IMG/VR virus record: IMGVR_UViG_3300032893_000069
Location: 1-50,097 of that record
DNA: 50,097 nt
Direction: 5' to 3' (one strand)
From: a virus
Lineage: Duplodnaviria > Caudoviricetes
Shown: one piece after another, positions 1 through 50,097 of the stretch
How positions within the stretch are numbered: position 1 is the first letter of the stretch
How the letters are laid out: each line of letters opens with the position of its first letter
The notes under the pieces: model-generated
The model's input: only the letters and a program-made list of their open reading frames with translations
Database searches by the model: none
Told to the model about the DNA's origin: nothing
Position numbers and translations under genes: made by a program

Positions 1-590
1 TTCGTGGAGCCTTTTCCTTTCAGTACTCTTACGCAAACACTTTACTTCTTTACTCCCTTGCTTCACTCCCTGTCAATAGGACTTTAGTACTGCAAGGAAA
101 ACACTGCACGTTATCTATTTAGCCAACACCTACGATTCACCTTCTATCGAACCGTAACTACTTTACAACTACCATCGCATCCTTGTCGGATGCTCACGTT
201 TTCGGTTGCGCATCACATATTCACATCGTCCAGCACCGCACTGTTTTAAAGTTAACGGGCAATGGTGAGAGTACGCGCCAATAGAGACGTTTACCTGCGT
301 CTCCATCGGCGCGTTTCTCGGTGTTAACGGTATAAAGGAGCCGAGTTTTCGCGAAGATAGACACTCTTCCCACCAGACTTGGTGTAGCGCTTTCGCGCCG
401 GTCCATGTTTTACGACGCCCCTGGTAGACGCGCAGCTCGATTTAACTCGAACTGTCCCCGCACAATTTGGTAGAAACGGCGAATGCACTTTCGACAGACG
501 CAGAACTTCGCCTCTGTAGTGGTTGTCGCCGGGATCGTGTGGGAACGTGTAGCGTGTTTACTGCGTCGGAAAGGATAGCATGATAGTAAA

Positions 591-947
591 TCATGCCGCA
601 CCTCTCGAAACTTTTGTGTGCTCTCGGACTAAGCGCGCTCGGGCCGCTTCTAATACGTCCAGAGAGTAATGCGGTATTTCATTTACAACTAAAATTCCAG
701 TTCCACCACAAATTGCGCACTCTTCTAAAACTTCTCCATCGTCACACTCATCACATCCGGCACCTTCACACGAAGGGCAGTCTTGATAATACTCACCGAG
801 AGAGTCGCAATTTTCACATTCGGGATTTTCTTTTAAGTGTTCGATGCAGTCAGCGAGAGAATCAAGGAATCTTACTGCGAGGATCTGGCGCTCATCGCCA
901 AAAGTCAACCTGCGGCGCAACTCTTTTTTTGCTTGCGCTTCGGTCAT
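591..947 (-). CDS. hypothetical protein with DnaJ-like CxxCxGxG zinc finger
   Basis: CENC..CPSCEGAG.CDEC..CAICGGTG; ATG at 947 overlaps the stop of the upstream ORF (ATGA). Confidence 0.6.
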   Translation of the reverse strand: MTEAQAKKELRRRLTFGDERQILAVRFLDSLADCIEHLKENPECENCDSLGEYYQDCPSCEGAGCDECDDGEVLEECAICGGTGILVVNEIPHYSLDVLEAARARLVREHTKVSRGAA

Positions 948-1096
948 ATTGACCACTCCACTTTTTGAAGTGACCCGACCGTAGAATCTTTTATTTCAAA
1001 ACCGCAGTGAGGGCATGTAAATGGGAAATCTTCTTCGGTAACTGGTCCGTCGCCCATGTCTATGTCGTCACCACAATTAGGACAAACACACTTCAT
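944..1096 (-). CDS. small zinc-ribbon protein (50 aa, below the ORF track cutoff)
   Basis: Hand translation MKCVCPNCGDDIDMGDGPVTEEDFPFTCPHCGFEIK...; two CxxC pairs; coupled to the next gene. Confidence 0.6.
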   Translation of the reverse strand: MKCVCPNCGDDIDMGDGPVTEEDFPFTCPHCGFEIKDSTVGSLQKVEWSI

Positions 1097-1264
1097 GTGG
1101 ACACACCTATACTGTTCTTTAAAATCGCGGTGGTTTTTATGGGAGGTCGCCGCAGCTCCCTAGCGAATCTTCCTGTCCTTGGCAATCTCTTAAAAGGAAG
1201 GAGGGTGGAGGCCAATCCACCCCCGGAGATTGCTAGGGAGGTACCTATGACAGGTACCATGACT

Positions 1265-1292
1265 AGTATAGAATTACACCTTTCCTTGTCAA
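1265..1292 (-). promoter_or_regulatory. leftward sigma70-like promoter
   Basis: TTGACA-16 nt-TATACT on the minus strand. Confidence 0.6.
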
Positions 1293-1317
1293 GAGGAATT
1301 TTAAAATAACTTTATGC

Positions 1318-1346
1318 TTGACAGTGTGCATTCAAGTGTATACCTT
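1318..1346 (+). promoter_or_regulatory. rightward sigma70-like promoter, probably leaderless into the RHH gene
   Basis: TTGACA-17 nt-TACCTT, with GTG 6 nt after the -10 box; divergent from the promoter at 1265-1292. Confidence 0.6.
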
Positions 1347-1352
1347 TGATGC

Positions 1353-1523
1353 GTGAAGAGTGGAGAACGTAAACGAGTGATGTTAGCAGCGCGGGTTTCA
1401 GTAAAAGTTAGGGACGCTGCTCGGGAAGTTGCGGCACAGGAAAGGCGCAGCCTCTCGAACATGGTCGAACTGCTGCTGGAATCCGCGCTCGCTGCGAGGA
1501 AGAACGGGAAGGCCGGGAAATGA
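1353..1523 (+). CDS. Arc/CopG-like ribbon-helix-helix regulator (56 aa, not in ORF track)
   Basis: Hand translation ..RVMLAARVSVKVRDAAREVAAQERRSLSNMVELLLESAL..; stop overlaps the next ATG. Confidence 0.7.
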   Translation: MKSGERKRVMLAARVSVKVRDAAREVAAQERRSLSNMVELLLESALAARKNGKAGK

Positions 1524-1879
1524 GCGACAGGCGCGGATTTTTGAAAACGCTACTCACGCTCCCGCTGATAGCGGGTATCGCTGCTAAATTTTCCTGTGAA
1601 TTTGAACTGCCAGTTGGGTGCGATTTATCAATGACTTCGCTCCACGAAGTTCTGCGGCGAGGTGATGAATTAAAACTTGGCTGTCCACGAAAACTGCTCA
1701 TCGGTCCAGAGAATATATTTCCCGCGAGAGAGATACTCGGCTGGCCTCGGTACACGGCGGACAGTGAAATTAACTGGATTACCAGCCAGAATCTATTTTA
1801 CGAAGTCACGGGCAGATATCCGATGAACACTTGGGCCGTGCAGTTTGATCGCGGCGTCATCAAAAGCGTAGGTCCGTGA
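1520..1879 (+). CDS. Tat-signal protein resembling the axial domain of this phage's major capsid protein
   Basis: MSDRRGFLK twin-arginine motif plus hydrophobic stretch; mature part aligns by eye to MCP aa ~184-269. Confidence 0.65.
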   Translation: MSDRRGFLKTLLTLPLIAGIAAKFSCEFELPVGCDLSMTSLHEVLRRGDELKLGCPRKLLIGPENIFPAREILGWPRYTADSEINWITSQNLFYEVTGRYPMNTWAVQFDRGVIKSVGP

Positions 1880-1990
1880 TGTACACCAAGCGGCCACCCA
1901 GGACAGCCGCAGCCGCTTATCGTTCGGCTGGACACCAAATCACGAACAGAAGAGATTGTGAAATCCACGTTGGCGATGTGAGGAGAAGAG

Positions 1991-2575
1991 ATGCCAGTTG
2001 AACTGATTCAGCAATCAGAAAACATCCTGTGGGTAGGCGAGACAGGATTCGAAGCCAAAGGCGAACGCATCGCTATCATGCAGGATGAGCACAAGTCCGG
2101 CTACGAATGCTTGCGCTGCATGGACAAAGACAAGCGAACGCTGGACGGGAAAGAAGTATCGGTAATCACCTGCGAAGAGTGCGCCGGCGAAGGCAAGCGG
2201 CAAAAGGCAGGAAACGCAGACCTCACAGTAAAATGCTCCGACTGCGAAGGACGCGGCTACCTGCCCTGCCCGGATTGCGGCGGCAAGGGAACATCCACGG
2301 GGATCGTGCTGCCAGAGTCCAGCAAGGGTGAGCCAACCACGGGGATTGTGGTGAGCAAGGGGCCGGACGCAAAGCTGTACGACCTGGGGCATCGCGTGAT
2401 GTTCCCCAGTTACGCGGGGCATTTGTTCGTGGTGAAGGGCAAGGACAAAAAGAGCGGGAAAGAGAAAACCGTTCGCTTGCGCTTCATCAACGAAGGCGAC
2501 GTGATCGCGCAGTTGTACGGCGAGTTGGAGTACAGGTCGCTGGTTAGCTCGCAGGCGTTGTTTACCAACGAATAG
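1991..2575 (+). CDS. groES: GroES/Cpn10-like co-chaperonin with inserted DnaJ-type zinc finger
   Basis: GERIAI..., GIVLPESSKGEPTTGIVVSKGP, GHRVMFPSYAG and FINEGDVIA match GroES; four CxxC(xGxG) motifs at aa 40-100; SD-like GAGGAG upstream. Confidence 0.8.
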   Translation: MPVELIQQSENILWVGETGFEAKGERIAIMQDEHKSGYECLRCMDKDKRTLDGKEVSVITCEECAGEGKRQKAGNADLTVKCSDCEGRGYLPCPDCGGKGTSTGIVLPESSKGEPTTGIVVSKGPDAKLYDLGHRVMFPSYAGHLFVVKGKDKKSGKEKTVRLRFINEGDVIAQLYGELEYRSLVSSQALFTNE

Positions 2576-2580
2576 GAAAC

Positions 2581-2664
2581 TTTCATGGATGCCCATTGCT
2601 ATCCTAACGAAATGCCCGCGACACGGATGGGGGCCATCGGACCATCTGGTGGGCATCCATGAAA
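2581..2664 (+). promoter_or_regulatory. 15-bp perfect inverted repeat covering the terminase start codon
   Basis: TTTCATGGATGCCCA (2581-2595) pairs with TGGGCATCCATGAAA (2650-2664). Confidence 0.7.
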
Positions 2665-5400
2665 TGGAAAATACTCCCGGTCCCACCAGTAGCGGACGAC
2701 TATGAATTACACTTCCGCAACACGCGGCTAAACAGCCTCGGCTCGCTCTACTGGTTCGCAAAGCACACTCTCGGCTACTCCCGCCTTACCACGCTCCATA
2801 AAGACCTGTGCAAGAGCCTTGAAAACGAGCACCTGTTTTTGGTGATGGAAGTTCCGATGTCGCACTTTAAAGCACTGGACATTCGTACTCCGATACCAAC
2901 ACCCGATGGCTTCAAGCTAATGGGGCACATTAATGTTGGAGACACTGTTTTTGGATCGGACGGTATTCCTGTAAAAGTAACAGGCGTCAGTCCGATTTAT
3001 TTTTCTTCTGATTGCTACGAGTTGGAGTTCACTGGAGGGGACAAAATTGATTGCGATGCCGGACATCTTTGGGAAACGCAATCGCTTGAAGATTACGACA
3101 GAACCAAGCCGAGAATGTATCGCTCAGTGATAAGGACCACAAAAGAAATTTCTTCAAGGATTGATTACGGAAAACAGCGTAATCACAGAGTTAAACTTGC
3201 AAAATCCATTCAATTACCCGATGTGGATTTGCCAATTTCTCCATATGTCCTTGGGTGCTGGCTTGGAGATGGAACGTCTGCGAACGGTTCGATCACTATT
3301 GGGAATTCGGACGAGTGGCTTGCTCACGAAATACGGCGCGAGGGTGAACCGTTAACAAAGGCAAATACCCCATTGAAATGGTGCTTCTATGATGGGAAAT
3401 CAAATTACAGGGATTCTAAAGTCAGGAAATTTGCTTTTGTAACTAGGCTTAGAAAGCTGGGAGTCTTAAATAACAAGCACATACCGCAAGCCTATCTAAG
3501 GTCATCAGCCAGGCAGCGATTGGCCCTCTTACAGGGGCTAATGGATACTGACGGCCACGCTTCCAAATTAGGGCAATGTACTTTTTCAAATACAAACAAG
3601 AATCTAGTGGTGCAAGTAAGGGAATTGGTTTGCTCGCTAGGTCTGAAATGCGGGGAATTGAGAACGTACAAGTCAATGTTGAATCGGAAACACGTTGGAC
3701 TGTTTCACGTCATAACATTTTACTCATTCAAGGATTTTCCTCCATTCCGTATGCCTAGAAAAGTTGCACGGCTGCTAACGCGGTCTCCGCAGTCCATGCA
3801 GTCTTATCGCCATATACGGGCTGCTAGGAGAATCGGGCAACGCTACGTGAAGTGCATCATGGTGGATTCTGCTGACTCTCTTTATTTGGCAGGGGAAGGA
3901 TTTATCCCGACTCACAACACGCGACTTGGAATTTCCCTGTCTATCTGGTGGGCACTTCCATTCGATGAGTACGACGAGAAGCACATGCGCGAATTAGGCT
4001 ACGGGGATGAGTGGATACGCTACATGAAGGCGATCCACGATCAGAATCACCGGACGCTCATCACGCACGAAATTGCTTCCCAGGCAACGAATATCGGGCG
4101 CGACGTGAACGACTGCTACATGAACAACGACACGTTCCGCGCCACGTTTAAGGAAATCATTCCCGATTCAGAGTGTACGTGGAACAACTCCGAAAAGTTC
4201 CAGAAAAGATTGCGCGGCGGAGACGCTTCAACCGGAACATTCGTGTACCGTGGAGTCGGCCAAGCGTTGCAGGGCATCCACGTAAACTCCATCATCCAAG
4301 ACGACAACTTTGGAAAAGAAGCGCAAGACTCCCTGCTCAAAGGCGATGGGCGCATAGTCGAAGATTTGATTAAGTGGCACAAGCAGGTGGGCACGCGCTT
4401 TGACCCGAAGGTGAAGCGAGATCGGCGGCAAGTGGTCATTGGCAATAAGTGGGCGGCGCTGGACCTGAACGGCTACATCAAGAAAAATCAGCCAGAGTTT
4501 AAGTTTGAAAGTCACAGCGCGGAGGGCGGGTGCTGCAAGCGTCACCCAGCAGGAAAGCCTATTCTCCCCGAAGAGTGGACTATTGAACTGCTCCACAAAG
4601 AACGTGACAGGCTTGGGAAGCGAGACTACTCACACTTCTACCTGAACGTGGCGATGCTGCCGGAGGAGCAACTATTCGGTAGTCAGTGGTTGCGTGAATA
4701 CCGCTTTCGGGAAGCAGATCCCCGCTTCTCCAAAGACGACTTGCGCAATGCGCTGATGGTGGAGCACAAGGTCTACGAGGGGACGGCACTCAAGGACTTC
4801 ATGGCCGCGACGCTGGAAATCACAATCATCGTGGACCCGAACCATGCGCGGAAAAACAAGCGCGAGAAACACGTAATCTGGAGCATTGGCTTCGATCCCG
4901 AATCTTCGCGCATCTACTTGCTATCGCTGTGGCAAAAAGACTCCACCTACTCCGTGCTTGTCGAAGAGATGTACAGCCAGTACGCCAACTGGACAATGCG
5001 CAACGGGTTGAAGCAGTTCAAGACTCCCACGGTGTACATGGGGAAAACAGCGCGGGAACTGCTCGCGTTTTATCTGTCGGAGCGCGACAAGCGGGAAAGG
5101 ATTCCGCTGCAAATTGAAGAGTTTGAAGATGACGACTCGCTTGCTGCGATGAAGAACCGGATCGAGTCGCTGGAGCCTACGTTCAAGGCCGCGCAAATCT
5201 GGTGCAATCCAGAGCAGGGCCAGCAGAAAGAATTTGTGGAGGACTACGAGAACTATCCAGCAGGAAAACTGGACGCGCTAGACGTGCTGGGCCACTACCC
5301 GAGAGTAGTAGAGATTGGCGACTCGAAGAATGCGCGTAAGTTCTTACAGGACCAGATGGCAGAGTTTCAGGGCAGACAATCAGGGATTGCAGGGTATTGA
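2659..5400 (+). CDS. terL: terminase large subunit, intein-containing
   Basis: Spliced Walker A PMSHFK/T, Walker B-like IIQDD, coupling motif VIGNKW, nuclease IIVDP...DALD; lies upstream of the portal. Confidence 0.85.
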   Translation: MKWKILPVPPVADDYELHFRNTRLNSLGSLYWFAKHTLGYSRLTTLHKDLCKSLENEHLFLVMEVPMSHFKALDIRTPIPTPDGFKLMGHINVGDTVFGSDGIPVKVTGVSPIYFSSDCYELEFTGGDKIDCDAGHLWETQSLEDYDRTKPRMYRSVIRTTKEISSRIDYGKQRNHRVKLAKSIQLPDVDLPISPYVLGCWLGDGTSANGSITIGNSDEWLAHEIRREGEPLTKANTPLKWCFYDGKSNYRDSKVRKFAFVTRLRKLGVLNNKHIPQAYLRSSARQRLALLQGLMDTDGHASKLGQCTFSNTNKNLVVQVRELVCSLGLKCGELRTYKSMLNRKHVGLFHVITFYSFKDFPPFRMPRKVARLLTRSPQSMQSYRHIRAARRIGQRYVKCIMVDSADSLYLAGEGFIPTHNTRLGISLSIWWALPFDEYDEKHMRELGYGDEWIRYMKAIHDQNHRTLITHEIASQATNIGRDVNDCYMNNDTFRATFKEIIPDSECTWNNSEKFQKRLRGGDASTGTFVYRGVGQALQGIHVNSIIQDDNFGKEAQDSLLKGDGRIVEDLIKWHKQVGTRFDPKVKRDRRQVVIGNKWAALDLNGYIKKNQPEFKFESHSAEGGCCKRHPAGKPILPEEWTIELLHKERDRLGKRDYSHFYLNVAMLPEEQLFGSQWLREYRFREADPRFSKDDLRNALMVEHKVYEGTALKDFMAATLEITIIVDPNHARKNKREKHVIWSIGFDPESSRIYLLSLWQKDSTYSVLVEEMYSQYANWTMRNGLKQFKTPTVYMGKTARELLAFYLSERDKRERIPLQIEEFEDDDSLAAMKNRIESLEPTFKAAQIWCNPEQGQQKEFVEDYENYPAGKLDALDVLGHYPRVVEIGDSKNARKFLQDQMAEFQGRQSGIAGY
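2872..3918 (+). mobile_element. intein (class 3-type) with LAGLIDADG homing endonuclease, 349 aa
   Basis: Starts ALDIRTPIPTPDG, block B DAGHLW, endonuclease motifs LGCWLGDG and LQGLMDTDG, block F VKCIMV, ends PTHN followed by T. Confidence 0.9.
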
Positions 5401-5654
5401 ACAAACGGACCAGACGTTGGCTGCATCAATGCGGGAGGAAATCCGGCTACGTCAGTTTGCAGTCAGCCAACGCCGCAGCGGCAAAAATGCAATTCATCAA
5501 TCCCTTAGAGGTCAAAACGTTTGTTGCCTATAAATGCGATTACTGCAAGTATTGGCACGTTGGCCGTACCAAACGCATCCACAGGCCGAACTTTCCCGAT
5601 GGCTGGGAGCGAGCAGATTTGACTTATCACGCATTCTTGACTGTGCTAAAGTGA
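5397..5654 (+). CDS. small phage protein with putative Zn-binding motif
   Basis: C..K..Y.S...A and YKCDYCKYWH; coupled between terL and portal. Confidence 0.55.
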   Translation: MNKRTRRWLHQCGRKSGYVSLQSANAAAAKMQFINPLEVKTFVAYKCDYCKYWHVGRTKRIHRPNFPDGWERADLTYHAFLTVLK

Positions 5655-5658
5655 GCGC

Positions 5659-7635
5659 ATGGCAACTGCCATTACCACCAGCATCGAGAAAGCCGACCGG
5701 GACGACTTCTCGCCCTGTACCATAGAGTTTGGTGCCGATGTCGAAAAAGAAATCAACCATTTCCTCGAACGCCACATCAACGCACGCCTCCAGCAACTCC
5801 GCAACATCCATACCTCCACCCTGCCAAAGTGGAAGCGCATCGCTGAGGGCAGGCCGCTGCAAAAATCCCGCTCGTTTCCGTTCGAGGGAGCTTCTAACCT
5901 AGTCCACCAGACAGCCGGCGAAGCGATTGATGACCTGGCTGCGCGTGTCTTACAGCTTACGTGGATGACTTCCCCGATTGTGCTGTATCGCTACTTCACC
6001 GAAGCGGTGGAGCAGAAGATTGCGGAAGCGTACGCTAAACGTGCAAAGACGCTGATTCAGTTCATGGACTACGCGGCCTACGATCCCCGCGAACTGAACC
6101 TGTACCCGCGAGAAAACAAGTGGTGGTATGACGGCGCGGTGTGCGGACGGTCTTGGGTGATTGTGGCACCGGAGAGCAGAATCGAATCGGTCCACATCGG
6201 CTACGCGGAAGGCAGCAAGAAAGCCGAGTTTGAAAAGAAAACGCTCTACGAAGGTCCGAAGGTAATCAACGCGGACTACGAAGATATTTTGTACGACCCC
6301 GATGTGAAAGTGTTTGAGGAGACGGATCCGCTATTCCGCCGCTGCACACTGACGCAAGCGAAGATTCGGGAGCGCGTGTTCAAGGGAACGTACCGCAAAG
6401 CAGATGCAGAAAAAGTTTTAGAGCAACCCGACCAACCCAACGAAGTAAAGCAGCGCGAAAAGCAGAAAAAAGGAATCACCACTGACACATCGAATGACCG
6501 CACGATGTCCACGTGGGAAATCTACGAATGCTATTTTTCTTGGTGGCACAACGATAGGAAGTTCCGGCTCATTGCGTGGTATCACCTAAAAACGCGCAGA
6601 ATCCTGAACTGCGTTTACAACTTCATTCCCGACAATCAAATTCCGATTCTTGAAACGCGGTTGACCGTAGACGGGCGCGGCTTCCCCGATATTTTGGAGC
6701 ACTACCAAGAAGAAATCTCCACGGCTAAAAACCAGCGCAATGACACAATCACAGTGTCCATGTGGGGCATCAACACAGTAGACCCGAACAACAAAAACTT
6801 GGGGCCAAACTTCCGCCTCGCGCCGAACGTGTTCCTGCCCGTGAAGAAAGACCAGTTCATGCACTACGATGTGGGCAACGCTGCGTTCGCTGGCCTGTCG
6901 CTGGAAAACGAGCAGGCCATGATTATGCAGGCGAAGGAACGCGCTGGCGTGGGTCCTGCAATGTCTGGAGCAGGAGCGGGTGGAACAAACAAGAAGGGCC
7001 AATACTCCGCGATGGGCACGCTGTCCGTGATGCAGGATGGCAACTCCCGCAACGATCACCGAACATCAGACTTCCGCCACTCGCACGTTGCGCTGATGTC
7101 GCTACTTACAGACTTCTACGGATTCTTGGGATTGGGCCGCAAGGGAAGCACATTTGGGCTGGACGACAAGATTCTAGAGCAGGCGCTTGAAGATTACCTC
7201 TCGCGCAAGATGCGGATTCCAACCCGCGCCGCGTCCGCAAGCCTGAACCGCGAAATCAGCAAGCAGAGCCAAATCATTCTCAACCAGGCGCACTCTGCCT
7301 ACGTGAAGGAAATCAGTTCGCAGTTACAGGCATTGATGAACGAAACTTTGCCGATAGAGTACCGCGAATGGTTGCTCGGCGTTGTGAAGGCAAAGACGAT
7401 GCTGATGCAGCAAATCTTCAAAGACTTCCAAGTGTCCGACAATCCAGCAGAATACGTGCCCGATATTCAGTACGAAATCAAAAAGCCCGAAGGAGCACCA
7501 AATGGCTCGCCGCAAGCAGGACCCCAACCAACTCCAATCAATGCGATGGCCACTGCTCTTCAAGGACCCGGAGAAGGCGGAATCCCTCTTCTCGGCGGTG
7601 GGATGGGTGGACCTGCTGGCGGACCTCCGCGCTAA
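5659..7635 (+). CDS. portal protein (P22/podovirus-like)
   Basis: 658 aa, follows terL, helical with Gly/Pro-rich C-terminal tail typical of podovirus portals. Confidence 0.75.
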   Translation: MATAITTSIEKADRDDFSPCTIEFGADVEKEINHFLERHINARLQQLRNIHTSTLPKWKRIAEGRPLQKSRSFPFEGASNLVHQTAGEAIDDLAARVLQLTWMTSPIVLYRYFTEAVEQKIAEAYAKRAKTLIQFMDYAAYDPRELNLYPRENKWWYDGAVCGRSWVIVAPESRIESVHIGYAEGSKKAEFEKKTLYEGPKVINADYEDILYDPDVKVFEETDPLFRRCTLTQAKIRERVFKGTYRKADAEKVLEQPDQPNEVKQREKQKKGITTDTSNDRTMSTWEIYECYFSWWHNDRKFRLIAWYHLKTRRILNCVYNFIPDNQIPILETRLTVDGRGFPDILEHYQEEISTAKNQRNDTITVSMWGINTVDPNNKNLGPNFRLAPNVFLPVKKDQFMHYDVGNAAFAGLSLENEQAMIMQAKERAGVGPAMSGAGAGGTNKKGQYSAMGTLSVMQDGNSRNDHRTSDFRHSHVALMSLLTDFYGFLGLGRKGSTFGLDDKILEQALEDYLSRKMRIPTRAASASLNREISKQSQIILNQAHSAYVKEISSQLQALMNETLPIEYREWLLGVVKAKTMLMQQIFKDFQVSDNPAEYVPDIQYEIKKPEGAPNGSPQAGPQPTPINAMATALQGPGEGGIPLLGGGMGGPAGGPPR

Positions 7636-7786
7636 GAAAGAAACTTTGTCGGGAGAGATCGTGCATGACATTCCGTACAAGCCGGAGCAGATAGCCCTGC
7701 AAAACACGTATCGCGGGTGCATCTCCGTCATTGAGGATTTGCTTGAACTCGAACAAGAGTTTAAGAACTGGAAGGCGACGCTATGA
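7502..7786 (+). CDS. small post-portal protein (Bbp19-like position)
   Basis: W..LL.DL...YRG.ISVIEDLL pattern; overlaps the low-complexity portal tail; GGAG SD upstream. Confidence 0.55.
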   Translation: MARRKQDPNQLQSMRWPLLFKDPEKAESLFSAVGWVDLLADLRAKKETLSGEIVHDIPYKPEQIALQNTYRGCISVIEDLLELEQEFKNWKATL

Positions 7787-7957
7787 GCAGAATGCTGCAT
7801 CTCCGGCTGTGCAACGATGAACTGTGGTGCAGTGTGACCCAGCAGCAGTGGGACAAGTTTCTTCGCTCCCAACTCCGGGCGCTGGCCCATGCAAAAAATC
7901 CCTTGACAGGTACTAGGACTCTTGGGCTAACATCATCTCTCAGAGGTAATGTGAGTA

Positions 7958-8638
7958 ATGGGACTGTTCAAGAAACCGGGAGAGGAAACGACGCAGCAAT
8001 CACAGGATGACCTGATTGCAAAGTTCCGTGGCATTGTCGAAGAAGTTGTCGCTCCCATCAAGCAAACCGTAGAAGCGCAAGCCTCCGAAGTAAAAACCCT
8101 CACAACGAAGTGGAACGAAATTGAAAACGCGGGAGCCGCCGAAGCGGAAGAGGCTCGCCGTCGTGCCGCCGCTGCCGCTGATGCTGAACTGACCCCCGAA
8201 GAGAAATTGGAAAAGCAGAACCAGGCGCTTTTCGCGCAGACGGTGCTGACCAATGCTCGCATCACGGAAAACGAGTGCGCGGCAACGCTGGAGCGCGACT
8301 TTCCGAAGTTGGTCCCCGAGTTCCGCCAAATGTGCGCAAACACCGACTGGAAAGTGAAGGCGCTGCCGAACTACCAGCAGCAATGCGAAGCAGCTATCAA
8401 CGGGCTGATTGGCCGCGAAGCCCGCAAGGGCGGGTTGCGCTTCCAGAAGCAGACAGAAAAGTTTGTGATCGAAGATGCTGGGAGCGGTGGTAACCGTGAG
8501 GACAACGTGCTCCTGTCCGGCGACTACGACTGGAACGATGAGCGCAGCGGAAAGACGCTGACGGCGACTCAGCAGTTAGCCAAGCTCGGGCTGACCGGCA
8601 AAGACTTCGCAGAAATGCAGAAGCGGGGGATGGTCTAA
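7958..8638 (+). CDS. capsid scaffolding protein (putative)
   Basis: Charged coiled-coil with C-terminal LT..QQLAKLGLTGKDF helix; lies between portal and capsid genes. Confidence 0.65.
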   Translation: MGLFKKPGEETTQQSQDDLIAKFRGIVEEVVAPIKQTVEAQASEVKTLTTKWNEIENAGAAEAEEARRRAAAAADAELTPEEKLEKQNQALFAQTVLTNARITENECAATLERDFPKLVPEFRQMCANTDWKVKALPNYQQQCEAAINGLIGREARKGGLRFQKQTEKFVIEDAGSGGNREDNVLLSGDYDWNDERSGKTLTATQQLAKLGLTGKDFAEMQKRGMV

Positions 8639-9237
8639 TGGCAATCTCACTCCGAACCTTCCCAGCCAAGTTGCGCGAAAGCATCATCGAGAACAACGGG
8701 AACGACCCGTCAAAGTGGAACCAAGAACTGCGCGACCTCTTTGATACATCCATCGAACCCGAACTGGTTTCCGCCCCGATCTCCGGCAAGGTAGACAAGT
8801 TCCTGAACCCCGACTACCACTACTACTGGGCATTCGACCGCGCAGAGCGGCATGAGCGCGTGGAAGAGTTGCGATTCGCCGGCTGGGAGTTTGCCACCAC
8901 CAACGATGTGAAAATGTGCGCGGAGTCCAGCGTGGTTGGCCGCAAGAAGGACAAGGCATCGAAGGACGGCGGCGAAGGTTTCTCGGATGAGATTCGCAGC
9001 GGCGACCGACGTTTGATGAAGATTCCCATGAGCATTTGGCGCAAGAACAAGAAGGCGCAACTCATGGCGGCTTTCCAGCAGTCGTATCCGCAGGCGTTCG
9101 GGAATACCGGACAGCCGATGGATGCTGCTTCACTGATTCCCGGATTCAAGACGGAGATGATGGATCCTGCCGCCATTGACGAAACACGGCGTCGGGCCAA
9201 TCCAGGCAATTCCGTTCTGGCACAAAAGGAGCGATAA
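8638..9237 (+). CDS. conserved head-module protein
   Basis: YYW...GWEF...GDRRLMKIP pattern; coupled to the scaffold gene. Confidence 0.55.
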   Translation: MAISLRTFPAKLRESIIENNGNDPSKWNQELRDLFDTSIEPELVSAPISGKVDKFLNPDYHYYWAFDRAERHERVEELRFAGWEFATTNDVKMCAESSVVGRKKDKASKDGGEGFSDEIRSGDRRLMKIPMSIWRKNKKAQLMAAFQQSYPQAFGNTGQPMDAASLIPGFKTEMMDPAAIDETRRRANPGNSVLAQKER

Positions 9238-9240
9238 CAC

Positions 9241-9876
9241 ATGGCTGCTACCGCATTCGCAGACGCGATTGAAGCATACGGCGACATTGGTGGAGCAATC
9301 TCGTATCCCATCAACTGGCTCCCGGAAGAGTCTGGGCAGACATTCCCCATCGGTGTGCCTGTGCAGGTTAACGGCACGGACGGTGGCGTGCAGCTTTGGG
9401 ATGGATCCACGCTGACCGCTGGGATCGCGGGATTCAGCGTAGTGGCCGCGCAGAACCTCGGAACCACGGGGTCTGGTGCTGCCGCGCCGTTCGGCCCGAT
9501 TACTGGCCCCGGCTCCAATATCGGCAACTACGCGCCGAACGCAACGCAGTCCTCGGCACTGATTAGCCCTCCGGGAGTGCCCATCTCGATTGGTCTTTCC
9601 GGCTTTGCGGTTGCCGCTCCAACGACGATTTTCATCGGCAAGATCGGGACCAGTTTGACCAACCCCGGCCCCGTGGCCACCACGCAGCAGCAGGTTGGCG
9701 TGGCCTACGGGCTGACGAAGGACACGCTCACAGGCTTCTGGTATGTAGACGTGAACAAGACGGGCGGCAGCGCGGCAGTTCGCGTGGTCGGCCTCGGGCA
9801 GTTGGAAGCAGTCGGCACAGTCGGCGGACACGTTCTGTTTATCGTGCTGCCAGCAGTTGCTCAGATTATCGCTTAA
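9241..9876 (+). CDS. capsid decoration/cement protein (putative)
   Basis: Gly/Ala/Val-rich beta protein (EESGQTFPIGVPV, IAGFS) upstream of the MCP. Confidence 0.55.
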   Translation: MAATAFADAIEAYGDIGGAISYPINWLPEESGQTFPIGVPVQVNGTDGGVQLWDGSTLTAGIAGFSVVAAQNLGTTGSGAAAPFGPITGPGSNIGNYAPNATQSSALISPPGVPISIGLSGFAVAAPTTIFIGKIGTSLTNPGPVATTQQQVGVAYGLTKDTLTGFWYVDVNKTGGSAAVRVVGLGQLEAVGTVGGHVLFIVLPAVAQIIA

Positions 9877-10331
9877 CTATTTTCAAGGAGAGCACGCTTT
9901 TTATCGGCTACTTTATGGCAAGGGGAACACAACCAGATCACTTCCAGCGGCTTACTGTAGTCGTCATGGTGGGCCTGTGGCCTGCACTTTTGACCGCAAA
10001 GCACGCAGTGGTCCGGGCGTATCAATTTGCCATGTCGAACCGCGTAATAAACGGCACTCTTTGCTATGCGGCGCTCAGGAAACTTGTCGTGATATTTCTC
10101 GACTATTTCCGCAAAACGTTTGCGATTCTTCGCTCGCCAAGCGCGGTTAGCTTTAGCCACATTCATGCGATGCTGTTCTCTGTTTTCTTGGACCCATCGC
10201 TTCATGGCTTCGCGCTTCTGCTCGGCGTGCTCTCTACTGTATTGGCGGTCCTTTTCCTTGAGCCGCTCCAAGTTTTTAAGTCTGTACTGACGTTGGTACT
10301 CTTTTCTGGCTTCTGGGTCTTTAAGAGGCAT
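9873..10331 (-). CDS. free-standing HNH-family endonuclease, antisense to the head operon
   Basis: CVLC...QAHHDDYSKPLEVIWLCSPCH; likely start MPLKDP at 10331 with GGAG SD. Confidence 0.75.
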   Translation of the reverse strand: MPLKDPEARKEYQRQYRLKNLERLKEKDRQYSREHAEQKREAMKRWVQENREQHRMNVAKANRAWRAKNRKRFAEIVEKYHDKFPERRIAKSAVYYAVRHGKLIRPDHCVLCGQKCRPQAHHDDYSKPLEVIWLCSPCHKVADKKRALLENS

Positions 10332-10355
10332 GTTGTTAAGGACTCCGATTCTAGG

Positions 10356-10384
10356 AATATACCGCAATCCGTAAGGATGTGCAA
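10356..10384 (-). promoter_or_regulatory. promoter for the antisense HNH gene
   Basis: TTGCAC-17 nt-TATATT on the minus strand. Confidence 0.55.
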
Positions 10385-10410
10385 GTGAAAAACGAGAGAG
10401 GTGAATAGCC

Positions 10411-11373
10411 GTGGCCGGAAACATTCTTGTGCGCAACACCTTCCCACCGCTCCTTGCGGCTGGTCTTCGTTACGTATTTTGGCAAGCCACTGATCTCAAA
10501 GAGCATGCGCCGCAGTACACGCACTACATCAATGAGATGACATCGGAAGATGCCTACGAGATTGACTACGAACTCTCGGGCACTGGACCGATGCCGATGA
10601 TGCAGGAAGGCTCCGCGCCGGCTGCGGACGGCATCATCCAGGGCGGCACCCGGAAGTACGTACACATCCAGTACGGACTCCTGACGGAAGCCACGCGCCA
10701 GCTTGTCGCGGACGACAAGTACGGCATCATTATGAACGTGCCGAAGTCTCACGCACGCTCCGCGCTGTACGCGAAGGAAGCGGTTGCGGCCTCGCTGTTC
10801 AACCTCGGCGGGACCTCCATCACCACCACCAACGGTGCGACGCTGTTCAACACCGCGCAGCCCTTGATGGGCGGGTCGCAGGCAACCACGCTGGCCCCGA
10901 ACATTTCCACGATCATCAATTCGGCTGGCACCTATCCGAACCGGCCCACCCCCGACTCGGACCTGACCAATACTGCCTTGCAGCAAGCCATCACGATGAT
11001 CGCGCTGCAACCGGATGACCGCGGCATCCCCATCCACGTGAAACCGAAGTATCTGGTCCACGCGCAGCAGAACCGCCGCAACGTGCGCGAACTGCTTGGC
11101 TCGGGCGGCGTGCCGGGATCTGCGAACAACGAATTGAACTGGCTCCAGGGCGAGTCGCTGACGGGCCTTGAGTTGAACTACCTGACCACCCCGTTCGGGT
11201 GGGGGTTGCTCACCGACAAGGAAGGGCACATGCTCAAACTTTACGATAGAGAGCCGTTGATGGCGGCAACCGACGACGACTTCAAGACAGAAGTTTTGCT
11301 CTTCAAATCGACGCAACGTTTCAGCGTGGGCGCGACGAGCTGGCGTGGGACCTGGTGGTCTTTCGGAAGTTGA
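10411..11373 (+). CDS. major capsid protein (HK97 fold, Mu gpT-like family)
   Basis: EG...Y.H.QYGL...TRQLVADDKYG, LFNTAQP, PKYLV, RFSVGATSWRG; strong GAGGTG SD. Confidence 0.85.
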   Translation: MAGNILVRNTFPPLLAAGLRYVFWQATDLKEHAPQYTHYINEMTSEDAYEIDYELSGTGPMPMMQEGSAPAADGIIQGGTRKYVHIQYGLLTEATRQLVADDKYGIIMNVPKSHARSALYAKEAVAASLFNLGGTSITTTNGATLFNTAQPLMGGSQATTLAPNISTIINSAGTYPNRPTPDSDLTNTALQQAITMIALQPDDRGIPIHVKPKYLVHAQQNRRNVRELLGSGGVPGSANNELNWLQGESLTGLELNYLTTPFGWGLLTDKEGHMLKLYDREPLMAATDDDFKTEVLLFKSTQRFSVGATSWRGTWWSFGS

Positions 11374-11397
11374 TTATTTTCAGTAACTTACGGAAAT

Positions 11398-12129
11398 ATG
11401 AGCGAAGAGAGCAAACTTTATTTCTGCAAGAAATGCGAGAGGATGTTGCCTCTGGGGAAGATACGTACTCGCGTAAGCAAGCGTGGCGTTCTTCACATAG
11501 ACAATATCTGTAAATCTTGCCACGCGAAGCGCGATTGCGCCAATCTGCGACTCCAGATGTTTGAGCATCTTGGCGACCGCTGCGCGTGCTGCGGAGAATC
11601 TCATCCATATTTCTTGACGCTTGAACACATCAACGGGGATTCGAGTAAGCATTTTTACGGTCGCAAGGATATGAAGCCTGCGCATCGGGAACAGTCGAAC
11701 ACCTACGTTGAGTTGCGCAAGGCCCGCAGAAGCGGGTGGGATAGGACGCAGTACGAGGTGCTCTGCATCAACTGCAATTTTGCGAAGGGGCACTACGGAC
11801 AGTGCCCACACAGAACCGGGGTAACCAAGGAGCAGGTGCTTACTTCACTAGAAGCGGCGCGTGTCGGAATCGGTTATGAGCGTTCTGTTAAAGCGATGGT
11901 CGAGGGCGGAAAGGTGACGCGGTTTACTGGCGGCCCCGACCCACGCCGCCCAGAGATGAAGGGAAACAAGTTCGCTGCGCACTTGACTGCCGACCAGGTT
12001 CGAGAGATAAAGATGCTGCGCGGAACTGGGAAGTTCCAACGAGAAGTTGCCGAGCAATATGGCGTGAGTAGGGCACTCGTTGGTCTGTTGTGGTCTGATA
12101 AGCGCTGGAAGGAATTGCGGGTGAACTGA
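11398..12129 (+). CDS. HNH-like endonuclease with C-terminal HTH
   Basis: CACCGE...LTLEHING...VLCINCN; LTADQVREIK...QREVAEQYGVS. Confidence 0.75.
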   Translation: MSEESKLYFCKKCERMLPLGKIRTRVSKRGVLHIDNICKSCHAKRDCANLRLQMFEHLGDRCACCGESHPYFLTLEHINGDSSKHFYGRKDMKPAHREQSNTYVELRKARRSGWDRTQYEVLCINCNFAKGHYGQCPHRTGVTKEQVLTSLEAARVGIGYERSVKAMVEGGKVTRFTGGPDPRRPEMKGNKFAAHLTADQVREIKMLRGTGKFQREVAEQYGVSRALVGLLWSDKRWKELRVN

Positions 12130-12659
12130 TGACTCAGATTGCAAACAGCACATTCAGTCAGTGGCTTGACCAGTTTCGTCCCACAGGCTTTCCCAACGGG
12201 ATTGAGACGCAGGGCATCACGAAGCTAGCTGTCTCGTATCAGTTGACGAGTGCACAGTTGCTTGCCTTGCAGACCACGGCAGTTACGCTGGTGCCTGCTC
12301 CGGTGACGAGCAATATCCCCGCGCCGCCCAACGGGTATCTGTTCTACCCAACGGCGCTGGAAGCGGAGTACGTCTACAACACCACGGCGTACACCATCGG
12401 GAACGCGGACAACGCTTTCCAGATCGAGTACGTGGGCAAGAGCACGGCGCTACTTTCCATGCTGGTGACCGGGCTTGTGGACCAGACGGCGGTGACGGTT
12501 GCGCGAAACTCCGTAACCTCTCCCGGATCCAAGATCGCAAAAGCCAATTGCGCCAACCTGGGCTTGGAAGTAAAATTGATTGGAACCACCCCGGCGCTTA
12601 CGCTTGGCGACGGCAAGGTGAATCTGTACCTCGAATACAATGTGTACTGCCTGTTCTAA
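12129..12659 (+). CDS. virion structural protein (putative)
   Basis: LTSAQLLAL...LVPAP motif, beta-rich, follows the MCP. Confidence 0.5.
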   Translation: MTQIANSTFSQWLDQFRPTGFPNGIETQGITKLAVSYQLTSAQLLALQTTAVTLVPAPVTSNIPAPPNGYLFYPTALEAEYVYNTTAYTIGNADNAFQIEYVGKSTALLSMLVTGLVDQTAVTVARNSVTSPGSKIAKANCANLGLEVKLIGTTPALTLGDGKVNLYLEYNVYCLF

Positions 12660-12670
12660 AGTGAGGGACC

Positions 12671-12958
12671 TTGAAGCATCTGGCGACAATCTCCGAAGGG
12701 CGCTTCGAGCGCAAGCCGTCCCACGTTGAGTGTTCGTGTGGAGTGGCCGGGGATTTTGCTTCCGAGACGGAAGCACGCGACTGGATGGAGTCCCAGCACT
12801 TTGCCAAGCTGACCGGAATTGCCTACGGCGAATTTCTCTCTGCCACCCCCAACCAACCCTCTGAGCCGACTCCCGAAAAGGAGTCGGTGCCGGAGGGAGA
12901 TAAAAAAAAAGAAGCAGAAGCCGTTCCTCACACTGAAACTGTAGGCGGTGACGCATGA
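12671..12958 (+). CDS. hypothetical protein
   Basis: TTG start with GAGGGA SD; CSC...H motif and acidic tail. Confidence 0.45.
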   Translation: MKHLATISEGRFERKPSHVECSCGVAGDFASETEARDWMESQHFAKLTGIAYGEFLSATPNQPSEPTPEKESVPEGDKKKEAEAVPHTETVGGDA

Positions 12959-13221
12959 TTTGGAGGGGCTGCGGGGACTTTGTTTACTACACGTGCATGC
13001 GGACCAACAGAAAATGGCCGCTTGAAGATATGTCGTGGGATGACGGGCTTTTGGTCTGCAACTGGGCAAAAGACGGCGCAATAAATGGCTCGTTTGAATT
13101 TCGAACAGCGATCGAGGCTTCACGGGACCGGCGCGAGCTAACACCAGATCCAAAAATCATCAACCCGGTTGACCCAAGCCAGCAACTTTTCTCTCTGCCG
13201 GCGAGTAGCGGAGGACTGTAG
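12955..13221 (+). CDS. small virion-module protein
   Basis: C.RT..KWP...WDDGLLVC pattern; coupled within the operon. Confidence 0.5.
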   Translation: MIWRGCGDFVYYTCMRTNRKWPLEDMSWDDGLLVCNWAKDGAINGSFEFRTAIEASRDRRELTPDPKIINPVDPSQQLFSLPASSGGL

Positions 13222-13223
13222 CC

Positions 13224-13724
13224 GTGGCCGAAATTTCAGGCAATCCTTGGAGCTTCACGAGTAGCGACCAGGCTACGTCCGCGTCAATCTCTTCGATTGT
13301 GCGAAATGGGCAAGGCTCCGCGCTGATTACGACTTCCGGTGCACACGGCATCGCCGTGGATGCGTACATCTCCGTGCAGGGCACTACCACAGAAAAGGGC
13401 TGGCGCGGTGGATACCGCGTGCTCATGGTGCCCAGCACTACAACGCTGCTTGTGGGAATCACGCCGCAGCAATCGCTGCTTGCCAACAACGGCGCGAATG
13501 GAACCGTGCTCACTGCGGCCTACACGCAACTTATCGAAGTGACGCAGATGCTTTGGGACGGGCCTACGGCGGCGGATGTGCTTTCGCTGACCGACTTGAC
13601 TGGACGGCTGGTGTGGAACCCGACAGCGGTAACGGGCGGATCGTACACTTACATGAAGTCGTTTCCAATTTTTGGGCTGGTCTTGAACGCGATTCCTTCG
13701 GGGAAACTGCAAATCAGCGTGTAG
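13224..13724 (+). CDS. virion structural protein with FCCH-like beta module
   Basis: ITTSGAHGIAVDAYISVQG...GGYRV; GGAGG SD. Confidence 0.55.
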   Translation: MAEISGNPWSFTSSDQATSASISSIVRNGQGSALITTSGAHGIAVDAYISVQGTTTEKGWRGGYRVLMVPSTTTLLVGITPQQSLLANNGANGTVLTAAYTQLIEVTQMLWDGPTAADVLSLTDLTGRLVWNPTAVTGGSYTYMKSFPIFGLVLNAIPSGKLQISV

Positions 13725-13735
13725 AGGAAATCAAT

Positions 13736-15013
13736 GTGGCAATCTCCATTAAGGCAAATGGCGCGGTTTCCATCGAGTACGAGGGCAAATACGCCGGCCT
13801 GGATGTAGAGAATCCAGAAACCCTAATCTCCGACAAGGCTTCCCCTTCCTTCAATAACTTCATGCTGCGCAACGCGGAACTCCGCTCGCGGCCTGCTGTT
13901 ACGCAAATCTACCCCGGACCTTCCACGCAAGGGTGGGCGCTGGGCGTTACTTCCTTTGGTGACATCAACGGCACCACGCACATCGTTATGTGGGAAGGCA
14001 GCACACTCTACCAGTTCAACCCTGCTCTGCTGCCGGGGAACCCGTGGGCGACAGTGGGCACAGCGTCTCCCGGCGACATGGGACAGAACACTGTCACGTA
14101 CCGCGCATTCGCAAATCAGATTTTCTATGGCAATACAGGCTTTCAATACGTGCGCAGCGGGCGCAGCATACTCACTCCGTTTCTTGCCTATTGGGACGGA
14201 CTATCATCGGCTCCGGTGTATCAGCAGACTTACGGCGATGCCTCGACATCAAATTCCGTAGCAGGAATTTCCAAAACTGATTCACCGACAGTGGGCGGAT
14301 CGCTGCCTGGTGCTCCAACCATGACAGGGCCGCTGGACATCGGCGGCGCATACCTCGGGGAACTGAACAACTATCTAATCCTTGCCAACGTAAACGTGAA
14401 GGACGAAGGCACGGGCATCATCCGCAACTACCCAAACCTGATGTGGTGGAGCGCGAACGGCCTGCCGCTACAGTGGGACCCGACACAAAACACATCCGCT
14501 GGATTCAACGCTTTTCTGGACGTTCCGGACGTGATTACCGGACTGGCTACAATGGGCGTGGCCGGCTACTTGTTCCGCACAAACGGCATCACACAGTTTG
14601 CTCCAACCGGGAGCAGTATCTTGCCGTGGCAATTCAATCATATGTGGGCCAGCGAGCACGGCATTGGCAACGTGCTCCCGTGGTCCATCGCGCAGTACGG
14701 GCCAAACTGTGCGTTCATCTCCACAGATAACATCTACACGCTGAGCATCACTACATCGCAGCCGATTGGCGGGACAGCAAGAGACGCCATCTTCGCGGAC
14801 ATTGCAAACTCGCAATTCACGCCGTTCGCAACCATCGTGCCTTTTTTCGCAGCAGGCTACACCTACTTGACGTATCAGATTTACGTCACCGTGAACAATT
14901 TCGTGCGCCTGTACGTGTACTCTTTCGAGGATCAGAACTGGTCAACGTGGGACCTGGGACTCATCAACAGCCCCAACTATCCAGTTCTGACCTGTGCTCC
15001 AAACGTGGTGTGA
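13736..15013 (+). CDS. tail nozzle / DNA-stabilisation protein (P22 gp10-like beta-propeller), N-terminal part
   Basis: LMWWSANG.P.QWD, ITGL, GIGNVLPWSIAQYG..FISTDNIY blades; GTG at 13736 with GAGGA SD is more plausible than the track start at 13553. Confidence 0.65.
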   Translation: MAISIKANGAVSIEYEGKYAGLDVENPETLISDKASPSFNNFMLRNAELRSRPAVTQIYPGPSTQGWALGVTSFGDINGTTHIVMWEGSTLYQFNPALLPGNPWATVGTASPGDMGQNTVTYRAFANQIFYGNTGFQYVRSGRSILTPFLAYWDGLSSAPVYQQTYGDASTSNSVAGISKTDSPTVGGSLPGAPTMTGPLDIGGAYLGELNNYLILANVNVKDEGTGIIRNYPNLMWWSANGLPLQWDPTQNTSAGFNAFLDVPDVITGLATMGVAGYLFRTNGITQFAPTGSSILPWQFNHMWASEHGIGNVLPWSIAQYGPNCAFISTDNIYTLSITTSQPIGGTARDAIFADIANSQFTPFATIVPFFAAGYTYLTYQIYVTVNNFVRLYVYSFEDQNWSTWDLGLINSPNYPVLTCAPNVV

Positions 15014-15014
15014 T

Positions 15015-15983
15015 ATGCCGATACCTAAGAATCCAACCATCGGCTCCATCAGTCCCACATCAGGGATTGCGGGAACGCACGTAACCATCAACGGAAATAA
15101 CTTCACCGCCTACGGCCAAGCCTACGTCACATTCAATGGGGTAGGGGCAGCATTCCTCTCGCAGAACAACACAAGCATGGTGGTAACTGCTCCGGTGGGC
15201 GGAACCACGGGTCCTGTGGTCGTGCACAACGCCTACGGGAGTAGCGGCGGCATCACCTTCACGTATTTGACGCTTTCCCCGCCTACCATCTCAGGGCTAA
15301 GCCCAAGCTCGGGAAATCCTGGGCAGTTGGTAGGCATCACGGGGACAAACTTTGGGGCCACACAGGGAACAAGCACAGTCACGTTTAACGGTGTTGTGGC
15401 TGCTATCGTGTCTTGGTCCTCGACAAGCATTTCCGCCGTAGTGCCATCTACTGCCACTACAGGGCCGGTGGTTGTGACCGTTGGCGGAGTAGCCAGCAAC
15501 TCTTCTACGTTCACAATCTCCACGCCTTCTAATGGCGGAGTGAGTGGGCCGCTGGGCTTGCTGCTGATTCCCGCGCAAAACGGCGGAACGCCAAACGTGT
15601 TCACGCTGGACCCGACAAACTTCAATGATCCTGCAAACGGCAGCTACTACTACTGGAAAGTAGAGGACGGGATTGCAGGCCGCGTGATGACGATCAACCG
15701 CGTAATTCTGTCTTACCGGGATCTGGGCGTAGCGACAATCACGGTGGGGCTGAACGGGGTATCAGGCGAGAAGGACTCGAACAACGCAGATACGCCAGTG
15801 TCCAACTCGCAGCAGATCGTCATTGGTACCGTGGCAGCATCGCAAAAGATTTGCACGATAGTTCTTGGCCTTGCGCTGACAGGGTGTAACCTGCAAGCGA
15901 GTGTGACGCGAGCGCCGAACGCTGGGCCAGTGTCTATCACGAAACTTCGGATGGAAGGGAAGATAGAGGACACAACGTACTGA
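15015..15983 (+). CDS. IPT/TIG-repeat protein with nozzle-like C-terminal beta-sandwich
   Basis: Two repeats of PTI..ISPTSG..GT.VTI.G.NF...VTFNG...VP...TTGPVVV. Confidence 0.7.
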   Translation: MPIPKNPTIGSISPTSGIAGTHVTINGNNFTAYGQAYVTFNGVGAAFLSQNNTSMVVTAPVGGTTGPVVVHNAYGSSGGITFTYLTLSPPTISGLSPSSGNPGQLVGITGTNFGATQGTSTVTFNGVVAAIVSWSSTSISAVVPSTATTGPVVVTVGGVASNSSTFTISTPSNGGVSGPLGLLLIPAQNGGTPNVFTLDPTNFNDPANGSYYYWKVEDGIAGRVMTINRVILSYRDLGVATITVGLNGVSGEKDSNNADTPVSNSQQIVIGTVAASQKICTIVLGLALTGCNLQASVTRAPNAGPVSITKLRMEGKIEDTTY

Positions 15984-15984
15984 T

Positions 15985-16335
15985 ATGCGCGCACAACCGA
16001 CGATTCTCGGAAGCCCACGGAATCCACTGGACATTACGCGGTGGATTGAGCGCCTTGCGCTGGTGCTGAATACCAACGTGTCGTTTGGCTCCACGATGAG
16101 CAACCAAGACGGCGACATAAACATCAGTTGCGCAAAATTTCAAGGAACCTCACCGGGGTCCGCAAACACAGATTTTACGCTGGCGCACAGTTTAGGAAGA
16201 ATTCCCAATACGATAGTTGGGCAGGATACGAACAATGGCGGCTTGGTCTACCGGGGTTCTGTGGCGTGGTCGAAAACCCATGTGACATTCCGCTGTACTA
16301 CGGCGTCCGCCACGTATAACATCATCGTGAGCTAG
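15985..16335 (+). CDS. tail protein (putative)
   Basis: FTLAHSLGRIP motif; located in the tail operon. Confidence 0.55.
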   Translation: MRAQPTILGSPRNPLDITRWIERLALVLNTNVSFGSTMSNQDGDINISCAKFQGTSPGSANTDFTLAHSLGRIPNTIVGQDTNNGGLVYRGSVAWSKTHVTFRCTTASATYNIIVS

Positions 16336-16345
16336 GAGAAAAAGC

Positions 16346-16756
16346 GTGTCTACTCCAAACCTAAACGTCCTGCTGAGCGCAAGCCTAGCGACCTACGACA
16401 ACACGCAGGCAAACACGCCGCTGCTTGCCAAGCTGTCCGCTGGCAACCCTACCTTTGGCGCAACGACAGACTTCTACAACGAGTTTTTGCAGGCTACCGT
16501 GGGCGGAGTAACGCCTAGCCTTCCGGCTGCGACGTGCTACGTCTGCTGGATTCGCAACCGATCCACGGTAACATCGCCAATATACGTGCAGGTTGGAATC
16601 ACTTTCGTCTCGCCGGGGAATGCGAGCATCTTCACGCTCGGGCCGGGAGACTTGTTTGTGTACGATGCAGCGTCGAAACTCACGGGCGGATACACTGCCC
16701 TGACGCTAACCGGACTTTCGAGCACGTGTCCCGTGGAAGTTTACTTGGCAGGGTGA
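16346..16756 (+). CDS. virion structural protein (putative)
   Basis: Beta-rich (WIRN...LGPGD...VEVYLAG); AGGAG SD. Confidence 0.5.
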   Translation: MSTPNLNVLLSASLATYDNTQANTPLLAKLSAGNPTFGATTDFYNEFLQATVGGVTPSLPAATCYVCWIRNRSTVTSPIYVQVGITFVSPGNASIFTLGPGDLFVYDAASKLTGGYTALTLTGLSSTCPVEVYLAG

Positions 16757-16760
16757 AAAC

Positions 16761-17546
16761 GTGGCCAGCGCACCCCCAGCATCAACGAACATCACCATTC
16801 AGGACCTCATCACTGAGGTTCAAGGGTGGTTGCAGAATCGGCAGGATGCGAGCGAGTCGCAGACCAATGCAACCATGCGGCCTTCGTTCTGGCTCAAGCG
16901 TGCCTTGCAAGAACTGACCGCGAACTACGAGTTTGAAGAACTGAAAGTTAGCGGACCAGTTGTAAACATTGGACCCAATCTCGGTTTTGAAGGGTCCAAC
17001 TACGCCTACCAAGTTTCTTACTTTCTGAACCCCGGCGACGATGTGACGCTGACGTTCGACCCAGTAATCTTCCTGTCTCCTGCACAAGCACAGCAAGCAG
17101 GCATCGCTACAAGCACGGCAAATGTCGTGGGCTATTCGATGGATTTTGTTGATATGAAGGCAATCCAACCGCTCCTCTTTATTCCGGGAGGGGTACCCTT
17201 CAAGTACTGTAGGCACGGGAATCAACTGCTATTCGGCACTCAACCGGGGAGTATTTATCAAGTCTACTTGCCCTATCAGGTACGGCATCCGTTTGACGAC
17301 GACAATCTGACTTCTTCTCCGGTTTTACTTCCTTCCGACTGGCATGAAATTGCAGTTATTGCAGCCGCGGAGCGCGGAGCAGTAAAATTGAGGTGGAATG
17401 ACCAAAGCTCGTATTTGCACAACATTTTGTATGGCGATCCCGAGGACCCGGAAAAGCCGGGGTTGATTGCAAAACACCTGCTGCAACCGGAGCGTGACCG
17501 CCGATTGAGTCCGATGATGTTGCAAGTCGGGTATTCGAGGTACTGA
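16761..17546 (+). CDS. head-tail adaptor (tail tubular A-like)
   Basis: TIQDLITEV...WLKRALQEL...GVPFKY...LLPSDWHEIAVIAAA. Confidence 0.65.
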   Translation: MASAPPASTNITIQDLITEVQGWLQNRQDASESQTNATMRPSFWLKRALQELTANYEFEELKVSGPVVNIGPNLGFEGSNYAYQVSYFLNPGDDVTLTFDPVIFLSPAQAQQAGIATSTANVVGYSMDFVDMKAIQPLLFIPGGVPFKYCRHGNQLLFGTQPGSIYQVYLPYQVRHPFDDDNLTSSPVLLPSDWHEIAVIAAAERGAVKLRWNDQSSYLHNILYGDPEDPEKPGLIAKHLLQPERDRRLSPMMLQVGYSRY

Positions 17547-18020
17547 ATGAGGCCAACTACACAAGAAGAAAAATTCTGGCGTCACGTCGATAAGAAGGGG
17601 ACTGACGAGTGTTGGGAATGGCAAGGCTCACTCAGGAAGGGATACGGGTTTTTCAAGCATCACGAAGATGGGAGGCCGCGAAAAATTTCAGTCCACAGAT
17701 TTTCGTTTGAATTGCATAAAGGGAAAATGGATGCTGGAAAACAGTGCTGCCATACCTGTGACAACCCGAAGTGCGTTAATCCCCGCCATCTTTTTGAGGG
17801 GACAGGGATGGACAACGTTCGAGATGCGATGGAGAAGGGACGTAGGACGCAGAATGGCGAATTGAACAAAAGCAGGAAACTTGACCCTGCTAAGATTAGG
17901 GGAATTAGGCTCTACAGGCGGCAAAAATACACGCAACAAAACATCGCCCAGAGGTATAATGTGTCCGTTGCGTTGATTGGCCAGATACTTCGTGGGAAAA
18001 TCTGGACGCATGTGAGGTAA
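17547..18020 (+). CDS. free-standing HNH endonuclease with C-terminal HTH
   Basis: FWRHVDK...CWEWQG...HRFSFELH...CHTCDNPKCVNPRHLFEGT..DN. Confidence 0.9.
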   Translation: MRPTTQEEKFWRHVDKKGTDECWEWQGSLRKGYGFFKHHEDGRPRKISVHRFSFELHKGKMDAGKQCCHTCDNPKCVNPRHLFEGTGMDNVRDAMEKGRRTQNGELNKSRKLDPAKIRGIRLYRRQKYTQQNIAQRYNVSVALIGQILRGKIWTHVR

Positions 18021-18022
18021 TT

Positions 18023-18829
18023 ATGGCGGGAATAGCAAATCCAGTCTTGGCCATGCAAAATCCGAACTACGCTGCCCTTCTGCCGAACCGCAACCCCACT
18101 GGCGGCGCGGGAGCACCTACGGCGTCTACAGTGCCTTCCATCGGTTCCAGCAGCGGAGCGAACCCCGTGCTGCCTGCTACTAATATTCCCAGCGGAGCGC
18201 CGGCAACAAACGCCTACGACCCTACCAGCGTAATCCCTTCGTTCGGTGCGAACTCTGGACCGTACACGTCAACGAATTTGGCAAGCAGCGGATCGGGCGG
18301 AGCATCCCCTGTTGGCAGTTTTGCGAATCTCTCACCCAGCCAGATTGCGAGCGCACAGCGCGACCTCAACCGGACCTACGGTGAAGGGCTTGGGAACATG
18401 ATTATGTCGTTCTTGCAGGGCGGCGCGGGATTCAACCAGCAGGCTATCAATAACCTGTTCGCGGCCTTGCAGCCGGGAATCAACCGGGGCGAGGAAGATT
18501 TAATGCAGCAGTTCTCCACCAGCGGGAACCGCTTTAGCAGTGGAGCACAAATCGGGTTGGCCGATTATCTGTCTCAGGTGAACCTTAACGAAGGGCAGAT
18601 TGAAGCACAGATGTATGAAACATCGGTGCAAGACTACATCAATACGCTGATGGATGTAGCGAACAAGAACATGAACCGGAAGGCCGCTGAACCAAGCCTT
18701 TTTGAAAAAATAGTTAGCCCCCTTGTTGATATTACGGGTGGCGGCGGAGGCGGCGGGTCAAGCAGTGGCGGAGGCGGTGGGATAGGGCAATCGCTGATGG
18801 AAATTGTAAGCAGCTTGGCTCTGGCATAG
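18023..18829 (+). CDS. ejection / internal virion protein (putative)
   Basis: Gly/Ser/Gln-rich; QQFSTSGNRFSSG; hydrophobic Gly-rich tail; follows the tail genes. Confidence 0.55.
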   Translation: MAGIANPVLAMQNPNYAALLPNRNPTGGAGAPTASTVPSIGSSSGANPVLPATNIPSGAPATNAYDPTSVIPSFGANSGPYTSTNLASSGSGGASPVGSFANLSPSQIASAQRDLNRTYGEGLGNMIMSFLQGGAGFNQQAINNLFAALQPGINRGEEDLMQQFSTSGNRFSSGAQIGLADYLSQVNLNEGQIEAQMYETSVQDYINTLMDVANKNMNRKAAEPSLFEKIVSPLVDITGGGGGGGSSSGGGGGIGQSLMEIVSSLALA

Positions 18830-18833
18830 GATT

Positions 18834-20618
18834 ATGGAAACACAGGCACAGGTACCACAAGTCGGCGGAATGACCACACCTTCTTTTTCGGGTGCTCCAG
18901 TTCCGGGTGTGCCTGCTGCACAGCAGGACCCGAACGCGAAAGCACAGCAGATTCTTGAGATGTTGAAGCAGGTTGCGCAGCGCAAGCAGGTGGCAAATAC
19001 CGCTGTCCCATCCGCAATCCCGGCAGGTGGCGATATGCAGGCCGCACGCAGTCTTGGCATGAATACCGCATGGCCTAGCGCGTGGAGCCACACGCGGGCG
19101 CTAGCGATGATTGGTGCTGGAATCAAGAATGCGGTGAAACAGCAAAAAGAAAATCAACTGCTCAAGGCGGAAGGCGACTGGACTTATTTGCAATCTTCGC
19201 TGAACGAACTTTATTCCGCACAACAGAGCGGCGACCCGGAAGCAATCAAGGCGGCACAGGCAAAAGTGGATGTTACACTGACCGACCCGAAGAAGCTAAA
19301 GAACATGGCGAAGGCGCTGAACCAAGACTGGCTCAACCCGGAAAAGACCACGGTGTACGGCGAGGCGCTGAAAAAGGTTACGGCGAAGCAGCAGCAGGCC
19401 GATGCGCAGAACCAGCAGAAGCAGGTGGCGGCACAGAAGCTCAAGCAGATGTTTATGAAGGTGCTTGGCGAGAAACAGAAGTTGCAACTCTCGCTGGACG
19501 AACAGAAGCGCATGGCTGCGGAGATCCAGGCGAAGGCTCCGACGACGCAGGGCGCACTTGACCCGAAGGTTGCTGCGGAGACGATGCGGGCAGAAGCGGA
19601 GTTGATTAAGGCGGTAAAGTCCAGTCCTGAAAAGTATAAATTCCAAGCTGTTAAGGACAAGGATGGTAGCGAAAAAATTGTTGCGCTCGATCAGACGGAC
19701 CCGACAAAGCCTTACATTGAAGTTAAGTCATCTTCCGGTGAAAAGGTTACGCCGGGGGGCAAGCATTACCAAAACGAAGGGAAATTGGAAATTGTAAATG
19801 GCATCCCCACTGGCCGTGTGATGCACGGCGGGCAATATATCAGGCCGGGGCAATCGGGCTACACCCCAGACGATAAGGCGGCTGTTGACCTTGCCATGAA
19901 TGCGCAGGGCTTGGGAGACAAAGAAAAGGAAAAACTGGCTTCTATTCGCGGCGCTTCGTATGCGGCCTCGCGTGCGGCCAACACTCCCATCGCTGTCACG
20001 GACAATGAAACCGGGGAGTCCACTTATGCAACCATGCTGGACGTGGCGCGAAATCCCAGCAAGTACGTAGCTCCTGGAGAATCTGAGAAGATCGCAGCGC
20101 GTGATTCCGTGCATCGCAGTTTGACCGCAAACTTTGGCGCACTTGGCAAGGACTTGGACAAACTGCCAAACGGCCTCGACACAGAGACGCAGGCGACAGT
20201 TGCTCTCGCCTTGCGCAGCGACAACCCCGGAGTGTTGGAAACGCTTTTGGTGAACAAAGTGAAGCAGGGAGCACCTGATGAAGTGCTTCGCTACATCACC
20301 GACATGAAGGCGATGCAGGAAGATATTCTTGTGCTTCGCAACGTTGGCGGCATGGGACAGGGTTCCGACATGATGCGCGCAGCCATGATGAGATTGATTC
20401 CCGGCCCCGGCTCCAGTTCTGTCAAGGAAGCAAAGATGCAGATGGAAGCGGCGCAGCGCACGTCTGAGAGTTTGTTCAAGGGACGGCCCGAAGCGAAGTT
20501 TTCCAACAAGGATGGCGACGCTGCTGGCGGCATGGAAACAAAGACTTACAATGGCGCGGTGTATCAGCGGAAGAAGGGTTCCAACGATCCGTGGACTTTG
20601 CAGCCTAAGCCTAAATAA
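18834..20618 (+). CDS. ejection / internal virion protein (putative)
   Basis: 594 aa, Ala/Gln/Lys-rich, helical, no Cys. Confidence 0.55.
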   Translation: METQAQVPQVGGMTTPSFSGAPVPGVPAAQQDPNAKAQQILEMLKQVAQRKQVANTAVPSAIPAGGDMQAARSLGMNTAWPSAWSHTRALAMIGAGIKNAVKQQKENQLLKAEGDWTYLQSSLNELYSAQQSGDPEAIKAAQAKVDVTLTDPKKLKNMAKALNQDWLNPEKTTVYGEALKKVTAKQQQADAQNQQKQVAAQKLKQMFMKVLGEKQKLQLSLDEQKRMAAEIQAKAPTTQGALDPKVAAETMRAEAELIKAVKSSPEKYKFQAVKDKDGSEKIVALDQTDPTKPYIEVKSSSGEKVTPGGKHYQNEGKLEIVNGIPTGRVMHGGQYIRPGQSGYTPDDKAAVDLAMNAQGLGDKEKEKLASIRGASYAASRAANTPIAVTDNETGESTYATMLDVARNPSKYVAPGESEKIAARDSVHRSLTANFGALGKDLDKLPNGLDTETQATVALALRSDNPGVLETLLVNKVKQGAPDEVLRYITDMKAMQEDILVLRNVGGMGQGSDMMRAAMMRLIPGPGSSSVKEAKMQMEAAQRTSESLFKGRPEAKFSNKDGDAAGGMETKTYNGAVYQRKKGSNDPWTLQPKPK

Positions 20619-22517
20619 ATGCCGAACGATACTCCCAAGACGCTGCCGCCTGACTTCTTTCAGAAGCAGGCTACGGAAACGCCGCAAACGCTTCCACCGG
20701 ACTTTTTTTCTTCAAAAGCAGCAGCAGTTGAAACACCTGACCCGACAAAACCCGACCCCACGGCAACTGGGTTAATGAAAGAGTACGATTCAAAAGTAGC
20801 GACGCCTTACAGAATGGAGCAATGGCTACCCATACCTGGGTTAATGGGTGGGCCGCATCCTAATCCGACGCAAGCACAAGAAGATTACGTCAATAAGCGA
20901 TTGCCGATGGTGGACCCATACATTCATGGCGTTCGCAGGAACGTGGCTGAACTTGCTGGTGGGATGGCGGGCGGAGAATTTTTCGCAGGAGCATCCAAAG
21001 GATTGCCGTGGCTCATGCGGTTGCTCGCTTCTTCGTCGGGAGCTGGTGCCGGTATGGGAGTAGGTGGTCTGGTTACTGGAGAAAAACCTAAAGAAGCACT
21101 GCATGATGCTGCCGTTGGAACGCTATTCACTGGCGCTGCGGAAGGCGCAACTGCTGGAGTTTTGAAAGCAACAGAAAAAGTGGCTGGGTCTAAACTCGTT
21201 AAGGAAGTTTTGAAAAGCAAGGTAACCCAGTTAGAGGAAAAACACGCAGCGGAAGCCGCGCAAATCAAGGCCGACTACGATAAAGAACTGGCCGCCCATC
21301 AAGAAGAAGTGTCTAAAATTCAGAAAGTAAACGAACAGAAGATGGCGGAGCACCAAGAGAGATTAAACCGAATTGAGCAACGCTATCAAAAGAAAGTTGC
21401 GGAGCATCAGGCAAAGGTGCAAGAAGCAGACTTGGAATACAAAAAGCGCGTCGAAGAACACAAGCAAAAGGTTGCCGACGTAAAACGAGACTATGCGCAA
21501 AAATTGGCACAGCATGAGAAGGCAACTAAGGATGTGTCTGTAAAACAATCGCAAGCGCAAGCAAAGCAGGGGTTGGCCTTAGAGCATCAAAATGAAATGG
21601 CTGGACTGGTCAAAGAAAATCTGGAACTTACCAAAGAGAAAATCAACAAAGAACTTGGTGCGGAATTTGATGCAGTGAACGACGCAGTACAAAAAAGAAA
21701 TCCAACGGTCAAGGTTGCCAATGCGGAGCGCGAAGCGCGTGGCCATCTTTACAATCCCGACAGCGTGGCAGCGTTCAACAATATAATGGAGAATGTGTCA
21801 GGGAAGTTGAAAATGACCGACTTCGGTATTCTACGTAAAGCATATTCTAATTTGAATGAAATCCTCTATGGAAACAGGGAATTGCCTCCCGATCTTTATC
21901 AAGCGGTGAAAGTCGTTAGAGACTCACTCGGCAAGGACTTGCAGGCGGCGGCGAATAAAGTTGGGCTTGGCGGGAAATATAGCAAGGTGATGGCCGATTA
22001 CGGAGATTTTAAGGATGTGTGGGATGATACTTCCGCAATCGCTAAAGGTGGTTCGCCCATCCGAAAAGTTCTTGACGCAAAAGATCCCGCTTATGTGATT
22101 GACCAATTCAAGGGAAAAGCGGGGGACCGTTTAGTAGATGACATCGGGAAGTATGCAAAATATGGAGGGGACAAGGCCCTCGCTGGTCAGCTAAAAGGCT
22201 TTATTGAAAAAGTGGAATCGTTTCCATCCACTGCGCCGGAATTGCCGAAAGCGCCATCCCGTCCGTCGTTTCCTAAAGAGCCGGAACGGGGCGCAGCACC
22301 GAAAGCACCAGAGGCTCCGTATAAGCCAAAAGCGCCAACACTTAGGGATATACCAAAGGCTCCAGAACCTCCGCAACTCACGCCATTTGACCGTGAAGCG
22401 GTGGCACGGGCGATTCTTGCAGACCGTATCAAGAAAGCGATTATGTACGGCGGCGCGGCGGCGGGCGGCGGATATTTGTACGAACTTCTGGGGAAAAAAA
22501 CTCCCCCTGTACCCTAA
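20619..22517 (+). CDS. ejection / internal virion protein (putative)
   Basis: Duplicated TLPPDFF motif, Gly-zipper hydrophobic segments, long coiled coil, Pro-rich tail. Confidence 0.55.
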   Translation: MPNDTPKTLPPDFFQKQATETPQTLPPDFFSSKAAAVETPDPTKPDPTATGLMKEYDSKVATPYRMEQWLPIPGLMGGPHPNPTQAQEDYVNKRLPMVDPYIHGVRRNVAELAGGMAGGEFFAGASKGLPWLMRLLASSSGAGAGMGVGGLVTGEKPKEALHDAAVGTLFTGAAEGATAGVLKATEKVAGSKLVKEVLKSKVTQLEEKHAAEAAQIKADYDKELAAHQEEVSKIQKVNEQKMAEHQERLNRIEQRYQKKVAEHQAKVQEADLEYKKRVEEHKQKVADVKRDYAQKLAQHEKATKDVSVKQSQAQAKQGLALEHQNEMAGLVKENLELTKEKINKELGAEFDAVNDAVQKRNPTVKVANAEREARGHLYNPDSVAAFNNIMENVSGKLKMTDFGILRKAYSNLNEILYGNRELPPDLYQAVKVVRDSLGKDLQAAANKVGLGGKYSKVMADYGDFKDVWDDTSAIAKGGSPIRKVLDAKDPAYVIDQFKGKAGDRLVDDIGKYAKYGGDKALAGQLKGFIEKVESFPSTAPELPKAPSRPSFPKEPERGAAPKAPEAPYKPKAPTLRDIPKAPEPPQLTPFDREAVARAILADRIKKAIMYGGAAAGGGYLYELLGKKTPPVP

Positions 22518-22614
22518 CTTTGTGGTACGTTAAGGTCTGCATGCGGTAAGGTTGAGTGAACTGGGCAGCGGGGTACGATGGCGACCGTGCCCCGCGAAAT
22601 TTTAGGAGGAAACG

Positions 22615-22851
22615 ATGGGCTACTACGGACGTATGGCAGAAGCGAAAGCTGACTGCATGGCAGCGGATATTCAGATTGACGGAAACGATCCCAGCAACAC
22701 CAGTCCGGTGCTGAAAGGCTCCTCGACGGCGGGTATGGCGCCGATGCAGGGTGAGAACAAGTTCTCCCACTCGCGGACGCGGCCCAACTGGAAGGCACGC
22801 GGCGAGGTGCGGCGCACGTTCCCAACCGAAGGGGTTGGTCCGGTAAAGTAA
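22615..22851 (+). CDS. hypothetical 78-aa protein
   Basis: Strong AGGAGG SD; preceded by GC hairpin at 22568-22595. Confidence 0.6.
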   Translation: MGYYGRMAEAKADCMAADIQIDGNDPSNTSPVLKGSSTAGMAPMQGENKFSHSRTRPNWKARGEVRRTFPTEGVGPVK

Positions 22852-22858
22852 ATCTCTT

Positions 22859-24142
22859 GTGCGCATCTGCTTCATTTCTCGCTGGAATGAGGGCGGATGG
22901 TTCGCTTGGCTCTGTAAGCAAGCGGGCCATGACGTTATGCTTGTCGTTGAGGACGACCATTACGCCAAAGCCCTCTCCGGCCTAATTGATGCAAAGCCGT
23001 CTCCCGGAAACGCAGCCGACTACGATCTCATTGTTTACGACACCAGCGGTCTTGGTGAAGATGCAGACGAATCCCGCCTGATTACCCCCACCATCGGTGG
23101 CAGCAAACTAGCAGACACTCTTGAACATGATCGCGTAGCGGGCCTTGAATTTATGGAACGCTGCGGCATTCGTGTGCCTCCGTGGGAGCACTTCACGGAC
23201 GTTGCTGACGGCATCAGATATATCAAGCAAAGAAAACGGCCTGTAGTTTTTAAGCCTTGCGGGGATGGAGCCGATACATCATGCACCTACGTATCAACGT
23301 CGGCGGAAGACATGCTCCAGTACATCGACGTGCTCTACCGGAAGAATCCGCAGAAGGAATTTGTACTGCAAGAAGTTGTGAAGGGGACCGAAGTTTCCGT
23401 AGAGATGTGGATGAACGAGAGCGGCTTCTACGCTGTCAACATGACACTGGAAGCGAAGAAGCTCATGGCAGGCAATATTGGCCCTGCTACCGGATGCGCC
23501 GGGAATGTGTTGTGGATGGCGGGGCTTGGTGAGCCAACCGTATTCCAGCGTGGATTAAAAAAGGCGTTTGAGCCGCTGAGGGAACTTGGCTACGTCGGGA
23601 TGATTGACTTGAATTCAATCGTCACCGACGAAGATGTGTTTGGGCTTGAATGGACGCCGCGTTTTGGCTACGAAGGAACATGCAATCTGACGCGCCTTCT
23701 ACCGATAGACTTTGGGGAATTCATGGGGCGCATCGCTGAAAACGCACCCATGCCAACGCTCACGCCGAAAGAAGCGTTCTGCTCCTCCATCCGAATCGGC
23801 ATCCCTCCTTACCCGCTATCCGAACTGCCTAAAAAACTTTACCGAGAGGGCGTTCCAATCGAAGGATTATCTCCTGATAAGTTAGAGCATTTCTTCGCCA
23901 GAGACGTTCGCTTGGAAGAAAATAATGAGGACCGACTTGAAACGGCGGGCGTGGACGGTTGGATCGGGTCCGTGCTCGCTGTGGGACCAACGCTACACAA
24001 TTCATTCTCGGCTGCAACCGACATGGTGAAGGCGCTAAAAATTCCAGACATGATGTACCGAAACGATCTTGAACCCAATTTCGTGAAAAGGTATCTTGAA
24101 CTCAGAGACGGTGGTTGGCTCAGGACAAGCTACGGAACATGA
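22859..24142 (+). CDS. PurD-like ATP-grasp ligase
   Basis: LEHDR, VVFKP, QEVVKGTEVS, KKLMAGNIGPATGCAG and LEWTPRFGY correspond to GAR synthetase motifs. Confidence 0.8.
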   Translation: MRICFISRWNEGGWFAWLCKQAGHDVMLVVEDDHYAKALSGLIDAKPSPGNAADYDLIVYDTSGLGEDADESRLITPTIGGSKLADTLEHDRVAGLEFMERCGIRVPPWEHFTDVADGIRYIKQRKRPVVFKPCGDGADTSCTYVSTSAEDMLQYIDVLYRKNPQKEFVLQEVVKGTEVSVEMWMNESGFYAVNMTLEAKKLMAGNIGPATGCAGNVLWMAGLGEPTVFQRGLKKAFEPLRELGYVGMIDLNSIVTDEDVFGLEWTPRFGYEGTCNLTRLLPIDFGEFMGRIAENAPMPTLTPKEAFCSSIRIGIPPYPLSELPKKLYREGVPIEGLSPDKLEHFFARDVRLEENNEDRLETAGVDGWIGSVLAVGPTLHNSFSAATDMVKALKIPDMMYRNDLEPNFVKRYLELRDGGWLRTSYGT

Positions 24143-24237
24143 TGCCGGACGCGATTGACGACTCCGAACTTATCCTCCAGCAAGACGAAGGCGCGGAGAG
24201 CGATAGCATTCCCGAGATGGAAGAAGAGGACGACTGA
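24139..24237 (+). CDS. 32-aa acidic peptide (not in ORF track)
   Basis: MMPDAIDDSELILQQDEGAESDSIPEMEEEDD; ATGA overlap with the ATP-grasp stop. Confidence 0.45.
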   Translation: MMPDAIDDSELILQQDEGAESDSIPEMEEEDD

Positions 24238-24281
24238 CTTTTCCCATTGAAAGACGGTCCCATTACTACTAGTATTGGAGC

Positions 24282-27200
24282 ATGTGGCGTCCACTTTATC
24301 TCGCCCTAGCCCTCCTACTGTTGTGCCCCTTAGCCTTTTGTCAGACCACAGCCGTTTCCGGGACGATCACTGACGCCAGTGGGCAGGCGTGGTTTGGTGG
24401 AACCTACTCAGTTTCTTTCAAGCCTTCACCTTCAAACCCTTTTGGGCCGTACTATTACCAAGGTGCGCCGTTCAACACGTTCCAGAGCTATCATGGCTCG
24501 CTCAACGGCTCAGCGGCCTACAGCCAATCGCTGCCCAGCAACACAGCGATTAAGCCGGCTGGTTCGACTTGGGTGTTCACTTTTTGTCCGCTTGCCAGTT
24601 CGACGTGCTACACGATGCCGCAAGGCATCACCGTAACCGGGGCTACGCAAACGTACTCGCCAACGCCTCCCGGCATCAGCATCAGTCTGATCCTCCCGTT
24701 TGAGGGACCTGTCCGCGCATACTCTGATTCGGAAATTTCAGCGGCAGCGATTGGGTCCATCTACTACAACCTCGTTTCGTCCATCTCCCGGCAATGCACA
24801 GCGGTCAACACTGCTAATCAGGCGTGCACGGCATGGCAGAACATCGGGGGAAGCTCTAGCACGGGACAGGTTACGGCTTCCGCCACGGCGGAGCAATTTG
24901 GTGCGAGTCCGTCCGCTTCCGCATCCACCAACACGGCAGCAATTCAGAGTGCGCTAAATGTGGGCGGCACGGACACTTTATCCACCTGCGGGACCTACCA
25001 GGTCAACGCCCCGCTGGTGATTAGCAGCAATACGCGCTTTATTGTCGCGCCGTGCGTGGAACTCTTCCAGGCGAACGGCACCAACAACAATATGATCGTG
25101 AGCCATGCGTTCACGCAGCGCGGCTACCTGTCTGGAACCTTCACGTATGTTTCTGGAGCAAGCGGTTGTCCAGCGAACACCACGCAATATGTGGCTTTCA
25201 TCAACGGCAACGGTGTGGGTGGCCACGGGACAATCTCAATTAACAACAGCGGCGTCCCCACGGGGAACGTCACGCTCGACAATCCGGGTGCGTACTACAG
25301 CAGCACCACACCGACCACAGCGGCGATCTACAACTCCAGCGGCACCTACGCCTGCGGCAGCACGGCAACGCAGACAAACCCTGCGACGTTCTCTGGCGGG
25401 ACCGTGGTTAACCCGACTACGCCCGTTACTCTCACGTGGAGTGCGTCCACTCCCGAGCAGGTCACAGTCAACTGCGGCGCTGCAATCGCCCCATGCTCCA
25501 CGTTCTACAATGGCGGAAACACGCTGGCGCAGCAAGCGTACTCCACAATTTCTAACGCTTACCCTTCCGCGCTGAATTGCACCTGTTTGGTCGAGACAGT
25601 TCCATCCAGCAGCAGCTACACCTACCGGCTACGCCGCAACCCGATTTTCACCACGCAGACGACTGCTGCTTCCGTGACAAGCAATGTGGCGACACTGACA
25701 GCAGGAAGTAACCCGCAACTGCTTGGCTTCGCGGCAGGGCAATCTATCTCAGTGACCGGATTCAGCGGGAGCGATACCTACTTCAATGGGACGTACACGA
25801 TCTCCACGGTCACTTCGACGCAGATCACTTACGCGCTGACGCACGCCAACGGCAGCGCGACCACCAACGGCGTCGTTGCCCTAAACGGTGTCACTACGGA
25901 CCACGGCGGCTCTGTTGTCGCCATGCAAGCGGACCAAAATATCATCATCGAAGGCGGACAGTGGGACTACAACGGGCCAAACAATAGCTCGGCAAACGGC
26001 TACACCATCGGGTCCACCATCGTAATGTTTGCGGCGCAGAACGTGGAAATCCGCGACATCAATTTCATCCAGCCCAAGTACAACACTGTCCTATTCGGCG
26101 CGGTTTCCGACTTCCACCTGCACGATCTTACGGATGAGGGTAGCGGTGCCGTGCAGTTTTTCGAGTGCCAGGGACCTTGCTACAACGGCGAAGTTGACCA
26201 CATCACTTCAACCGGATGGGATGATGGGATGTCTATGTTGACGCGCATCTCTTCCGGCTATTACTCAAACGTCATTCTGTCCTATGGTGACGTGCAAAAC
26301 TCTGGCTTCCGCCACATCAATCGGCTCAATCCAAACAACGTCAATTCGGGTGCCACCGGCGAAGTGATGTTCTACGGCAGCCAGTTTGAATACATGGGCG
26401 GCGTCTATGCGCGGGACATCGGCGGATCTCCAAGTTTGCAGGGTGGAGCGGGGGGAACAAATGACGTGGCGTGCGTCGGAGTGGCATCACTTTTTCCCAA
26501 CACCACGATTGATACCGTAGACATTGAAAACGTGAACGGTTCCTGCACTTGGCAGGTGCGCATTGCTGCGACTTCGCCCGACACCACGAAGGTCAATCAC
26601 CTTACGGTAAAAAACGTCACCTGCAATCCGCAGCAAAGTTCTGGCGGCGAAGGCGAAGAGTGCATTCAGTTCACGGGCTATGTGACTATCGGCAAAGTCG
26701 AAATTGAAAAGCTCACGTACACCAGCACCTCGCACGCGGTTGGCAGCGTCCCCGTAATCGAGTCTGGAGCGAACATTCAAGAAATGGATGTGACTGATGC
26801 GAACGTGCAGCCTTCTGGCATAGGCGCTCCCATTACGTTCATTCAAATCAACGGAATCCCCGGCGTCAGTTCCCAGATCGTCAAACTAAACATCTCGCGC
26901 CTTATGATGGGGCCAACCTTCATAACGCCTGCCGTGGTGGTTGACGGGTCGCTAGAAAACACGGCAATGATCACGATTATCAAGGACAGCACGTTCAACG
27001 CTTACGAGGCGGTTCTGTTGAACACAACCGCCACTGCGGTAAACCGCACCTACATACTGCGTGACAACACCATGACCGGAATGGTCAATGGTGCAGTGGA
27101 CATTGGTCCGGCTGGCGGCACAATAAACGTATACAGCAGCGGCAACTCCATGAGTGGAACGGCATACGTGGCCCCGGCGCTCAACACCTGCGGAACACTT

Positions 27201-28097
27201 TGCACGGTAAATCTCTATGATGGTGGCGAACGTGGATCGTGGACCTACAGCAATGCGGGGGTGGCGGTATTCACATCCGTAGCTAACGCATCTGGTGGGC
27301 ATACCACGTACACGGGAACCGTGAGCGTATGTCCTGCCGTGGGCATCTTGGTCAACATTTCTGGATTTTCTACTTCCGCCAATAACGGCTACTTCCCGTT
27401 TGTTTCCTGCGTTCCTGGGGTTGGCAGTGGAACGATGACGGTTTCCAACTCAAGCGGTGTAAGCGAAACAGCTTCCGCTTCTGCCGCTTTTGCGCTGGTC
27501 AACATGATTCCACCGGGACCGTGCCAGGGTGCTCCCGCAATTTTTGGAACGGGATTCAACACTGGGACCGTCACTGGCCCAAGTCCCTGCGCGTTCAAGA
27601 TCACTGTGGGGAGTGTTAGCCCTGGCAATAGCGCAGACCTTGCGATGCCGTGGTACGCGCAGAATGGATGGAATTGTGCGGTATCGAATTTAACAAACTT
27701 TTCACGCGCTATCTTTCAAACTTTTTCCAGCGTCAACACGGCCAGCTTTAGCAGTCAGCAGCAAACACTCAATTCTACATATGCCGGAGGCAGCCAAGCC
27801 ATCTCCAGCATCGCTGCCTCAAGCGGTGGGGTAGCGGTTTACACGTTCACTTCGACTCCCGCGAATATCGCAGTCAATTCGATAGTGGTGGTCAACGGCG
27901 CGGTGAACAATGCGAACAACGGCGCGTACATCGTAACGGCGGTGAATCTCGGGGCAAAAACGGTGACGCTGGCTAACAACGCCGCTGTAATTGAAGGCAG
28001 TTCCACGGCCACTGCGTTTGCGCTTTTCGGTACGACTTGGGCCAATCAAAACTTTACGAACGGGGACCAGTTGCTTTTCCAATGCTCGTTTTACTGA
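24282..28097 (+). CDS. tailspike-like protein with signal peptide and beta-helix region
   Basis: MWRPLYLALALLLLCPLAFC|Q; AEQFGA...NTAAIQSAL...GTY pectate-lyase-like start; FCCH-like beta repeats. Confidence 0.7.
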   Translation: MWRPLYLALALLLLCPLAFCQTTAVSGTITDASGQAWFGGTYSVSFKPSPSNPFGPYYYQGAPFNTFQSYHGSLNGSAAYSQSLPSNTAIKPAGSTWVFTFCPLASSTCYTMPQGITVTGATQTYSPTPPGISISLILPFEGPVRAYSDSEISAAAIGSIYYNLVSSISRQCTAVNTANQACTAWQNIGGSSSTGQVTASATAEQFGASPSASASTNTAAIQSALNVGGTDTLSTCGTYQVNAPLVISSNTRFIVAPCVELFQANGTNNNMIVSHAFTQRGYLSGTFTYVSGASGCPANTTQYVAFINGNGVGGHGTISINNSGVPTGNVTLDNPGAYYSSTTPTTAAIYNSSGTYACGSTATQTNPATFSGGTVVNPTTPVTLTWSASTPEQVTVNCGAAIAPCSTFYNGGNTLAQQAYSTISNAYPSALNCTCLVETVPSSSSYTYRLRRNPIFTTQTTAASVTSNVATLTAGSNPQLLGFAAGQSISVTGFSGSDTYFNGTYTISTVTSTQITYALTHANGSATTNGVVALNGVTTDHGGSVVAMQADQNIIIEGGQWDYNGPNNSSANGYTIGSTIVMFAAQNVEIRDINFIQPKYNTVLFGAVSDFHLHDLTDEGSGAVQFFECQGPCYNGEVDHITSTGWDDGMSMLTRISSGYYSNVILSYGDVQNSGFRHINRLNPNNVNSGATGEVMFYGSQFEYMGGVYARDIGGSPSLQGGAGGTNDVACVGVASLFPNTTIDTVDIENVNGSCTWQVRIAATSPDTTKVNHLTVKNVTCNPQQSSGGEGEECIQFTGYVTIGKVEIEKLTYTSTSHAVGSVPVIESGANIQEMDVTDANVQPSGIGAPITFIQINGIPGVSSQIVKLNISRLMMGPTFITPAVVVDGSLENTAMITIIKDSTFNAYEAVLLNTTATAVNRTYILRDNTMTGMVNGAVDIGPAGGTINVYSSGNSMSGTAYVAPALNTCGTLCTVNLYDGGERGSWTYSNAGVAVFTSVANASGGHTTYTGTVSVCPAVGILVNISGFSTSANNGYFPFVSCVPGVGSGTMTVSNSSGVSETASASAAFALVNMIPPGPCQGAPAIFGTGFNTGTVTGPSPCAFKITVGSVSPGNSADLAMPWYAQNGWNCAVSNLTNFSRAIFQTFSSVNTASFSSQQQTLNSTYAGGSQAISSIAASSGGVAVYTFTSTPANIAVNSIVVVNGAVNNANNGAYIVTAVNLGAKTVTLANNAAVIEGSSTATAFALFGTTWANQNFTNGDQLLFQCSFY

Positions 28098-28104
28098 GGT
28101 AATT

Positions 28105-31026
28105 ATGAAGAAAATAACCCTGCTCGGTCTGCTCTTGTTCGTGGCGGCACTCCCCGCTTTCGGGCAGAGCACCACGGTCAGCGGAACAGTCCAAGACCTG
28201 GGAAGCCAAACATGGAATAACGGCAGTATCGAATTTGACTTCGTGCCAAACCCGCAGTACCCGAGTCTCCCGCAGTACACGTGGACCGGAGGGACGCTAA
28301 GCTATTCGGTCAAGGGAACGTTAGGAGGCTCTGGGACGTACAGCGTAAGCGTGCCAACAAACAGCGCCATCACGCCTGGTGGTTCGCAGTGGACGATTAA
28401 GGTGTGCTCGCTTGCCACATTCCCCTGCTATACCACTACGCCGGCGACGATCACGGGAGCCACGCAGACAATCAATGTGACTCCTCCGGCCATCAGCATT
28501 AATTTGGTGGCAAATCCCACGGCGAGTGCTTATGTGGACGGTGAGATTAGCGGCGCTATTCTTGGATCAACTTATTTCAATTTGACTAGTTCGTTGCAAC
28601 GGCTTTGCACGGCGCTGACTAGCGGTGCGTGCTCGACGTGGGCGAACAACGGAACAGGCGGCAGTACGGTGTATCCGTCTGGAACTGGCATTACGACTGT
28701 CACGGGCGGCTCTGCTTGGGGTACTACCCTAACAGGCGCGGCGGCTGGCGACCTGATCTACTATAACGGCTCTGCGTGGGCAAAGTTTGCGGGGAATAGC
28801 GGAGCAACGAACTGCTTGACTGAAAACACAAGCGGTGTGCCCTCATGGGCAACGTGCGGGAGTGGCGGGGGTGGCACTGTCACAAGTTTTGCGGCTCCAT
28901 CGGGGAGTTGGCCATCTTGGTTGGTCCCAACGGTCACAAACTCTACAACCACGCCATCACTGGCGGTGGCGGCGAGTTCGATTCCAAATAACGCACTGGC
29001 CTTCTCTTCCATCACTATTGCGGGAACGCCGATTTCACTTGGAGGTTCCACTTCATCTTTCCCAAGCCCCGGCGCTATCGGTGGAACAACGCCAGCGGCG
29101 GGCACGTTTACTACGCTGACGGCCAATACTAGTTTTACCCTTAACGGCGGGACTGCCCAGACAGGGACGCAAGGAACGGACACCAAACTTCTGACAGCCG
29201 GGACGGTGAGCGGGACGGCAGCAAACCTTTGCACTGATGCGAACGGCGGCGCGACGACATCAGGATGCACAAGTGGTGGCAACACAACGTCAACGTCATT
29301 GACCTCTGGCTACTATGCAAAGGCGAACGGCGCAAACTCCATCGTCAATGGAACGTGCGACAGCGGCATCTCCACGGCGAACACTTTCACGTGCTCGGAT
29401 ACAGCGGGCGCATCGTTCGCTGAGGTGACGGTGACAGGCGGCTCCAACGCTGGCGCGGACGTGTTTACGGCGGGCACGGCACAAGGGCACGCGACAGCAA
29501 GCACCGTGACGCTGGAAGCTCCTACTTCGGTGACAGCTTACGAAGTCCAACTGCCTACGGCGGCGGGAACGGGCCTCAACCTGTGGACAAACAGCGCGGG
29601 AGTGGTGGCGCAAAGCCTTCTGGCTTCCGCTGCGGCTGGCGACCTTGTGGTAGGCAACGGGACTACGTGGACAAAATTTGCAGGCAACGCATCAGGGACT
29701 AACTGCTTGCAGGAAAACTCATCCGGCGTGGCATCATGGGCTTCGTGCGGCAGCGGGTCTTTTGCTTTCCCTATCACCGTCTCAGGTACAACAACCTCAG
29801 GCGGCATTCCATATTTCAGCAACACGACAACGCTTACCTCGTCTGCTTTGCTGGCGACAAACCACGTCCTGCTTGGCGGCGGTGCGGGCGGAGCACCAAC
29901 CTCCGACTCCAACCTTGACGACGGCGCAACCACGGCTAACACGCTGACCTATGCAGGAAGCGCGGGAATTTCAGCCAAATCACTGACCACGACTGGTTCT
30001 TCGGCTGGAGCACTAGTCCTCACGCAAGGGACTGCAAACTCTGCTGGCACAACCAACATCACGATTCAGGCACCTACGTCTGTCACTTCGTATACGCTTG
30101 CCCTGCCTTCGGCGGCAGCGAGCGGCGTTCCTGTATGGTCAAACTCTTCGGGAACGGTGACGGAGAGCATCAGCACGGCACCTAGCTTCTCTGCGCTGAA
30201 CTGCGGCGTAGCATCCACAACGGCCTGCGTGATTACCGGGCAAGGCTCAACCAGTGGAACCGCAACCCTCACCTGGCCAGCAGTTGCGGGGACAGCCACT
30301 AACCCAATCGTCTCCAGCAATGTTATTCAAGTGCCGCAGAACGATGGAGTGCATTCCACGGCGGGATACAGTTTCTCCTCCTGTGGCGCAACCGTTTTCT
30401 GCGGAATGTGGGTTATCAACGGGTCAAGCCACTTGGTCCTGAGTGCTGGCGGTTCGGGAAATATCTACATGGAACCGAACGATGCAGCGACATTCACATT
30501 CACCACCGGAGGGGAGTTGCAGCCAGTAGCGGTGGGCACGCAGACGATTGGCGATGCGACAAACTACCTTTCAAAGGTCTACTCCAACAATTACTATGCC
30601 GGGACGGGAGCAACGGCAGGCATCACTGCCGCAGTGGTATGCAACAGCACGTTCGGCTCAACCAACGGACTCGTCACCACCTGCACAAACACTTCTGATC
30701 CTCGACTTAAAAACATCGAAGGAACTTTGAAATACGGCCTAAAAGAAGTCAATGCCGTCACGCCAATCACTTTCAAGTGGAACGACTTGGCCCACAACCT
30801 AATCTATGGCTTGCAAGATGATTCCCAAATTGGTTTCAACGCGGAAGAGTTGCAAAGCGTGATGCCGGAAATTGTGGGAACAGAAAATCACGATGGAGTG
30901 GATTACCGAACCATCAAATCTGACCGCGCTCTTATTGCTACGCTCTGGAACGCTGTGAAGCAGCAGCAGGCTCAGGTAGAAGAACTCAAGCGGCAAGTCG
31001 AAGAACTCAAAGCAAAGGTGCAATAG
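28105..31026 (+). CDS. tail fibre with signal peptide and C-terminal intramolecular chaperone (peptidase S74)
   Basis: MKKITLLGLLLFVAALPAFG|Q (ATG 28105, GAGG SD); SDPRLKNI...FKWN...GFNAEEL...LWNAVKQ plus coiled coil; internal repeats. Confidence 0.8.
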   Translation: MKKITLLGLLLFVAALPAFGQSTTVSGTVQDLGSQTWNNGSIEFDFVPNPQYPSLPQYTWTGGTLSYSVKGTLGGSGTYSVSVPTNSAITPGGSQWTIKVCSLATFPCYTTTPATITGATQTINVTPPAISINLVANPTASAYVDGEISGAILGSTYFNLTSSLQRLCTALTSGACSTWANNGTGGSTVYPSGTGITTVTGGSAWGTTLTGAAAGDLIYYNGSAWAKFAGNSGATNCLTENTSGVPSWATCGSGGGGTVTSFAAPSGSWPSWLVPTVTNSTTTPSLAVAASSIPNNALAFSSITIAGTPISLGGSTSSFPSPGAIGGTTPAAGTFTTLTANTSFTLNGGTAQTGTQGTDTKLLTAGTVSGTAANLCTDANGGATTSGCTSGGNTTSTSLTSGYYAKANGANSIVNGTCDSGISTANTFTCSDTAGASFAEVTVTGGSNAGADVFTAGTAQGHATASTVTLEAPTSVTAYEVQLPTAAGTGLNLWTNSAGVVAQSLLASAAAGDLVVGNGTTWTKFAGNASGTNCLQENSSGVASWASCGSGSFAFPITVSGTTTSGGIPYFSNTTTLTSSALLATNHVLLGGGAGGAPTSDSNLDDGATTANTLTYAGSAGISAKSLTTTGSSAGALVLTQGTANSAGTTNITIQAPTSVTSYTLALPSAAASGVPVWSNSSGTVTESISTAPSFSALNCGVASTTACVITGQGSTSGTATLTWPAVAGTATNPIVSSNVIQVPQNDGVHSTAGYSFSSCGATVFCGMWVINGSSHLVLSAGGSGNIYMEPNDAATFTFTTGGELQPVAVGTQTIGDATNYLSKVYSNNYYAGTGATAGITAAVVCNSTFGSTNGLVTTCTNTSDPRLKNIEGTLKYGLKEVNAVTPITFKWNDLAHNLIYGLQDDSQIGFNAEELQSVMPEIVGTENHDGVDYRTIKSDRALIATLWNAVKQQQAQVEELKRQVEELKAKVQ

Positions 31027-31027
31027 C

Positions 31028-31663
31028 ATGAAACTTGTGAACTGGAACCGTACAATTTCCGTATGGCTGGCGAGTGCGATCCTTGTTCTCGCGCCGCTTT
31101 CTGGATATGCGCAAAACCCCGTAGTAGTTGGGGGAAAGGCAATACTAGGCGGAAAGGCTTCTGTTGGTGGTGGGAGCGGAGTAACCACCGTTACCTGTGG
31201 CTTGACTACGGCAGGATCAAATACTGACGGTGGGAACGCGGACATTCCTTTTGCTACTCCTTGCGTGACTGGCTCCGATCCTTCCGGTTACACCGTGCAG
31301 TCCTGTTCCTACTATGCGGTCGCAACTTCAAACGCGGGAAGATGCGGCGTATATACCGATAGCAGCGGGAATCCCAATACACTACTCTGCCAATCAGCTA
31401 CTATCAGCTCGCCTTCGGTTGGCTTTAATGTGCTTTCGTTAAGCGGATGTGGCACGTTGACTAATGGGATAACTTACTGGATAGGGTTCATCACTAGCGA
31501 TAGCGCGAACGCGGAAAAGTACAACACAGGAAGCTGCCCCGGATACGGTGGCGGCTCAAAGTACGGTACAACTCAAGGAAGCGCCACGCTGCCTGCATCA
31601 TTTGGATCAAATACGAACATTGGGAATTGCTATTCAGCCTACATGACGCTGGTGCCAAATTGA
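31028..31663 (+). CDS. secreted beta-sandwich fibre-associated protein
   Basis: Signal peptide ...VLAPLSGYA|Q; GVYTDSSGNPNTLL...LTNGITYWIG. Confidence 0.6.
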   Translation: MKLVNWNRTISVWLASAILVLAPLSGYAQNPVVVGGKAILGGKASVGGGSGVTTVTCGLTTAGSNTDGGNADIPFATPCVTGSDPSGYTVQSCSYYAVATSNAGRCGVYTDSSGNPNTLLCQSATISSPSVGFNVLSLSGCGTLTNGITYWIGFITSDSANAEKYNTGSCPGYGGGSKYGTTQGSATLPASFGSNTNIGNCYSAYMTLVPN

Positions 31664-34620
31664 GAAAATTGCTTCTGCTTCTGCTGCTCGTAGCTCCCAC
31701 CTGCTACGGCCAGAGTTGCACGCTCGGACTGACGAGCACGCTTCAGACCAATCAGCTTTGTCCCTCACGTGACCCTGTGGATTATTCGCAGTACGGACTT
31801 CCCGCGTCGTATCCGAATGGGGAAACGCCAGTGGACCGCTACACGCCTCCGGTCCGCACGCAATGCGGGTCTACGCTCCCGGCATCAAGCTCGGTGGCAA
31901 CGGTGCAAACTGCCATCAATAATTGTAGTAGCGGCGGTGGCAAAGGCTACGTGCTCATCGGGCCGGGGACATTCACCGTAAACTCCAACCTATCGTTCAA
32001 TCCCTTTGGGACGGGCAATAACTATGTGGAATTGCGCGGCAGCGGCCCGATGCAGGCCACGATGCAGATGATAGGCGACGGTCAGATTACGTTTGGCGCT
32101 ATCAACAACATCGTCAGCCAGGCAATTACTTCGACTCCGGCGCAGGGTTCTACCACAGTCACAATCGCCACCAATGGAAGTCCAGGAATCAGCGTAGGGA
32201 TGATTGCAGAAATCAGCCAGTGCGCGAATGGCGTAAGTGGGAGCGGTTGCACGACTGGCGTCCCTTACGACAACGGCGGGGACTTCAACTGCGGTGAGAA
32301 TGTGATCTGCCAGATTTATCCCGGTGAGGGCTTGAGCAGTGGGGCTGGAGGTATTCTTCAAGTTGTGCGTGTCACAAATGTCAGCCCATCGAACTGCACG
32401 ACAAACTGCGTTATTACCTTCACGCCTCCATTGGTGGATTCTGCCTGGTCAACCGCGAATAGCCCTCAAATCACATGGTACGCCCCTTCGACACTCGGCC
32501 ACGCGATGTATGGCGACGGTATCACCGGCTTCACGCTGGATTTCAGCCAGTCCACGCTCTCTCCCGCTGGACATCAACTGGAATTTCAGAACTGCTACGG
32601 CTGTTATATCTATGGCAATCGCATCATTGGCAACAACGTGGTCAGCGGAAGCTCCACAGTCACGCAGAACATCTACGCCAACGTGCTGATGAACTCCATC
32701 ATTGGCAACAACTATATTGTTCCCGACTGGCCCCCGGCAAACGTCAACCACGAATCGGTTATTTCCGAGATTCAGCAGCACGCTGGCCTGAGCATGGACT
32801 TCAACAACATCATGGAAGGTCACATCCAGTGGGAAGGCTTTGGCCACATGACCGGGCACGTCATCGCCTACAACTATTTCAGCCACACGCACACGGCCTA
32901 CTACGAAGGCTCATTCAATCACGTAGTCGGCGGGCGCTATTTGCTCTATGAGGGCAATCAGGGGATTCGCTTTGATGAGGATGGGGCGCACGCCATCCAT
33001 ACCATGAACCTGTGGTTTCGCAACTATCAGGTTGGTTACGACCCGCCGTATGTCTCGACTGGGCCGGGATGTTTCGACCTCGCTTCTGGACGTGTCGAGA
33101 ACCTCATCGGCAACGTCTGCGGGAATCCGACAACGAGTTCCAGCACGAAAATCAGCACCTACCGCACGGATACTTCTACGGGCTGCTCACCCAACACTAA
33201 CTACGTCTACTTGCTTGGCTGCGTCAATCAGACAGGCGGCGAAATCGCTCCAGTGGACACGCTGGCCACTCCTACCAGCATGTTCTGGGGCAACGTAACG
33301 AACATCACGCAGGGAAGCGATACGCCAGCAAACTCCGGTATCCGCTTCGTGAGTTCGGAGGTTCCCTCGACACTGCCAGCCTATGCTGGGACGCAGACGC
33401 AAATCGGCACGGGTAATGGAAGCACCACATCATTCAGTGGCACGGTTGCCAGTGGTGGACTCCCCTGCATCTACGGCAATGAAACAGTAGTAGCTGAACC
33501 AACACAGGCCGTAAATGACCCTGGACTAAATGGCAGCCTGAGCGGAACAGGAAGCAGTAGCGGGTCCATTAATTGCACAACAGGAGCAGTGAGCGTTACG
33601 TTCCAGAGCGCCCCAGCGAACGGCACGGCCATTATGGTCAACACCGTCAAAAACGTTGGCGGCAGCAGCTTCTTTCAGAATCCCGTGCCCAGCAGCCAAA
33701 CATTGCCGAAGTCATACTTCCACAATTCAGGCACACCGCCGCCATTCTGGAAAGTATGTACGTCCTTTAGCACGTTCCCGACTTGCACAGGAACAACCAC
33801 GCAACCGTGGCCCTACGCTGGCCCCGATGTTACTGGTGGACCTTACGTGAATGGCCACGCTTACGACAACCCTGCTCGCGTCGCTTATGCCAATCTTCCC
33901 GTGGATACAAACTATCAGTTCACCTATTCCATCTCTGGCTCAAGCTGGGCTGGTGGGGTTGAAACCATCACCATTAGCGGCCTCCCGACAAACAACTACT
34001 TCGAGGGCGGTTTCCGGTTTAGCGGCGCAAACTCCGCGTGCATCCCCACTAGTGGCGTGTCATACACGGGCAGGTCCGACAACGAAATCCTGATGACGAC
34101 CTCCAACGCCTCATCTGGACAGTTCACTTATTCACTGCCCATCAATCCCGGCGTAAGTTGCACAGGTTCGGTGCTGTATCCTGATGTTCGGCAGTTTGAT
34201 GCATCCATCTATAGTGCCAGCACTGGCGGCTCTGTCACGCTAATTCCCTATTCGTACAATTTCGGCTCCGTGAACGTAGGCGGCAACTCCGGCCCCACAA
34301 CTTTCACGCTGACGAACAACTCCTCCGCGTCGGCGACGAGCCTTTCGGCGACGATCACGGGGACCAACTCGGGAGACTTCTCGATCAGTTCCAATACCTG
34401 CACGGGCACACTGGCGAATGGTGGGGCGACTTGTACGCTGAATGTGACGTTTACGCCAGGCGCGGCGGGATCACGATCGGCGAGTCTCAGCATTTCCTAT
34501 TCGGGTGGCGACGGAGCATCGCCGCAGACCTCGACGCTTTCCGGTACGGGAGTAGGTGTTAGCATTTCTCACAAAGTTCTTGGTACAGTTCAAGTGGAAG
34601 GGACGGTGGTTGTCGAATGA
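31660..34620 (+). CDS. secreted beta-helix protein with C-terminal ASH/choice-of-anchor D-like Ig domain
   Basis: TTG start overlapping the upstream stop, MRKLLLLLLLVAPTCYG|Q; VQTAINNC...GPGTF; NFGSVNVG...FTLTN...CTLNVTFTP...LSGTG. Confidence 0.7.
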   Translation: MRKLLLLLLLVAPTCYGQSCTLGLTSTLQTNQLCPSRDPVDYSQYGLPASYPNGETPVDRYTPPVRTQCGSTLPASSSVATVQTAINNCSSGGGKGYVLIGPGTFTVNSNLSFNPFGTGNNYVELRGSGPMQATMQMIGDGQITFGAINNIVSQAITSTPAQGSTTVTIATNGSPGISVGMIAEISQCANGVSGSGCTTGVPYDNGGDFNCGENVICQIYPGEGLSSGAGGILQVVRVTNVSPSNCTTNCVITFTPPLVDSAWSTANSPQITWYAPSTLGHAMYGDGITGFTLDFSQSTLSPAGHQLEFQNCYGCYIYGNRIIGNNVVSGSSTVTQNIYANVLMNSIIGNNYIVPDWPPANVNHESVISEIQQHAGLSMDFNNIMEGHIQWEGFGHMTGHVIAYNYFSHTHTAYYEGSFNHVVGGRYLLYEGNQGIRFDEDGAHAIHTMNLWFRNYQVGYDPPYVSTGPGCFDLASGRVENLIGNVCGNPTTSSSTKISTYRTDTSTGCSPNTNYVYLLGCVNQTGGEIAPVDTLATPTSMFWGNVTNITQGSDTPANSGIRFVSSEVPSTLPAYAGTQTQIGTGNGSTTSFSGTVASGGLPCIYGNETVVAEPTQAVNDPGLNGSLSGTGSSSGSINCTTGAVSVTFQSAPANGTAIMVNTVKNVGGSSFFQNPVPSSQTLPKSYFHNSGTPPPFWKVCTSFSTFPTCTGTTTQPWPYAGPDVTGGPYVNGHAYDNPARVAYANLPVDTNYQFTYSISGSSWAGGVETITISGLPTNNYFEGGFRFSGANSACIPTSGVSYTGRSDNEILMTTSNASSGQFTYSLPINPGVSCTGSVLYPDVRQFDASIYSASTGGSVTLIPYSYNFGSVNVGGNSGPTTFTLTNNSSASATSLSATITGTNSGDFSISSNTCTGTLANGGATCTLNVTFTPGAAGSRSASLSISYSGGDGASPQTSTLSGTGVGVSISHKVLGTVQVEGTVVVE

Positions 34621-34967
34621 AGAAAGCGATATTTTTGATTGCAGCAATTCTCGCCGGGGTGTTCATCGGCAGGGCGCAGACTACGACTTCTAGCCCTTCG
34701 CAGATTTCAGGGGCCGTAAATCCTGGGCCGCACACATCCTGCACGGTCACAGCAAATACCACGCAAATCTGCTTTGCCTCGGATGGCCTATGGTTTTCAG
34801 CGAACGGATCGGCCTACGTGCAGGTAGCAAGTGTTGGGGGAACTACCGGCATCCAGTCCATCAGCGTGAACGGTGGGACGCCTTGCACGGGACCGGCCTG
34901 CTCCATCACGGTTCCAACGAAAGCGATTTCGAGCACGACAGCAACAACGACTACGACAATCCAATGA
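34617..34967 (+). CDS. small secreted fibre-associated protein
   Basis: MKKAIFLIAAILAGVFIGRA|Q; Thr-rich with paired Cys. Confidence 0.6.
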   Translation: MKKAIFLIAAILAGVFIGRAQTTTSSPSQISGAVNPGPHTSCTVTANTTQICFASDGLWFSANGSAYVQVASVGGTTGIQSISVNGGTPCTGPACSITVPTKAISSTTATTTTTIQ

Positions 34968-34980
34968 GGGAGGAAAAGGC

Positions 34981-35163
34981 ATGAAGTTCAACTGGCATGT
35001 TGTAGGGCAAGTGCTTTTGACGTTGGGGCAGGTACTCAACTGGGCGTCCGGCACAGTCCCACCCAAGTATCAGCCGTGGGTGATGTGCGGGCTGAGCGTC
35101 GTGCAGGCTCTCTTGGGACTCTATAACCACTTCTTCACCCCGGCAGGTCAACGTATCCCATGA
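34981..35163 (+). CDS. holin-like membrane protein (putative)
   Basis: 60 aa with two hydrophobic helices; GAGGGAGG SD. Confidence 0.5.
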   Translation: MKFNWHVVGQVLLTLGQVLNWASGTVPPKYQPWVMCGLSVVQALLGLYNHFFTPAGQRIP

Positions 35164-35402
35164 TGCAGATTCCTTCACTGGATACGGTAATTGTCTCAGC
35201 GGCCACGATAGCAGCGGTCCTTGTGGCCAACTGGCTCCAAGCGGCTGCGCACAAGAAGGAAGCTAAAGCACTATGGGAGCGCCTGATTTACACGCTGGAG
35301 GAGCATCCGCTTCACAGCCATGACGAGGAAAAGGGTTCAGGTGAGCCGCTGACTGAATCCAAACTGCGCTATCCCAAAACGATGTTCACCAATTTCAAGT
35401 AG
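35160..35402 (+). CDS. single-TM membrane protein
   Basis: N-terminal hydrophobic helix and charged tail; last gene of the + strand operon. Confidence 0.5.
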   Translation: MMQIPSLDTVIVSAATIAAVLVANWLQAAAHKKEAKALWERLIYTLEEHPLHSHDEEKGSGEPLTESKLRYPKTMFTNFK

Positions 35403-35443
35403 GTCTACAGGTCGCCCGTATCAAGGTCCGAGGTAATTATCCC

Positions 35444-35473
35444 TTGACAACAAGTAAGCTCCTTTGGTACTCT
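35444..35473 (+). promoter_or_regulatory. transposase promoter overlapping the left inverted repeat
   Basis: TTGACA-18 nt-TACTCT with extended -10 TG. Confidence 0.55.
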
Positions 35474-35490
35474 CTGGATGTGAGGCTGAT

Positions 35491-36399
35491 ATGCGAGTTC
35501 CGCAACACATCCCAAAGCACCTGCGTTACACAATGGCCGACTTCAATGAAGAGTTTCCGAACGATGAAGCCTGCCTTGAATACATCAAAGAGCAGCGCTG
35601 GCCCGATGGCGTCACCAAGTGCGAGAAGTGCCGCAAAGAACGCAAGCACTACCGCGTGAGTGGCCGCACCGCTTATGCCTGTGACCATTGCGGTAATCAT
35701 ATCTACCCGTTGGCCGGGACCATCTTTGAAAAGACCACAACTCCGCTCAAGACTTGGTTCTATGCAATGTACTTGATGGGTTCCACTCGTTGTGGCATCT
35801 CCGCAAAACAAATTCAGCGGGAAACTGGCGTCACCTACAAAACCGCTTGGCGCATTTTCCGGCAGGTCCGTACTCTTCTTTCCGATGGAGACCTGCAACT
35901 GGAGGGGCCGACGGTTGAGGTAGACGAAACTTACTACGGTGGCGTTCGCAAGTATGGAACTGGCCGACCGATGCGCGGCGACCGCAAAAAGACTCCGATC
36001 GTCGCCGTCGTACAGCGCCGGGGAATGGCGGTTGCGAAAGTGATTGCAGCCGTCACCGCCGAGAACCTTGTTGGGACTATTGACAAGCATGTTGTTCCCG
36101 GCAGCACTGTCTACACTGACGAATTGAACTCTTACAACACAGTGGGCCATGACAAGCGGTATCGGCATCGGACAATTAATCACCGCTCCCGCGTTTACGT
36201 TCGCGGCGACATTCACACCAATAGCGTCGAGGGATTTTTCAGCTTGCTCAAGCGGGGAATCGGCGGAGTCTACCACTCCGTAGGCCAGAAATACTTGCAG
36301 AGCTACGTGGATGAGTTCTGCTTCCGCTATAACCGGAGATACAAAGGCAATCAGCAGTTCAAGGCTATTTTGGAGAGGGCTTCGAAGAGGGCGTCTTGA
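35491..36399 (+). CDS. tnp: IS1595-family DDE transposase
   Basis: Zinc ribbon CEKC..CDHC, GTIFEKT, VEVDETYYGG, VYTDE, HTNSVEGFFSLLKRG, EFCFRYN. Confidence 0.92.
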   Translation: MRVPQHIPKHLRYTMADFNEEFPNDEACLEYIKEQRWPDGVTKCEKCRKERKHYRVSGRTAYACDHCGNHIYPLAGTIFEKTTTPLKTWFYAMYLMGSTRCGISAKQIQRETGVTYKTAWRIFRQVRTLLSDGDLQLEGPTVEVDETYYGGVRKYGTGRPMRGDRKKTPIVAVVQRRGMAVAKVIAAVTAENLVGTIDKHVVPGSTVYTDELNSYNTVGHDKRYRHRTINHRSRVYVRGDIHTNSVEGFFSLLKRGIGGVYHSVGQKYLQSYVDEFCFRYNRRYKGNQQFKAILERASKRAS

Positions 36400-36499
36400 T
36401 AGCCTTGTTGAGCAGGGCGTGGAATGCGCTCTGCGTGTAGGGCCGCATTTTCTTGCGGCTCTCATTGCGTGGTTTTGCCTTCCTGGTTTGAGACGTCAT
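36365..36499 (-). CDS. 44-aa basic peptide convergent with the transposase
   Basis: Hand translation MTSQTRKAKPRNESRKKMRPYTQSAFHALLNKAIKTPSSKPSPK. Confidence 0.4.
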   Translation of the reverse strand: MTSQTRKAKPRNESRKKMRPYTQSAFHALLNKAIKTPSSKPSPK

Positions 36500-37271
36500 T
36501 GCTTGATTCTACCCCCTCTGGCTCAATCTTTGAGAACAGAATATGTGGTTCTATCTGCTTGTAAAAATGTTCCGAATCATCCCATTTCTGTAAATGCCGA
36601 GAAATGAAGTAAGCGCATAGGTCAGCTAATTGTAAGCCGATGGAATCCCTGGAACTTCCGAAGTACATATCATCATGTAGATGCCATGCGACATTGGAAA
36701 AGTCAGGATTCTGCAAATCCACCTTATGTGGGCGAAGTTGGACGCGAAATTCACGAAATGATTTTCTGGACTGATTTCTTTTTCCCTTATCCTCGCAATC
36801 ATCCATGACAACCAGCGTAGATCGTTCGGTGTAAGAATTAACCTCAAAGCCGCTTAATAATTTAGGCGTATTTACCCATGCCTTGACCCCCTGCAAACAA
36901 TTTCTAAAACAAATGTCTTCCTTGCTCGCCGAACCGTGCGAAAAATATTTGGCGTCCCACTCTTTCTTACTCACGGCACCATAGAAAACCGGAATCTTCA
37001 AAGCGCTAAGCTGGTTCAATAATATTTTGATAACTCCATGCCTCCTAAATTCCTCGACTCCTTCAAATGCTCCATGACAGCCGAACAAATCTGACGCTTT
37101 AAATTCAACAAAATCCTCCCATTTTTCAGGTGGCAATAAGTATTGAATAGATGCGCCAATCACAGTTTCCAATTTAGAAAGAATCAAGTCAGAAATAAGA
37201 ACGCCAGCCAGAACCACGAAGTTACTACCCCTTCGCTGGGTCTCGGAATCGTCAATATAGGCCAGATACAC
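36462..37271 (-). CDS. DUF3800-family protein (IS passenger)
   Basis: YIDDS at the N-terminus, VEFKASDL, S..SIGLQLADLCAY; AT-richer than flanks; GTG start with GGGAGG SD. Confidence 0.8.
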   Translation of the reverse strand: MYLAYIDDSETQRRGSNFVVLAGVLISDLILSKLETVIGASIQYLLPPEKWEDFVEFKASDLFGCHGAFEGVEEFRRHGVIKILLNQLSALKIPVFYGAVSKKEWDAKYFSHGSASKEDICFRNCLQGVKAWVNTPKLLSGFEVNSYTERSTLVVMDDCEDKGKRNQSRKSFREFRVQLRPHKVDLQNPDFSNVAWHLHDDMYFGSSRDSIGLQLADLCAYFISRHLQKWDDSEHFYKQIEPHILFSKIEPEGVESSNDVSNQEGKTTQ

Positions 37272-37294
37272 AAAGAGGTCCTCCCTAGAAGGCA

Positions 37295-37732
37295 TTATTC
37301 ACCCCCTCGCTGTACTTGTCCAGAGGGGATACTTACCAGGTCCGAAGTCGTCGTAGGCACATCCACGCCGCTCAACACTTGCAGTTCTCGATCGCCACTT
37401 TGCCACACTGCTTCCCGCACAGCACGCGGCATGATGATGCAACCCTCTGAGGCCGCTCCGGGGTGCTCCCGCGAGTCTCCGTGCATCATAAAGCCCGACC
37501 TGCCAAACATCTCGTTTGATGCGTAGGGCGACAGCGGTATTGCGTAGGGGCCATGCGTAGGCGAGTTCTCAGGCTGGAGGATGAGGTATTTGCCGCACGG
37601 GATGGGTCCTTGATTGGGGAGCATTTGCGCGGCAGGGTCGTTCTTAGCGATACCCAGACCTGAATAGCCTTGCGCCAGTAGCTTACCCGTGGGGTCCAGA
37701 AGTTCTCCGGTGAGTTGGATGTAGGTGAACAT
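37295..37732 (-). CDS. Tlde1/DUF2778-like L,D-transpeptidase-fold peptidoglycan enzyme
   Basis: GYSG...NDP...GPIPCGKY...GRSGFMMHGD...ASEGCII (catalytic His and Cys); the last 13 codons are IS-derived. Confidence 0.8.
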   Translation of the reverse strand: MFTYIQLTGELLDPTGKLLAQGYSGLGIAKNDPAAQMLPNQGPIPCGKYLILQPENSPTHGPYAIPLSPYASNEMFGRSGFMMHGDSREHPGAASEGCIIMPRAVREAVWQSGDRELQVLSGVDVPTTTSDLVSIPSGQVQRGGE

Positions 37733-38400
37733 CACTTGAACTCCAAAACCTCTTGGCTGAGCCGCTTGGCTGCGATCTCGCAATACTTCTCTTCGATTTC
37801 TATGCCGATGGCCTGGCGCCCTAAATCTTTAGCCGCTCGCAGCGTTGTGCCGCTGCCCATGAAGGGGTCGAGGACCTCGAGGCAAATGTCATCGCCCCGC
37901 ATCTGCTGAATACACCATTTCATCAGCGCGACAGGCTTCTGTGTGGGGTGCCAGCGTTCTTGCTCCTCTGCCATAAGGCCAGAGCCGTTATAGCGAAACA
38001 TCTTTACCGACGTCCCGCCCAGATTGGTCCATGCCAGTTCTGCATCACTAAATGACGGCATCGTTTGGCACTTATCCCATACCAGCCACTTGTTTTTCTG
38101 CGGCAGCGCATCGGAGAAATAATTTCCGCCCCAAACAATCACGCTCACGCCGCGATTCCTGCAAAGATCCAGCGTCGACGCATCGGGCCGTACTTTGTCC
38201 CATTCGCCTTCGTATACTCGAGGCTGACGCTTGATGCCATTTCCAAAACCGTCATACCCCTGACTGCCCATTCCATTGGCGCGGTCAATCCCATAGGGCG
38301 GGTCGGTAAGCAGCAAATCGGCAACCTCGAGGCTGGGCAGCACTTCCCTGCAATCCCCGTGGTAGATCGTGATGCCAGCGTGTTGGTAGTAAGGCTTCAT
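37732..38400 (-). CDS. N6-A/N4-C DNA methyltransferase (beta class)
   Basis: TDPPYG, HPTQKP, DPFMGSGTT, GIEIEEKYC. Confidence 0.9.
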   Translation of the reverse strand: MKPYYQHAGITIYHGDCREVLPSLEVADLLLTDPPYGIDRANGMGSQGYDGFGNGIKRQPRVYEGEWDKVRPDASTLDLCRNRGVSVIVWGGNYFSDALPQKNKWLVWDKCQTMPSFSDAELAWTNLGGTSVKMFRYNGSGLMAEEQERWHPTQKPVALMKWCIQQMRGDDICLEVLDPFMGSGTTLRAAKDLGRQAIGIEIEEKYCEIAAKRLSQEVLEFK

Positions 38401-38413
38401 GGAAAATTTAAGT

Positions 38414-38448
38414 AGGGGCCGCTATCACCGCAAGGAGAAACGGCCCCT
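38414..38448 (-). terminator. possible intrinsic terminator or hairpin after the protease gene
   Basis: AGGGGCCG...CGGCCCCT stem followed on the minus strand by an A/T-rich run; the loop is long. Confidence 0.35.
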
Positions 38449-38493
38449 CCCCCCGTTACAAACCTCCTTTCTTGAGAATTTACGAAAGCATCG

Positions 38494-39252
38494 TCACACC
38501 TGCTGCAAGTCCGCCAAGAGAGTCGTTACGTCGAGGCCGCTAGGCGCTGTGCCACTCTGTTTTATCCAGTCCGTTGATACCGCAACCTGAGCCGCTACAG
38601 CATACTTCTGCCAGAACGCCCAGTTTGCGTGGTAGATTGCGCCCCACGATACCACTGTGAAGCCCAAAGCCCCGTAGCCGATCACAAGCACCTGATGGCC
38701 ACCAAGGATGGAAGTATCTGCTTCCGGAGGCTCGCTCCATGATTCGCCAGCGGGAACTTGCATGATGTAGGCGGGAACATCGAACGAAAGCCCGATGCCG
38801 CCGAATGTGGCGATAGCCCACTTGATTTGCTCAATGTCCGTGATGTCAAGGTTTACGTAGCCAGCGATTTTGTCGCCGTACAATCCTGTGGACTTCCAGT
38901 AGGCGAGTGCCGCGTCTGGGTCTGTGCCTTGGTCAGTATTCGGATCACTCGGGTTGTAGCCGGTGATGGCCGAGTAGACCGCGATGATTTGGTCGTCGGT
39001 GAAAGTAGGCGTTGGGTCGCCAGCATGGGCTACGGACTTCCACGCCATAATGTAGTGGAACATCCACGCAATCACGCAGCAACCAAGTCGGTCATTCACC
39101 AGCATTAGCCAAGCGATTGACCGCTCCCACGCCACTTTTGTTGGCGCAATCACGGCTCCCGTCATGTAATGGCCAATGGAAAATGCGAACTTGAATCCGC
39201 GCTTTCTACCTAGCTTTACAGGGCCATGCGTTACGTGAGTGAACTGGTTCAT
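38494..39252 (-). CDS. papain-like (clan CA) cysteine protease
   Basis: NDRLGCCVIA (Cys), GGHQVLVIGY (His), VVSWG. Confidence 0.75.
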   Translation of the reverse strand: MNQFTHVTHGPVKLGRKRGFKFAFSIGHYMTGAVIAPTKVAWERSIAWLMLVNDRLGCCVIAWMFHYIMAWKSVAHAGDPTPTFTDDQIIAVYSAITGYNPSDPNTDQGTDPDAALAYWKSTGLYGDKIAGYVNLDITDIEQIKWAIATFGGIGLSFDVPAYIMQVPAGESWSEPPEADTSILGGHQVLVIGYGALGFTVVSWGAIYHANWAFWQKYAVAAQVAVSTDWIKQSGTAPSGLDVTTLLADLQQV

Positions 39253-39872
39253 GGAAGTTGCTGGGGTAGCGCCGCCAGCGCCTCGTTCACAACTGCGTTG
39301 CTCGTCGGCGTGGTTACGGTGACGTGGTAGGCTTCGCGGATCGCCTTGTGCGTAGCCTTGATGTTTGTGGTGGCTGCCTTATCTGCATGCAACTTCTCTT
39401 CGTCGCTCAGCAGGTCCGCTTTCGCGGCCAGCGGGAGTAGCGCCAGGACTGCTTCGATAGCTGCAATCGCCAGCCCGACTAGGTTCGTAATCTTGGCGAT
39501 GGTTGCGGAATCACTGATACTCAAACCTTGCAGGATGCTGTTGAGGTTCGTGGTGATGAACTGAAATGCCGTCTGGATCTGCTGCAACACCGTGGCACTT
39601 GCGTTCTGGCTAAGGGCAGAGATTAGGCTGGAAAGCGTGCTAAGGGATGCGCTGACGTCAGCCTCGATCTTCTGGATGGCCATTTGCACGCTTGGCGGAA
39701 TCGTCTTGCCGGAAAGCGCAGCAATGAACGCGAACACCGCAGAGATAGCCGCTTGAATGGCCGGCATGAGAGCCTGAACCGCGCCGATCCAAGTAGCCGT
39801 GCACCCACTCAGCAAAAACAGGGCGTTGCACAGCAGGAATACAACCGCAAACTTCTTCCAATTTACCTTCAT
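39249..39872 (-). CDS. helical lipoprotein
   Basis: MKVNWKKFAVVFLLCNALFLLSG|C lipobox; amphipathic and hydrophobic helices. Confidence 0.7.
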   Translation of the reverse strand: MKVNWKKFAVVFLLCNALFLLSGCTATWIGAVQALMPAIQAAISAVFAFIAALSGKTIPPSVQMAIQKIEADVSASLSTLSSLISALSQNASATVLQQIQTAFQFITTNLNSILQGLSISDSATIAKITNLVGLAIAAIEAVLALLPLAAKADLLSDEEKLHADKAATTNIKATHKAIREAYHVTVTTPTSNAVVNEALAALPQQLP

Positions 39873-40179
39873 GTTCGTGATTCTCCTTTGTGTGAGATTT
39901 TACTACTCGGGAATTGAAAAGCTAGGGCCAAATTCGTTCACCGTGGCGGCTCCTTCCGCTGCCAGTCTCGCTCAACGAAAGTAAGCACCGTGGCAGCGAG
40001 GAGGCAGGAAAGTAGTAGACATCCGACGAAGCCAAGCCAGCTTTCGTGAGGGCTTGCTCCGCACCCGTGAGCCACTTCCAGTGACTTGCACTCATCTGCT
40101 GGCTCCGCGTCGTTCGCAATGCTCAACCAGCTTTTAATCGTCTCGCCCAGCGTTCGCATCAGTGCTCCTCTCCGCGCAG

Positions 40180-40446
40180 CTAGTCCATCTCCAGCATGTG
40201 CTCGCAAATTCCGTTGCCATCCGGCGAGCAGCCCTTTGACTGCAAGAGTTTTCTGGTGGCTTCCGTCTCGCTCCAAATGCGTCCCAAGCATTCCGGCGTA
40301 ACTGAGTTGCGCATGGTGCTCGTCTCAATCTCAACTTGCAGGCCGACAATGCTTAGGCAAATCGCACGCTTCCTTGCATCACTTAAGTGCTTCGCGTGAA
40401 ACTTGCACCACTGCTCAGTCGGAGCGATTCTCACTTTCGTTTTCAC
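40180..40446 (-). CDS. hypothetical protein
   Basis: GTG overlaps the upstream stop (GTGA); SD-like purine run. Confidence 0.45.
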   Translation of the reverse strand: MKTKVRIAPTEQWCKFHAKHLSDARKRAICLSIVGLQVEIETSTMRNSVTPECLGRIWSETEATRKLLQSKGCSPDGNGICEHMLEMD

Positions 40447-40745
40447 TTGCTCGCCCCTTCCTGCCCCTGCGCGCCTACGCTCACACCTGATGCCGGATTT
40501 CCAAACGTTCCCCACTTCGCCTTCATCGCCGCAACATACTCACGAACTTTTTTCTGCGTCTTTCCTGAATACCTCGCCGCTTCTTTGGTGTTGCAGGATG
40601 GGCAGGGTATTTCTCCGCCAACTGTGTAAAGCCAGCCATCGCCACTCGGGTCTGCATCACCAGAATCCGCATCCCACAAATAGCCATCAATACAAACAGA
40701 ATCAGGATACTGCGCTCCAAAATCCTGGCCCATGAAGTTACACAT
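40443..40745 (-). CDS. phage hypothetical protein with CPSC motif
   Basis: MCNFMGQDFGAQYPDSVCIDGYLWDADS...PCPSCN; GGAGG SD within a repeat. Confidence 0.6.
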   Translation of the reverse strand: MCNFMGQDFGAQYPDSVCIDGYLWDADSGDADPSGDGWLYTVGGEIPCPSCNTKEAARYSGKTQKKVREYVAAMKAKWGTFGNPASGVSVGAQGQEGASK

Positions 40746-41160
40746 CGCTTGCTCCCTCCTGCGCTCCCCCGCTGACATGCTCCGTATTCACTGTTATCAA
40801 CGCCGAACGCTGGCACCTTGGCTTGCCATTTTTCCCGGAAGGCGAGTAATTCGCATTTGCGTGAGTTCGCTGCTGTAGCTGAAAGTCAATCGGAAGACCT
40901 GTCAGGTGTCGCCCGTAATCCGAAAACACGATGCACAACGCTCTCCACTTCGCATTGCTGTGAGGATTCGCGGGGTTGCCTAATTGCATCGCTTCCCACA
41001 CCTCATCGTCCAGCATGAGTCGCACGTCCACATCGCGCCAGTGAGTTGTTTTCTCCGTGGTAAGTGAAGAGCCTACGTGATAGGCGCACTCGCCAAAGGC
41101 GTCCCATAGGCGCATACCGAACTCGTTTAGTAACATTCCCTGTGGTTGACCGATGCTCAT
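40738..41160 (-). CDS. minimal Pol-beta-fold nucleotidyltransferase
   Basis: YHVGSS...WRDVDVRLML...PIDFQ (GS, DxD, third Asp). Confidence 0.7.
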   Translation of the reverse strand: MSIGQPQGMLLNEFGMRLWDAFGECAYHVGSSLTTEKTTHWRDVDVRLMLDDEVWEAMQLGNPANPHSNAKWRALCIVFSDYGRHLTGLPIDFQLQQRTHANANYSPSGKNGKPRCQRSALITVNTEHVSGGAQEGASDV

Positions 41161-41183
41161 TTTCCCTCCTGCGCTCCCCCGCT
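40753..41183. repeat. 21-bp direct repeat bracketing the nucleotidyltransferase gene
   Basis: TCCCTCCTGCGCTCCCCCGCT at 40753-40773 and 41163-41183. Confidence 0.85.
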
Positions 41184-41432
41184 CGTGGCGGCAGCCTCGC
41201 GTACTTCGTTCAGCCCTGCTAGCCACTCACCAGAAGGTGGATGCGCGACAATGTATTCGAGTGTGGCAACCATTTGCGCTTTCAAGTTTTCATAGCTTTG
41301 CCGCTCGAATTGCAAATCGGCAGCTAAGCTCTTGTTGCTCTCCCGCAGCCGGTCACGCTCGGCCTCCAAAGCCAAAACATATTCCTGCGTAAGTGCTCTC
41401 ACTGGTCCCGCTGTGTGTCCCATTTCGCTCAC
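41157..41432 (-). CDS. hypothetical coiled-coil protein
   Basis: LEAERDRL...; coupled to its neighbours. Confidence 0.5.
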   Translation of the reverse strand: MSEMGHTAGPVRALTQEYVLALEAERDRLRESNKSLAADLQFERQSYENLKAQMVATLEYIVAHPPSGEWLAGLNEVREAAATSGGAQEGK

Positions 41433-41436
41433 CCCC

Positions 41437-41667
41437 TCACCACTTCGGCAGTGGCTCGCTCAAAGATTCCTTCCTTCGCTTGCCACGCGGAGGCACCCAA
41501 GTAAAGATCGGTGACTCCATGTGCCCATCGGTAACGATACTCAATTCGCCAAGCCCCTCTAGGCCCTTTTCCCACCTGCCGACCAACGCCCACGCCTTGC
41601 GTTCGCGGAATGCACGACTCCGCAGCATCAAGTTTTCCCGCGCCTTCGCTGGGTCCTTGTAGGGCAT
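41437..41667 (-). CDS. hypothetical protein with MPYKDP N-terminus
   Basis: ATG overlaps the upstream stop (TGATG). Confidence 0.45.
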   Translation of the reverse strand: MPYKDPAKARENLMLRSRAFRERKAWALVGRWEKGLEGLGELSIVTDGHMESPIFTWVPPRGKRRKESLSEPLPKW

Positions 41668-42005
41668 CAGCGTCCGACTCCCCACCTACGCAGAAACTCT
41701 TTGGCCTCTCCCCGCTCGATCTGCCCGTTAGAGAAGCGTAGCAGCCTAAAACCTTGCATCTGTGCGGTATTCTGCTTAACGTAGTCATCTTCCAAGGCTG
41801 CGCCTCGCTTGTGCCCTTTGCCTCCCGGCCTGACGCCACCATCTGCCTCAATAAGAATGCGTAGGTCGGGCAGGTAGACATCGGCTCTCCACTTTCGGTC
41901 AGGATTAAACTCGACCTCGTACTCAATGCGCAAAGACTTGGACAGTTCCCGTAGATGAATACCCAGCAACACTTGTGCCTCGCTTCTTTTATCTCTTTTT
42001 GGCAC
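41667..42005 (-). CDS. PD-(D/E)xK endonuclease (DUF559/Vsr-like)
   Basis: EVEFNPDRKWRADV...IEADGG...KQNTAQMQGFRLLRF; start estimated. Confidence 0.75.
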   Translation of the reverse strand: MPKRDKRSEAQVLLGIHLRELSKSLRIEYEVEFNPDRKWRADVYLPDLRILIEADGGVRPGGKGHKRGAALEDDYVKQNTAQMQGFRLLRFSNGQIERGEAKEFLRRWGVGR

Positions 42006-42408
42006 GTTTCTTTGCCCATTTCCGATTTCTGATGCGCACACAGAGCTTACAGCACCTATCTCCTCGACGATTCCAATATTCAGTCTTTGCAAAATAATGC
42101 CCCCGGATACAGCGAGTCTTGATGTTGACCATAGATTGAACTTTAGGGGTTGCCCAGCGACAGTTCTTGGGCGTGTAGTTTCCTTTGCTGTTTATCCGAT
42201 CTAGCGTGTGTCCCGCAGGTCGCACGCCCATGTCCGCAAGGAAGTTAACGAAGTCATTCCAACGCTTACAAACCTTTATTCCCTTGCCGCCATACCACTC
42301 CTTGTAACCAGGTGCGCTTGGGTTTTGGCACCGCGACCGCATTGATACCCAACTGCGATACGTCGGAGACATCCAACCGACCCGAGTGTGATTGTGCCTT
42401 ACCCACAT
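41989..42408 (-). CDS. HNH homing endonuclease
   Basis: YRSWVSMRSRC...YGGKGIKVC..W..F..FLADMG..P..TLDRINSKGNYTPKNCRWAT. Confidence 0.85.
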   Translation of the reverse strand: MWVRHNHTRVGWMSPTYRSWVSMRSRCQNPSAPGYKEWYGGKGIKVCKRWNDFVNFLADMGVRPAGHTLDRINSKGNYTPKNCRWATPKVQSMVNIKTRCIRGHYFAKTEYWNRRGDRCCKLCVRIRNRKWAKKRAKKR

Positions 42409-42569
42409 TGGTCGGCCTTCTTTTCGTAGTACCGCGCCAGTGCTGCATTGGACACTTTTACCGCGCACGCTTCGCAGTGGCGGCGACCCGGACGGCGCTT
42501 GACTTTTCCGCATTTCGCGCATAAACCAGCTTTCAGCCGCTTGATCTCCATACGCGCTTGACGTTTCAT
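42399..42569 (-). CDS. basic zinc-finger protein (56 aa, not in ORF track)
   Basis: MKRQARMEIKRLKAGLCAKCGK...HCEAC; begins 6 nt after a -10 box. Confidence 0.6.
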   Translation of the reverse strand: MKRQARMEIKRLKAGLCAKCGKVKRRPGRRHCEACAVKVSNAALARYYEKKADQCG

Positions 42570-42575
42570 GGGCAC

Positions 42576-42644
42576 ACATTACCACACGGCATGGCGTTGT
42601 CAAGTGAAATTTTGCTTGACACGCTTTCTACTTTGTGCCACTAT
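42576..42644. promoter_or_regulatory. divergent sigma70-like promoter pair
   Basis: Minus strand TTGACA-16-TAATGT (42603-42576); plus strand TTGACA-17-CACTAT (42616-42644); coincides with the strand switch. Confidence 0.65.
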
Positions 42645-42662
42645 CCCGCGTGGAGGTGGCAC

Positions 42663-42968
42663 ATGGAACGGTTCGATGAGGAAGTGGAAAAGGCGCTAAT
42701 CAAGGGATTCGACGTTAACGAATACCTGCTGGGCCTCACCAAAGAGCACCCATCCGTAGCAGGTGAGCCGATGGAAAGGGTGCTAGAAAACTGGGATGCT
42801 CGGATCGCTGCCGCACGCGAGTCCCGCGCCATTGAACACGTTGGCGCGGTAGCGCAAGAGCGCAAAGCCTACGAGCTAGTCCAGCAGGCCGAAGCGCACC
42901 TGAAACGCTGCATGGACCACTGGGAAGCGGCCTGCACGCGAGTCCATGAGACTTCCCCGGAGAACTGA
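42663..42968 (+). CDS. hypothetical protein
   Basis: GGAGGT SD before ATG 42663. Confidence 0.55.
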   Translation: MERFDEEVEKALIKGFDVNEYLLGLTKEHPSVAGEPMERVLENWDARIAAARESRAIEHVGAVAQERKAYELVQQAEAHLKRCMDHWEAACTRVHETSPEN

Positions 42969-42970
42969 CC

Positions 42971-43321
42971 GTGAGCGAAGCCACAATCAGAAACGCGGTT
43001 ATCGAATCGGTGAAACTTACCAATGAGGACCACGGGCTACTTTCAGCGTGGCTATTCCTTGATTACGGTGGCTCTGGACAGGGCTTTGGCGGCTACTGCC
43101 TCTATTTGCCGAAGTCCTTCACGCATCACAAACTGGAATCCGTTGCTGGCCATTTCATTTGGCGCGTGATGGAGATTGCTGGCGTGAGCGAGTGGAATCA
43201 GTTGCCCGGAAAAACCATCCGAGTGAAGGCATCACATTCAGGGGTCGAGGGCATAGGCCATATCGTTAAAGACGACTGGTTCTTTCCCAAGCAGGATTTT
43301 GCAAAGGTGGTGGAACCGTGA
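42971..43321 (+). CDS. conserved phage hypothetical protein
   Basis: EDHGLLSAWLFLDYGGSGQGFGGY...IGHIVKDDWF. Confidence 0.6.
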   Translation: MSEATIRNAVIESVKLTNEDHGLLSAWLFLDYGGSGQGFGGYCLYLPKSFTHHKLESVAGHFIWRVMEIAGVSEWNQLPGKTIRVKASHSGVEGIGHIVKDDWFFPKQDFAKVVEP

Positions 43322-43719
43322 GCACGGGAACGCAACTTAAATTGCAGGGCATCGAATCCGCAGCCTCACACCACAAGGTAGACTTGCTGCGTGCGCAGCA
43401 GATCGCGGAGTTCATCGCTGGCTTTCAAGGCACAATCACCGCCGACGATGTACGCGAGGCGTTCAAGGTCCACCAGGGACGCGAGTTGAACATCGGCAAC
43501 GCGATGGGAAGTCTGTTCCCGCGCAAGAAGTGGGTATGCGTTGGCCGCGTGAAGTCCAAGCGGCCTAGTTCCCGCTGCCGTTGGCTCCCGCAGTGGCAGC
43601 TACGCACAGCCTACAAGCCAGCGCCGGAGCCGTTCACGGTAGGCGTGGAGAACGGCGTGAGGTTCTGCCTTACGTGCAATCAAGAAACGGAGAAATGTAC
43701 ATGCCAAAGCTCGTCGTAA
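43318..43719 (+). CDS. hypothetical protein, possible winged-HTH
   Basis: ITADDVRE...NAMGSLF...KSKRPSSR; coupled to its neighbours. Confidence 0.5.
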   Translation: MSTGTQLKLQGIESAASHHKVDLLRAQQIAEFIAGFQGTITADDVREAFKVHQGRELNIGNAMGSLFPRKKWVCVGRVKSKRPSSRCRWLPQWQLRTAYKPAPEPFTVGVENGVRFCLTCNQETEKCTCQSSS

Positions 43720-44006
43720 TCCCTAAACCCAAGTGGCTCTGCTTGAGCGTAGTCGGTGAGCCTAGCGGACATCTTGGGACAATGTATCTACAGAGTGGCC
43801 GCAACGAATTTCTCAGACCGGATTTGCGGTGCTGGGTTATTAAAGACCTGCCGCCCGTGCCTATCAAGGAAATCGCCATCATCGAATGTTCTGGCAGCGA
43901 AGTTCCGCAAGATCACAAGTACCACGGTCGCCTGCTCACGCGAACGGAAATGGAAGAGTTTCAGGAAACGATGAGCATAGGAGAGGCAGAGGACCGCCAG
44001 AAATGA
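43701..44006 (+). CDS. hypothetical protein
   Basis: GGAG SD before ATG 43701; stop overlaps the ERF start. Confidence 0.45.
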   Translation: MPKLVVIPKPKWLCLSVVGEPSGHLGTMYLQSGRNEFLRPDLRCWVIKDLPPVPIKEIAIIECSGSEVPQDHKYHGRLLTRTEMEEFQETMSIGEAEDRQK

Positions 44007-44482
44007 AACTCACGCTTAGCCAGAAGATATTCGCCATCACGCAAAAGTGCTCCACGATTGAGCGCAAGGGCGTAGGCGAGTCCAGCGACCCAAACAAGCC
44101 GCTATATTCCTACGTCAAGATCGAGGACGTGTTGGACGTGGTGAACCCACTGCTAAAGCGGTACAAGCTCATTTTGCAGGGCAGCGTACCCAAAGAGCCG
44201 ATTACGCATGTGAGCAAGTTTGGCGCTGTGACAGAAACGCTGGTCGAGTGGACGTTGACCGACGTGGATAGCGGAGAGACGAAAGTATACCGCGTGCCTG
44301 GCGCTGGCTCGGATGAAGCGGGAAAAGGTATCTACCGCTCACTGACTGGCTCGCGCAAGTACGCGATGGTGCTGATCTTCAATCTAAAGTTTGGCGATGA
44401 GCCGGAAGAGGTGCAACGTGCCACTGATGTTCCCGAAGCCAGAGCGAAAAAAGAAGAAAGAAACGCGAACGGTGAATCGTAG
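44003..44482 (+). CDS. erf: ERF-family single-strand annealing protein
   Basis: YSYVKIEDVLDVVNPLL...GAGSDEAGKGIYRSLTGSRKYAM..FNL..GDEPE. Confidence 0.75.
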   Translation: MKLTLSQKIFAITQKCSTIERKGVGESSDPNKPLYSYVKIEDVLDVVNPLLKRYKLILQGSVPKEPITHVSKFGAVTETLVEWTLTDVDSGETKVYRVPGAGSDEAGKGIYRSLTGSRKYAMVLIFNLKFGDEPEEVQRATDVPEARAKKEERNANGES

Positions 44483-44816
44483 GGATGGGCACGAGTACAT
44501 TTTCGTGGAAGGCATTCTGGACAAGACGCGGATGCGCTTGCAGGTGTACCGTAACGCAGGCGGAGAGGCTGACTGGCTAGATGAGTCGGACCCGAGTAGC
44601 GTTGTTGATCTCAAGCCGGCGACGTGTCAAGGCTGCGTCGAACCGCACGCTATCTCATGGAACGGCGAAGGCGCACCAAAGGGCGAGTGGCACCACAATT
44701 CAAAGTCCAAAGGCGGACGACGCTGCGATTGCCCAGCTTGTTCGCTGTATCTCTGCCGGGAAATTCACGAAGCTAATCGGAACAAAATTATCCCCGTCAG
44801 AAACGTGCAAGCCTAG
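44427..44816 (+). CDS. hypothetical Zn/HNH-like protein
   Basis: MFPKPERKKK...CQGC...WHH...C..C..LC..IH. Confidence 0.45.
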   Translation: MFPKPERKKKKETRTVNRRDGHEYIFVEGILDKTRMRLQVYRNAGGEADWLDESDPSSVVDLKPATCQGCVEPHAISWNGEGAPKGEWHHNSKSKGGRRCDCPACSLYLCREIHEANRNKIIPVRNVQA

Positions 44817-44956
44817 ATGCTGCCGCCAGCATCCCGCGCCTGTGTACTTTGATGGGCCACGCTGCCCTGCTTGCGCGTTTATCAGAGAGATACCGTGCAG
44901 GACTCGGGCAAAGGTTTTCAAGCTAGGCAGAAGATCCGAGAGGGAGAAGCGCACAC

Positions 44957-45130
44957 ATGAGCGACGCGGAAAAGCGGTTAAAAAATCTCACGCTAGAACT
45001 GCAAACCATTGACGTGCTCGCCCAGCACCTAAAGCGCACGCTTGCGCCAGCGCATCCGACAGCCGCGCAGGTTAACGCTGCTCGCTGGCTTGCTCAGACC
45101 ATTGAGCAGATCGTGGAGACGTACCGATGA
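44957..45130 (+). CDS. hypothetical 57-aa protein (not in ORF track)
   Basis: MSDAEKRLKNLTLELQTIDVLAQHL...; GGGAG SD; ATGA overlap downstream. Confidence 0.45.
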   Translation: MSDAEKRLKNLTLELQTIDVLAQHLKRTLAPAHPTAAQVNAARWLAQTIEQIVETYR

Positions 45131-45474
45131 ACGCAGAACAGATGCAGGACGTTGTCGCTCTGTGCAAGTTTGGCGAATACAAGTTCGAGGTATTCGTGGA
45201 CGGGCGCGGCGAGATTTACTTGCAGGCTCACTACTTGGAAAAAGACACGGTGACAGGCAAGCCAGAGTTGCAATCCACGCGTCGATGGTTTCTATCTCCA
45301 CAAATGACGCACAGCGAGATCGTGCAGACGGTTTTCAAATGCGCGATGACAAGCATGGAGCATCGGACGCGGGAATGGTTCCGCTATAAAGACCGCGCAG
45401 TGTTCGGCCCACACTTTAACGTGGAAGCGTTGTGGAGCATCTGCGGGGATGAGCGGAGTTTCGACGCAAGGTGA
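45127..45474 (+). CDS. conserved phage hypothetical protein
   Basis: RRWFLSPQMT.SEIVQT...EHRTREWFRY...FGPH. Confidence 0.6.
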   Translation: MNAEQMQDVVALCKFGEYKFEVFVDGRGEIYLQAHYLEKDTVTGKPELQSTRRWFLSPQMTHSEIVQTVFKCAMTSMEHRTREWFRYKDRAVFGPHFNVEALWSICGDERSFDAR

Positions 45475-45477
45475 GCC

Positions 45478-45693
45478 ATGCCCGAGCACTACACTCGGAA
45501 CACGCTAGAGTGTACCGTCTACTGCAAACGCTGCGGCAAGGACACGCAGCACCGCGTAGACGGCGGAAGGCGCGGCCCATGCTTGGAGTGTATCAAGCGG
45601 CTAGAACTGCAAAACGAATTCGAACGGATCAAGAAGGGCATCGAAGAAGAAGAACGGCAAACACGCGAGAAACAAAACCCTAAGCTATTTTGA
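45478..45693 (+). CDS. zinc-ribbon protein
   Basis: YCKRCGKDTQH...CLEC. Confidence 0.5.
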   Translation: MPEHYTRNTLECTVYCKRCGKDTQHRVDGGRRGPCLECIKRLELQNEFERIKKGIEEEERQTREKQNPKLF

Positions 45694-45832
45694 GCGTAGC
45701 AAGCAGGCATCCCACACAGCATCATCGCTAGGCCGCTTGGCTTCCAGCCACAGCACGCGGAAGGCGTTCGCAAGACCTACCAGAGCCAAAAGTAAACTGA
45801 GCATGTCCTAGAGCCTCCCAAACGCGAAAAGT

Positions 45833-45854
45833 GCGCCAGCTTGCCTACTGGCGC
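45833..45854 (-). terminator. intrinsic terminator for leftward transcription (putative)
   Basis: GCGCCAG-loop-CTGGCGC followed by ACTTTT on the minus strand, near the convergence point. Confidence 0.5.
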
Positions 45855-45930
45855 GTGACGGTTGATTAGGCCGAAGGCTTGCAGCCCGGAGAGCCACCCA
45901 GGACGGGTAGCAGAGAGGCCGCGAAGATCG

Positions 45931-46095
45931 TTAGAGTCCGTATTTTTCTTTTGTTTTGTCTGAGAATTTCTTCGTATCCCGCTGCTGAGCTTGCCAGCGA
46001 GCAGCTTTCACGGGATTAGTGTGGCGGTTCGTTTTTTTGCATGCGTAACGATTGCCGCCAGTCCTACGTGCTTTCTTGCCTGTCATGGTCGCCAT
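45931..46095 (-). CDS. 54-aa basic peptide (not in ORF track)
   Basis: MATMTGKKARRTGGNRY...AARWQAQQRDTKKF...; AAGGAG SD. Confidence 0.45.
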   Translation of the reverse strand: MATMTGKKARRTGGNRYACKKTNRHTNPVKAARWQAQQRDTKKFSDKTKEKYGL

Positions 46096-46118
46096 TTCCG
46101 TTTCTCCTTTTTTTGTGC

Positions 46119-46373
46119 TTACTGTCCCAAACTTTTGAGTGCTGCGTCAATACCCCACAGAATCAGGGCAACGAAGATGCCGGCGAAAACAAACCCGCCG
46201 ATAGCAGAGAATAGCAAACGCTTCCACAGTGGGAACTCCTGCCACAGTTCCCGCGCTGTGCGGTGGCGCAAGTAGAACTGGCGAACCGCTTCGGCGCGTG
46301 CTTCCTCTTCGCGTTCAAGTGCGCGGAGAGCTTCGTCAACGTCAATTCGTGATGGATGGTTTAGGCTTGGCAC
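46119..46373 (-). CDS. small membrane protein
   Basis: C-terminal TM segment LLFSAIGGFVFAGIFVALILWG; GAGG SD. Confidence 0.5.
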   Translation of the reverse strand: MPSLNHPSRIDVDEALRALEREEEARAEAVRQFYLRHRTARELWQEFPLWKRLLFSAIGGFVFAGIFVALILWGIDAALKSLGQ

Positions 46374-46549
46374 GGCGCAATTTCCTCCTTGAGCAGGTTT
46401 TCAGCCATCGTTACAACATAGGCTTTTGCGTGGTTCACCTTGCGCCACGCTGGGGAAGAAACAAGCGGCCCATCTTCATCGGACAGTATCCGCTCGATTC
46501 GTGCGAGATCCTTTGCAGCGGTCATCAGTGCATCATACTCTTGCTTCAT
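46361..46549 (-). CDS. hypothetical protein (paralog of 47956-48144)
   Basis: EYDAL..AA...EDG...SPAW.K. Confidence 0.55.
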   Translation of the reverse strand: MKQEYDALMTAAKDLARIERILSDEDGPLVSSPAWRKVNHAKAYVVTMAENLLKEEIAPCQA

Positions 46550-46664
46550 GTTCAATCCCTCCATGCTTTCAAAGATTCAGCGATCACCGCGCCAGCTGCC
46601 GCCCCTGCTAACGTAGCAAGGACGACAGCCAGCAGAACGACTCCCACACGCCAAGCAACTTGCC

Positions 46665-47234
<570 letters not shown>

Positions 47235-47291
47235 AACTGTTCTCCTTTTTACCAGCCAGCAGAACGACTCCCACACGCCAAGCAACTTGCC

Positions 47292-47861
<570 letters not shown>

Positions 47862-47955
47862 AACTGTTCTCCTTCTCGCCAGTTAATCACGCTGGCGCGT
47901 GGTGTCTGTACTGCGCTCGCCTTGCCTCTCACTCAAGGCGAACCGGGCAGGACAG

Positions 47956-48144
47956 TCACTTCGGTTCTGCCGGATTCAGCAGAAGGGCTGCCTGCTCGGT
48001 AATGTGCTTTTGGACGCGATGCAGTTTAGACCACGCCGGCGAAATGTAACCTGCTCCATCTTCGCGGGAGATCGCTATTTTAATCTGCTCGATCACGCGA
48101 GCTGCATCCACTAACGCTTTGTATTCTGTGAGAGTGTTTGTCAT
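47956..48144 (-). CDS. hypothetical protein (paralog of 46361-46549)
   Basis: EYKAL..AA...EDG...SPAWSK; AAGGAG SD before ATG 48144. Confidence 0.55.
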   Translation of the reverse strand: MTNTLTEYKALVDAARVIEQIKIAISREDGAGYISPAWSKLHRVQKHITEQAALLLNPAEPK

Positions 48145-48248
48145 TCGTTTTTCTCCTTTGTCGGAGCGACTAATCAGGTCGCCCGCTGTGTTTGCCACTA
48201 TTCGCCAGTGGCCAGCGTGTGTCAAGACCCAGTACCGTAAAAACTTGC

Positions 48249-48914
48249 TCAATTCGCTAACAGTTCTAGTTCTAGTGCGGAGAGTGCTGCTCGCACGTTA
48301 GTACCAGAATCTTTTGCAATTCGCTCCCAGTTCAATTCGCCAGGTTTGCCGGTTTCCTTTTGCCATACATCGGCCAGTAGGCCAGCTATTTCGCTACGCA
48401 TACCGTAGCTGGAAAACTCGAGCATCCAACACCTAGAGAGGAAACGCTTTTCTAACTTGGCTTGCAGTTCCTCATTGGTCCAATTTGATGTGAAGATCCA
48501 AATTGTGTTAGGCACGCGATCCGTGGAGTCTAGTTTGCTCAATAGCGCAAGCTGGAAAGCGTTCGAGCATTGGTCTAGTTCATCGCAGAGAACTACGTGG
48601 AACGTGCCATTTTTGGGAACGTACCAGCACATTCTAATCGTATCCTCTAGCGTTTGAATGTTCGCTTTTTGTGAGGGAATTAGGTGCAATTCTCCACCGA
48701 TAGCATCGCAGAGTGCCATTGCCATTGTAGACTTGCCTACGCCAGAGGGACCATAGAATATCCATGCGCCATTTTTAGGAGCACGGGCGAATCCTGAGAG
48801 TATTTTTTTTTGCTTTTCCAAGCCGATAAAATCGGCAATGGCGCGTGGCCGGTATTTTTCGCTCAAAGGTTGCGGAAAGTCTAGCGTGCTTTGTGGAGTA
48901 GGAAAGAGAGACAT
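48249..48914 (-). CDS. clamp-loader-clade AAA+ ATPase (DnaX/RFC/RarA-like, no collar domain)
   Basis: PLSEKYRP...FIG, GPSGVGKST, LCDELD, SRC motif. Confidence 0.85.
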   Translation of the reverse strand: MSLFPTPQSTLDFPQPLSEKYRPRAIADFIGLEKQKKILSGFARAPKNGAWIFYGPSGVGKSTMAMALCDAIGGELHLIPSQKANIQTLEDTIRMCWYVPKNGTFHVVLCDELDQCSNAFQLALLSKLDSTDRVPNTIWIFTSNWTNEELQAKLEKRFLSRCWMLEFSSYGMRSEIAGLLADVWQKETGKPGELNWERIAKDSGTNVRAALSALELELLAN

Positions 48915-49229
48915 TTATATCCCCCTCTCATAGTCAAGCACGCAAATGCGCGTGTTAACTATCCCACAATCGAATGGTTGCAATGGGAGATCAGCAAATT
49001 GCCCTTGATTGTGTTCCTTGACGTATGCTTCATACTTTGCACACTCAAACGCGAGAATGGCTTGCAAATCTTCGTTTGTCGCATTCGCGGACACTTCGCC
49101 GTTGTCATTTACTGAAACCCTCTTCCCGCCTACGCAGTAATCATTTACCAAACGATAGCGAGAAATGAAGCGTACGCTTCCGGGCATACAGTAATGCCCT
49201 TTATAACCGCATGTTTCTCTTTGTTCCAT
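48915..49229 (-). CDS. hypothetical protein
   Basis: GGAG SD; abuts the ATPase gene. Confidence 0.45.
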   Translation of the reverse strand: MEQRETCGYKGHYCMPGSVRFISRYRLVNDYCVGGKRVSVNDNGEVSANATNEDLQAILAFECAKYEAYVKEHNQGQFADLPLQPFDCGIVNTRICVLDYERGI

Positions 49230-49319
49230 TGCCTTTTCTCCGTTTCTCAGGTTAATCAGACCCGAGTTTAGTTTGTACCGCGCTTGCCGTACCGTAGCAC
49301 GGCAAACTAGCAGGACAAT

Positions 49320-49601
49320 CTATTCCCAGTAGACTCCGCCCAACGCGCCACGAACACGTTTCAACCCCATATCGCGCATAACCTGATCTCGTTCGCGGCG
49401 AATCTTGTTAGCGCGTTCCCGTGTTGCCTTTTGGCGCGCATTCTTCAATTCCTCTTTAGATGCCCAGCGGAAAAGATGGCCGCGACCCGGTTCAGCAACT
49501 TGCAACTTGACTAGATGCCCTTCTACTTCGATAGGATCAGCGAACAAAAGCACGGTATCCCCGTTGTATCCATCGGCAAGGCGAATCGTTTGACGTTTCA
49601 T
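49320..49601 (-). CDS. hypothetical protein
   Basis: AGGAG SD; C-terminal MRDMGLKRVRGALGGVYWE. Confidence 0.6.
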   Translation of the reverse strand: MKRQTIRLADGYNGDTVLLFADPIEVEGHLVKLQVAEPGRGHLFRWASKEELKNARQKATRERANKIRRERDQVMRDMGLKRVRGALGGVYWE

Positions 49602-49650
49602 GGTTTGTTTTCTCCTGAGAGTCTAGTCAGATAATCAGTCTGACAAGGCG

Positions 49651-49779
49651 ACAATGCGCCTAGTGGAGTACTGTTGTCAAGTTAAAAACGAGTACTAAGG
49701 CAAAATTGAGAGTACTAGTGCTCAATCTATAAACACTCGCGCCGATGCCTTGCCAAATACGCGCCGATGTGCCTACAAT
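49651..49779. promoter_or_regulatory. divergent promoter pair with three AGTACT boxes
   Basis: Minus strand TTGACA-18-CATTGT (49680-49651); plus strand TTGCCA-18-TACAAT (49750-49779); AGTACT at 49667, 49691 and 49711. Confidence 0.55.
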
Positions 49780-49788
49780 CGCGCTGCA

Positions 49789-49947
49789 ATGCCATATAAG
49801 AGGATAGCAGACAGGCGAGAAGCTACCAGGCGATGCCGCGAGCGAAAGAGAACTGGCCGGAAATCGGCAACACATCGGCAAGAGAATAGATGCGAACTGG
49901 AAAGGCGATTAGAAAGAGGATCGCACTCCGTTAGAATATCGCAATAG
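49789..49947 (+). CDS. 52-aa basic protein (MPYKR...)
   Basis: ATG 9 nt after TACAAT; Arg-rich. Confidence 0.4.
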   Translation: MPYKRIADRREATRRCRERKRTGRKSATHRQENRCELERRLERGSHSVRISQ

Positions 49948-50041
49948 CAGGCGATTAGAGAAGAGAACTAGCGCGAGAATGAAGTAAATGGTTAACGCGA
50001 TTGAGTTTAAGTCTGTAGCTGGCCTCCGGGTGGGTAATCCC

Positions 50042-50071
50042 TTGACAACGAGACTCGCGCCGTGGTAACAT
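50042..50071 (+). promoter_or_regulatory. rightward promoter pointing out of the window
   Basis: TTGACA-18-TAACAT with extended -10 TG. Confidence 0.55.
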
Positions 50072-50097
50072 ACATGCAATCTTAAAACGCATGTATG

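Follow-up and report, generated by a model that had tools for sequence, protein, structure and literature searches.

Gene content of the locus

The window analysed in this study is the whole 50,097-nucleotide stretch of DNA from an uncultured wetland phage. A small gene on its plus strand, at positions 1520..1879, encodes the 119-residue protein P0001, exactly at the coordinates given in the original prediction. P0001 has 8 homologs of 117-136 residues and 42-56% identity in a word-indexed search, and a nine-sequence profile finds 48 matches at E ≤ 0.001 among 1.84 billion proteins. The N-terminus of P0001 is a Tat-type signal region (residues 1-23; 1520..1588, plus strand), in which MSDRRGFLK, containing the motif DRRGFLK at residues 3-9 with the twin arginine at residues 4-5 (1529-1534), is followed by an h-region of 13 uncharged residues including proline (residues 10-22; 1547-1585; mean Kyte-Doolittle hydropathy 2.0) and by the basic residue K23. 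The stretch homologous to the A-domain of the major capsid protein (MCP) covers residues 32-112 (1613..1855, plus strand), as indicated by profile alignment, an AF2 model and structural matches. The alignment with the MCP stops at residue 112, and residues 113-119 (1856..1876, plus strand) contribute a family-specific C-terminal strand and tail with a near-invariant S116. Judged from its sequence, the small gene is an accessory gene that joins a twin-arginine signal to an excised homolog of the capsid A-domain.

The small gene lies in a one-strand array in the order ribbon-helix-helix (RHH) gene, small gene, GroES-like gene, large terminase gene and portal gene. The upstream RHH gene (1353..1523, plus strand) encodes an Arc/CopG-like protein of 56 residues that matches PF07878 with an E-value of 5.5e-5, which is below the curated cutoff of that family, and the Arc-like repressor family phrog_3431 with an E-value of 1.9e-4. 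Its TGA stop codon shares four nucleotides (ATGA) with the ATG start codon of the small gene. The next gene downstream (1991..2575, plus strand) encodes a GroES-like (Cpn10) protein (PF00166, E 7.3e-6) that carries a DnaJ-type CXXCXGXG zinc-finger insert, for which the PF00684 match (E 6.6e-4) falls below the cutoff. A phage GroES-like protein, gp31 of T4, is needed for capsid-protein folding. The large terminase gene (2659..5400, plus strand; PHROG terminase families, E 1e-35) contains a LAGLIDADG intein-like insert: PF14528 matches residues 286-330, and relatives align only with residues 1-72 and approximately 399-913. The phage's own HK97-fold MCP, of 320 residues, is encoded at 10411..11373 on the plus strand, and the A-domain stretch that P0001 matches in profile-profile comparison (MCP residues 181-271) corresponds to 10951..11223 on the same strand. 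No integrase-like family was matched among the 48 ORFs scanned. Large unannotated proteins encoded at 24282-34620 are candidate ejection or tail proteins.

In each of the five loci with a small gene, that gene and the large terminase gene are no more than approximately 4.5 kb apart, and the orientation of the small gene varies. In locus L004, an RHH-like gene with the same four-nucleotide overlap precedes the small gene, other ORFs and the GroES-like gene, and the terminase and portal genes are encoded on the opposite strand. In L005 and L006, an unannotated gene of 153-157 codons abuts the small gene, which is followed by the terminase gene; these upstream genes have no convincing family match, and our guess, based on position, is that they encode the small terminase. 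In L003, the small gene is divergent from the GroES-like, terminase and portal genes. By tblastn, the GroES-like gene is found in 22 of 80 MCP loci and in L003 and L004, and it precedes the terminase gene wherever both are covered. In the window and L004-L006, the small gene abuts or overlaps the preceding gene and adjoins head and packaging genes, an arrangement that is also compatible with a part in morphogenesis. We considered whether the RHH gene and the small gene form a toxin-antitoxin pair. This assignment was rejected, given that an RHH gene is located upstream only in the window and L004, that an unrelated gene of 153-157 codons takes this place in L005 and L006, and that L007 has an RHH-like gene without the small gene.

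Homology of P0001 to the capsid A-domain

The capsid identity of the window's MCP is indicated by its matches to the Pfam families Phage_capsid_4 (PF25209, E 2e-11) and Mu-like gpT (PF10124, E 3.8e-6) and by its AF2 model, which has a mean pLDDT of 89.2 and matches solved phage capsids, including those of HK97, T5 and Mu, in Foldseek (E 5.5e-12). P0001 has no capsid-family match in Pfam. In a single BLASTP comparison, residues 34-92 of P0001 align with residues 183-250 of the phage's own MCP with 18 of 69 positions identical and an E-value of 0.001, which on its own is marginal after correction for the approximately 60 proteins of the window. Profile-profile comparison substantially strengthens this similarity. 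Nine small-protein homologs compared with 33 MCPs give a probability of 98.8% and an E-value of 1e-16, aligning residues 33-103 with MCP residues 181-258. When 46 homologs are used against the same number of MCPs, the hhalign E-value is 1.7e-17, and the alignment extends over residues 32-112 and MCP residues 181-271 to include the W105/W264 block. The four colinear blocks that the original prediction had aligned between P0001 and the MCP are all recovered in these comparisons, and its claim of resemblance to an HK97-type A-domain is borne out at the profile level by both E-values.

Independent searches lead to the same capsid region. Most of the 48 profile matches are small proteins of 83-146 residues, and five are of MCP length (290-319 residues; E 4e-6 to 9e-4) and are matched at approximately residues 155-257; one of the MCP-length matches, P0088, is also found among the MCP homologs. 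Conversely, an HMM of the small-protein family matches the MCP in six-frame ORFs from 73 of 80 MCP loci, always at approximately residues 180-270; the MCPs without a match include that of the window itself and those nearest to it. The small protein of G006 matches the MCP of L055 even in plain BLASTP (E 9e-18, 46% identity over 87 residues). A tblastn search with P0001 against 50,697 phage records gives only five weak matches (E 0.2-0.3), all of which fall in the capsid-position gene of their phage. The small proteins and the MCP A-domain also have the motifs DLS, IGPEN, ARELLG, YTADSEIN and a tryptophan in common. Taken at the level of sequence, this evidence is decisive for homology of approximately 90 residues of P0001 to the A-domain of Mu-gpT/HK97-type MCPs.

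The HK97 fold consists of a beta-sheet A domain, a P domain with a spine helix, and an E-loop, as outlined in one abstract (PMC5701804). In the AF2 model of the window's MCP, the A-domain stretch (residues 181-271) contains helix 187-198, strand 212-217, helix 219-230, helix 245-248 and strands 251-254 and 264-268. It is preceded by a long spine helix (residues 107-131) and followed by a long hairpin (residues 275-308; strands 275-290 and 295-308) and a last strand (residues 314-317). The AF2 model of P0001 has a mean pLDDT of 77.7, with 10-residue block means of 75-91 over residues 31-119, and consists of helices 38-50, 63-73 and 82-89 and strands 56-61, 93-96, 105-109 and 112-115. The helices and strands of the P0001 model follow the same order as those of MCP residues 187-268 and the model lacks the long hairpin, which identifies P0001 as the equivalent of the axial (A) domain minus the P-domain hairpin. 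The C-terminal strand and tail of P0001, including the strand at residues 112-115, occupy the site at which the MCP chain departs to the P-domain hairpin, and this family-specific strand would close the fold once the hairpin has been cut out.

Structural comparison agrees with this assignment. The P0001 model matches HK97-fold chains with VIA Z-scores of 6-8.3, which are middling by the tool's own warning; residues 25-119 align with residues 236-382 of HK97 Head II (2ft1_F) and residues 27-119 with residues 170-319 of the T1 chain 9kzj_A, and the matches include HK97, T1, Sf11, SPO1 and encapsulin chains. Foldseek returns no match at E ≤ 0.001 for the P0001 model in the PDB or BFVD, and its top rows are capsids and encapsulins. 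For the ESM Atlas model of P0001, six of eight rows are capsid or encapsulin clusters with query TM-scores of 0.54-0.65, and the other two are an unnamed viral cluster and an HK97-like cluster. Two independent models of P0001 (AF2 and ESM Atlas) thus match HK97-fold shells. The case for homology is carried mainly by sequence, and the predicted structures concur. A prediction of four copies of residues 24-119 with a 46-row alignment scored 0.00 against a mark of 0.42 in a run in which the partner's fold was uncertain, a result that speaks neither for nor against the mini-capsomer envisaged in the original prediction. We also considered two whole-protein identities for P0001. It was rejected as a full HK97-fold MCP, given that only MCP residues 181-271 are matched by this 119-residue protein and that its model contains neither the spine helix nor the long hairpin, and as an encapsulin, given that only the A-domain is present and that Linocin_M18 is not matched.

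Tat-type signal of the small-protein family

P0001 fits the sequence definition of a Tat substrate, with an RR motif, an h-region and a basic residue. Only one of the 345 window ORFs of at least 50 residues, the small gene itself, fits a simple pattern of RR followed by a hydrophobic stretch. In the family, 34 of 46 members have RR near the N-terminus, within residues 3-15, in a motif of the type [S/T/N/D/E]RRxF[F/L] (for example, TRRSFF, NRRGFL or DRRSFF) that is followed by 9-21 uncharged residues and often by a terminal lysine or arginine. In the remaining 12 members, the N-terminal segment is either missing or present without RR. Several of them begin inside or just before the domain and may reflect truncated gene calls, and no signal is present in the N-terminal extensions of at least two of them (P0142 and P0155), suggesting that a cytoplasmic form of the domain also exists. 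The twin arginine is therefore kept in homologs that have the N-terminal segment, as the original prediction required, and the architecture that it had described, a twin-arginine signal on a stand-alone capsid A-domain homolog, is supported by both the motif and the profile homology. The conserved RR motif leads us to take export or membrane targeting as the predicted default.

The Tat-signal models TIGR01409 and PF10518 are the only families matched by more than two members of the small-protein family. These very short models match seven (best E 0.0044) and nine (best E 0.0022) of the 46 members, respectively, and neither matches P0001. A clear A-x-A cleavage site is not observed: P0001 has IAA-K, and no site is consistent across the family. 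Thus, both cleavage and membrane tethering are possible. The conserved LPVGC sequence, which immediately precedes the domain, was examined as a lipobox, and this reading was rejected. Its proline is located at position -3, the sequence lies 8-30 residues past the h-region, several members have D, P or N at position -1, and in 13 of 43 members S, A, V, I, W or L stands in place of the cysteine. A median pI of 5.6 in the family makes the mature domain mildly acidic, which counts against DNA binding.

Origin and distribution of the family

The small-protein family comprises at least 46 intact homologs of 83-146 residues with near-invariant positions D35, L36, S37, A44, G54, L59, W105, F109, E110, G112 and S116. 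In a tree built by a quick method from 98 columns of the A-domain stretch (74 MCP rows, 46 small-protein rows and two distant MCP outgroups), all small proteins group together in a single clade nested among the MCPs, with an SH-aLRT value of 100 and a stem of 0.78. This clade is placed beside MCPs of the L055/L061/L060 type with weak support (81), and its basal branches, P0133 and P0121, both have RR. The end branches of the small proteins range from approximately 0.04 to 1.8, with 12 exceeding 1.0; those of the MCPs are mostly shorter than 0.2, and the median over all 122 rows is 0.074. The tree indicates that the family has a single origin within the MCP tree and has diverged fast.

The small protein was originally described as a copy of the phage's own MCP domain. 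This part of the prediction does not hold, and P0001 instead belongs to an old, fast-evolving family of single origin that is closer to the MCPs of another subclade. Three carriers with long contigs (the window, G005 and G006) have MCPs from three different parts of the MCP tree, and G005 and G006 contain both the MCP and the small gene. When 74 MCPs are ranked by similarity to the small proteins of these carriers, the carrier's own MCP ranks 70th, 60th and 43rd. The scattering of the carriers' MCPs suggests that the small gene has moved between phages and is no recent duplicate of the resident MCP gene. The ranks might be taken as own-MCP avoidance, a mark of a poison that targets rivals. We rejected this reading because the window's MCP takes 70th or 71st place with each of the three small proteins, which points to divergence of that MCP clade and not to self-avoidance. 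An origin by internal deletion that retained the MCP N-terminus was also rejected, given that residues 1-12 of the family alignment match MCP residues 5-16 with only an E-value of 0.33 and a probability of 0.2%.

The small gene is rare and patchy, and its slot, which adjoins the GroES-like and terminase genes, is variable. In the viral collection, at least 563 capsid relatives were found versus four small-gene loci, both by pattern-limited scans. A stand-alone small gene is observed in none of the 80 MCP loci, including 13 that cover at least 1 kb upstream of the GroES-like gene. One of these 13 is the closest relative, L007, with an MCP 92% identical to that of the window; its fetched locus contains no small gene, and other small ORFs fill the space between the RHH-like and GroES-like genes. 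Three of three complete related genomes and one that is 87% complete have the MCP match only, without the small gene. In bacterial genomes, a search with one peptide pattern found no copy. Among cultured phage records, the best MCP match has 30.5% identity, and the portal protein has no match. The phage DNA was found in three wetland-metagenome runs, and no RNA run is among the matches listed. The absence of the small gene from close relatives with near-identical MCPs suggests that it is dispensable for head assembly and makes it unlikely to have a core part in assembling or anchoring heads. The proposal that the protein serves as a membrane anchor for heads is accordingly disfavoured, as no copy is present in the L007 locus or in the three complete related genomes.

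Proposed function of P0001

What might a capsid domain with an export signal do for the phage? We propose, at what we consider even chances, that P0001 is a Tat-targeted accessory factor that is derived from the capsid A-domain and acts in the host envelope. The A-domain would fold in the cytoplasm, as capsid domains do, which would explain the use of Tat over Sec. The Tat system would then carry the domain across the inner membrane, and the domain would act in the cell envelope and not in head assembly. The use of a capsid domain suggests that a capsid-like surface is offered to something that normally touches the capsid. Of the possible mechanisms, we find competition or superinfection exclusion the likeliest, although it is itself rather unlikely: P0001 would present a capsid-like surface in the periplasm and there bind a natural contact of the capsid A-domain, one candidate being a protein that a related incoming phage ejects from its head.

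An alternative is that the free A-domain is a cytoplasmic or membrane-located modulator of capsomers that docks on full-length MCP, either the phage's own or that of a co-infecting relative. The domain would poison or cap capsomers, or its Tat signal would tether them to the membrane or let them hitch-hike to the translocon. The retention of the MCP A-domain motifs listed above is consistent with such docking, as are the adjoining GroES-like, terminase and head genes and the existence of members without a signal. Tat is, moreover, known to carry folded complexes. The greater similarity of the small proteins to the MCPs of other subclades than to their own also appears to favour an action on relatives, but the low own-MCP rank is unspecific, as described above. 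Furthermore, the conserved export signal would take the protein away from the site of assembly, and the gene is missing in close relatives with near-identical MCPs. The domain also lacks the E-loop, N-arm and P-domain, which make most of the contacts within a capsomer. Capsomer modulation is therefore unlikely.

A more far-reaching reading, which we regard as unlikely, is that the Tat-fitted A-domain, folded and capsid-mimicking, serves as an extracytoplasmic weapon against related phages. In one route, head-derived ejection proteins would be recaptured in the periplasm and the superinfecting genome would be kept out. In the other, the domain would act as a Tat hitch-hiker adaptor by which rival capsid subunits would be dragged to or through the translocon. 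If true, either route would be without precedent, both as an exclusion factor made from a capsid domain and as a natural use of Tat by a phage for inter-phage conflict.

The free A-domain may alternatively act as an immune decoy or sponge that binds a host receptor sensing phage MCPs and thereby blunts that defence. The derivation of the gene from an MCP and its accessory, fast-evolving and horizontally mobile character would be expected of such a decoy, and the signal-less members would reside in the right compartment. CapRel acts inside the cell. It is named in the title of one report (PMC9712102), and in the portion of another that was available (PMC13581612), Avs7 and Dsr1 are cytoplasmic defence proteins that sense MCPs. 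The existence of MCP-sensing defence lends the decoy a target, but these sensors are intracellular, whereas the export signal is found in 34 of the 46 family members, and cytoplasmic MCP sensing is easier to reconcile with the signal-less minority than with the rest of the family. In addition, no defence or anti-defence family was matched in a search that did not extend to PADLOC, and a fragment that still resembles the MCP could equally trigger the sensor. The decoy function is thus quite unlikely.

P0001 could also regulate lysis or its timing as a periplasmic factor, with a holin or spanin as its target or with a role in signalling superinfection, analogous in location to RI of T4, a periplasmic lysis-timing factor. 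The small size and predicted periplasmic location of the protein and the lack of a recognisable integrase among the ORFs scanned accord with this role. However, no candidate lysis gene adjoins the small gene, as the small membrane-protein ORFs are located on the other strand at approximately 39.2-40.8 kb. The protein also has no similarity to known lysis proteins, and the gene is missing in close relatives, so a lysis function is highly improbable. Finally, the weak pairwise similarity to the own MCP (E 0.001) would allow P0001 to be a functionless, decaying remnant of a partial MCP duplication with a signal-like N-terminus arisen by chance, a reading with a negligible likelihood that is already contradicted by the at least 46 intact homologs with near-invariant positions, the retention of RR in 34 of 46 members, the single well-supported clade across phages with different MCPs and the confidently modelled fold.

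Implications

The HK97 fold is usually treated as a single indivisible block of the shells of tailed phages and herpesviruses and of encapsulins. The family described here suggests, on the basis of predicted structures, that the axial domain can exist as an independent and apparently stably folding protein. This stand-alone A-domain has been kept, diversified, passed between phages and, as predicted from its signal, redirected towards export. The family is likely to represent a new class of phage accessory factor and provides a minimal A-domain of natural origin that could be used to study folding and design. Its small size and clear RR motif make P0001 a simple test case for asking why a virus should route part of its capsid into the Tat system. 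Full-text literature searches returned no description of a stand-alone or exported HK97 A-domain; in the accessible part of the HXS paper (PMC13128918), Tat appears only as an engineered signal and provides no precedent. The contributing processes, capsid-gene duplication or exaptation and the evolution of phage accessory envelope proteins, are of known kinds, and the architecture that combines them is unusual and well supported.

Comparison with known systems

P0001 is most closely related to the A domain of HK97-fold MCPs of the PF10124 and PF25209 types, with which it shares approximately 80 homologous columns, the order of structural elements and structural matches. Unlike these MCPs, the small protein contains no N-arm, E-loop, spine helix or P-domain hairpin, is 119 residues long versus approximately 320, has an export signal and evolves several-fold faster. 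Its gene is dispensable, and the protein is, as far as can be seen, not a shell-forming subunit. Encapsulins similarly employ an HK97-derived protein beyond the virion shell, and encapsulin chains are among the best structural matches of P0001. However, encapsulins keep the whole fold and form closed cytoplasmic shells with cargo, whereas the small protein is one subdomain that is apparently aimed at export. Capsid paralogs offer a further parallel. The T4 protein gp24 is the vertex paralog of gp23, and the small protein resembles gp24-type paralogs in its apparent origin from a duplicate MCP gene that arose in a phage lineage and then diverged. Such paralogs retain the full fold as structural parts of the head, in contrast to the subdomain and signal peptide of the small protein.

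The signal of P0001 is similar to those of bacterial Tat substrates in its S/T-R-R-x-F-L-K-like motif, its moderately hydrophobic, proline-containing h-region and the basic residue that follows. P0001 differs from bacterial Tat substrates in that its passenger is a viral capsid subdomain in which no cofactor site was detected, and in that P0001, whose export is a prediction, falls below the reporting limits of both Tat HMMs.

The envelope exclusion proteins T5 Llp, Cor, T4 Imm/Sp and Ltp are small, dispensable, patchy in distribution and fast-evolving, and the small protein shares each of these properties and is, by prediction, likewise directed to the envelope. T5 Llp, Cor, T4 Imm/Sp and Ltp are targeted by Sec or as lipoproteins, and to our knowledge none of them is related to a capsid protein, whereas the small protein has a Tat-type signal and is capsid-derived. 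By analogy, it is most plausibly in the manner of these envelope-located exclusion proteins that P0001 would work.

Gene neighborhood of the A-domain gene

A variable slot, whose small ORFs differ between relatives, extends from the ribbon-helix-helix (RHH)-like gene to the GroES-like gene. The slot occupies positions 1353-1990 of the window, 770-2432 of L007 (the locus of the closest relative) and 1927-2550 of L004 (another locus that carries a small A-domain gene). L007 and L004 have in common an ORF of 72-74 aa (1934-2152 and 1882-2151, respectively) that is absent from the window. Two small Cys-rich ORFs of 121 and 50 aa, which are zinc-ribbon or DnaJ-finger-like (591-1096, -), are divergently oriented relative to the RHH and A-domain genes, and the spacer between these ORFs and the RHH gene (1097-1352) contains promoter-like sites.

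The gene at 1991-2575 (+) has a GroES/Cpn10-like product that includes a zinc-finger segment of the DnaJ type (CXXCXGXG). It was detected by tblastn in 22 of the 80 related loci fetched by capsid homology, as well as in L004 and a further A-domain locus, L003, and lies upstream of the terminase gene in every tblastn-positive locus that covers both. The GroES-like protein may function as a phage co-chaperonin for capsid folding.

Other genes of the window

The gap of ~535 nt preceding the MCP gene (9877-10410) contains solely a hydrophobic 157-aa ORF (9915-10388) and may represent a non-coding leader sequence or encode a small membrane protein. Elsewhere, the window encodes a DNA methyltransferase (37732-38400, -), an Erf-like annealing protein (43886-44482, +) and a clamp-loader-like ATPase (48249-48914, -). 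None of the 48 window ORFs scanned matched an integrase-like family, making a lytic lifestyle possible. A 425-aa ORF (46725-48002, +) would contain a long direct repeat, as implied by two identical poly-leucine antisense ORF segments (46697-46915 and 47324-47542, -) that are placed inside it with a spacing of 627 nt.

Two HNH endonuclease genes were identified at 17547-18020 (+) and 41989-42603 (-) (PHROG E-values of 4e-28 and 5e-32, respectively), one of which is located within the structural gene block. The large terminase (2659-5400, +) consists of 913 aa, whereas its L007 counterpart contains 579 aa, and the terminases of relatives can be aligned to the window protein only over residues 1-72 and approximately 399-913. 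The insert, which harbors a LAGLIDADG homing-endonuclease domain (PF14528, residues 286-330), is probably an intein.

Follow-up and report, generated by a model that had tools for sequence, protein, structure and literature searches.

The gene at positions 1991..2575 encodes a protein, here called P0001, in which the barrel of the co-chaperonin GroES (also named Cpn10) is interrupted by a cysteine-rich domain. The stretch of DNA that was analyzed (the window; 50,097 bases) makes up an entire IMG/VR virus record, which is rated 100% complete by CheckV and has a GC content of 50-56%. The gene is followed by those for the large terminase, the portal protein and the major capsid protein (Table 1). 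Other genes of the window, identified using the PHROG and Pfam profiles, encode a tail-fibre-like protein, HNH endonucleases, a methyltransferase, an Erf-like annealing protein and a clamp-loader-like ATPase, while no tRNA genes were found. Promoter-like hexamers, facing both ways, are seen at 1247-1292, and no convincing terminator is seen between the GroES-like gene and the terminase gene, where both statements refer to consensus matching only.

Table 1. Segments of the GroES-like gene and selected genes downstream of it (positions in the window)
Feature	Positions	Strand	Basis or remark
Shine-Dalgarno-like AGGAG	1981..1985	+	5 nt 5' of ATG; read from sequence
Whole gene, putative zinc-finger GroES P0001	1991..2575	+	ATG start, 194 aa plus stop
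N-terminal extension, aa 1-18	1991..2044	+	AF2 secondary structure, alignment A2
First barrel strand, aa 19-33 (FEAKGERIAIMQDE region), counterpart of GroES strand 1	2045..2089	+	VIA-align
Inserted DnaJ/BSD2-type cysteine-rich domain, aa 34-100	2090..2290	+	Cys conservation, profiles, Foldseek
C-terminal arm of mobile loop, aa 101-118, TSTG-IVL-P-ESSKGEPTTG	2291..2344	+	Cpn10 profile from position 18
IVL, aa 105-107, counterpart of GroEL-binding hydrophobic tripeptide	2303..2311	+	Family conservation
Remaining Cpn10 barrel, aa 119-176, with lengthened hairpin KGKDKKSGKEK	2345..2518	+	Pfam, VIA-align, alignment A2
GPDAKLYDLG, aa 124-133, short connection at the roof-hairpin place of cellular GroES	2360..2389	+	
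C-terminal tail, aa 177-194	2519..2572	+	Alignment A2, model confidence
Large terminase (with putative intein)	2659..5400	+	PHROG terminase families; 84 nt downstream of the GroES-like gene
Portal protein	5659..7635	+	Pfam SU10_portal 34.1 bits, cutoff 30
Major capsid protein	10411..11373	+	Pfam Phage_capsid_4 2e-11; PHROG major head protein

Just upstream of the GroES-like gene, an open reading frame (ORF) at 1520-1879 (+) encodes 119 residues. It starts with MSDRRGFLKTLL, which we take to resemble a twin-arginine (Tat) signal, and continues with a hydrophobic stretch; neither Pfam nor PHROGs gives a match, and a 49%-identical homologue is found on the opposite strand near the GroES-like gene of one related contig (L011). 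The minus strand at 591-956 encodes a 121-residue Cys-rich protein with four CxxC motifs in about 40 residues (CENC, CPSC, CDEC and CAIC, the last followed by GGTG). This protein weakly matches DnaJ_CXXCXGXG (0.004), is 33% identical over 54 residues to the finger and loop of P0001, and has no match among the PHROG families; a similar stretch is also present in two of the related loci (L029 and L031). Zinc-ribbon-like proteins are encoded at 944-1096 (-) (50 residues, Zn_Ribbon_1 25.7 bits, cutoff 25) and, between the terminase and portal genes, at 5397-5654 (+) (85 residues, matching phrog_15216, a family with no assigned function).

The large terminase holds an insertion of about 349 residues, at about aa 72-420, which is missing from the 63%-identical terminase of another contig (L001). 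The insertion starts with ALDIRT, ends with THN followed by T, and includes a LAGLIDADG_3 domain (aa 286-330); judged from these sequence features, it looks like an intein with a homing endonuclease, the first residue of which would be Ala, not Cys or Ser. HNH endonuclease genes are located at 17547-18020 (+) and 41989-42603 (-), and the presence of an HNH gene amid the structural gene block suggests a mobile homing element.

Homologues of P0001 were collected in three alignments. A word-indexed protein search yielded 31 proteins, including the query, with 32-72% identity, several of which are named "co-chaperonin GroES (HSP10)" by JGI. Alignment A1 comprises 24 of these 31 and excludes the near-duplicates P0003, P0005, P0006, P0008, P0010 and P0014 as well as a 118-residue fragment (P0026). 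Alignment A2 combines eight finger-bearing members with four plain, finger-less phage GroES proteins (P0155, P0164, P0173 and P0179), and alignment A3 comprises 111 proteins chosen for at least four CxxC motifs, the core motif and a length of 150-260 residues.

The Pfam profile Cpn10 (PF00166) matches aa 99-153 of P0001, i.e., profile positions 18-81 of 93, at 26.4 bits (cutoff 21.1). The match of P0001 to co-chaperonin GroES in PHROGs is weak (3.7e-4), and NCBIfam returns weak DnaJ and GroES matches, far under the cutoffs. When compared with the PDB, the profile of A1 matched Cpn20 (5e-13), GroES (1.7e-6) and BSD2 (1.4e-4), while that of A3 matched Cpn20 (9.3e-21), GroES (3e-12) and E. coli GroES 1aon_O (2.6e-4). 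Cpn10 is matched by 100 of the 111 A3 members at E<=0.001, and the ESM Atlas neighbours of P0001 are viral Cpn10 clusters.

Two AlphaFold2 (AF2) models of P0001, calculated from the 24 aligned homologues of A1 (model 1; pLDDT 83.9, pTM 0.66) and from the 111 of A3 (model 2; pLDDT 89.0, pTM 0.75), display identical secondary structure. Foldseek candidates were re-aligned to the model using VIA-align, and the 16 best entries are all Cpn10, GroES or T4 gp31, with Z of 8.9-11.4; for 3nx6 (Z 11.4), 65 residues were aligned at an rmsd of 1.4 A. These alignments begin at model residues 16-20, corresponding to GroES chain residues 1-5, and extend over model residues ~19..176 and the whole GroES chain (residues about 2..96). 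Because this range spans both the strand before and the part after the Cys block, the two flanks (aa 19-33 and 101-176) make up one barrel, as an earlier reading of the DNA (the sequence-only reading) had proposed. The models thus portray P0001 as an insertion into a GroES barrel, not as a fusion. Outside the barrel, short strands are predicted at residues 6-9 and 12-15 of the N-terminal extension, where N11 and G16 are nearly invariant in A1. The C-terminal tail has pLDDT values of 68 and 53 in its last two blocks (model 2). At the end of the first barrel strand, D32 is present in all sequences of A1 and A2 and in at least 90% of those of A3. A fold search of BFVD returned viral GroES entries only (TMq <=0.38), and for no entry could the whole two-domain architecture be demonstrated; several of the matches are 139-200 residues long and may carry inserts.

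The inserted domain opens with the family signature SGYEC. The sequence-only reading had described four cysteine motifs, all of which are found at the places it gave, i.e., within aa 40-100 (nt 2108-2290): CLRC (C40/C43), CEECAGEG (C61/C64), CSDCEGRG (C82/C85) and CPDCGGKG (C93/C96). GxG is present in three of the four motifs and missing from the first. By analogy to DnaJ, we assume two zinc sites, of which site I would be composed of C40, C43, C93 and C96, and site II of C61, C64, C82 and C85. All eight Cys residues are invariant or at least 90% conserved in A1, the members of which are 34-72% identical to the query, and a chance cysteine pattern was rejected on these grounds. Because A3 was selected on CxxC, the Cys invariance seen there is partly by construction; besides Cys, D32, G98, G118, G124, G133 and G143 are conserved in A3. 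The pLDDT of the finger is 75-91 in model 1 and 87-97 in model 2, and the finger tip is the most variable part of the domain in A1 and A2.

The same reading had suggested a check for split Cpn10 matches together with matches to the DnaJ zinc-finger profile. The Pfam Cpn10 match of P0001 is that to aa 99-153 described above, and the DnaJ match stays under the cutoff for P0001 itself: Pfam DnaJ_CXXCXGXG (PF00684) covers aa 54-100 at 20.3 bits, with a cutoff of 32.7. Another family member, P0041, clears that cutoff (40.2 bits), and at E<=0.001, DnaJ_CXXCXGXG is matched by 40 and BSD2_CRD by 23 of the 111 A3 members. The A3 profile also matches the DnaJ cysteine-rich domain 1exk (1.1e-6) and BSD2 6ekb (1.7e-5), and Foldseek finds the same two structures using the middle part of the P0001 model (prob 0.97 and 0.99, respectively). 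These family-level matches indicate that the insert is homologous to the DnaJ cysteine-rich domain, even if P0001 alone is sub-threshold. A Pfam scan at E<=10 found no J domain in P0001, nor were DnaJ C-terminal domains found in the Pfam scan; because the J domain is lacking, the protein is not a DnaJ.

The insert takes the place of the mobile loop's N-terminal arm, and it stops 8 residues ahead of IVL-P (aa 105-108). The segment TSTGIVLP (aa 101-108) directly follows the Cys domain, in agreement with the earlier proposal that the insert immediately precedes the equivalent of the GroEL-binding motif. In GroES, the role of the hydrophobic tripeptide in GroEL binding is well established and is described in PMC5649160. 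The tripeptide was counted in 154 of 180 proteins, which were anchored on the post-loop barrel motif, i.e., independently of the tripeptide; excluded were 26 proteins that were too short, had no anchor or carried fewer than two CxxC motifs ahead of it. At the first, second and third positions of the tripeptide, I, L, V, M or F is found in 152, 130 and 124 of the 154 proteins, respectively, and Pro is the next residue in 139. In a minority of members the middle (24/154) or last (30/154) position is polar. The hydrophobic tripeptide and Pro are retained down to about 25-30% identity. The block aa 101-110 of P0001 displays the lowest internal pLDDT, 67 in model 1 and 81 in model 2, and this combination of a conserved sequence and a lack of confident packing in the models fits an exposed binding loop, as expected. 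A complex prediction using P0001 (A1) and residues 191-376 of Swiss-Prot CH60_ECOLI, run without controls and with E. coli GroEL as a stand-in that may differ from that of the phage host, gave 0.11 and 0.02, where the mark is 0.32; we give these scores no weight in either direction.

The last CxxCxGxG motif is usually found 16 residues ahead of the PTTG turn, which would place the zinc site of the first and last motifs right beside the tripeptide. We refer to this putative site as the clasp. Members with two CxxC motifs (P0131, P0140 and the locus L033:5914-6405) keep exactly the clasp at the tripeptide, i.e., the first and last CxxC only, and these one-zinc forms are devoid of the finger tip. 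That nothing but the clasp is kept in them suggests that it is the central element of the innovation. In P0131 and P0140, about 40 residues are also inserted at the position expected for the roof hairpin.

In P0001, the roof hairpin itself is missing: 55 residues span 64 positions of the Pfam Cpn10 profile, and HMMER alignments with GroES chains show a gap of 9-10 residues at the roof position of the P0001 family. The four plain phage GroES proteins of A2, which were found as distant matches, are 85-93 residues long; they begin at the first barrel strand and have an ordinary short loop followed by the motif of Gly, three hydrophobic residues and Pro. These finger-less, roofless proteins are the nearest plain relatives of the zinc-finger family. 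The N-terminal extension (8/8 finger-bearing and 0/4 plain sequences), the C-terminal tail, the Cys domain, which separates D32-E33 at the end of strand 1 from the tripeptide, and an extended late hairpin are found in the finger-bearing members only. The roof hairpin, on the other hand, is absent from all 12 A2 sequences. The shortened roof noted in the sequence-only reading is consequently real, but because the loss is common to the plain relatives, it is not peculiar to the hybrid. The roof hairpin is also not essential for membership of the Cpn10/GroES family because accepted co-chaperonins such as gp31, which is described as roofless in the main text of PMC5649160, lack it as well.

P0001 is not a unique graft but belongs to a large family: an exhaustive search of 1.84 billion cluster representatives yielded 168 at E<=0.001, nearly all of which are viral metagenomic; 67 of them reach E<=1e-10 and 6 reach E<=1e-30. 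Among the 150 representatives listed, some of which are fragments, four CxxC motifs are found in 101, five in 8, six in 7, three in 9, two in 15, one in 1 and none in 9. The automatic label "co-chaperonin GroES" on proteins of this family has the consequence that the insertion is hidden. A tblastn search of P0001 against 50,697 deposited phage genomes gave no match at E<=1e-3 and hence no relative in a cultured phage. Among 185,579 species genomes, relatives are present at three loci in two MAGs, and the family is essentially viral. One of these loci is a one-zinc form within a 638-kb contig labelled uncultured Gammaproteobacteria; the other two are on short contigs of a Scandinavium MAG, the binning of which may be wrong.

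Some of the more distant or longer proteins have other architectures. P0151 (214 residues) and P0169 (175 residues) are distant matches with a tandem double Cpn10, resembling the arrangement of plastid Cpn20, and no Cys motifs. In P0089, P0148, P0180 and 14 others (262-299 residues), the finger-bearing GroES is preceded by N-terminal extensions of 100-150 residues, for which no Pfam match was found. A weak match to P0001 residues 66-190 (E 1e-5, 26-27% identity), which may be spurious, is found at L028:4027-4434, within an ORF annotated as a head maturation protease.

A scan of viral contigs found 31 loci, 27 of which have E<=1e-11, and the family spans two phage lineages with different gene neighbourhoods. 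In 15 of the 27 loci (L001-L014 and L019), homologues of the terminase and portal genes are located downstream, as in the window. For the second lineage, nine of the other 12 loci were annotated (L017, L018 and L025 were left out); a DNA polymerase gene is located upstream in all nine, with a primase/helicase gene directly before the GroES-like gene in eight. Here, the GroES-like gene ends a DNA polymerase/primase module and genes on the opposite strand come next. Both gene positions are ahead of late expression.

These neighbourhoods bear on the idea that P0001 is a small terminase, or another DNA-binding packaging factor, which uses the GroES-like barrel together with a zinc finger. Small terminase genes usually sit just upstream of the large terminase gene, i.e., in the position that the P0001 gene occupies, 84 nt away and in the same orientation, and PHROGs recognized no small terminase in the window. 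However, P0001 displays no terminase-small or helix-turn-helix match in Pfam or PHROGs, its specific match being to Cpn10 with the loop motif included. Moreover, about 2 kb separate the GroES-like gene from the terminase gene in four loci (L011-L014), and in the second lineage the gene comes after the primase, away from any terminase recognized there. The loci with replication neighbours show that the family is not tied to the terminase, and we regard a packaging function as highly improbable.

Neither the 50,097-base record of the window nor any of the 14 records of relatives (including eight that are at least 90% complete) contains a Cpn60 (GroEL) gene, while the same search identified Cpn60 in 14 of 14 control genomes. 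The proposal of the sequence-only reading that the protein is a co-chaperonin has thus gained indirect support from the Cpn10 homology, the conserved tripeptide and Pro, the lack of a phage GroEL and the structural match to gp31. Taken together, P0001 is probably a phage co-chaperonin that resembles gp31, acts with host GroEL and docks through a zinc-clasped loop. Its subunits would form a ring-shaped lid that caps GroEL of the host, which is the presumed partner because no GroEL is encoded by the phage. This lid would help fold phage morphogenetic proteins, with the major capsid protein as a candidate client. The recruitment of particular clients that the sequence-only reading had envisaged (the major capsid protein, the neighbouring Tat-like protein or fibres) is more speculative, as is thiol chemistry of the finger.

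Within such a lid, a domain of the DnaJ/BSD2 type, presumably holding two zinc ions, would take the place of the N-terminal arm of the mobile loop. The two ends of the domain would meet at one zinc site a few residues before IVL, thereby forming a zinc clasp at the tip of the loop. Because the ends of the finger meet beside IVL, the loop tip would be held by a folded knob, not by a flexible arm. The most probable function of the clasp is to extend the loop and shape it in advance, or else to supply further contacts at the GroEL rim, which could change the affinity or the geometry of the cage. In cellular GroES, flexibility of the mobile loop is regarded as functionally important, and a rigid 67-residue domain located 8 residues from the tripeptide might block docking or, when present seven-fold, crowd the cavity.

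A less likely role of the finger is to hold clients, as in DnaJ or BSD2. Such a role could be combined with that of the lid: seven DnaJ/BSD2-like zinc fingers on the rim of the ring would capture specific phage proteins in the unfolded state (capsid, portal) and, while the same loops dock, pass them on to the cavity of host GroEL. We consider this combination rather unlikely; if true, a single small protein would both select clients and encapsulate them, and a virus could reprogramme the client choice of the host chaperonin. Of similarly low probability is an assembly chaperone, or holdase, that functions independently of GroEL. Here, the barrel would be a ring scaffold that displays several DnaJ/BSD2-like fingers, which would bind phage proteins (capsid, portal or others) prior to their assembly, in the way that BSD2 holds the large subunits of Rubisco. 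The resemblance of the finger to BSD2 and to the DnaJ cysteine-rich domain, seen also in the fractions of family members that match the two profiles, is consistent with such a function. The location of the gene beside head genes in one lineage also agrees with a holdase, as do the N- and C-terminal additions, which are confined to the finger-bearing forms and suggest a remodelled protein. However, a GroEL-independent holdase leaves unexplained why the GroEL-docking tripeptide and Pro are conserved in nearly all members and why clasp-only, one-zinc forms persist. In addition, the finger tip, where a client site might be expected, is the part that varies most.

The evidence for GroEL binding (Cpn10 homology, the barrel, the tripeptide and the lack of a phage Cpn60) applies equally to a protein that hijacks or blocks GroEL, i.e., a zinc-clasped lid of high affinity that would outcompete host GroES. 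The outcome would be that host folding is shut down or that GroEL is kept from chaperone-dependent defence systems. A loop that is shaped in advance should bind more tightly, and in the second lineage the gene is found among early or middle replication genes, both of which fit a blocker. On the other hand, gp31, the known phage GroES analogue, is reported to be productive. Folding of the capsid in tailed phages often requires GroEL, and blocking it would therefore be costly for such a phage, which makes this alternative distinctly unlikely.

Few small proteins are as well studied as GroES, and the binding and release of GroEL depend centrally on its disordered mobile loop. In the proteins described here, half of that loop is swapped for a folded, putatively zinc-binding domain, in a family of at least 168 clusters and in two phage lineages. 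This arrangement offers a direct handle on the extent to which the chaperonin cycle relies on a flexible loop and on the ways in which phages retune host GroEL. In addition, a compact, expressible protein becomes available for asking if a module for client binding or affinity can be part of a co-chaperonin itself.

A barrel in common with P0001 is found in the GroES-like domain of medium-chain dehydrogenases (ADH_N; Z up to 8.6), some of which carry a structural zinc lobe. This identity was rejected because the 194-residue P0001 lacks a second, nucleotide-binding domain and because the ADH_N scores are under all Cpn10 rows; ADH_N is weakly matched by 5 of the 111 A3 members. Among viral metagenomic GroES proteins, the main text of Marine et al. 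(2017) reports that GroES-only viral contigs are abundant and describes roof-hairpin deletions and loop variants (PMC5649160). The words zinc, cysteine, insertion and DnaJ are absent from that main text, while the supplementary alignments may hold such sequences; some BFVD entries from the same study are 139-158 residues long and might be of the zinc-finger type. A literature search at the level of abstracts did not reveal any paper in which GroES/Cpn10 has a zinc finger or cysteine-rich insert, and the zinc-finger GroES design apparently has not been described before.

The inserted domain resembles the DnaJ cysteine-rich domain and plant BSD2 in having four CxxC motifs, three of which are CxxCxGxG, and a predicted fold rich in beta-hairpins. 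It differs from both in that it sits inside another fold and in that its first motif has no GxG. With bacterial GroES, P0001 shares the barrel (Z up to 11.4), the first strand and a loop motif composed of Gly, the hydrophobic tripeptide, Pro and a PTTG-like turn. In contrast to bacterial GroES, P0001 has a 67-residue domain with two predicted zinc sites for the N-terminal arm of the loop, lacks the roof hairpin, has 18 extra residues at each of the N- and C-termini as well as a longer late hairpin, and is encoded by a phage without GroEL.

T4 gp31 and RB49 CocO are phage co-chaperonins that work with GroEL of the host. We know of no zinc finger or Cys motif in gp31, and the sequence kinship of P0001, in a comparison made without a gp31-specific profile, is to ordinary Cpn10 rather than gp31. 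At the structural level, gp31 chains match the P0001 model (VIA-align; 2cgt_O, Z 10.4; 1g31_A, Z 9.3), and P0001 is similar to gp31 and CocO in being phage-encoded and roofless, in having an altered and longer docking loop and in being produced by a phage that has no GroEL.

Follow-up and report, generated by a model that had tools for sequence, protein, structure and literature searches.

The question raised by this locus is whether five consecutive phage genes beginning with export signals encode receptor-binding parts of the virion and, if so, how such parts would come to join a particle built in the cytoplasm. The window analysed here is the whole stretch of 50,097 nucleotides, a complete 50-kb record of an uncultured SU10-like podophage from soil. 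Its portal protein matched the SU10 Pfam family at 34.1 bits, above the cut-off of 30, and its tail adaptor matched SU10_adaptor at 22.6 bits, below the Pfam cut-off of 27. A tblastn search with the portal and the N-terminal domain described below returned no match among 50,697 GenBank phage records, and no cultured relative was found. The reading that we favour, at even chances, is that this block supplies an SU10-like podophage, probably infecting Acidobacteriota, with its host-recognition fibres or spikes and their small partners, all produced as Sec precursors. The host-recognition parts would thus probably fold outside the cytoplasm, the compartment in which the remaining virion components are assembled. 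The relevant features, by window coordinates, are:

15985..16335, + strand: "stub" protein of 116 aa in the tail module, two genes 5' of the adaptor gene
16761..17546, + strand: tail adaptor (SU10_adaptor-like; Pfam match below cut-off; candidate docking ring by analogy with SU10, PMC9509320)
22859..24142, + strand: ATP-grasp enzyme (GARS_A-like), immediately 5' of the putative fibre block
24282..28097, + strand: gene 1, 1271 aa; signal aa 1-20 (…LAFC, then Q), N-domain aa 21-190, long variable Cys-rich C-terminal part
28105..31026, + strand: gene 2, 973 aa; signal aa 1-20 (…PAFG, then Q), N-domain aa 21-184, Cys-pair repeats, Peptidase_S74
31028..31663, + strand: gene 3, 211 aa; signal aa 1-28 (…SGYA, then Q), 8 Cys, small predicted exported protein
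31660..34620, + strand: gene 4, 986 aa; TTG start, signal aa 1-17 (…TCYG, then Q), C-terminal Ig-like domain
34617..34967, + strand: gene 5, 116 aa; signal aa 1-20 (…IGRA, then Q), 4 Cys
34981..35402, + strand: two small membrane-protein genes directly 3' of gene 5

The five + strand ORFs are closely packed or overlapping, with the TTG start of gene 4 at 31660 overlapping the stop of gene 3. The initial annotation had proposed that all five begin with Sec-type signals followed by Gln, from starts at 24282, 28105, 31028, 31660 and 34617, and both the ORFs and their N-termini were confirmed. Each N-terminus runs from a basic n-region through a hydrophobic core to small residues at positions -3 and -1, with Gln coming next, as is typical of Sec-dependent substrates of signal peptidase I, in which the hydrophobic core spans 7-15 residues. 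Signal calls were based on our own rule set and on conservation among homologues. The hydrophobicity maxima of the five genes (2.62-3.11) fall within the top six of the 54 listed ORFs; a DUF3800 protein exceeds gene 3 with an internal stretch at residue 26 (2.81), and the lipoprotein at 39249-39872 equals gene 3 at 2.62. The lipoprotein, encoded on the - strand, bears a lipobox. A rule-based scan of 61 called ORFs flagged seven, namely the five genes, a small ORF of doubtful status and a Tat-type ORF (1520-1879). By chance, five given ORFs would all fall among 7 of 61 with a probability of 21/5,949,147, or about 3.5e-6. By hydrophobicity and rule scan of the window ORFs, no signal was detected in the portal, capsid, adaptor or ejection-like proteins, in agreement with the earlier statement that head, nozzle and ejection proteins lack them.

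Genes 1 and 2 have in common an N-terminal domain (N-domain) that is specific to phages and about 165 aa long; it is absent from genes 3, 4 and 5 and did not match any Pfam family. The domain defines a family of 3305 clusters at E<=1e-3 (2402 at E<=1e-10), and its members were found exclusively on contigs of <=75 kb. Homologues of genes 1 and 2 align over the N-terminal 16-23% of the query with 45-61% identity, and their C-termini are unrelated. Across 45 related loci, which are kin and hence do not count as independent events, 50 of 51 N-domain ORFs have a signal ahead of the domain; the rule flagged 45 of these 51, and five of the six misses have an upstream hydrophobic stretch. Such a stretch was also present in 58/58 metagenomic N-domain homologues (57 reaching the threshold of 2.2 and the remaining one 2.11) and in 118 of 122 further representatives at 50% identity, three of the four misses being cut at the N-terminus. 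In an alignment of 44 N-domains, 43 had an upstream stretch long enough for scoring. Position -1 was occupied by A, G, S or C in 43/43 (A28/G10/S4/C1) and position -3 by A, V, L, T or S in 42/43 (A30/V5/L3/T3/S1/K1). Pairwise identity in this alignment was 28.5% for the signal region versus 42.8% for the domain, the pattern expected of signals. Signal-bearing neighbours were enriched within two genes of N-domain genes (30/138) relative to genes farther off (10/327; p 7e-10), a feature that we count towards a fibre nature.

Modelled with AF2, aa 1-196 of gene 2 (pLDDT 91.7) form an N-terminal helix followed by beta domains. Foldseek searches of the N-domain against the PDB returned generic beta-sandwiches only, carboxypeptidase D domain II among them (TM 0.31-0.37, E from about 5e-4 to 1e-2). 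Viral models matched at TM of about 0.4, some of them named tail fibre, and Atlas structures at TM 0.41-0.49, with weak matches to carboxypeptidase-regulatory-like sandwiches.

Genes 1-5 encode 28, 18, 8, 25 and 4 Cys, of which 26 remain after the signal in gene 1 and 24 in gene 4; the major capsid protein, gp18023, gp18834 and gp20619 have none. The closely paired Cys and the richness in Ser, Thr, Gly and Asn noted initially were both borne out: short spacings (6-14) alternate with long ones (30-152) in gene 2, yielding nine close pairs, and S+T+G+N make up 42-47% of the five proteins. Among signal-bearing proteins, the mature part contains an even number of Cys in 71 cases, an odd number in 10 and none in 2 (binomial p 1.8e-12), and signal-less proteins present 151 even, 181 odd and 132 zero counts. 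With independent definitions of the domain start, the even/odd split was 56/2 in the set of 58 homologues and 104/13 in that of 122 representatives. Across the four Cys columns of 44 domains, the patterns were CCCC in 35, all absent in 4, CC-- in 3 and --CC in 2, with no broken pair. Furthermore, the sole true signal-less N-domain ORF (L007:4399-5166), which has a good ribosome-binding site, encodes no Cys at all, indicating that the cysteines are tied to the signal. Given the even counts, the pairwise loss and the Cys-free signal-less paralogue, Sec export and disulfide formation of the family proteins are well supported at the sequence level, as is the corresponding proposal of export with oxidative folding in the initial annotation. 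We infer the periplasm as the compartment of disulfide formation; in principle, the bonds could instead form after release.

Several features point to a fibre nature for the block. It closes the tail operon, following the ejection-like genes on the same strand, and takes up 21% of the genome; in another clade, N-domain genes have tail genes to either side. The peptidase-S74 domain attributed to one of the proteins was recovered at the end of gene 2 (PF13884, aa 864-924, window about 30694-30876; E 6.2e-6, 26.8 bits against a cut-off of 22), and this protein also matches a tail-fibre PHROG. The domain starts with …TSDPRLKNIEG…, resembling S-D-x-R-x-K, which we take to be the S74 catalytic motif. 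One N-domain homologue, P0017, carries a Pfam Beta_helix; the distal fibre parts returned no sequence match in the PDB. Pfam and PHROGs scans of the window identified no other convincing receptor-binding candidate. Gene position, the combination of conserved N-domain and variable C-termini, the S74 domain and the tail-module fusion described below thus suggest that the exported proteins belong to the virion.

The description of all five genes as fibres or spikes fits genes 1 and 2 best, which are fibre-like in their N-domain and, for gene 2, S74, and fits the rest less well. Gene 4 is related to a family of secreted proteins of about 750 aa on chromosome-sized contigs of up to 1.6 Mb, one of which is named Terracidiphilus (Acidobacteriota). 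This suggests Acidobacteriota as the host, and also that gene 4 may be a captured host secreted enzyme and not a classical fibre. No homologue of genes 3 and 5 was found in the 45 related loci. With gene 4 resembling a captured enzyme and genes 3 and 5 being orphans, it may be that only some of the five belong to the virion. The +1 Gln noted initially does not set the fibres apart: it occurs in 70 of 83 signal-bearing family proteins, in 55/58 and 117/122 of the N-domain sets and, by eye, most leaders of the 52 bacterial-type gene 4 homologues listed end in G or A followed by Q. Being both family-wide and present in bacterial homologues, it looks like a habit of host signal peptidase substrates; a literature search returned no paper linking Acidobacteria, glutaminyl cyclase and signal peptide. 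Taken as a whole, the earlier interpretation is partly supported by these sequence data.

The 116-aa stub protein, which has no Pfam match and no sequence match in the PDB, provides a connection to the tail. In a sister clade, the stub domain, a signal-like segment and the fibre form a single in-frame fusion in 103/103 long forms, with an A-x-A site followed by Q in 100 of the 103 and the N-domain coming next in 28. The signal is internal in these fusions, and no conserved internal start codon was found, which complicates a simple N-terminal-signal reading. By analogy with SU10, the adaptor is a candidate docking ring for the fibres. A homologue of the ATP-grasp enzyme was found in 30 of the 45 related loci. 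The two genes following the block encode products of 60 aa, with two hydrophobic stretches, and 80 aa, with one N-terminal hydrophobic stretch, and may be holin-like, as judged by position and shape.

The data on export and disulfides would fit equally well with exported proteins that do not enter the virion, such as late secreted or envelope enzymes or binders (polysaccharide depolymerases clearing host slime, adhesins, or factors that destroy or mask the receptor). The true receptor-binding protein would then be encoded elsewhere, for instance by the TIG-domain protein at 14994-15983 or gp13553-15013. The secreted relatives of gene 4, the orphan status of genes 3 and 5 and the resemblance of the N-domain, at Atlas TM below 0.5, to the carboxypeptidase-regulatory-like sandwiches with which many envelope proteins of Acidobacteriota and Bacteroidota begin are compatible with this explanation. 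Nevertheless, we consider it unlikely, if the most credible of the alternatives, given that the N-domain is confined to phage-sized contigs and lies inside tail operons, with tail genes on either side in one clade, that a conserved N-terminus with swapped C-termini and S74 is the usual build of phage fibres, that a fifth of the genome is invested in a block for which the scans offered no convincing substitute, and that every long form in the sister clade is fused to a tail-module protein. The suggestion that these are adhesins displayed by lysogens is weak, because no integrase was found among the 54 window ORFs in a Pfam scan and N-domain proteins are restricted to small contigs.

The hydrophobic segment could also act other than as a cleaved signal. 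As an uncleaved signal-anchor, it would tether a periplasmic fibre to the inner membrane, so that particles are finished across the membrane and freed at lysis, the cytoplasmic stub domain of the fused forms docking the finished tail there. The single frame of stub, segment and fibre in all long forms, devoid of a conserved internal start, does conform to a bitopic N-in/C-out topology, but the nearly perfect -3/-1 rule, both in the alignment of N-domains and in the fused forms, argues for cleavage. Moreover, merely 2-10 residues precede the hydrophobic core in the clade of the window, too few for docking, and a released virion would bear many membrane helices, making this arrangement improbable. 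We assign a similarly slight chance to the segment not serving export at all and forming instead a buried helix or linker of a fibre folded in the cytoplasm, whose paired Cys oxidise only after release. All tailed phages known to us assemble their fibres in the cytoplasm, and an internal segment in the fused forms could suit a linker. Disulfides crosslinking the tail of a siphovirus have in fact been reported in the available text of PMC13576161. Unlike packed helices, however, the segment drifts in sequence while its charge, hydrophobic core, A-x-A site and +1 Gln stay, which is how signals behave. The secreted homologues of gene 4 in bacteria start with a leader of the same type, other virion proteins are free of Cys, and the one N-domain that lacks a signal has lost all of its Cys.

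Under the favoured reading of exported fibres, the block would be expressed late with the tail operon, as its position and gene overlaps suggest. After Sec export, host signal peptidase I would cut the products behind the A-x-A-type site and leave Gln at the N-terminus. In the periplasm, the proteins would then form disulfides and fold into trimers, that of gene 2 also undergoing S74 self-cleavage. Heads and tail cores of tailed phages assemble in the cytoplasm, and those of this phage would be built there. Holin lesions or lysis would merge the two compartments, allowing the N-domain to dock fibres on the tail, with the stub protein and the adaptor ring as possible intermediaries. The product of the stub-signal-fibre frame of the sister clade would enter the membrane in an N-in/C-out orientation, and signal peptidase may cut it in the manner of a polyprotein. 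More tentatively, and at somewhat less than even confidence, these observations could describe a large short-tailed lineage, probably of Acidobacteriota, with two-compartment assembly, in which all receptor-binding fibres are exported, trimmed, disulfide-locked and added at holin lesions or lysis, one clade using an anchor-fibre polyprotein cut by signal peptidase. If true, no earlier case of a morphogenesis step that depends on export would be known in the Caudoviricetes. We know of no described tailed phage that exports its fibres, and a literature search found no published precedent; joining after export would be an extra step that, to our knowledge, nobody has seen.

The fibres and spikes of podophages such as T7 (gp17), K1F, K1E, K1-5 and SP6 are modular, with an anchor or adaptor piece that is separate or fused. 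The system outlined here resembles them in its conserved N-terminal attachment, exchangeable C-terminal part, several spikes and an anchor, here the stub, that is likewise fused or separate, but the known spikes lack a signal peptide and fold in the cytoplasm, and neither the N-domain nor the stub matched their parts in sequence or fold. Those proteins with an endosialidase-type S74 chaperone that are known to us also fold in the cytoplasm, whereas gene 2 combines an S74 domain scoring above the cut-off with an export signal. The g3p protein of inoviruses has a Sec signal, forms disulfides in the periplasm and is added to the particle outside the cytoplasm, and the proposed system would work like this exported, disulfide-bonded receptor-binding protein. 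Inoviruses, however, assemble whole at the membrane and are extruded, in contrast to the cytoplasmic head and tail of a tailed phage, and there is no homology between the two. Tailed phages do use host Sec for signal-bearing or SAR endolysins, spanins and lambda Lom; these lysis and conversion proteins share the use of host Sec but are not virion appendages.

SAR endolysins and Lom are treated in the available parts of PMC7143992 and PMC12309495, respectively. According to the available text of PMC9509320, the tail of SU10 (Kuravirus) has an adaptor that docks six long fibres and a nozzle that docks six short ones. The window phage resembles SU10 in its short tail, several fibre genes and portal family, but signals on the SU10 fibres are not mentioned in that text. 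In the Bacteroidetes, most substrates of signal peptidase I have Gln directly after the cleavage site (the Q-rule), and five Porphyromonas gingivalis phage genes of unknown function have Q-rule signals, as reported in the consulted sections of PMC5837995 and PMC10367356. Those genes share the +1 Gln with the proteins studied here, but are not described there as fibres. The Q-rule paper, PMC5837995, does not mention Acidobacteria, the group to which the taxon-named bacterial homologues identified here point.

The genomic setting of the fibre genes was defined with gene identities assigned from Pfam and PHROGs in the window of 50,097 bases, which spans an entire IMG/VR virus record rated as 100% complete. 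The main features are as follows.

2659-5400, +, large terminase with a LAGLIDADG insert (Pfam/PHROGs)
5659-7635, SU10-type portal (Pfam/PHROGs)
10411-11373, major capsid protein (Pfam/PHROGs)
15985-16335, +, stub, a 116-aa protein
16761-17546, +, SU10-type adaptor (score under the Pfam cut-off)
18023-22517, three low-complexity proteins without Cys
22859-24142, +, ATP-grasp enzyme (GARS_A-like, E 1e-10)
24282-28097, +, fibre-block gene 1
28105-31026, +, fibre-block gene 2
31028-31663, +, fibre-block gene 3
31660-34620, +, fibre-block gene 4
34617-34967, +, fibre-block gene 5

The three low-complexity proteins look like ejection proteins. Downstream of the ATP-grasp gene, the five fibre-block genes are followed by two small membrane-protein genes, an IS1595 transposase and a leftward early-type block. 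Homologues of the ATP-grasp enzyme occur in 30 of 45 related viral loci, adjoining the fibre genes on their 5' side or lying near them across the family, and this enzyme could modify a tail or fibre protein. The 486-aa product gp13553 (region 13553-15983, +), which has homologues in 25 loci and no signal, may be the nozzle; the following gene encodes a 329-aa protein, also without signal, with IPT/TIG domains (E 1e-22).

Several other features were observed in the window. The 913-aa terminase carries LAGLIDADG_3 at aa 286-330, suggesting an intein or homing-endonuclease insert, and an HNH endonuclease gene (17547-18020, +) separates the adaptor from the next tail gene. Directly 5' of the terminase, a 194-aa protein (1991-2575, +) couples a DnaJ-type CXXCXGXG zinc-finger stretch (under cut-off) to a Cpn10/GroES-like domain (26.4 bits, cut-off 21.1) and may be a phage co-chaperonin fusion. 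The IS1595-family transposase (35464-36399, +), directly past the holin-like genes, matches DDE_Tnp_IS1595 (E 4.5e-37) and a zinc ribbon; if matched to bacterial copies, this insertion sequence carried by a phage genome might betray the host. The leftward block (36462-38400, -) encodes a DUF3800 protein, a Tlde1-domain protein (L,D-transpeptidase-like fold) that could be the endolysin, and an N6/N4 DNA methylase. A 425-aa ORF (46725-48002, +) with a very long Ser-rich run at its start and a weak terpene-cyclase-like match overlaps, on the opposite strand, an ORF with an Imm5-like immunity domain (46665-47285, -; E 2.2e-12), so that probably only one of them is a real gene. No tRNA was found in the window, and a promoter and terminator scan came out at the level of shuffled sequence, with 12 promoter-like sites where 9.4 were expected and 12 terminator-like sites where the expectation was 19.3. 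In tblastn searches, the portal and the fibre N-terminus gave no matches in 50,697 GenBank phage records, indicating that the lineage is uncultured.

The initial annotation had proposed that all five fibre-block genes begin with Sec-type signals followed by Gln, and had assigned a peptidase-S74 chaperone to one of them. Both proposals were borne out: a basic n-region, a hydrophobic core, small residues at -3/-1 and a +1 Gln are present in each of the five products, and S74 was detected in gene 2 above the Pfam cut-off. The ORFs of the block overlap or sit tightly packed, and the TTG start previously proposed for gene 4 (31660) overlaps the gene 3 stop. A rule-based scan, in which gene and signal calls rely on our own heuristics, flagged 7 of 61 called ORFs: the five fibre-block genes, a Tat-type protein and one doubtful small ORF. 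By our own arithmetic, the probability of five named ORFs all falling within 7 of 61 is ~3.5e-6. The Tat-type protein (1520-1879, +; 119 aa) has a twin-arginine-type leader (MSDRRGFLK…) and homologues in 9 of the 45 related loci. A lipoprotein leader (…LLSGC) is found on a 207-aa protein (39249-39872, -) in the early-type block, away from the lysis genes.

What gene 2 and its homologues have in common is confined to the N-terminal 17-23% of the protein, with 45-61% identity there; the C-termini are unrelated. The shared part corresponds to a phage-specific domain of ~165 aa just after the signal peptide (hereafter N-domain), and gene 1 starts with the same domain. Using a profile built from the mature N-domain on the 45 retrieved loci, an upstream signal-like segment was identified in 50 of 51 N-domain proteins of the loci and the window (45 by rule, 5 by inspection). 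The same was true of 58/58 further homologues (57 over threshold and one at 2.11 against 2.2) and of 118 of 122 new 50%-identity representatives, with three of the four misses N-terminally cut. Gln is the first N-domain residue in 55 of the 58 homologues and 117 of the 122 representatives. An exhaustive search, with a profile that takes in the signal region, returned 3305 clusters at E<=1e-3, of which 2402 reach E<=1e-10.

The alignment of 44 N-domains with their upstream region, 43 of them scorable upstream, revealed A, G, S or C at position -1 in 43/43 sequences and A, V, L, T or S at -3 in 42/43, with mostly bulky residues at -2. Pairwise identity was 28.5% in the signal region against 42.8% in the domain. 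As judged from this alignment, site residues that are kept within a signal less identical than the domain it precedes are the behaviour of working signal peptides. Signal-bearing genes without N-domain cluster around N-domain genes (30/138 within two genes against 10/327 farther; p 7e-10). Predicted type I signals are conserved on every gene of the fibre block. In one related locus (L007), a 255-aa N-domain protein that has neither signal nor Cys precedes one with a lipoprotein-type leader (region 4399-7614), and a second such leader (region 15454-18165) lies at the end of the seven-gene fibre block of this locus.

Cysteine content provided a second line of evidence. The products of genes 1-5 contain 28, 18, 8, 25 and 4 Cys, compared with 0 for the capsid protein and the ejection-like proteins. 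The close pairing of Cys noted in the initial annotation was recovered in gene 2, where short and long spacings alternate to give nine close pairs. Parity was then compared between signal-bearing and signal-less proteins.

Cysteine parity in de-duplicated proteins of at least 100 aa from the related loci and the window
Signal-bearing, mature part: even 71, odd 10, zero 2
Signal-less proteins: even 151, odd 181, zero 132
N-domain proteins cut at profile start: even 56, odd 2, zero 0
New representatives with signal-like segment, cut at profile start: even 104, odd 13, zero 1

The excess of even counts in mature signal-bearing proteins (71 against 10) corresponds to a binomial p of 1.8e-12; the signal and Cys counts come from related sequences and not from independent events, and their direction is uniform. 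Since proteins in the last two rows were cut at the profile-defined domain start, the 56/2 and 104/13 counts are independent of the cleavage rule used here. In the N-domain, all four Cys columns are occupied in 35 sequences, empty in 4, and reduced to the first pair in 3 and to the second pair in 2; no pair is ever broken, which points to two disulfides. The sole truly signal-less N-domain ORF (L007:4399-5166) has a strong ribosome-binding site and 0 Cys. Disulfide-like statistics are confined, at the level of sequence, to signal-bearing proteins.

The stub, encoded two genes 5' of the adaptor gene, has homologues in 24 of the 45 loci. In a sister clade, the stub domain forms the N-terminus of proteins of 450-1585 aa in which the last stub strand leads into a hydrophobic segment, an A-x-A-type site, Gln and a Cys-rich fibre; in the fusions of L035 and L036, this fibre part opens with the N-domain. 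An internal translation start was considered as an explanation and rejected, given that no start codon is conserved ahead of the hydrophobic segment; the fused forms hence probably arise as single translation products. Extended stub forms were sought with a profile, which identified 103 proteins on contigs of at most 51 kb. All 103 carry a hydrophobic segment immediately past the stub domain, 100 present an A-x-A|Q-type site, and the N-domain follows in 28; beyond that site the number of Cys is even for 83, odd for 16 and zero for 1, truncated proteins being counted as well. In L038, stub and signal-bearing fibre are two separate, overlapping genes; in L034, another HNH-like ORF (~4560-4990) lies between them. 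When two proteins occur fused in some genomes, this is classically a hint that they act together, and the present fusions are the strongest reason found here for assigning the exported fibres to the tail. They also show that the signal can be internal, from which we infer either that an intermediate spans the membrane or that signal peptidase cuts the chain like a polyprotein.

Structural comparisons were less specific. The stub gave no PDB sequence match at E<=10 and only a chance-level Pfam match; in the Atlas it falls among unnamed viral clusters, with weak leads to tail-fibre tips. PDB sequence searches with genes 1, 2 and 4 returned no meaningful match. AlphaFold2 confidently modelled the N-domain alignment (pLDDT 91.7) as an N-terminal helix, corresponding to the signal, followed by beta domains. 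Foldseek matched the N-domain in the PDB to generic sandwiches only (transthyretin or carboxypeptidase-regulatory-like, pilin and dioxygenase domains; E ~5e-4 or weaker, TM 0.31-0.37), and weakly to predicted viral protein N-termini, some named tail fibre (E from 1.2e-5, TM ~0.4).

Gene 4, which lacks the N-domain, belongs to a family of ~750-aa proteins with 30-38% identity over more than half of the query. Many of these homologues come from contigs between 100 kb and 1.6 Mb long; one homologue is named Terracidiphilus sp. (Acidobacteriota), and a weaker match, to the C-terminal Ig-like part only, is named Candidatus Korobacteraceae (Acidobacteriota). These names make an acidobacterium the probable host, as a lead short of proof. 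Gene 4 may encode a host enzyme captured for use as a spike, or else an enzyme that is secreted and stays apart from the particle. By eye, most of 52 gene 4 homologues have a leader whose last residue is G or A, with Q next, suggesting that the +1 Gln is a general habit of the host's signal peptidase substrates. In the paper describing it, the Q-rule places Gln after the signal peptidase site in Bacteroidetes, Acidobacteria being outside its scope (PMC5837995); the leaders reported here indicate that it extends beyond that phylum. When the mature N-domain was run against 401 Bacteroidota genomes, without a positive control, it yielded one marginal match (E 6.9e-4) with an internal stop, an outcome of little weight. 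A search of genome contigs with the single N-terminal 200-aa sequence gave no more than 30 matching residues of signal peptide in a Bacteroidales genome, discarded as spurious.

Textbook tailed-phage assembly is entirely cytoplasmic. In the route proposed here, the fibre-block proteins would be exported by Sec, host signal peptidase would cut the precursors before Gln, and the fibres would be oxidised and folded to trimers in the periplasm, docking late on tails built in the cytoplasm, either after holin lesions merge the two compartments or after lysis. Two holin-like genes lie directly 3' of gene 5. In SU10, long fibres dock on the adaptor and short ones on the nozzle (PMC9509320), and by analogy these could be the attachment sites. 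The modular build of the proteins, together with the S74 domain of gene 2, is fibre-like. On sequence grounds, export of the fibre-block proteins is very probable; the whole chain, from export and cleavage before Gln to periplasmic oxidation, trimer folding and late docking, stands at about an even chance.

Other readings have to be weighed against this route. Export of proteins that form no part of the virion is rather unlikely; a secreted gene 4 enzyme would agree with it, and the stub-fibre fusions argue for a place with the tail. A membrane anchor that stays uncleaved, particles being completed across the membrane, appears improbable: the internal signals of the fusions could span the membrane, and the residues around the putative cleavage site are kept almost throughout the family. 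A structural helix without export, its Cys oxidised after release, is similarly hard to credit; the conservation pattern of the segment is that of a signal peptide. Lysogen-displayed adhesins, also put forward initially, were rejected as the main reading, as no integrase was found among 54 window ORFs scanned with Pfam and the N-domain family occurs only on phage-sized contigs.

If confirmed, two-compartment assembly would be a new morphogenesis route, and at least 2402 clusters with disulfide-marked fibres bearing export signals would add a new step to phage morphogenesis. Infectivity would then depend on host Sec, signal peptidase and periplasmic oxidation, opening new host-factor dependencies and resistance routes, and fibre export may account for very stable, disulfide-locked receptor binders of soil phages. 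If these proteins are instead non-virion secreted enzymes, a common soil phage type would be devoting a fifth of its genome to host-envelope remodelling. A practical gain is a rule by which the receptor-binding genes of uncultured soil phages can be spotted.

Sec is known to serve phages for endolysins, spanins and conversion proteins, and in filamentous phages the receptor-binding protein is exported. Published sources also mention SAR endolysins (PMC7143992), the conversion protein Lom (PMC12309495) and, in Porphyromonas phages, five genes whose function is unknown and which bear Q-rule signals (PMC10367356). The full-text literature searched, mostly without subscription journals and excluding supplements, contained no report of signal peptides on tailed-phage fibres. 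Phage use of Sec being already known, the new element here is tail fibres with export signals.
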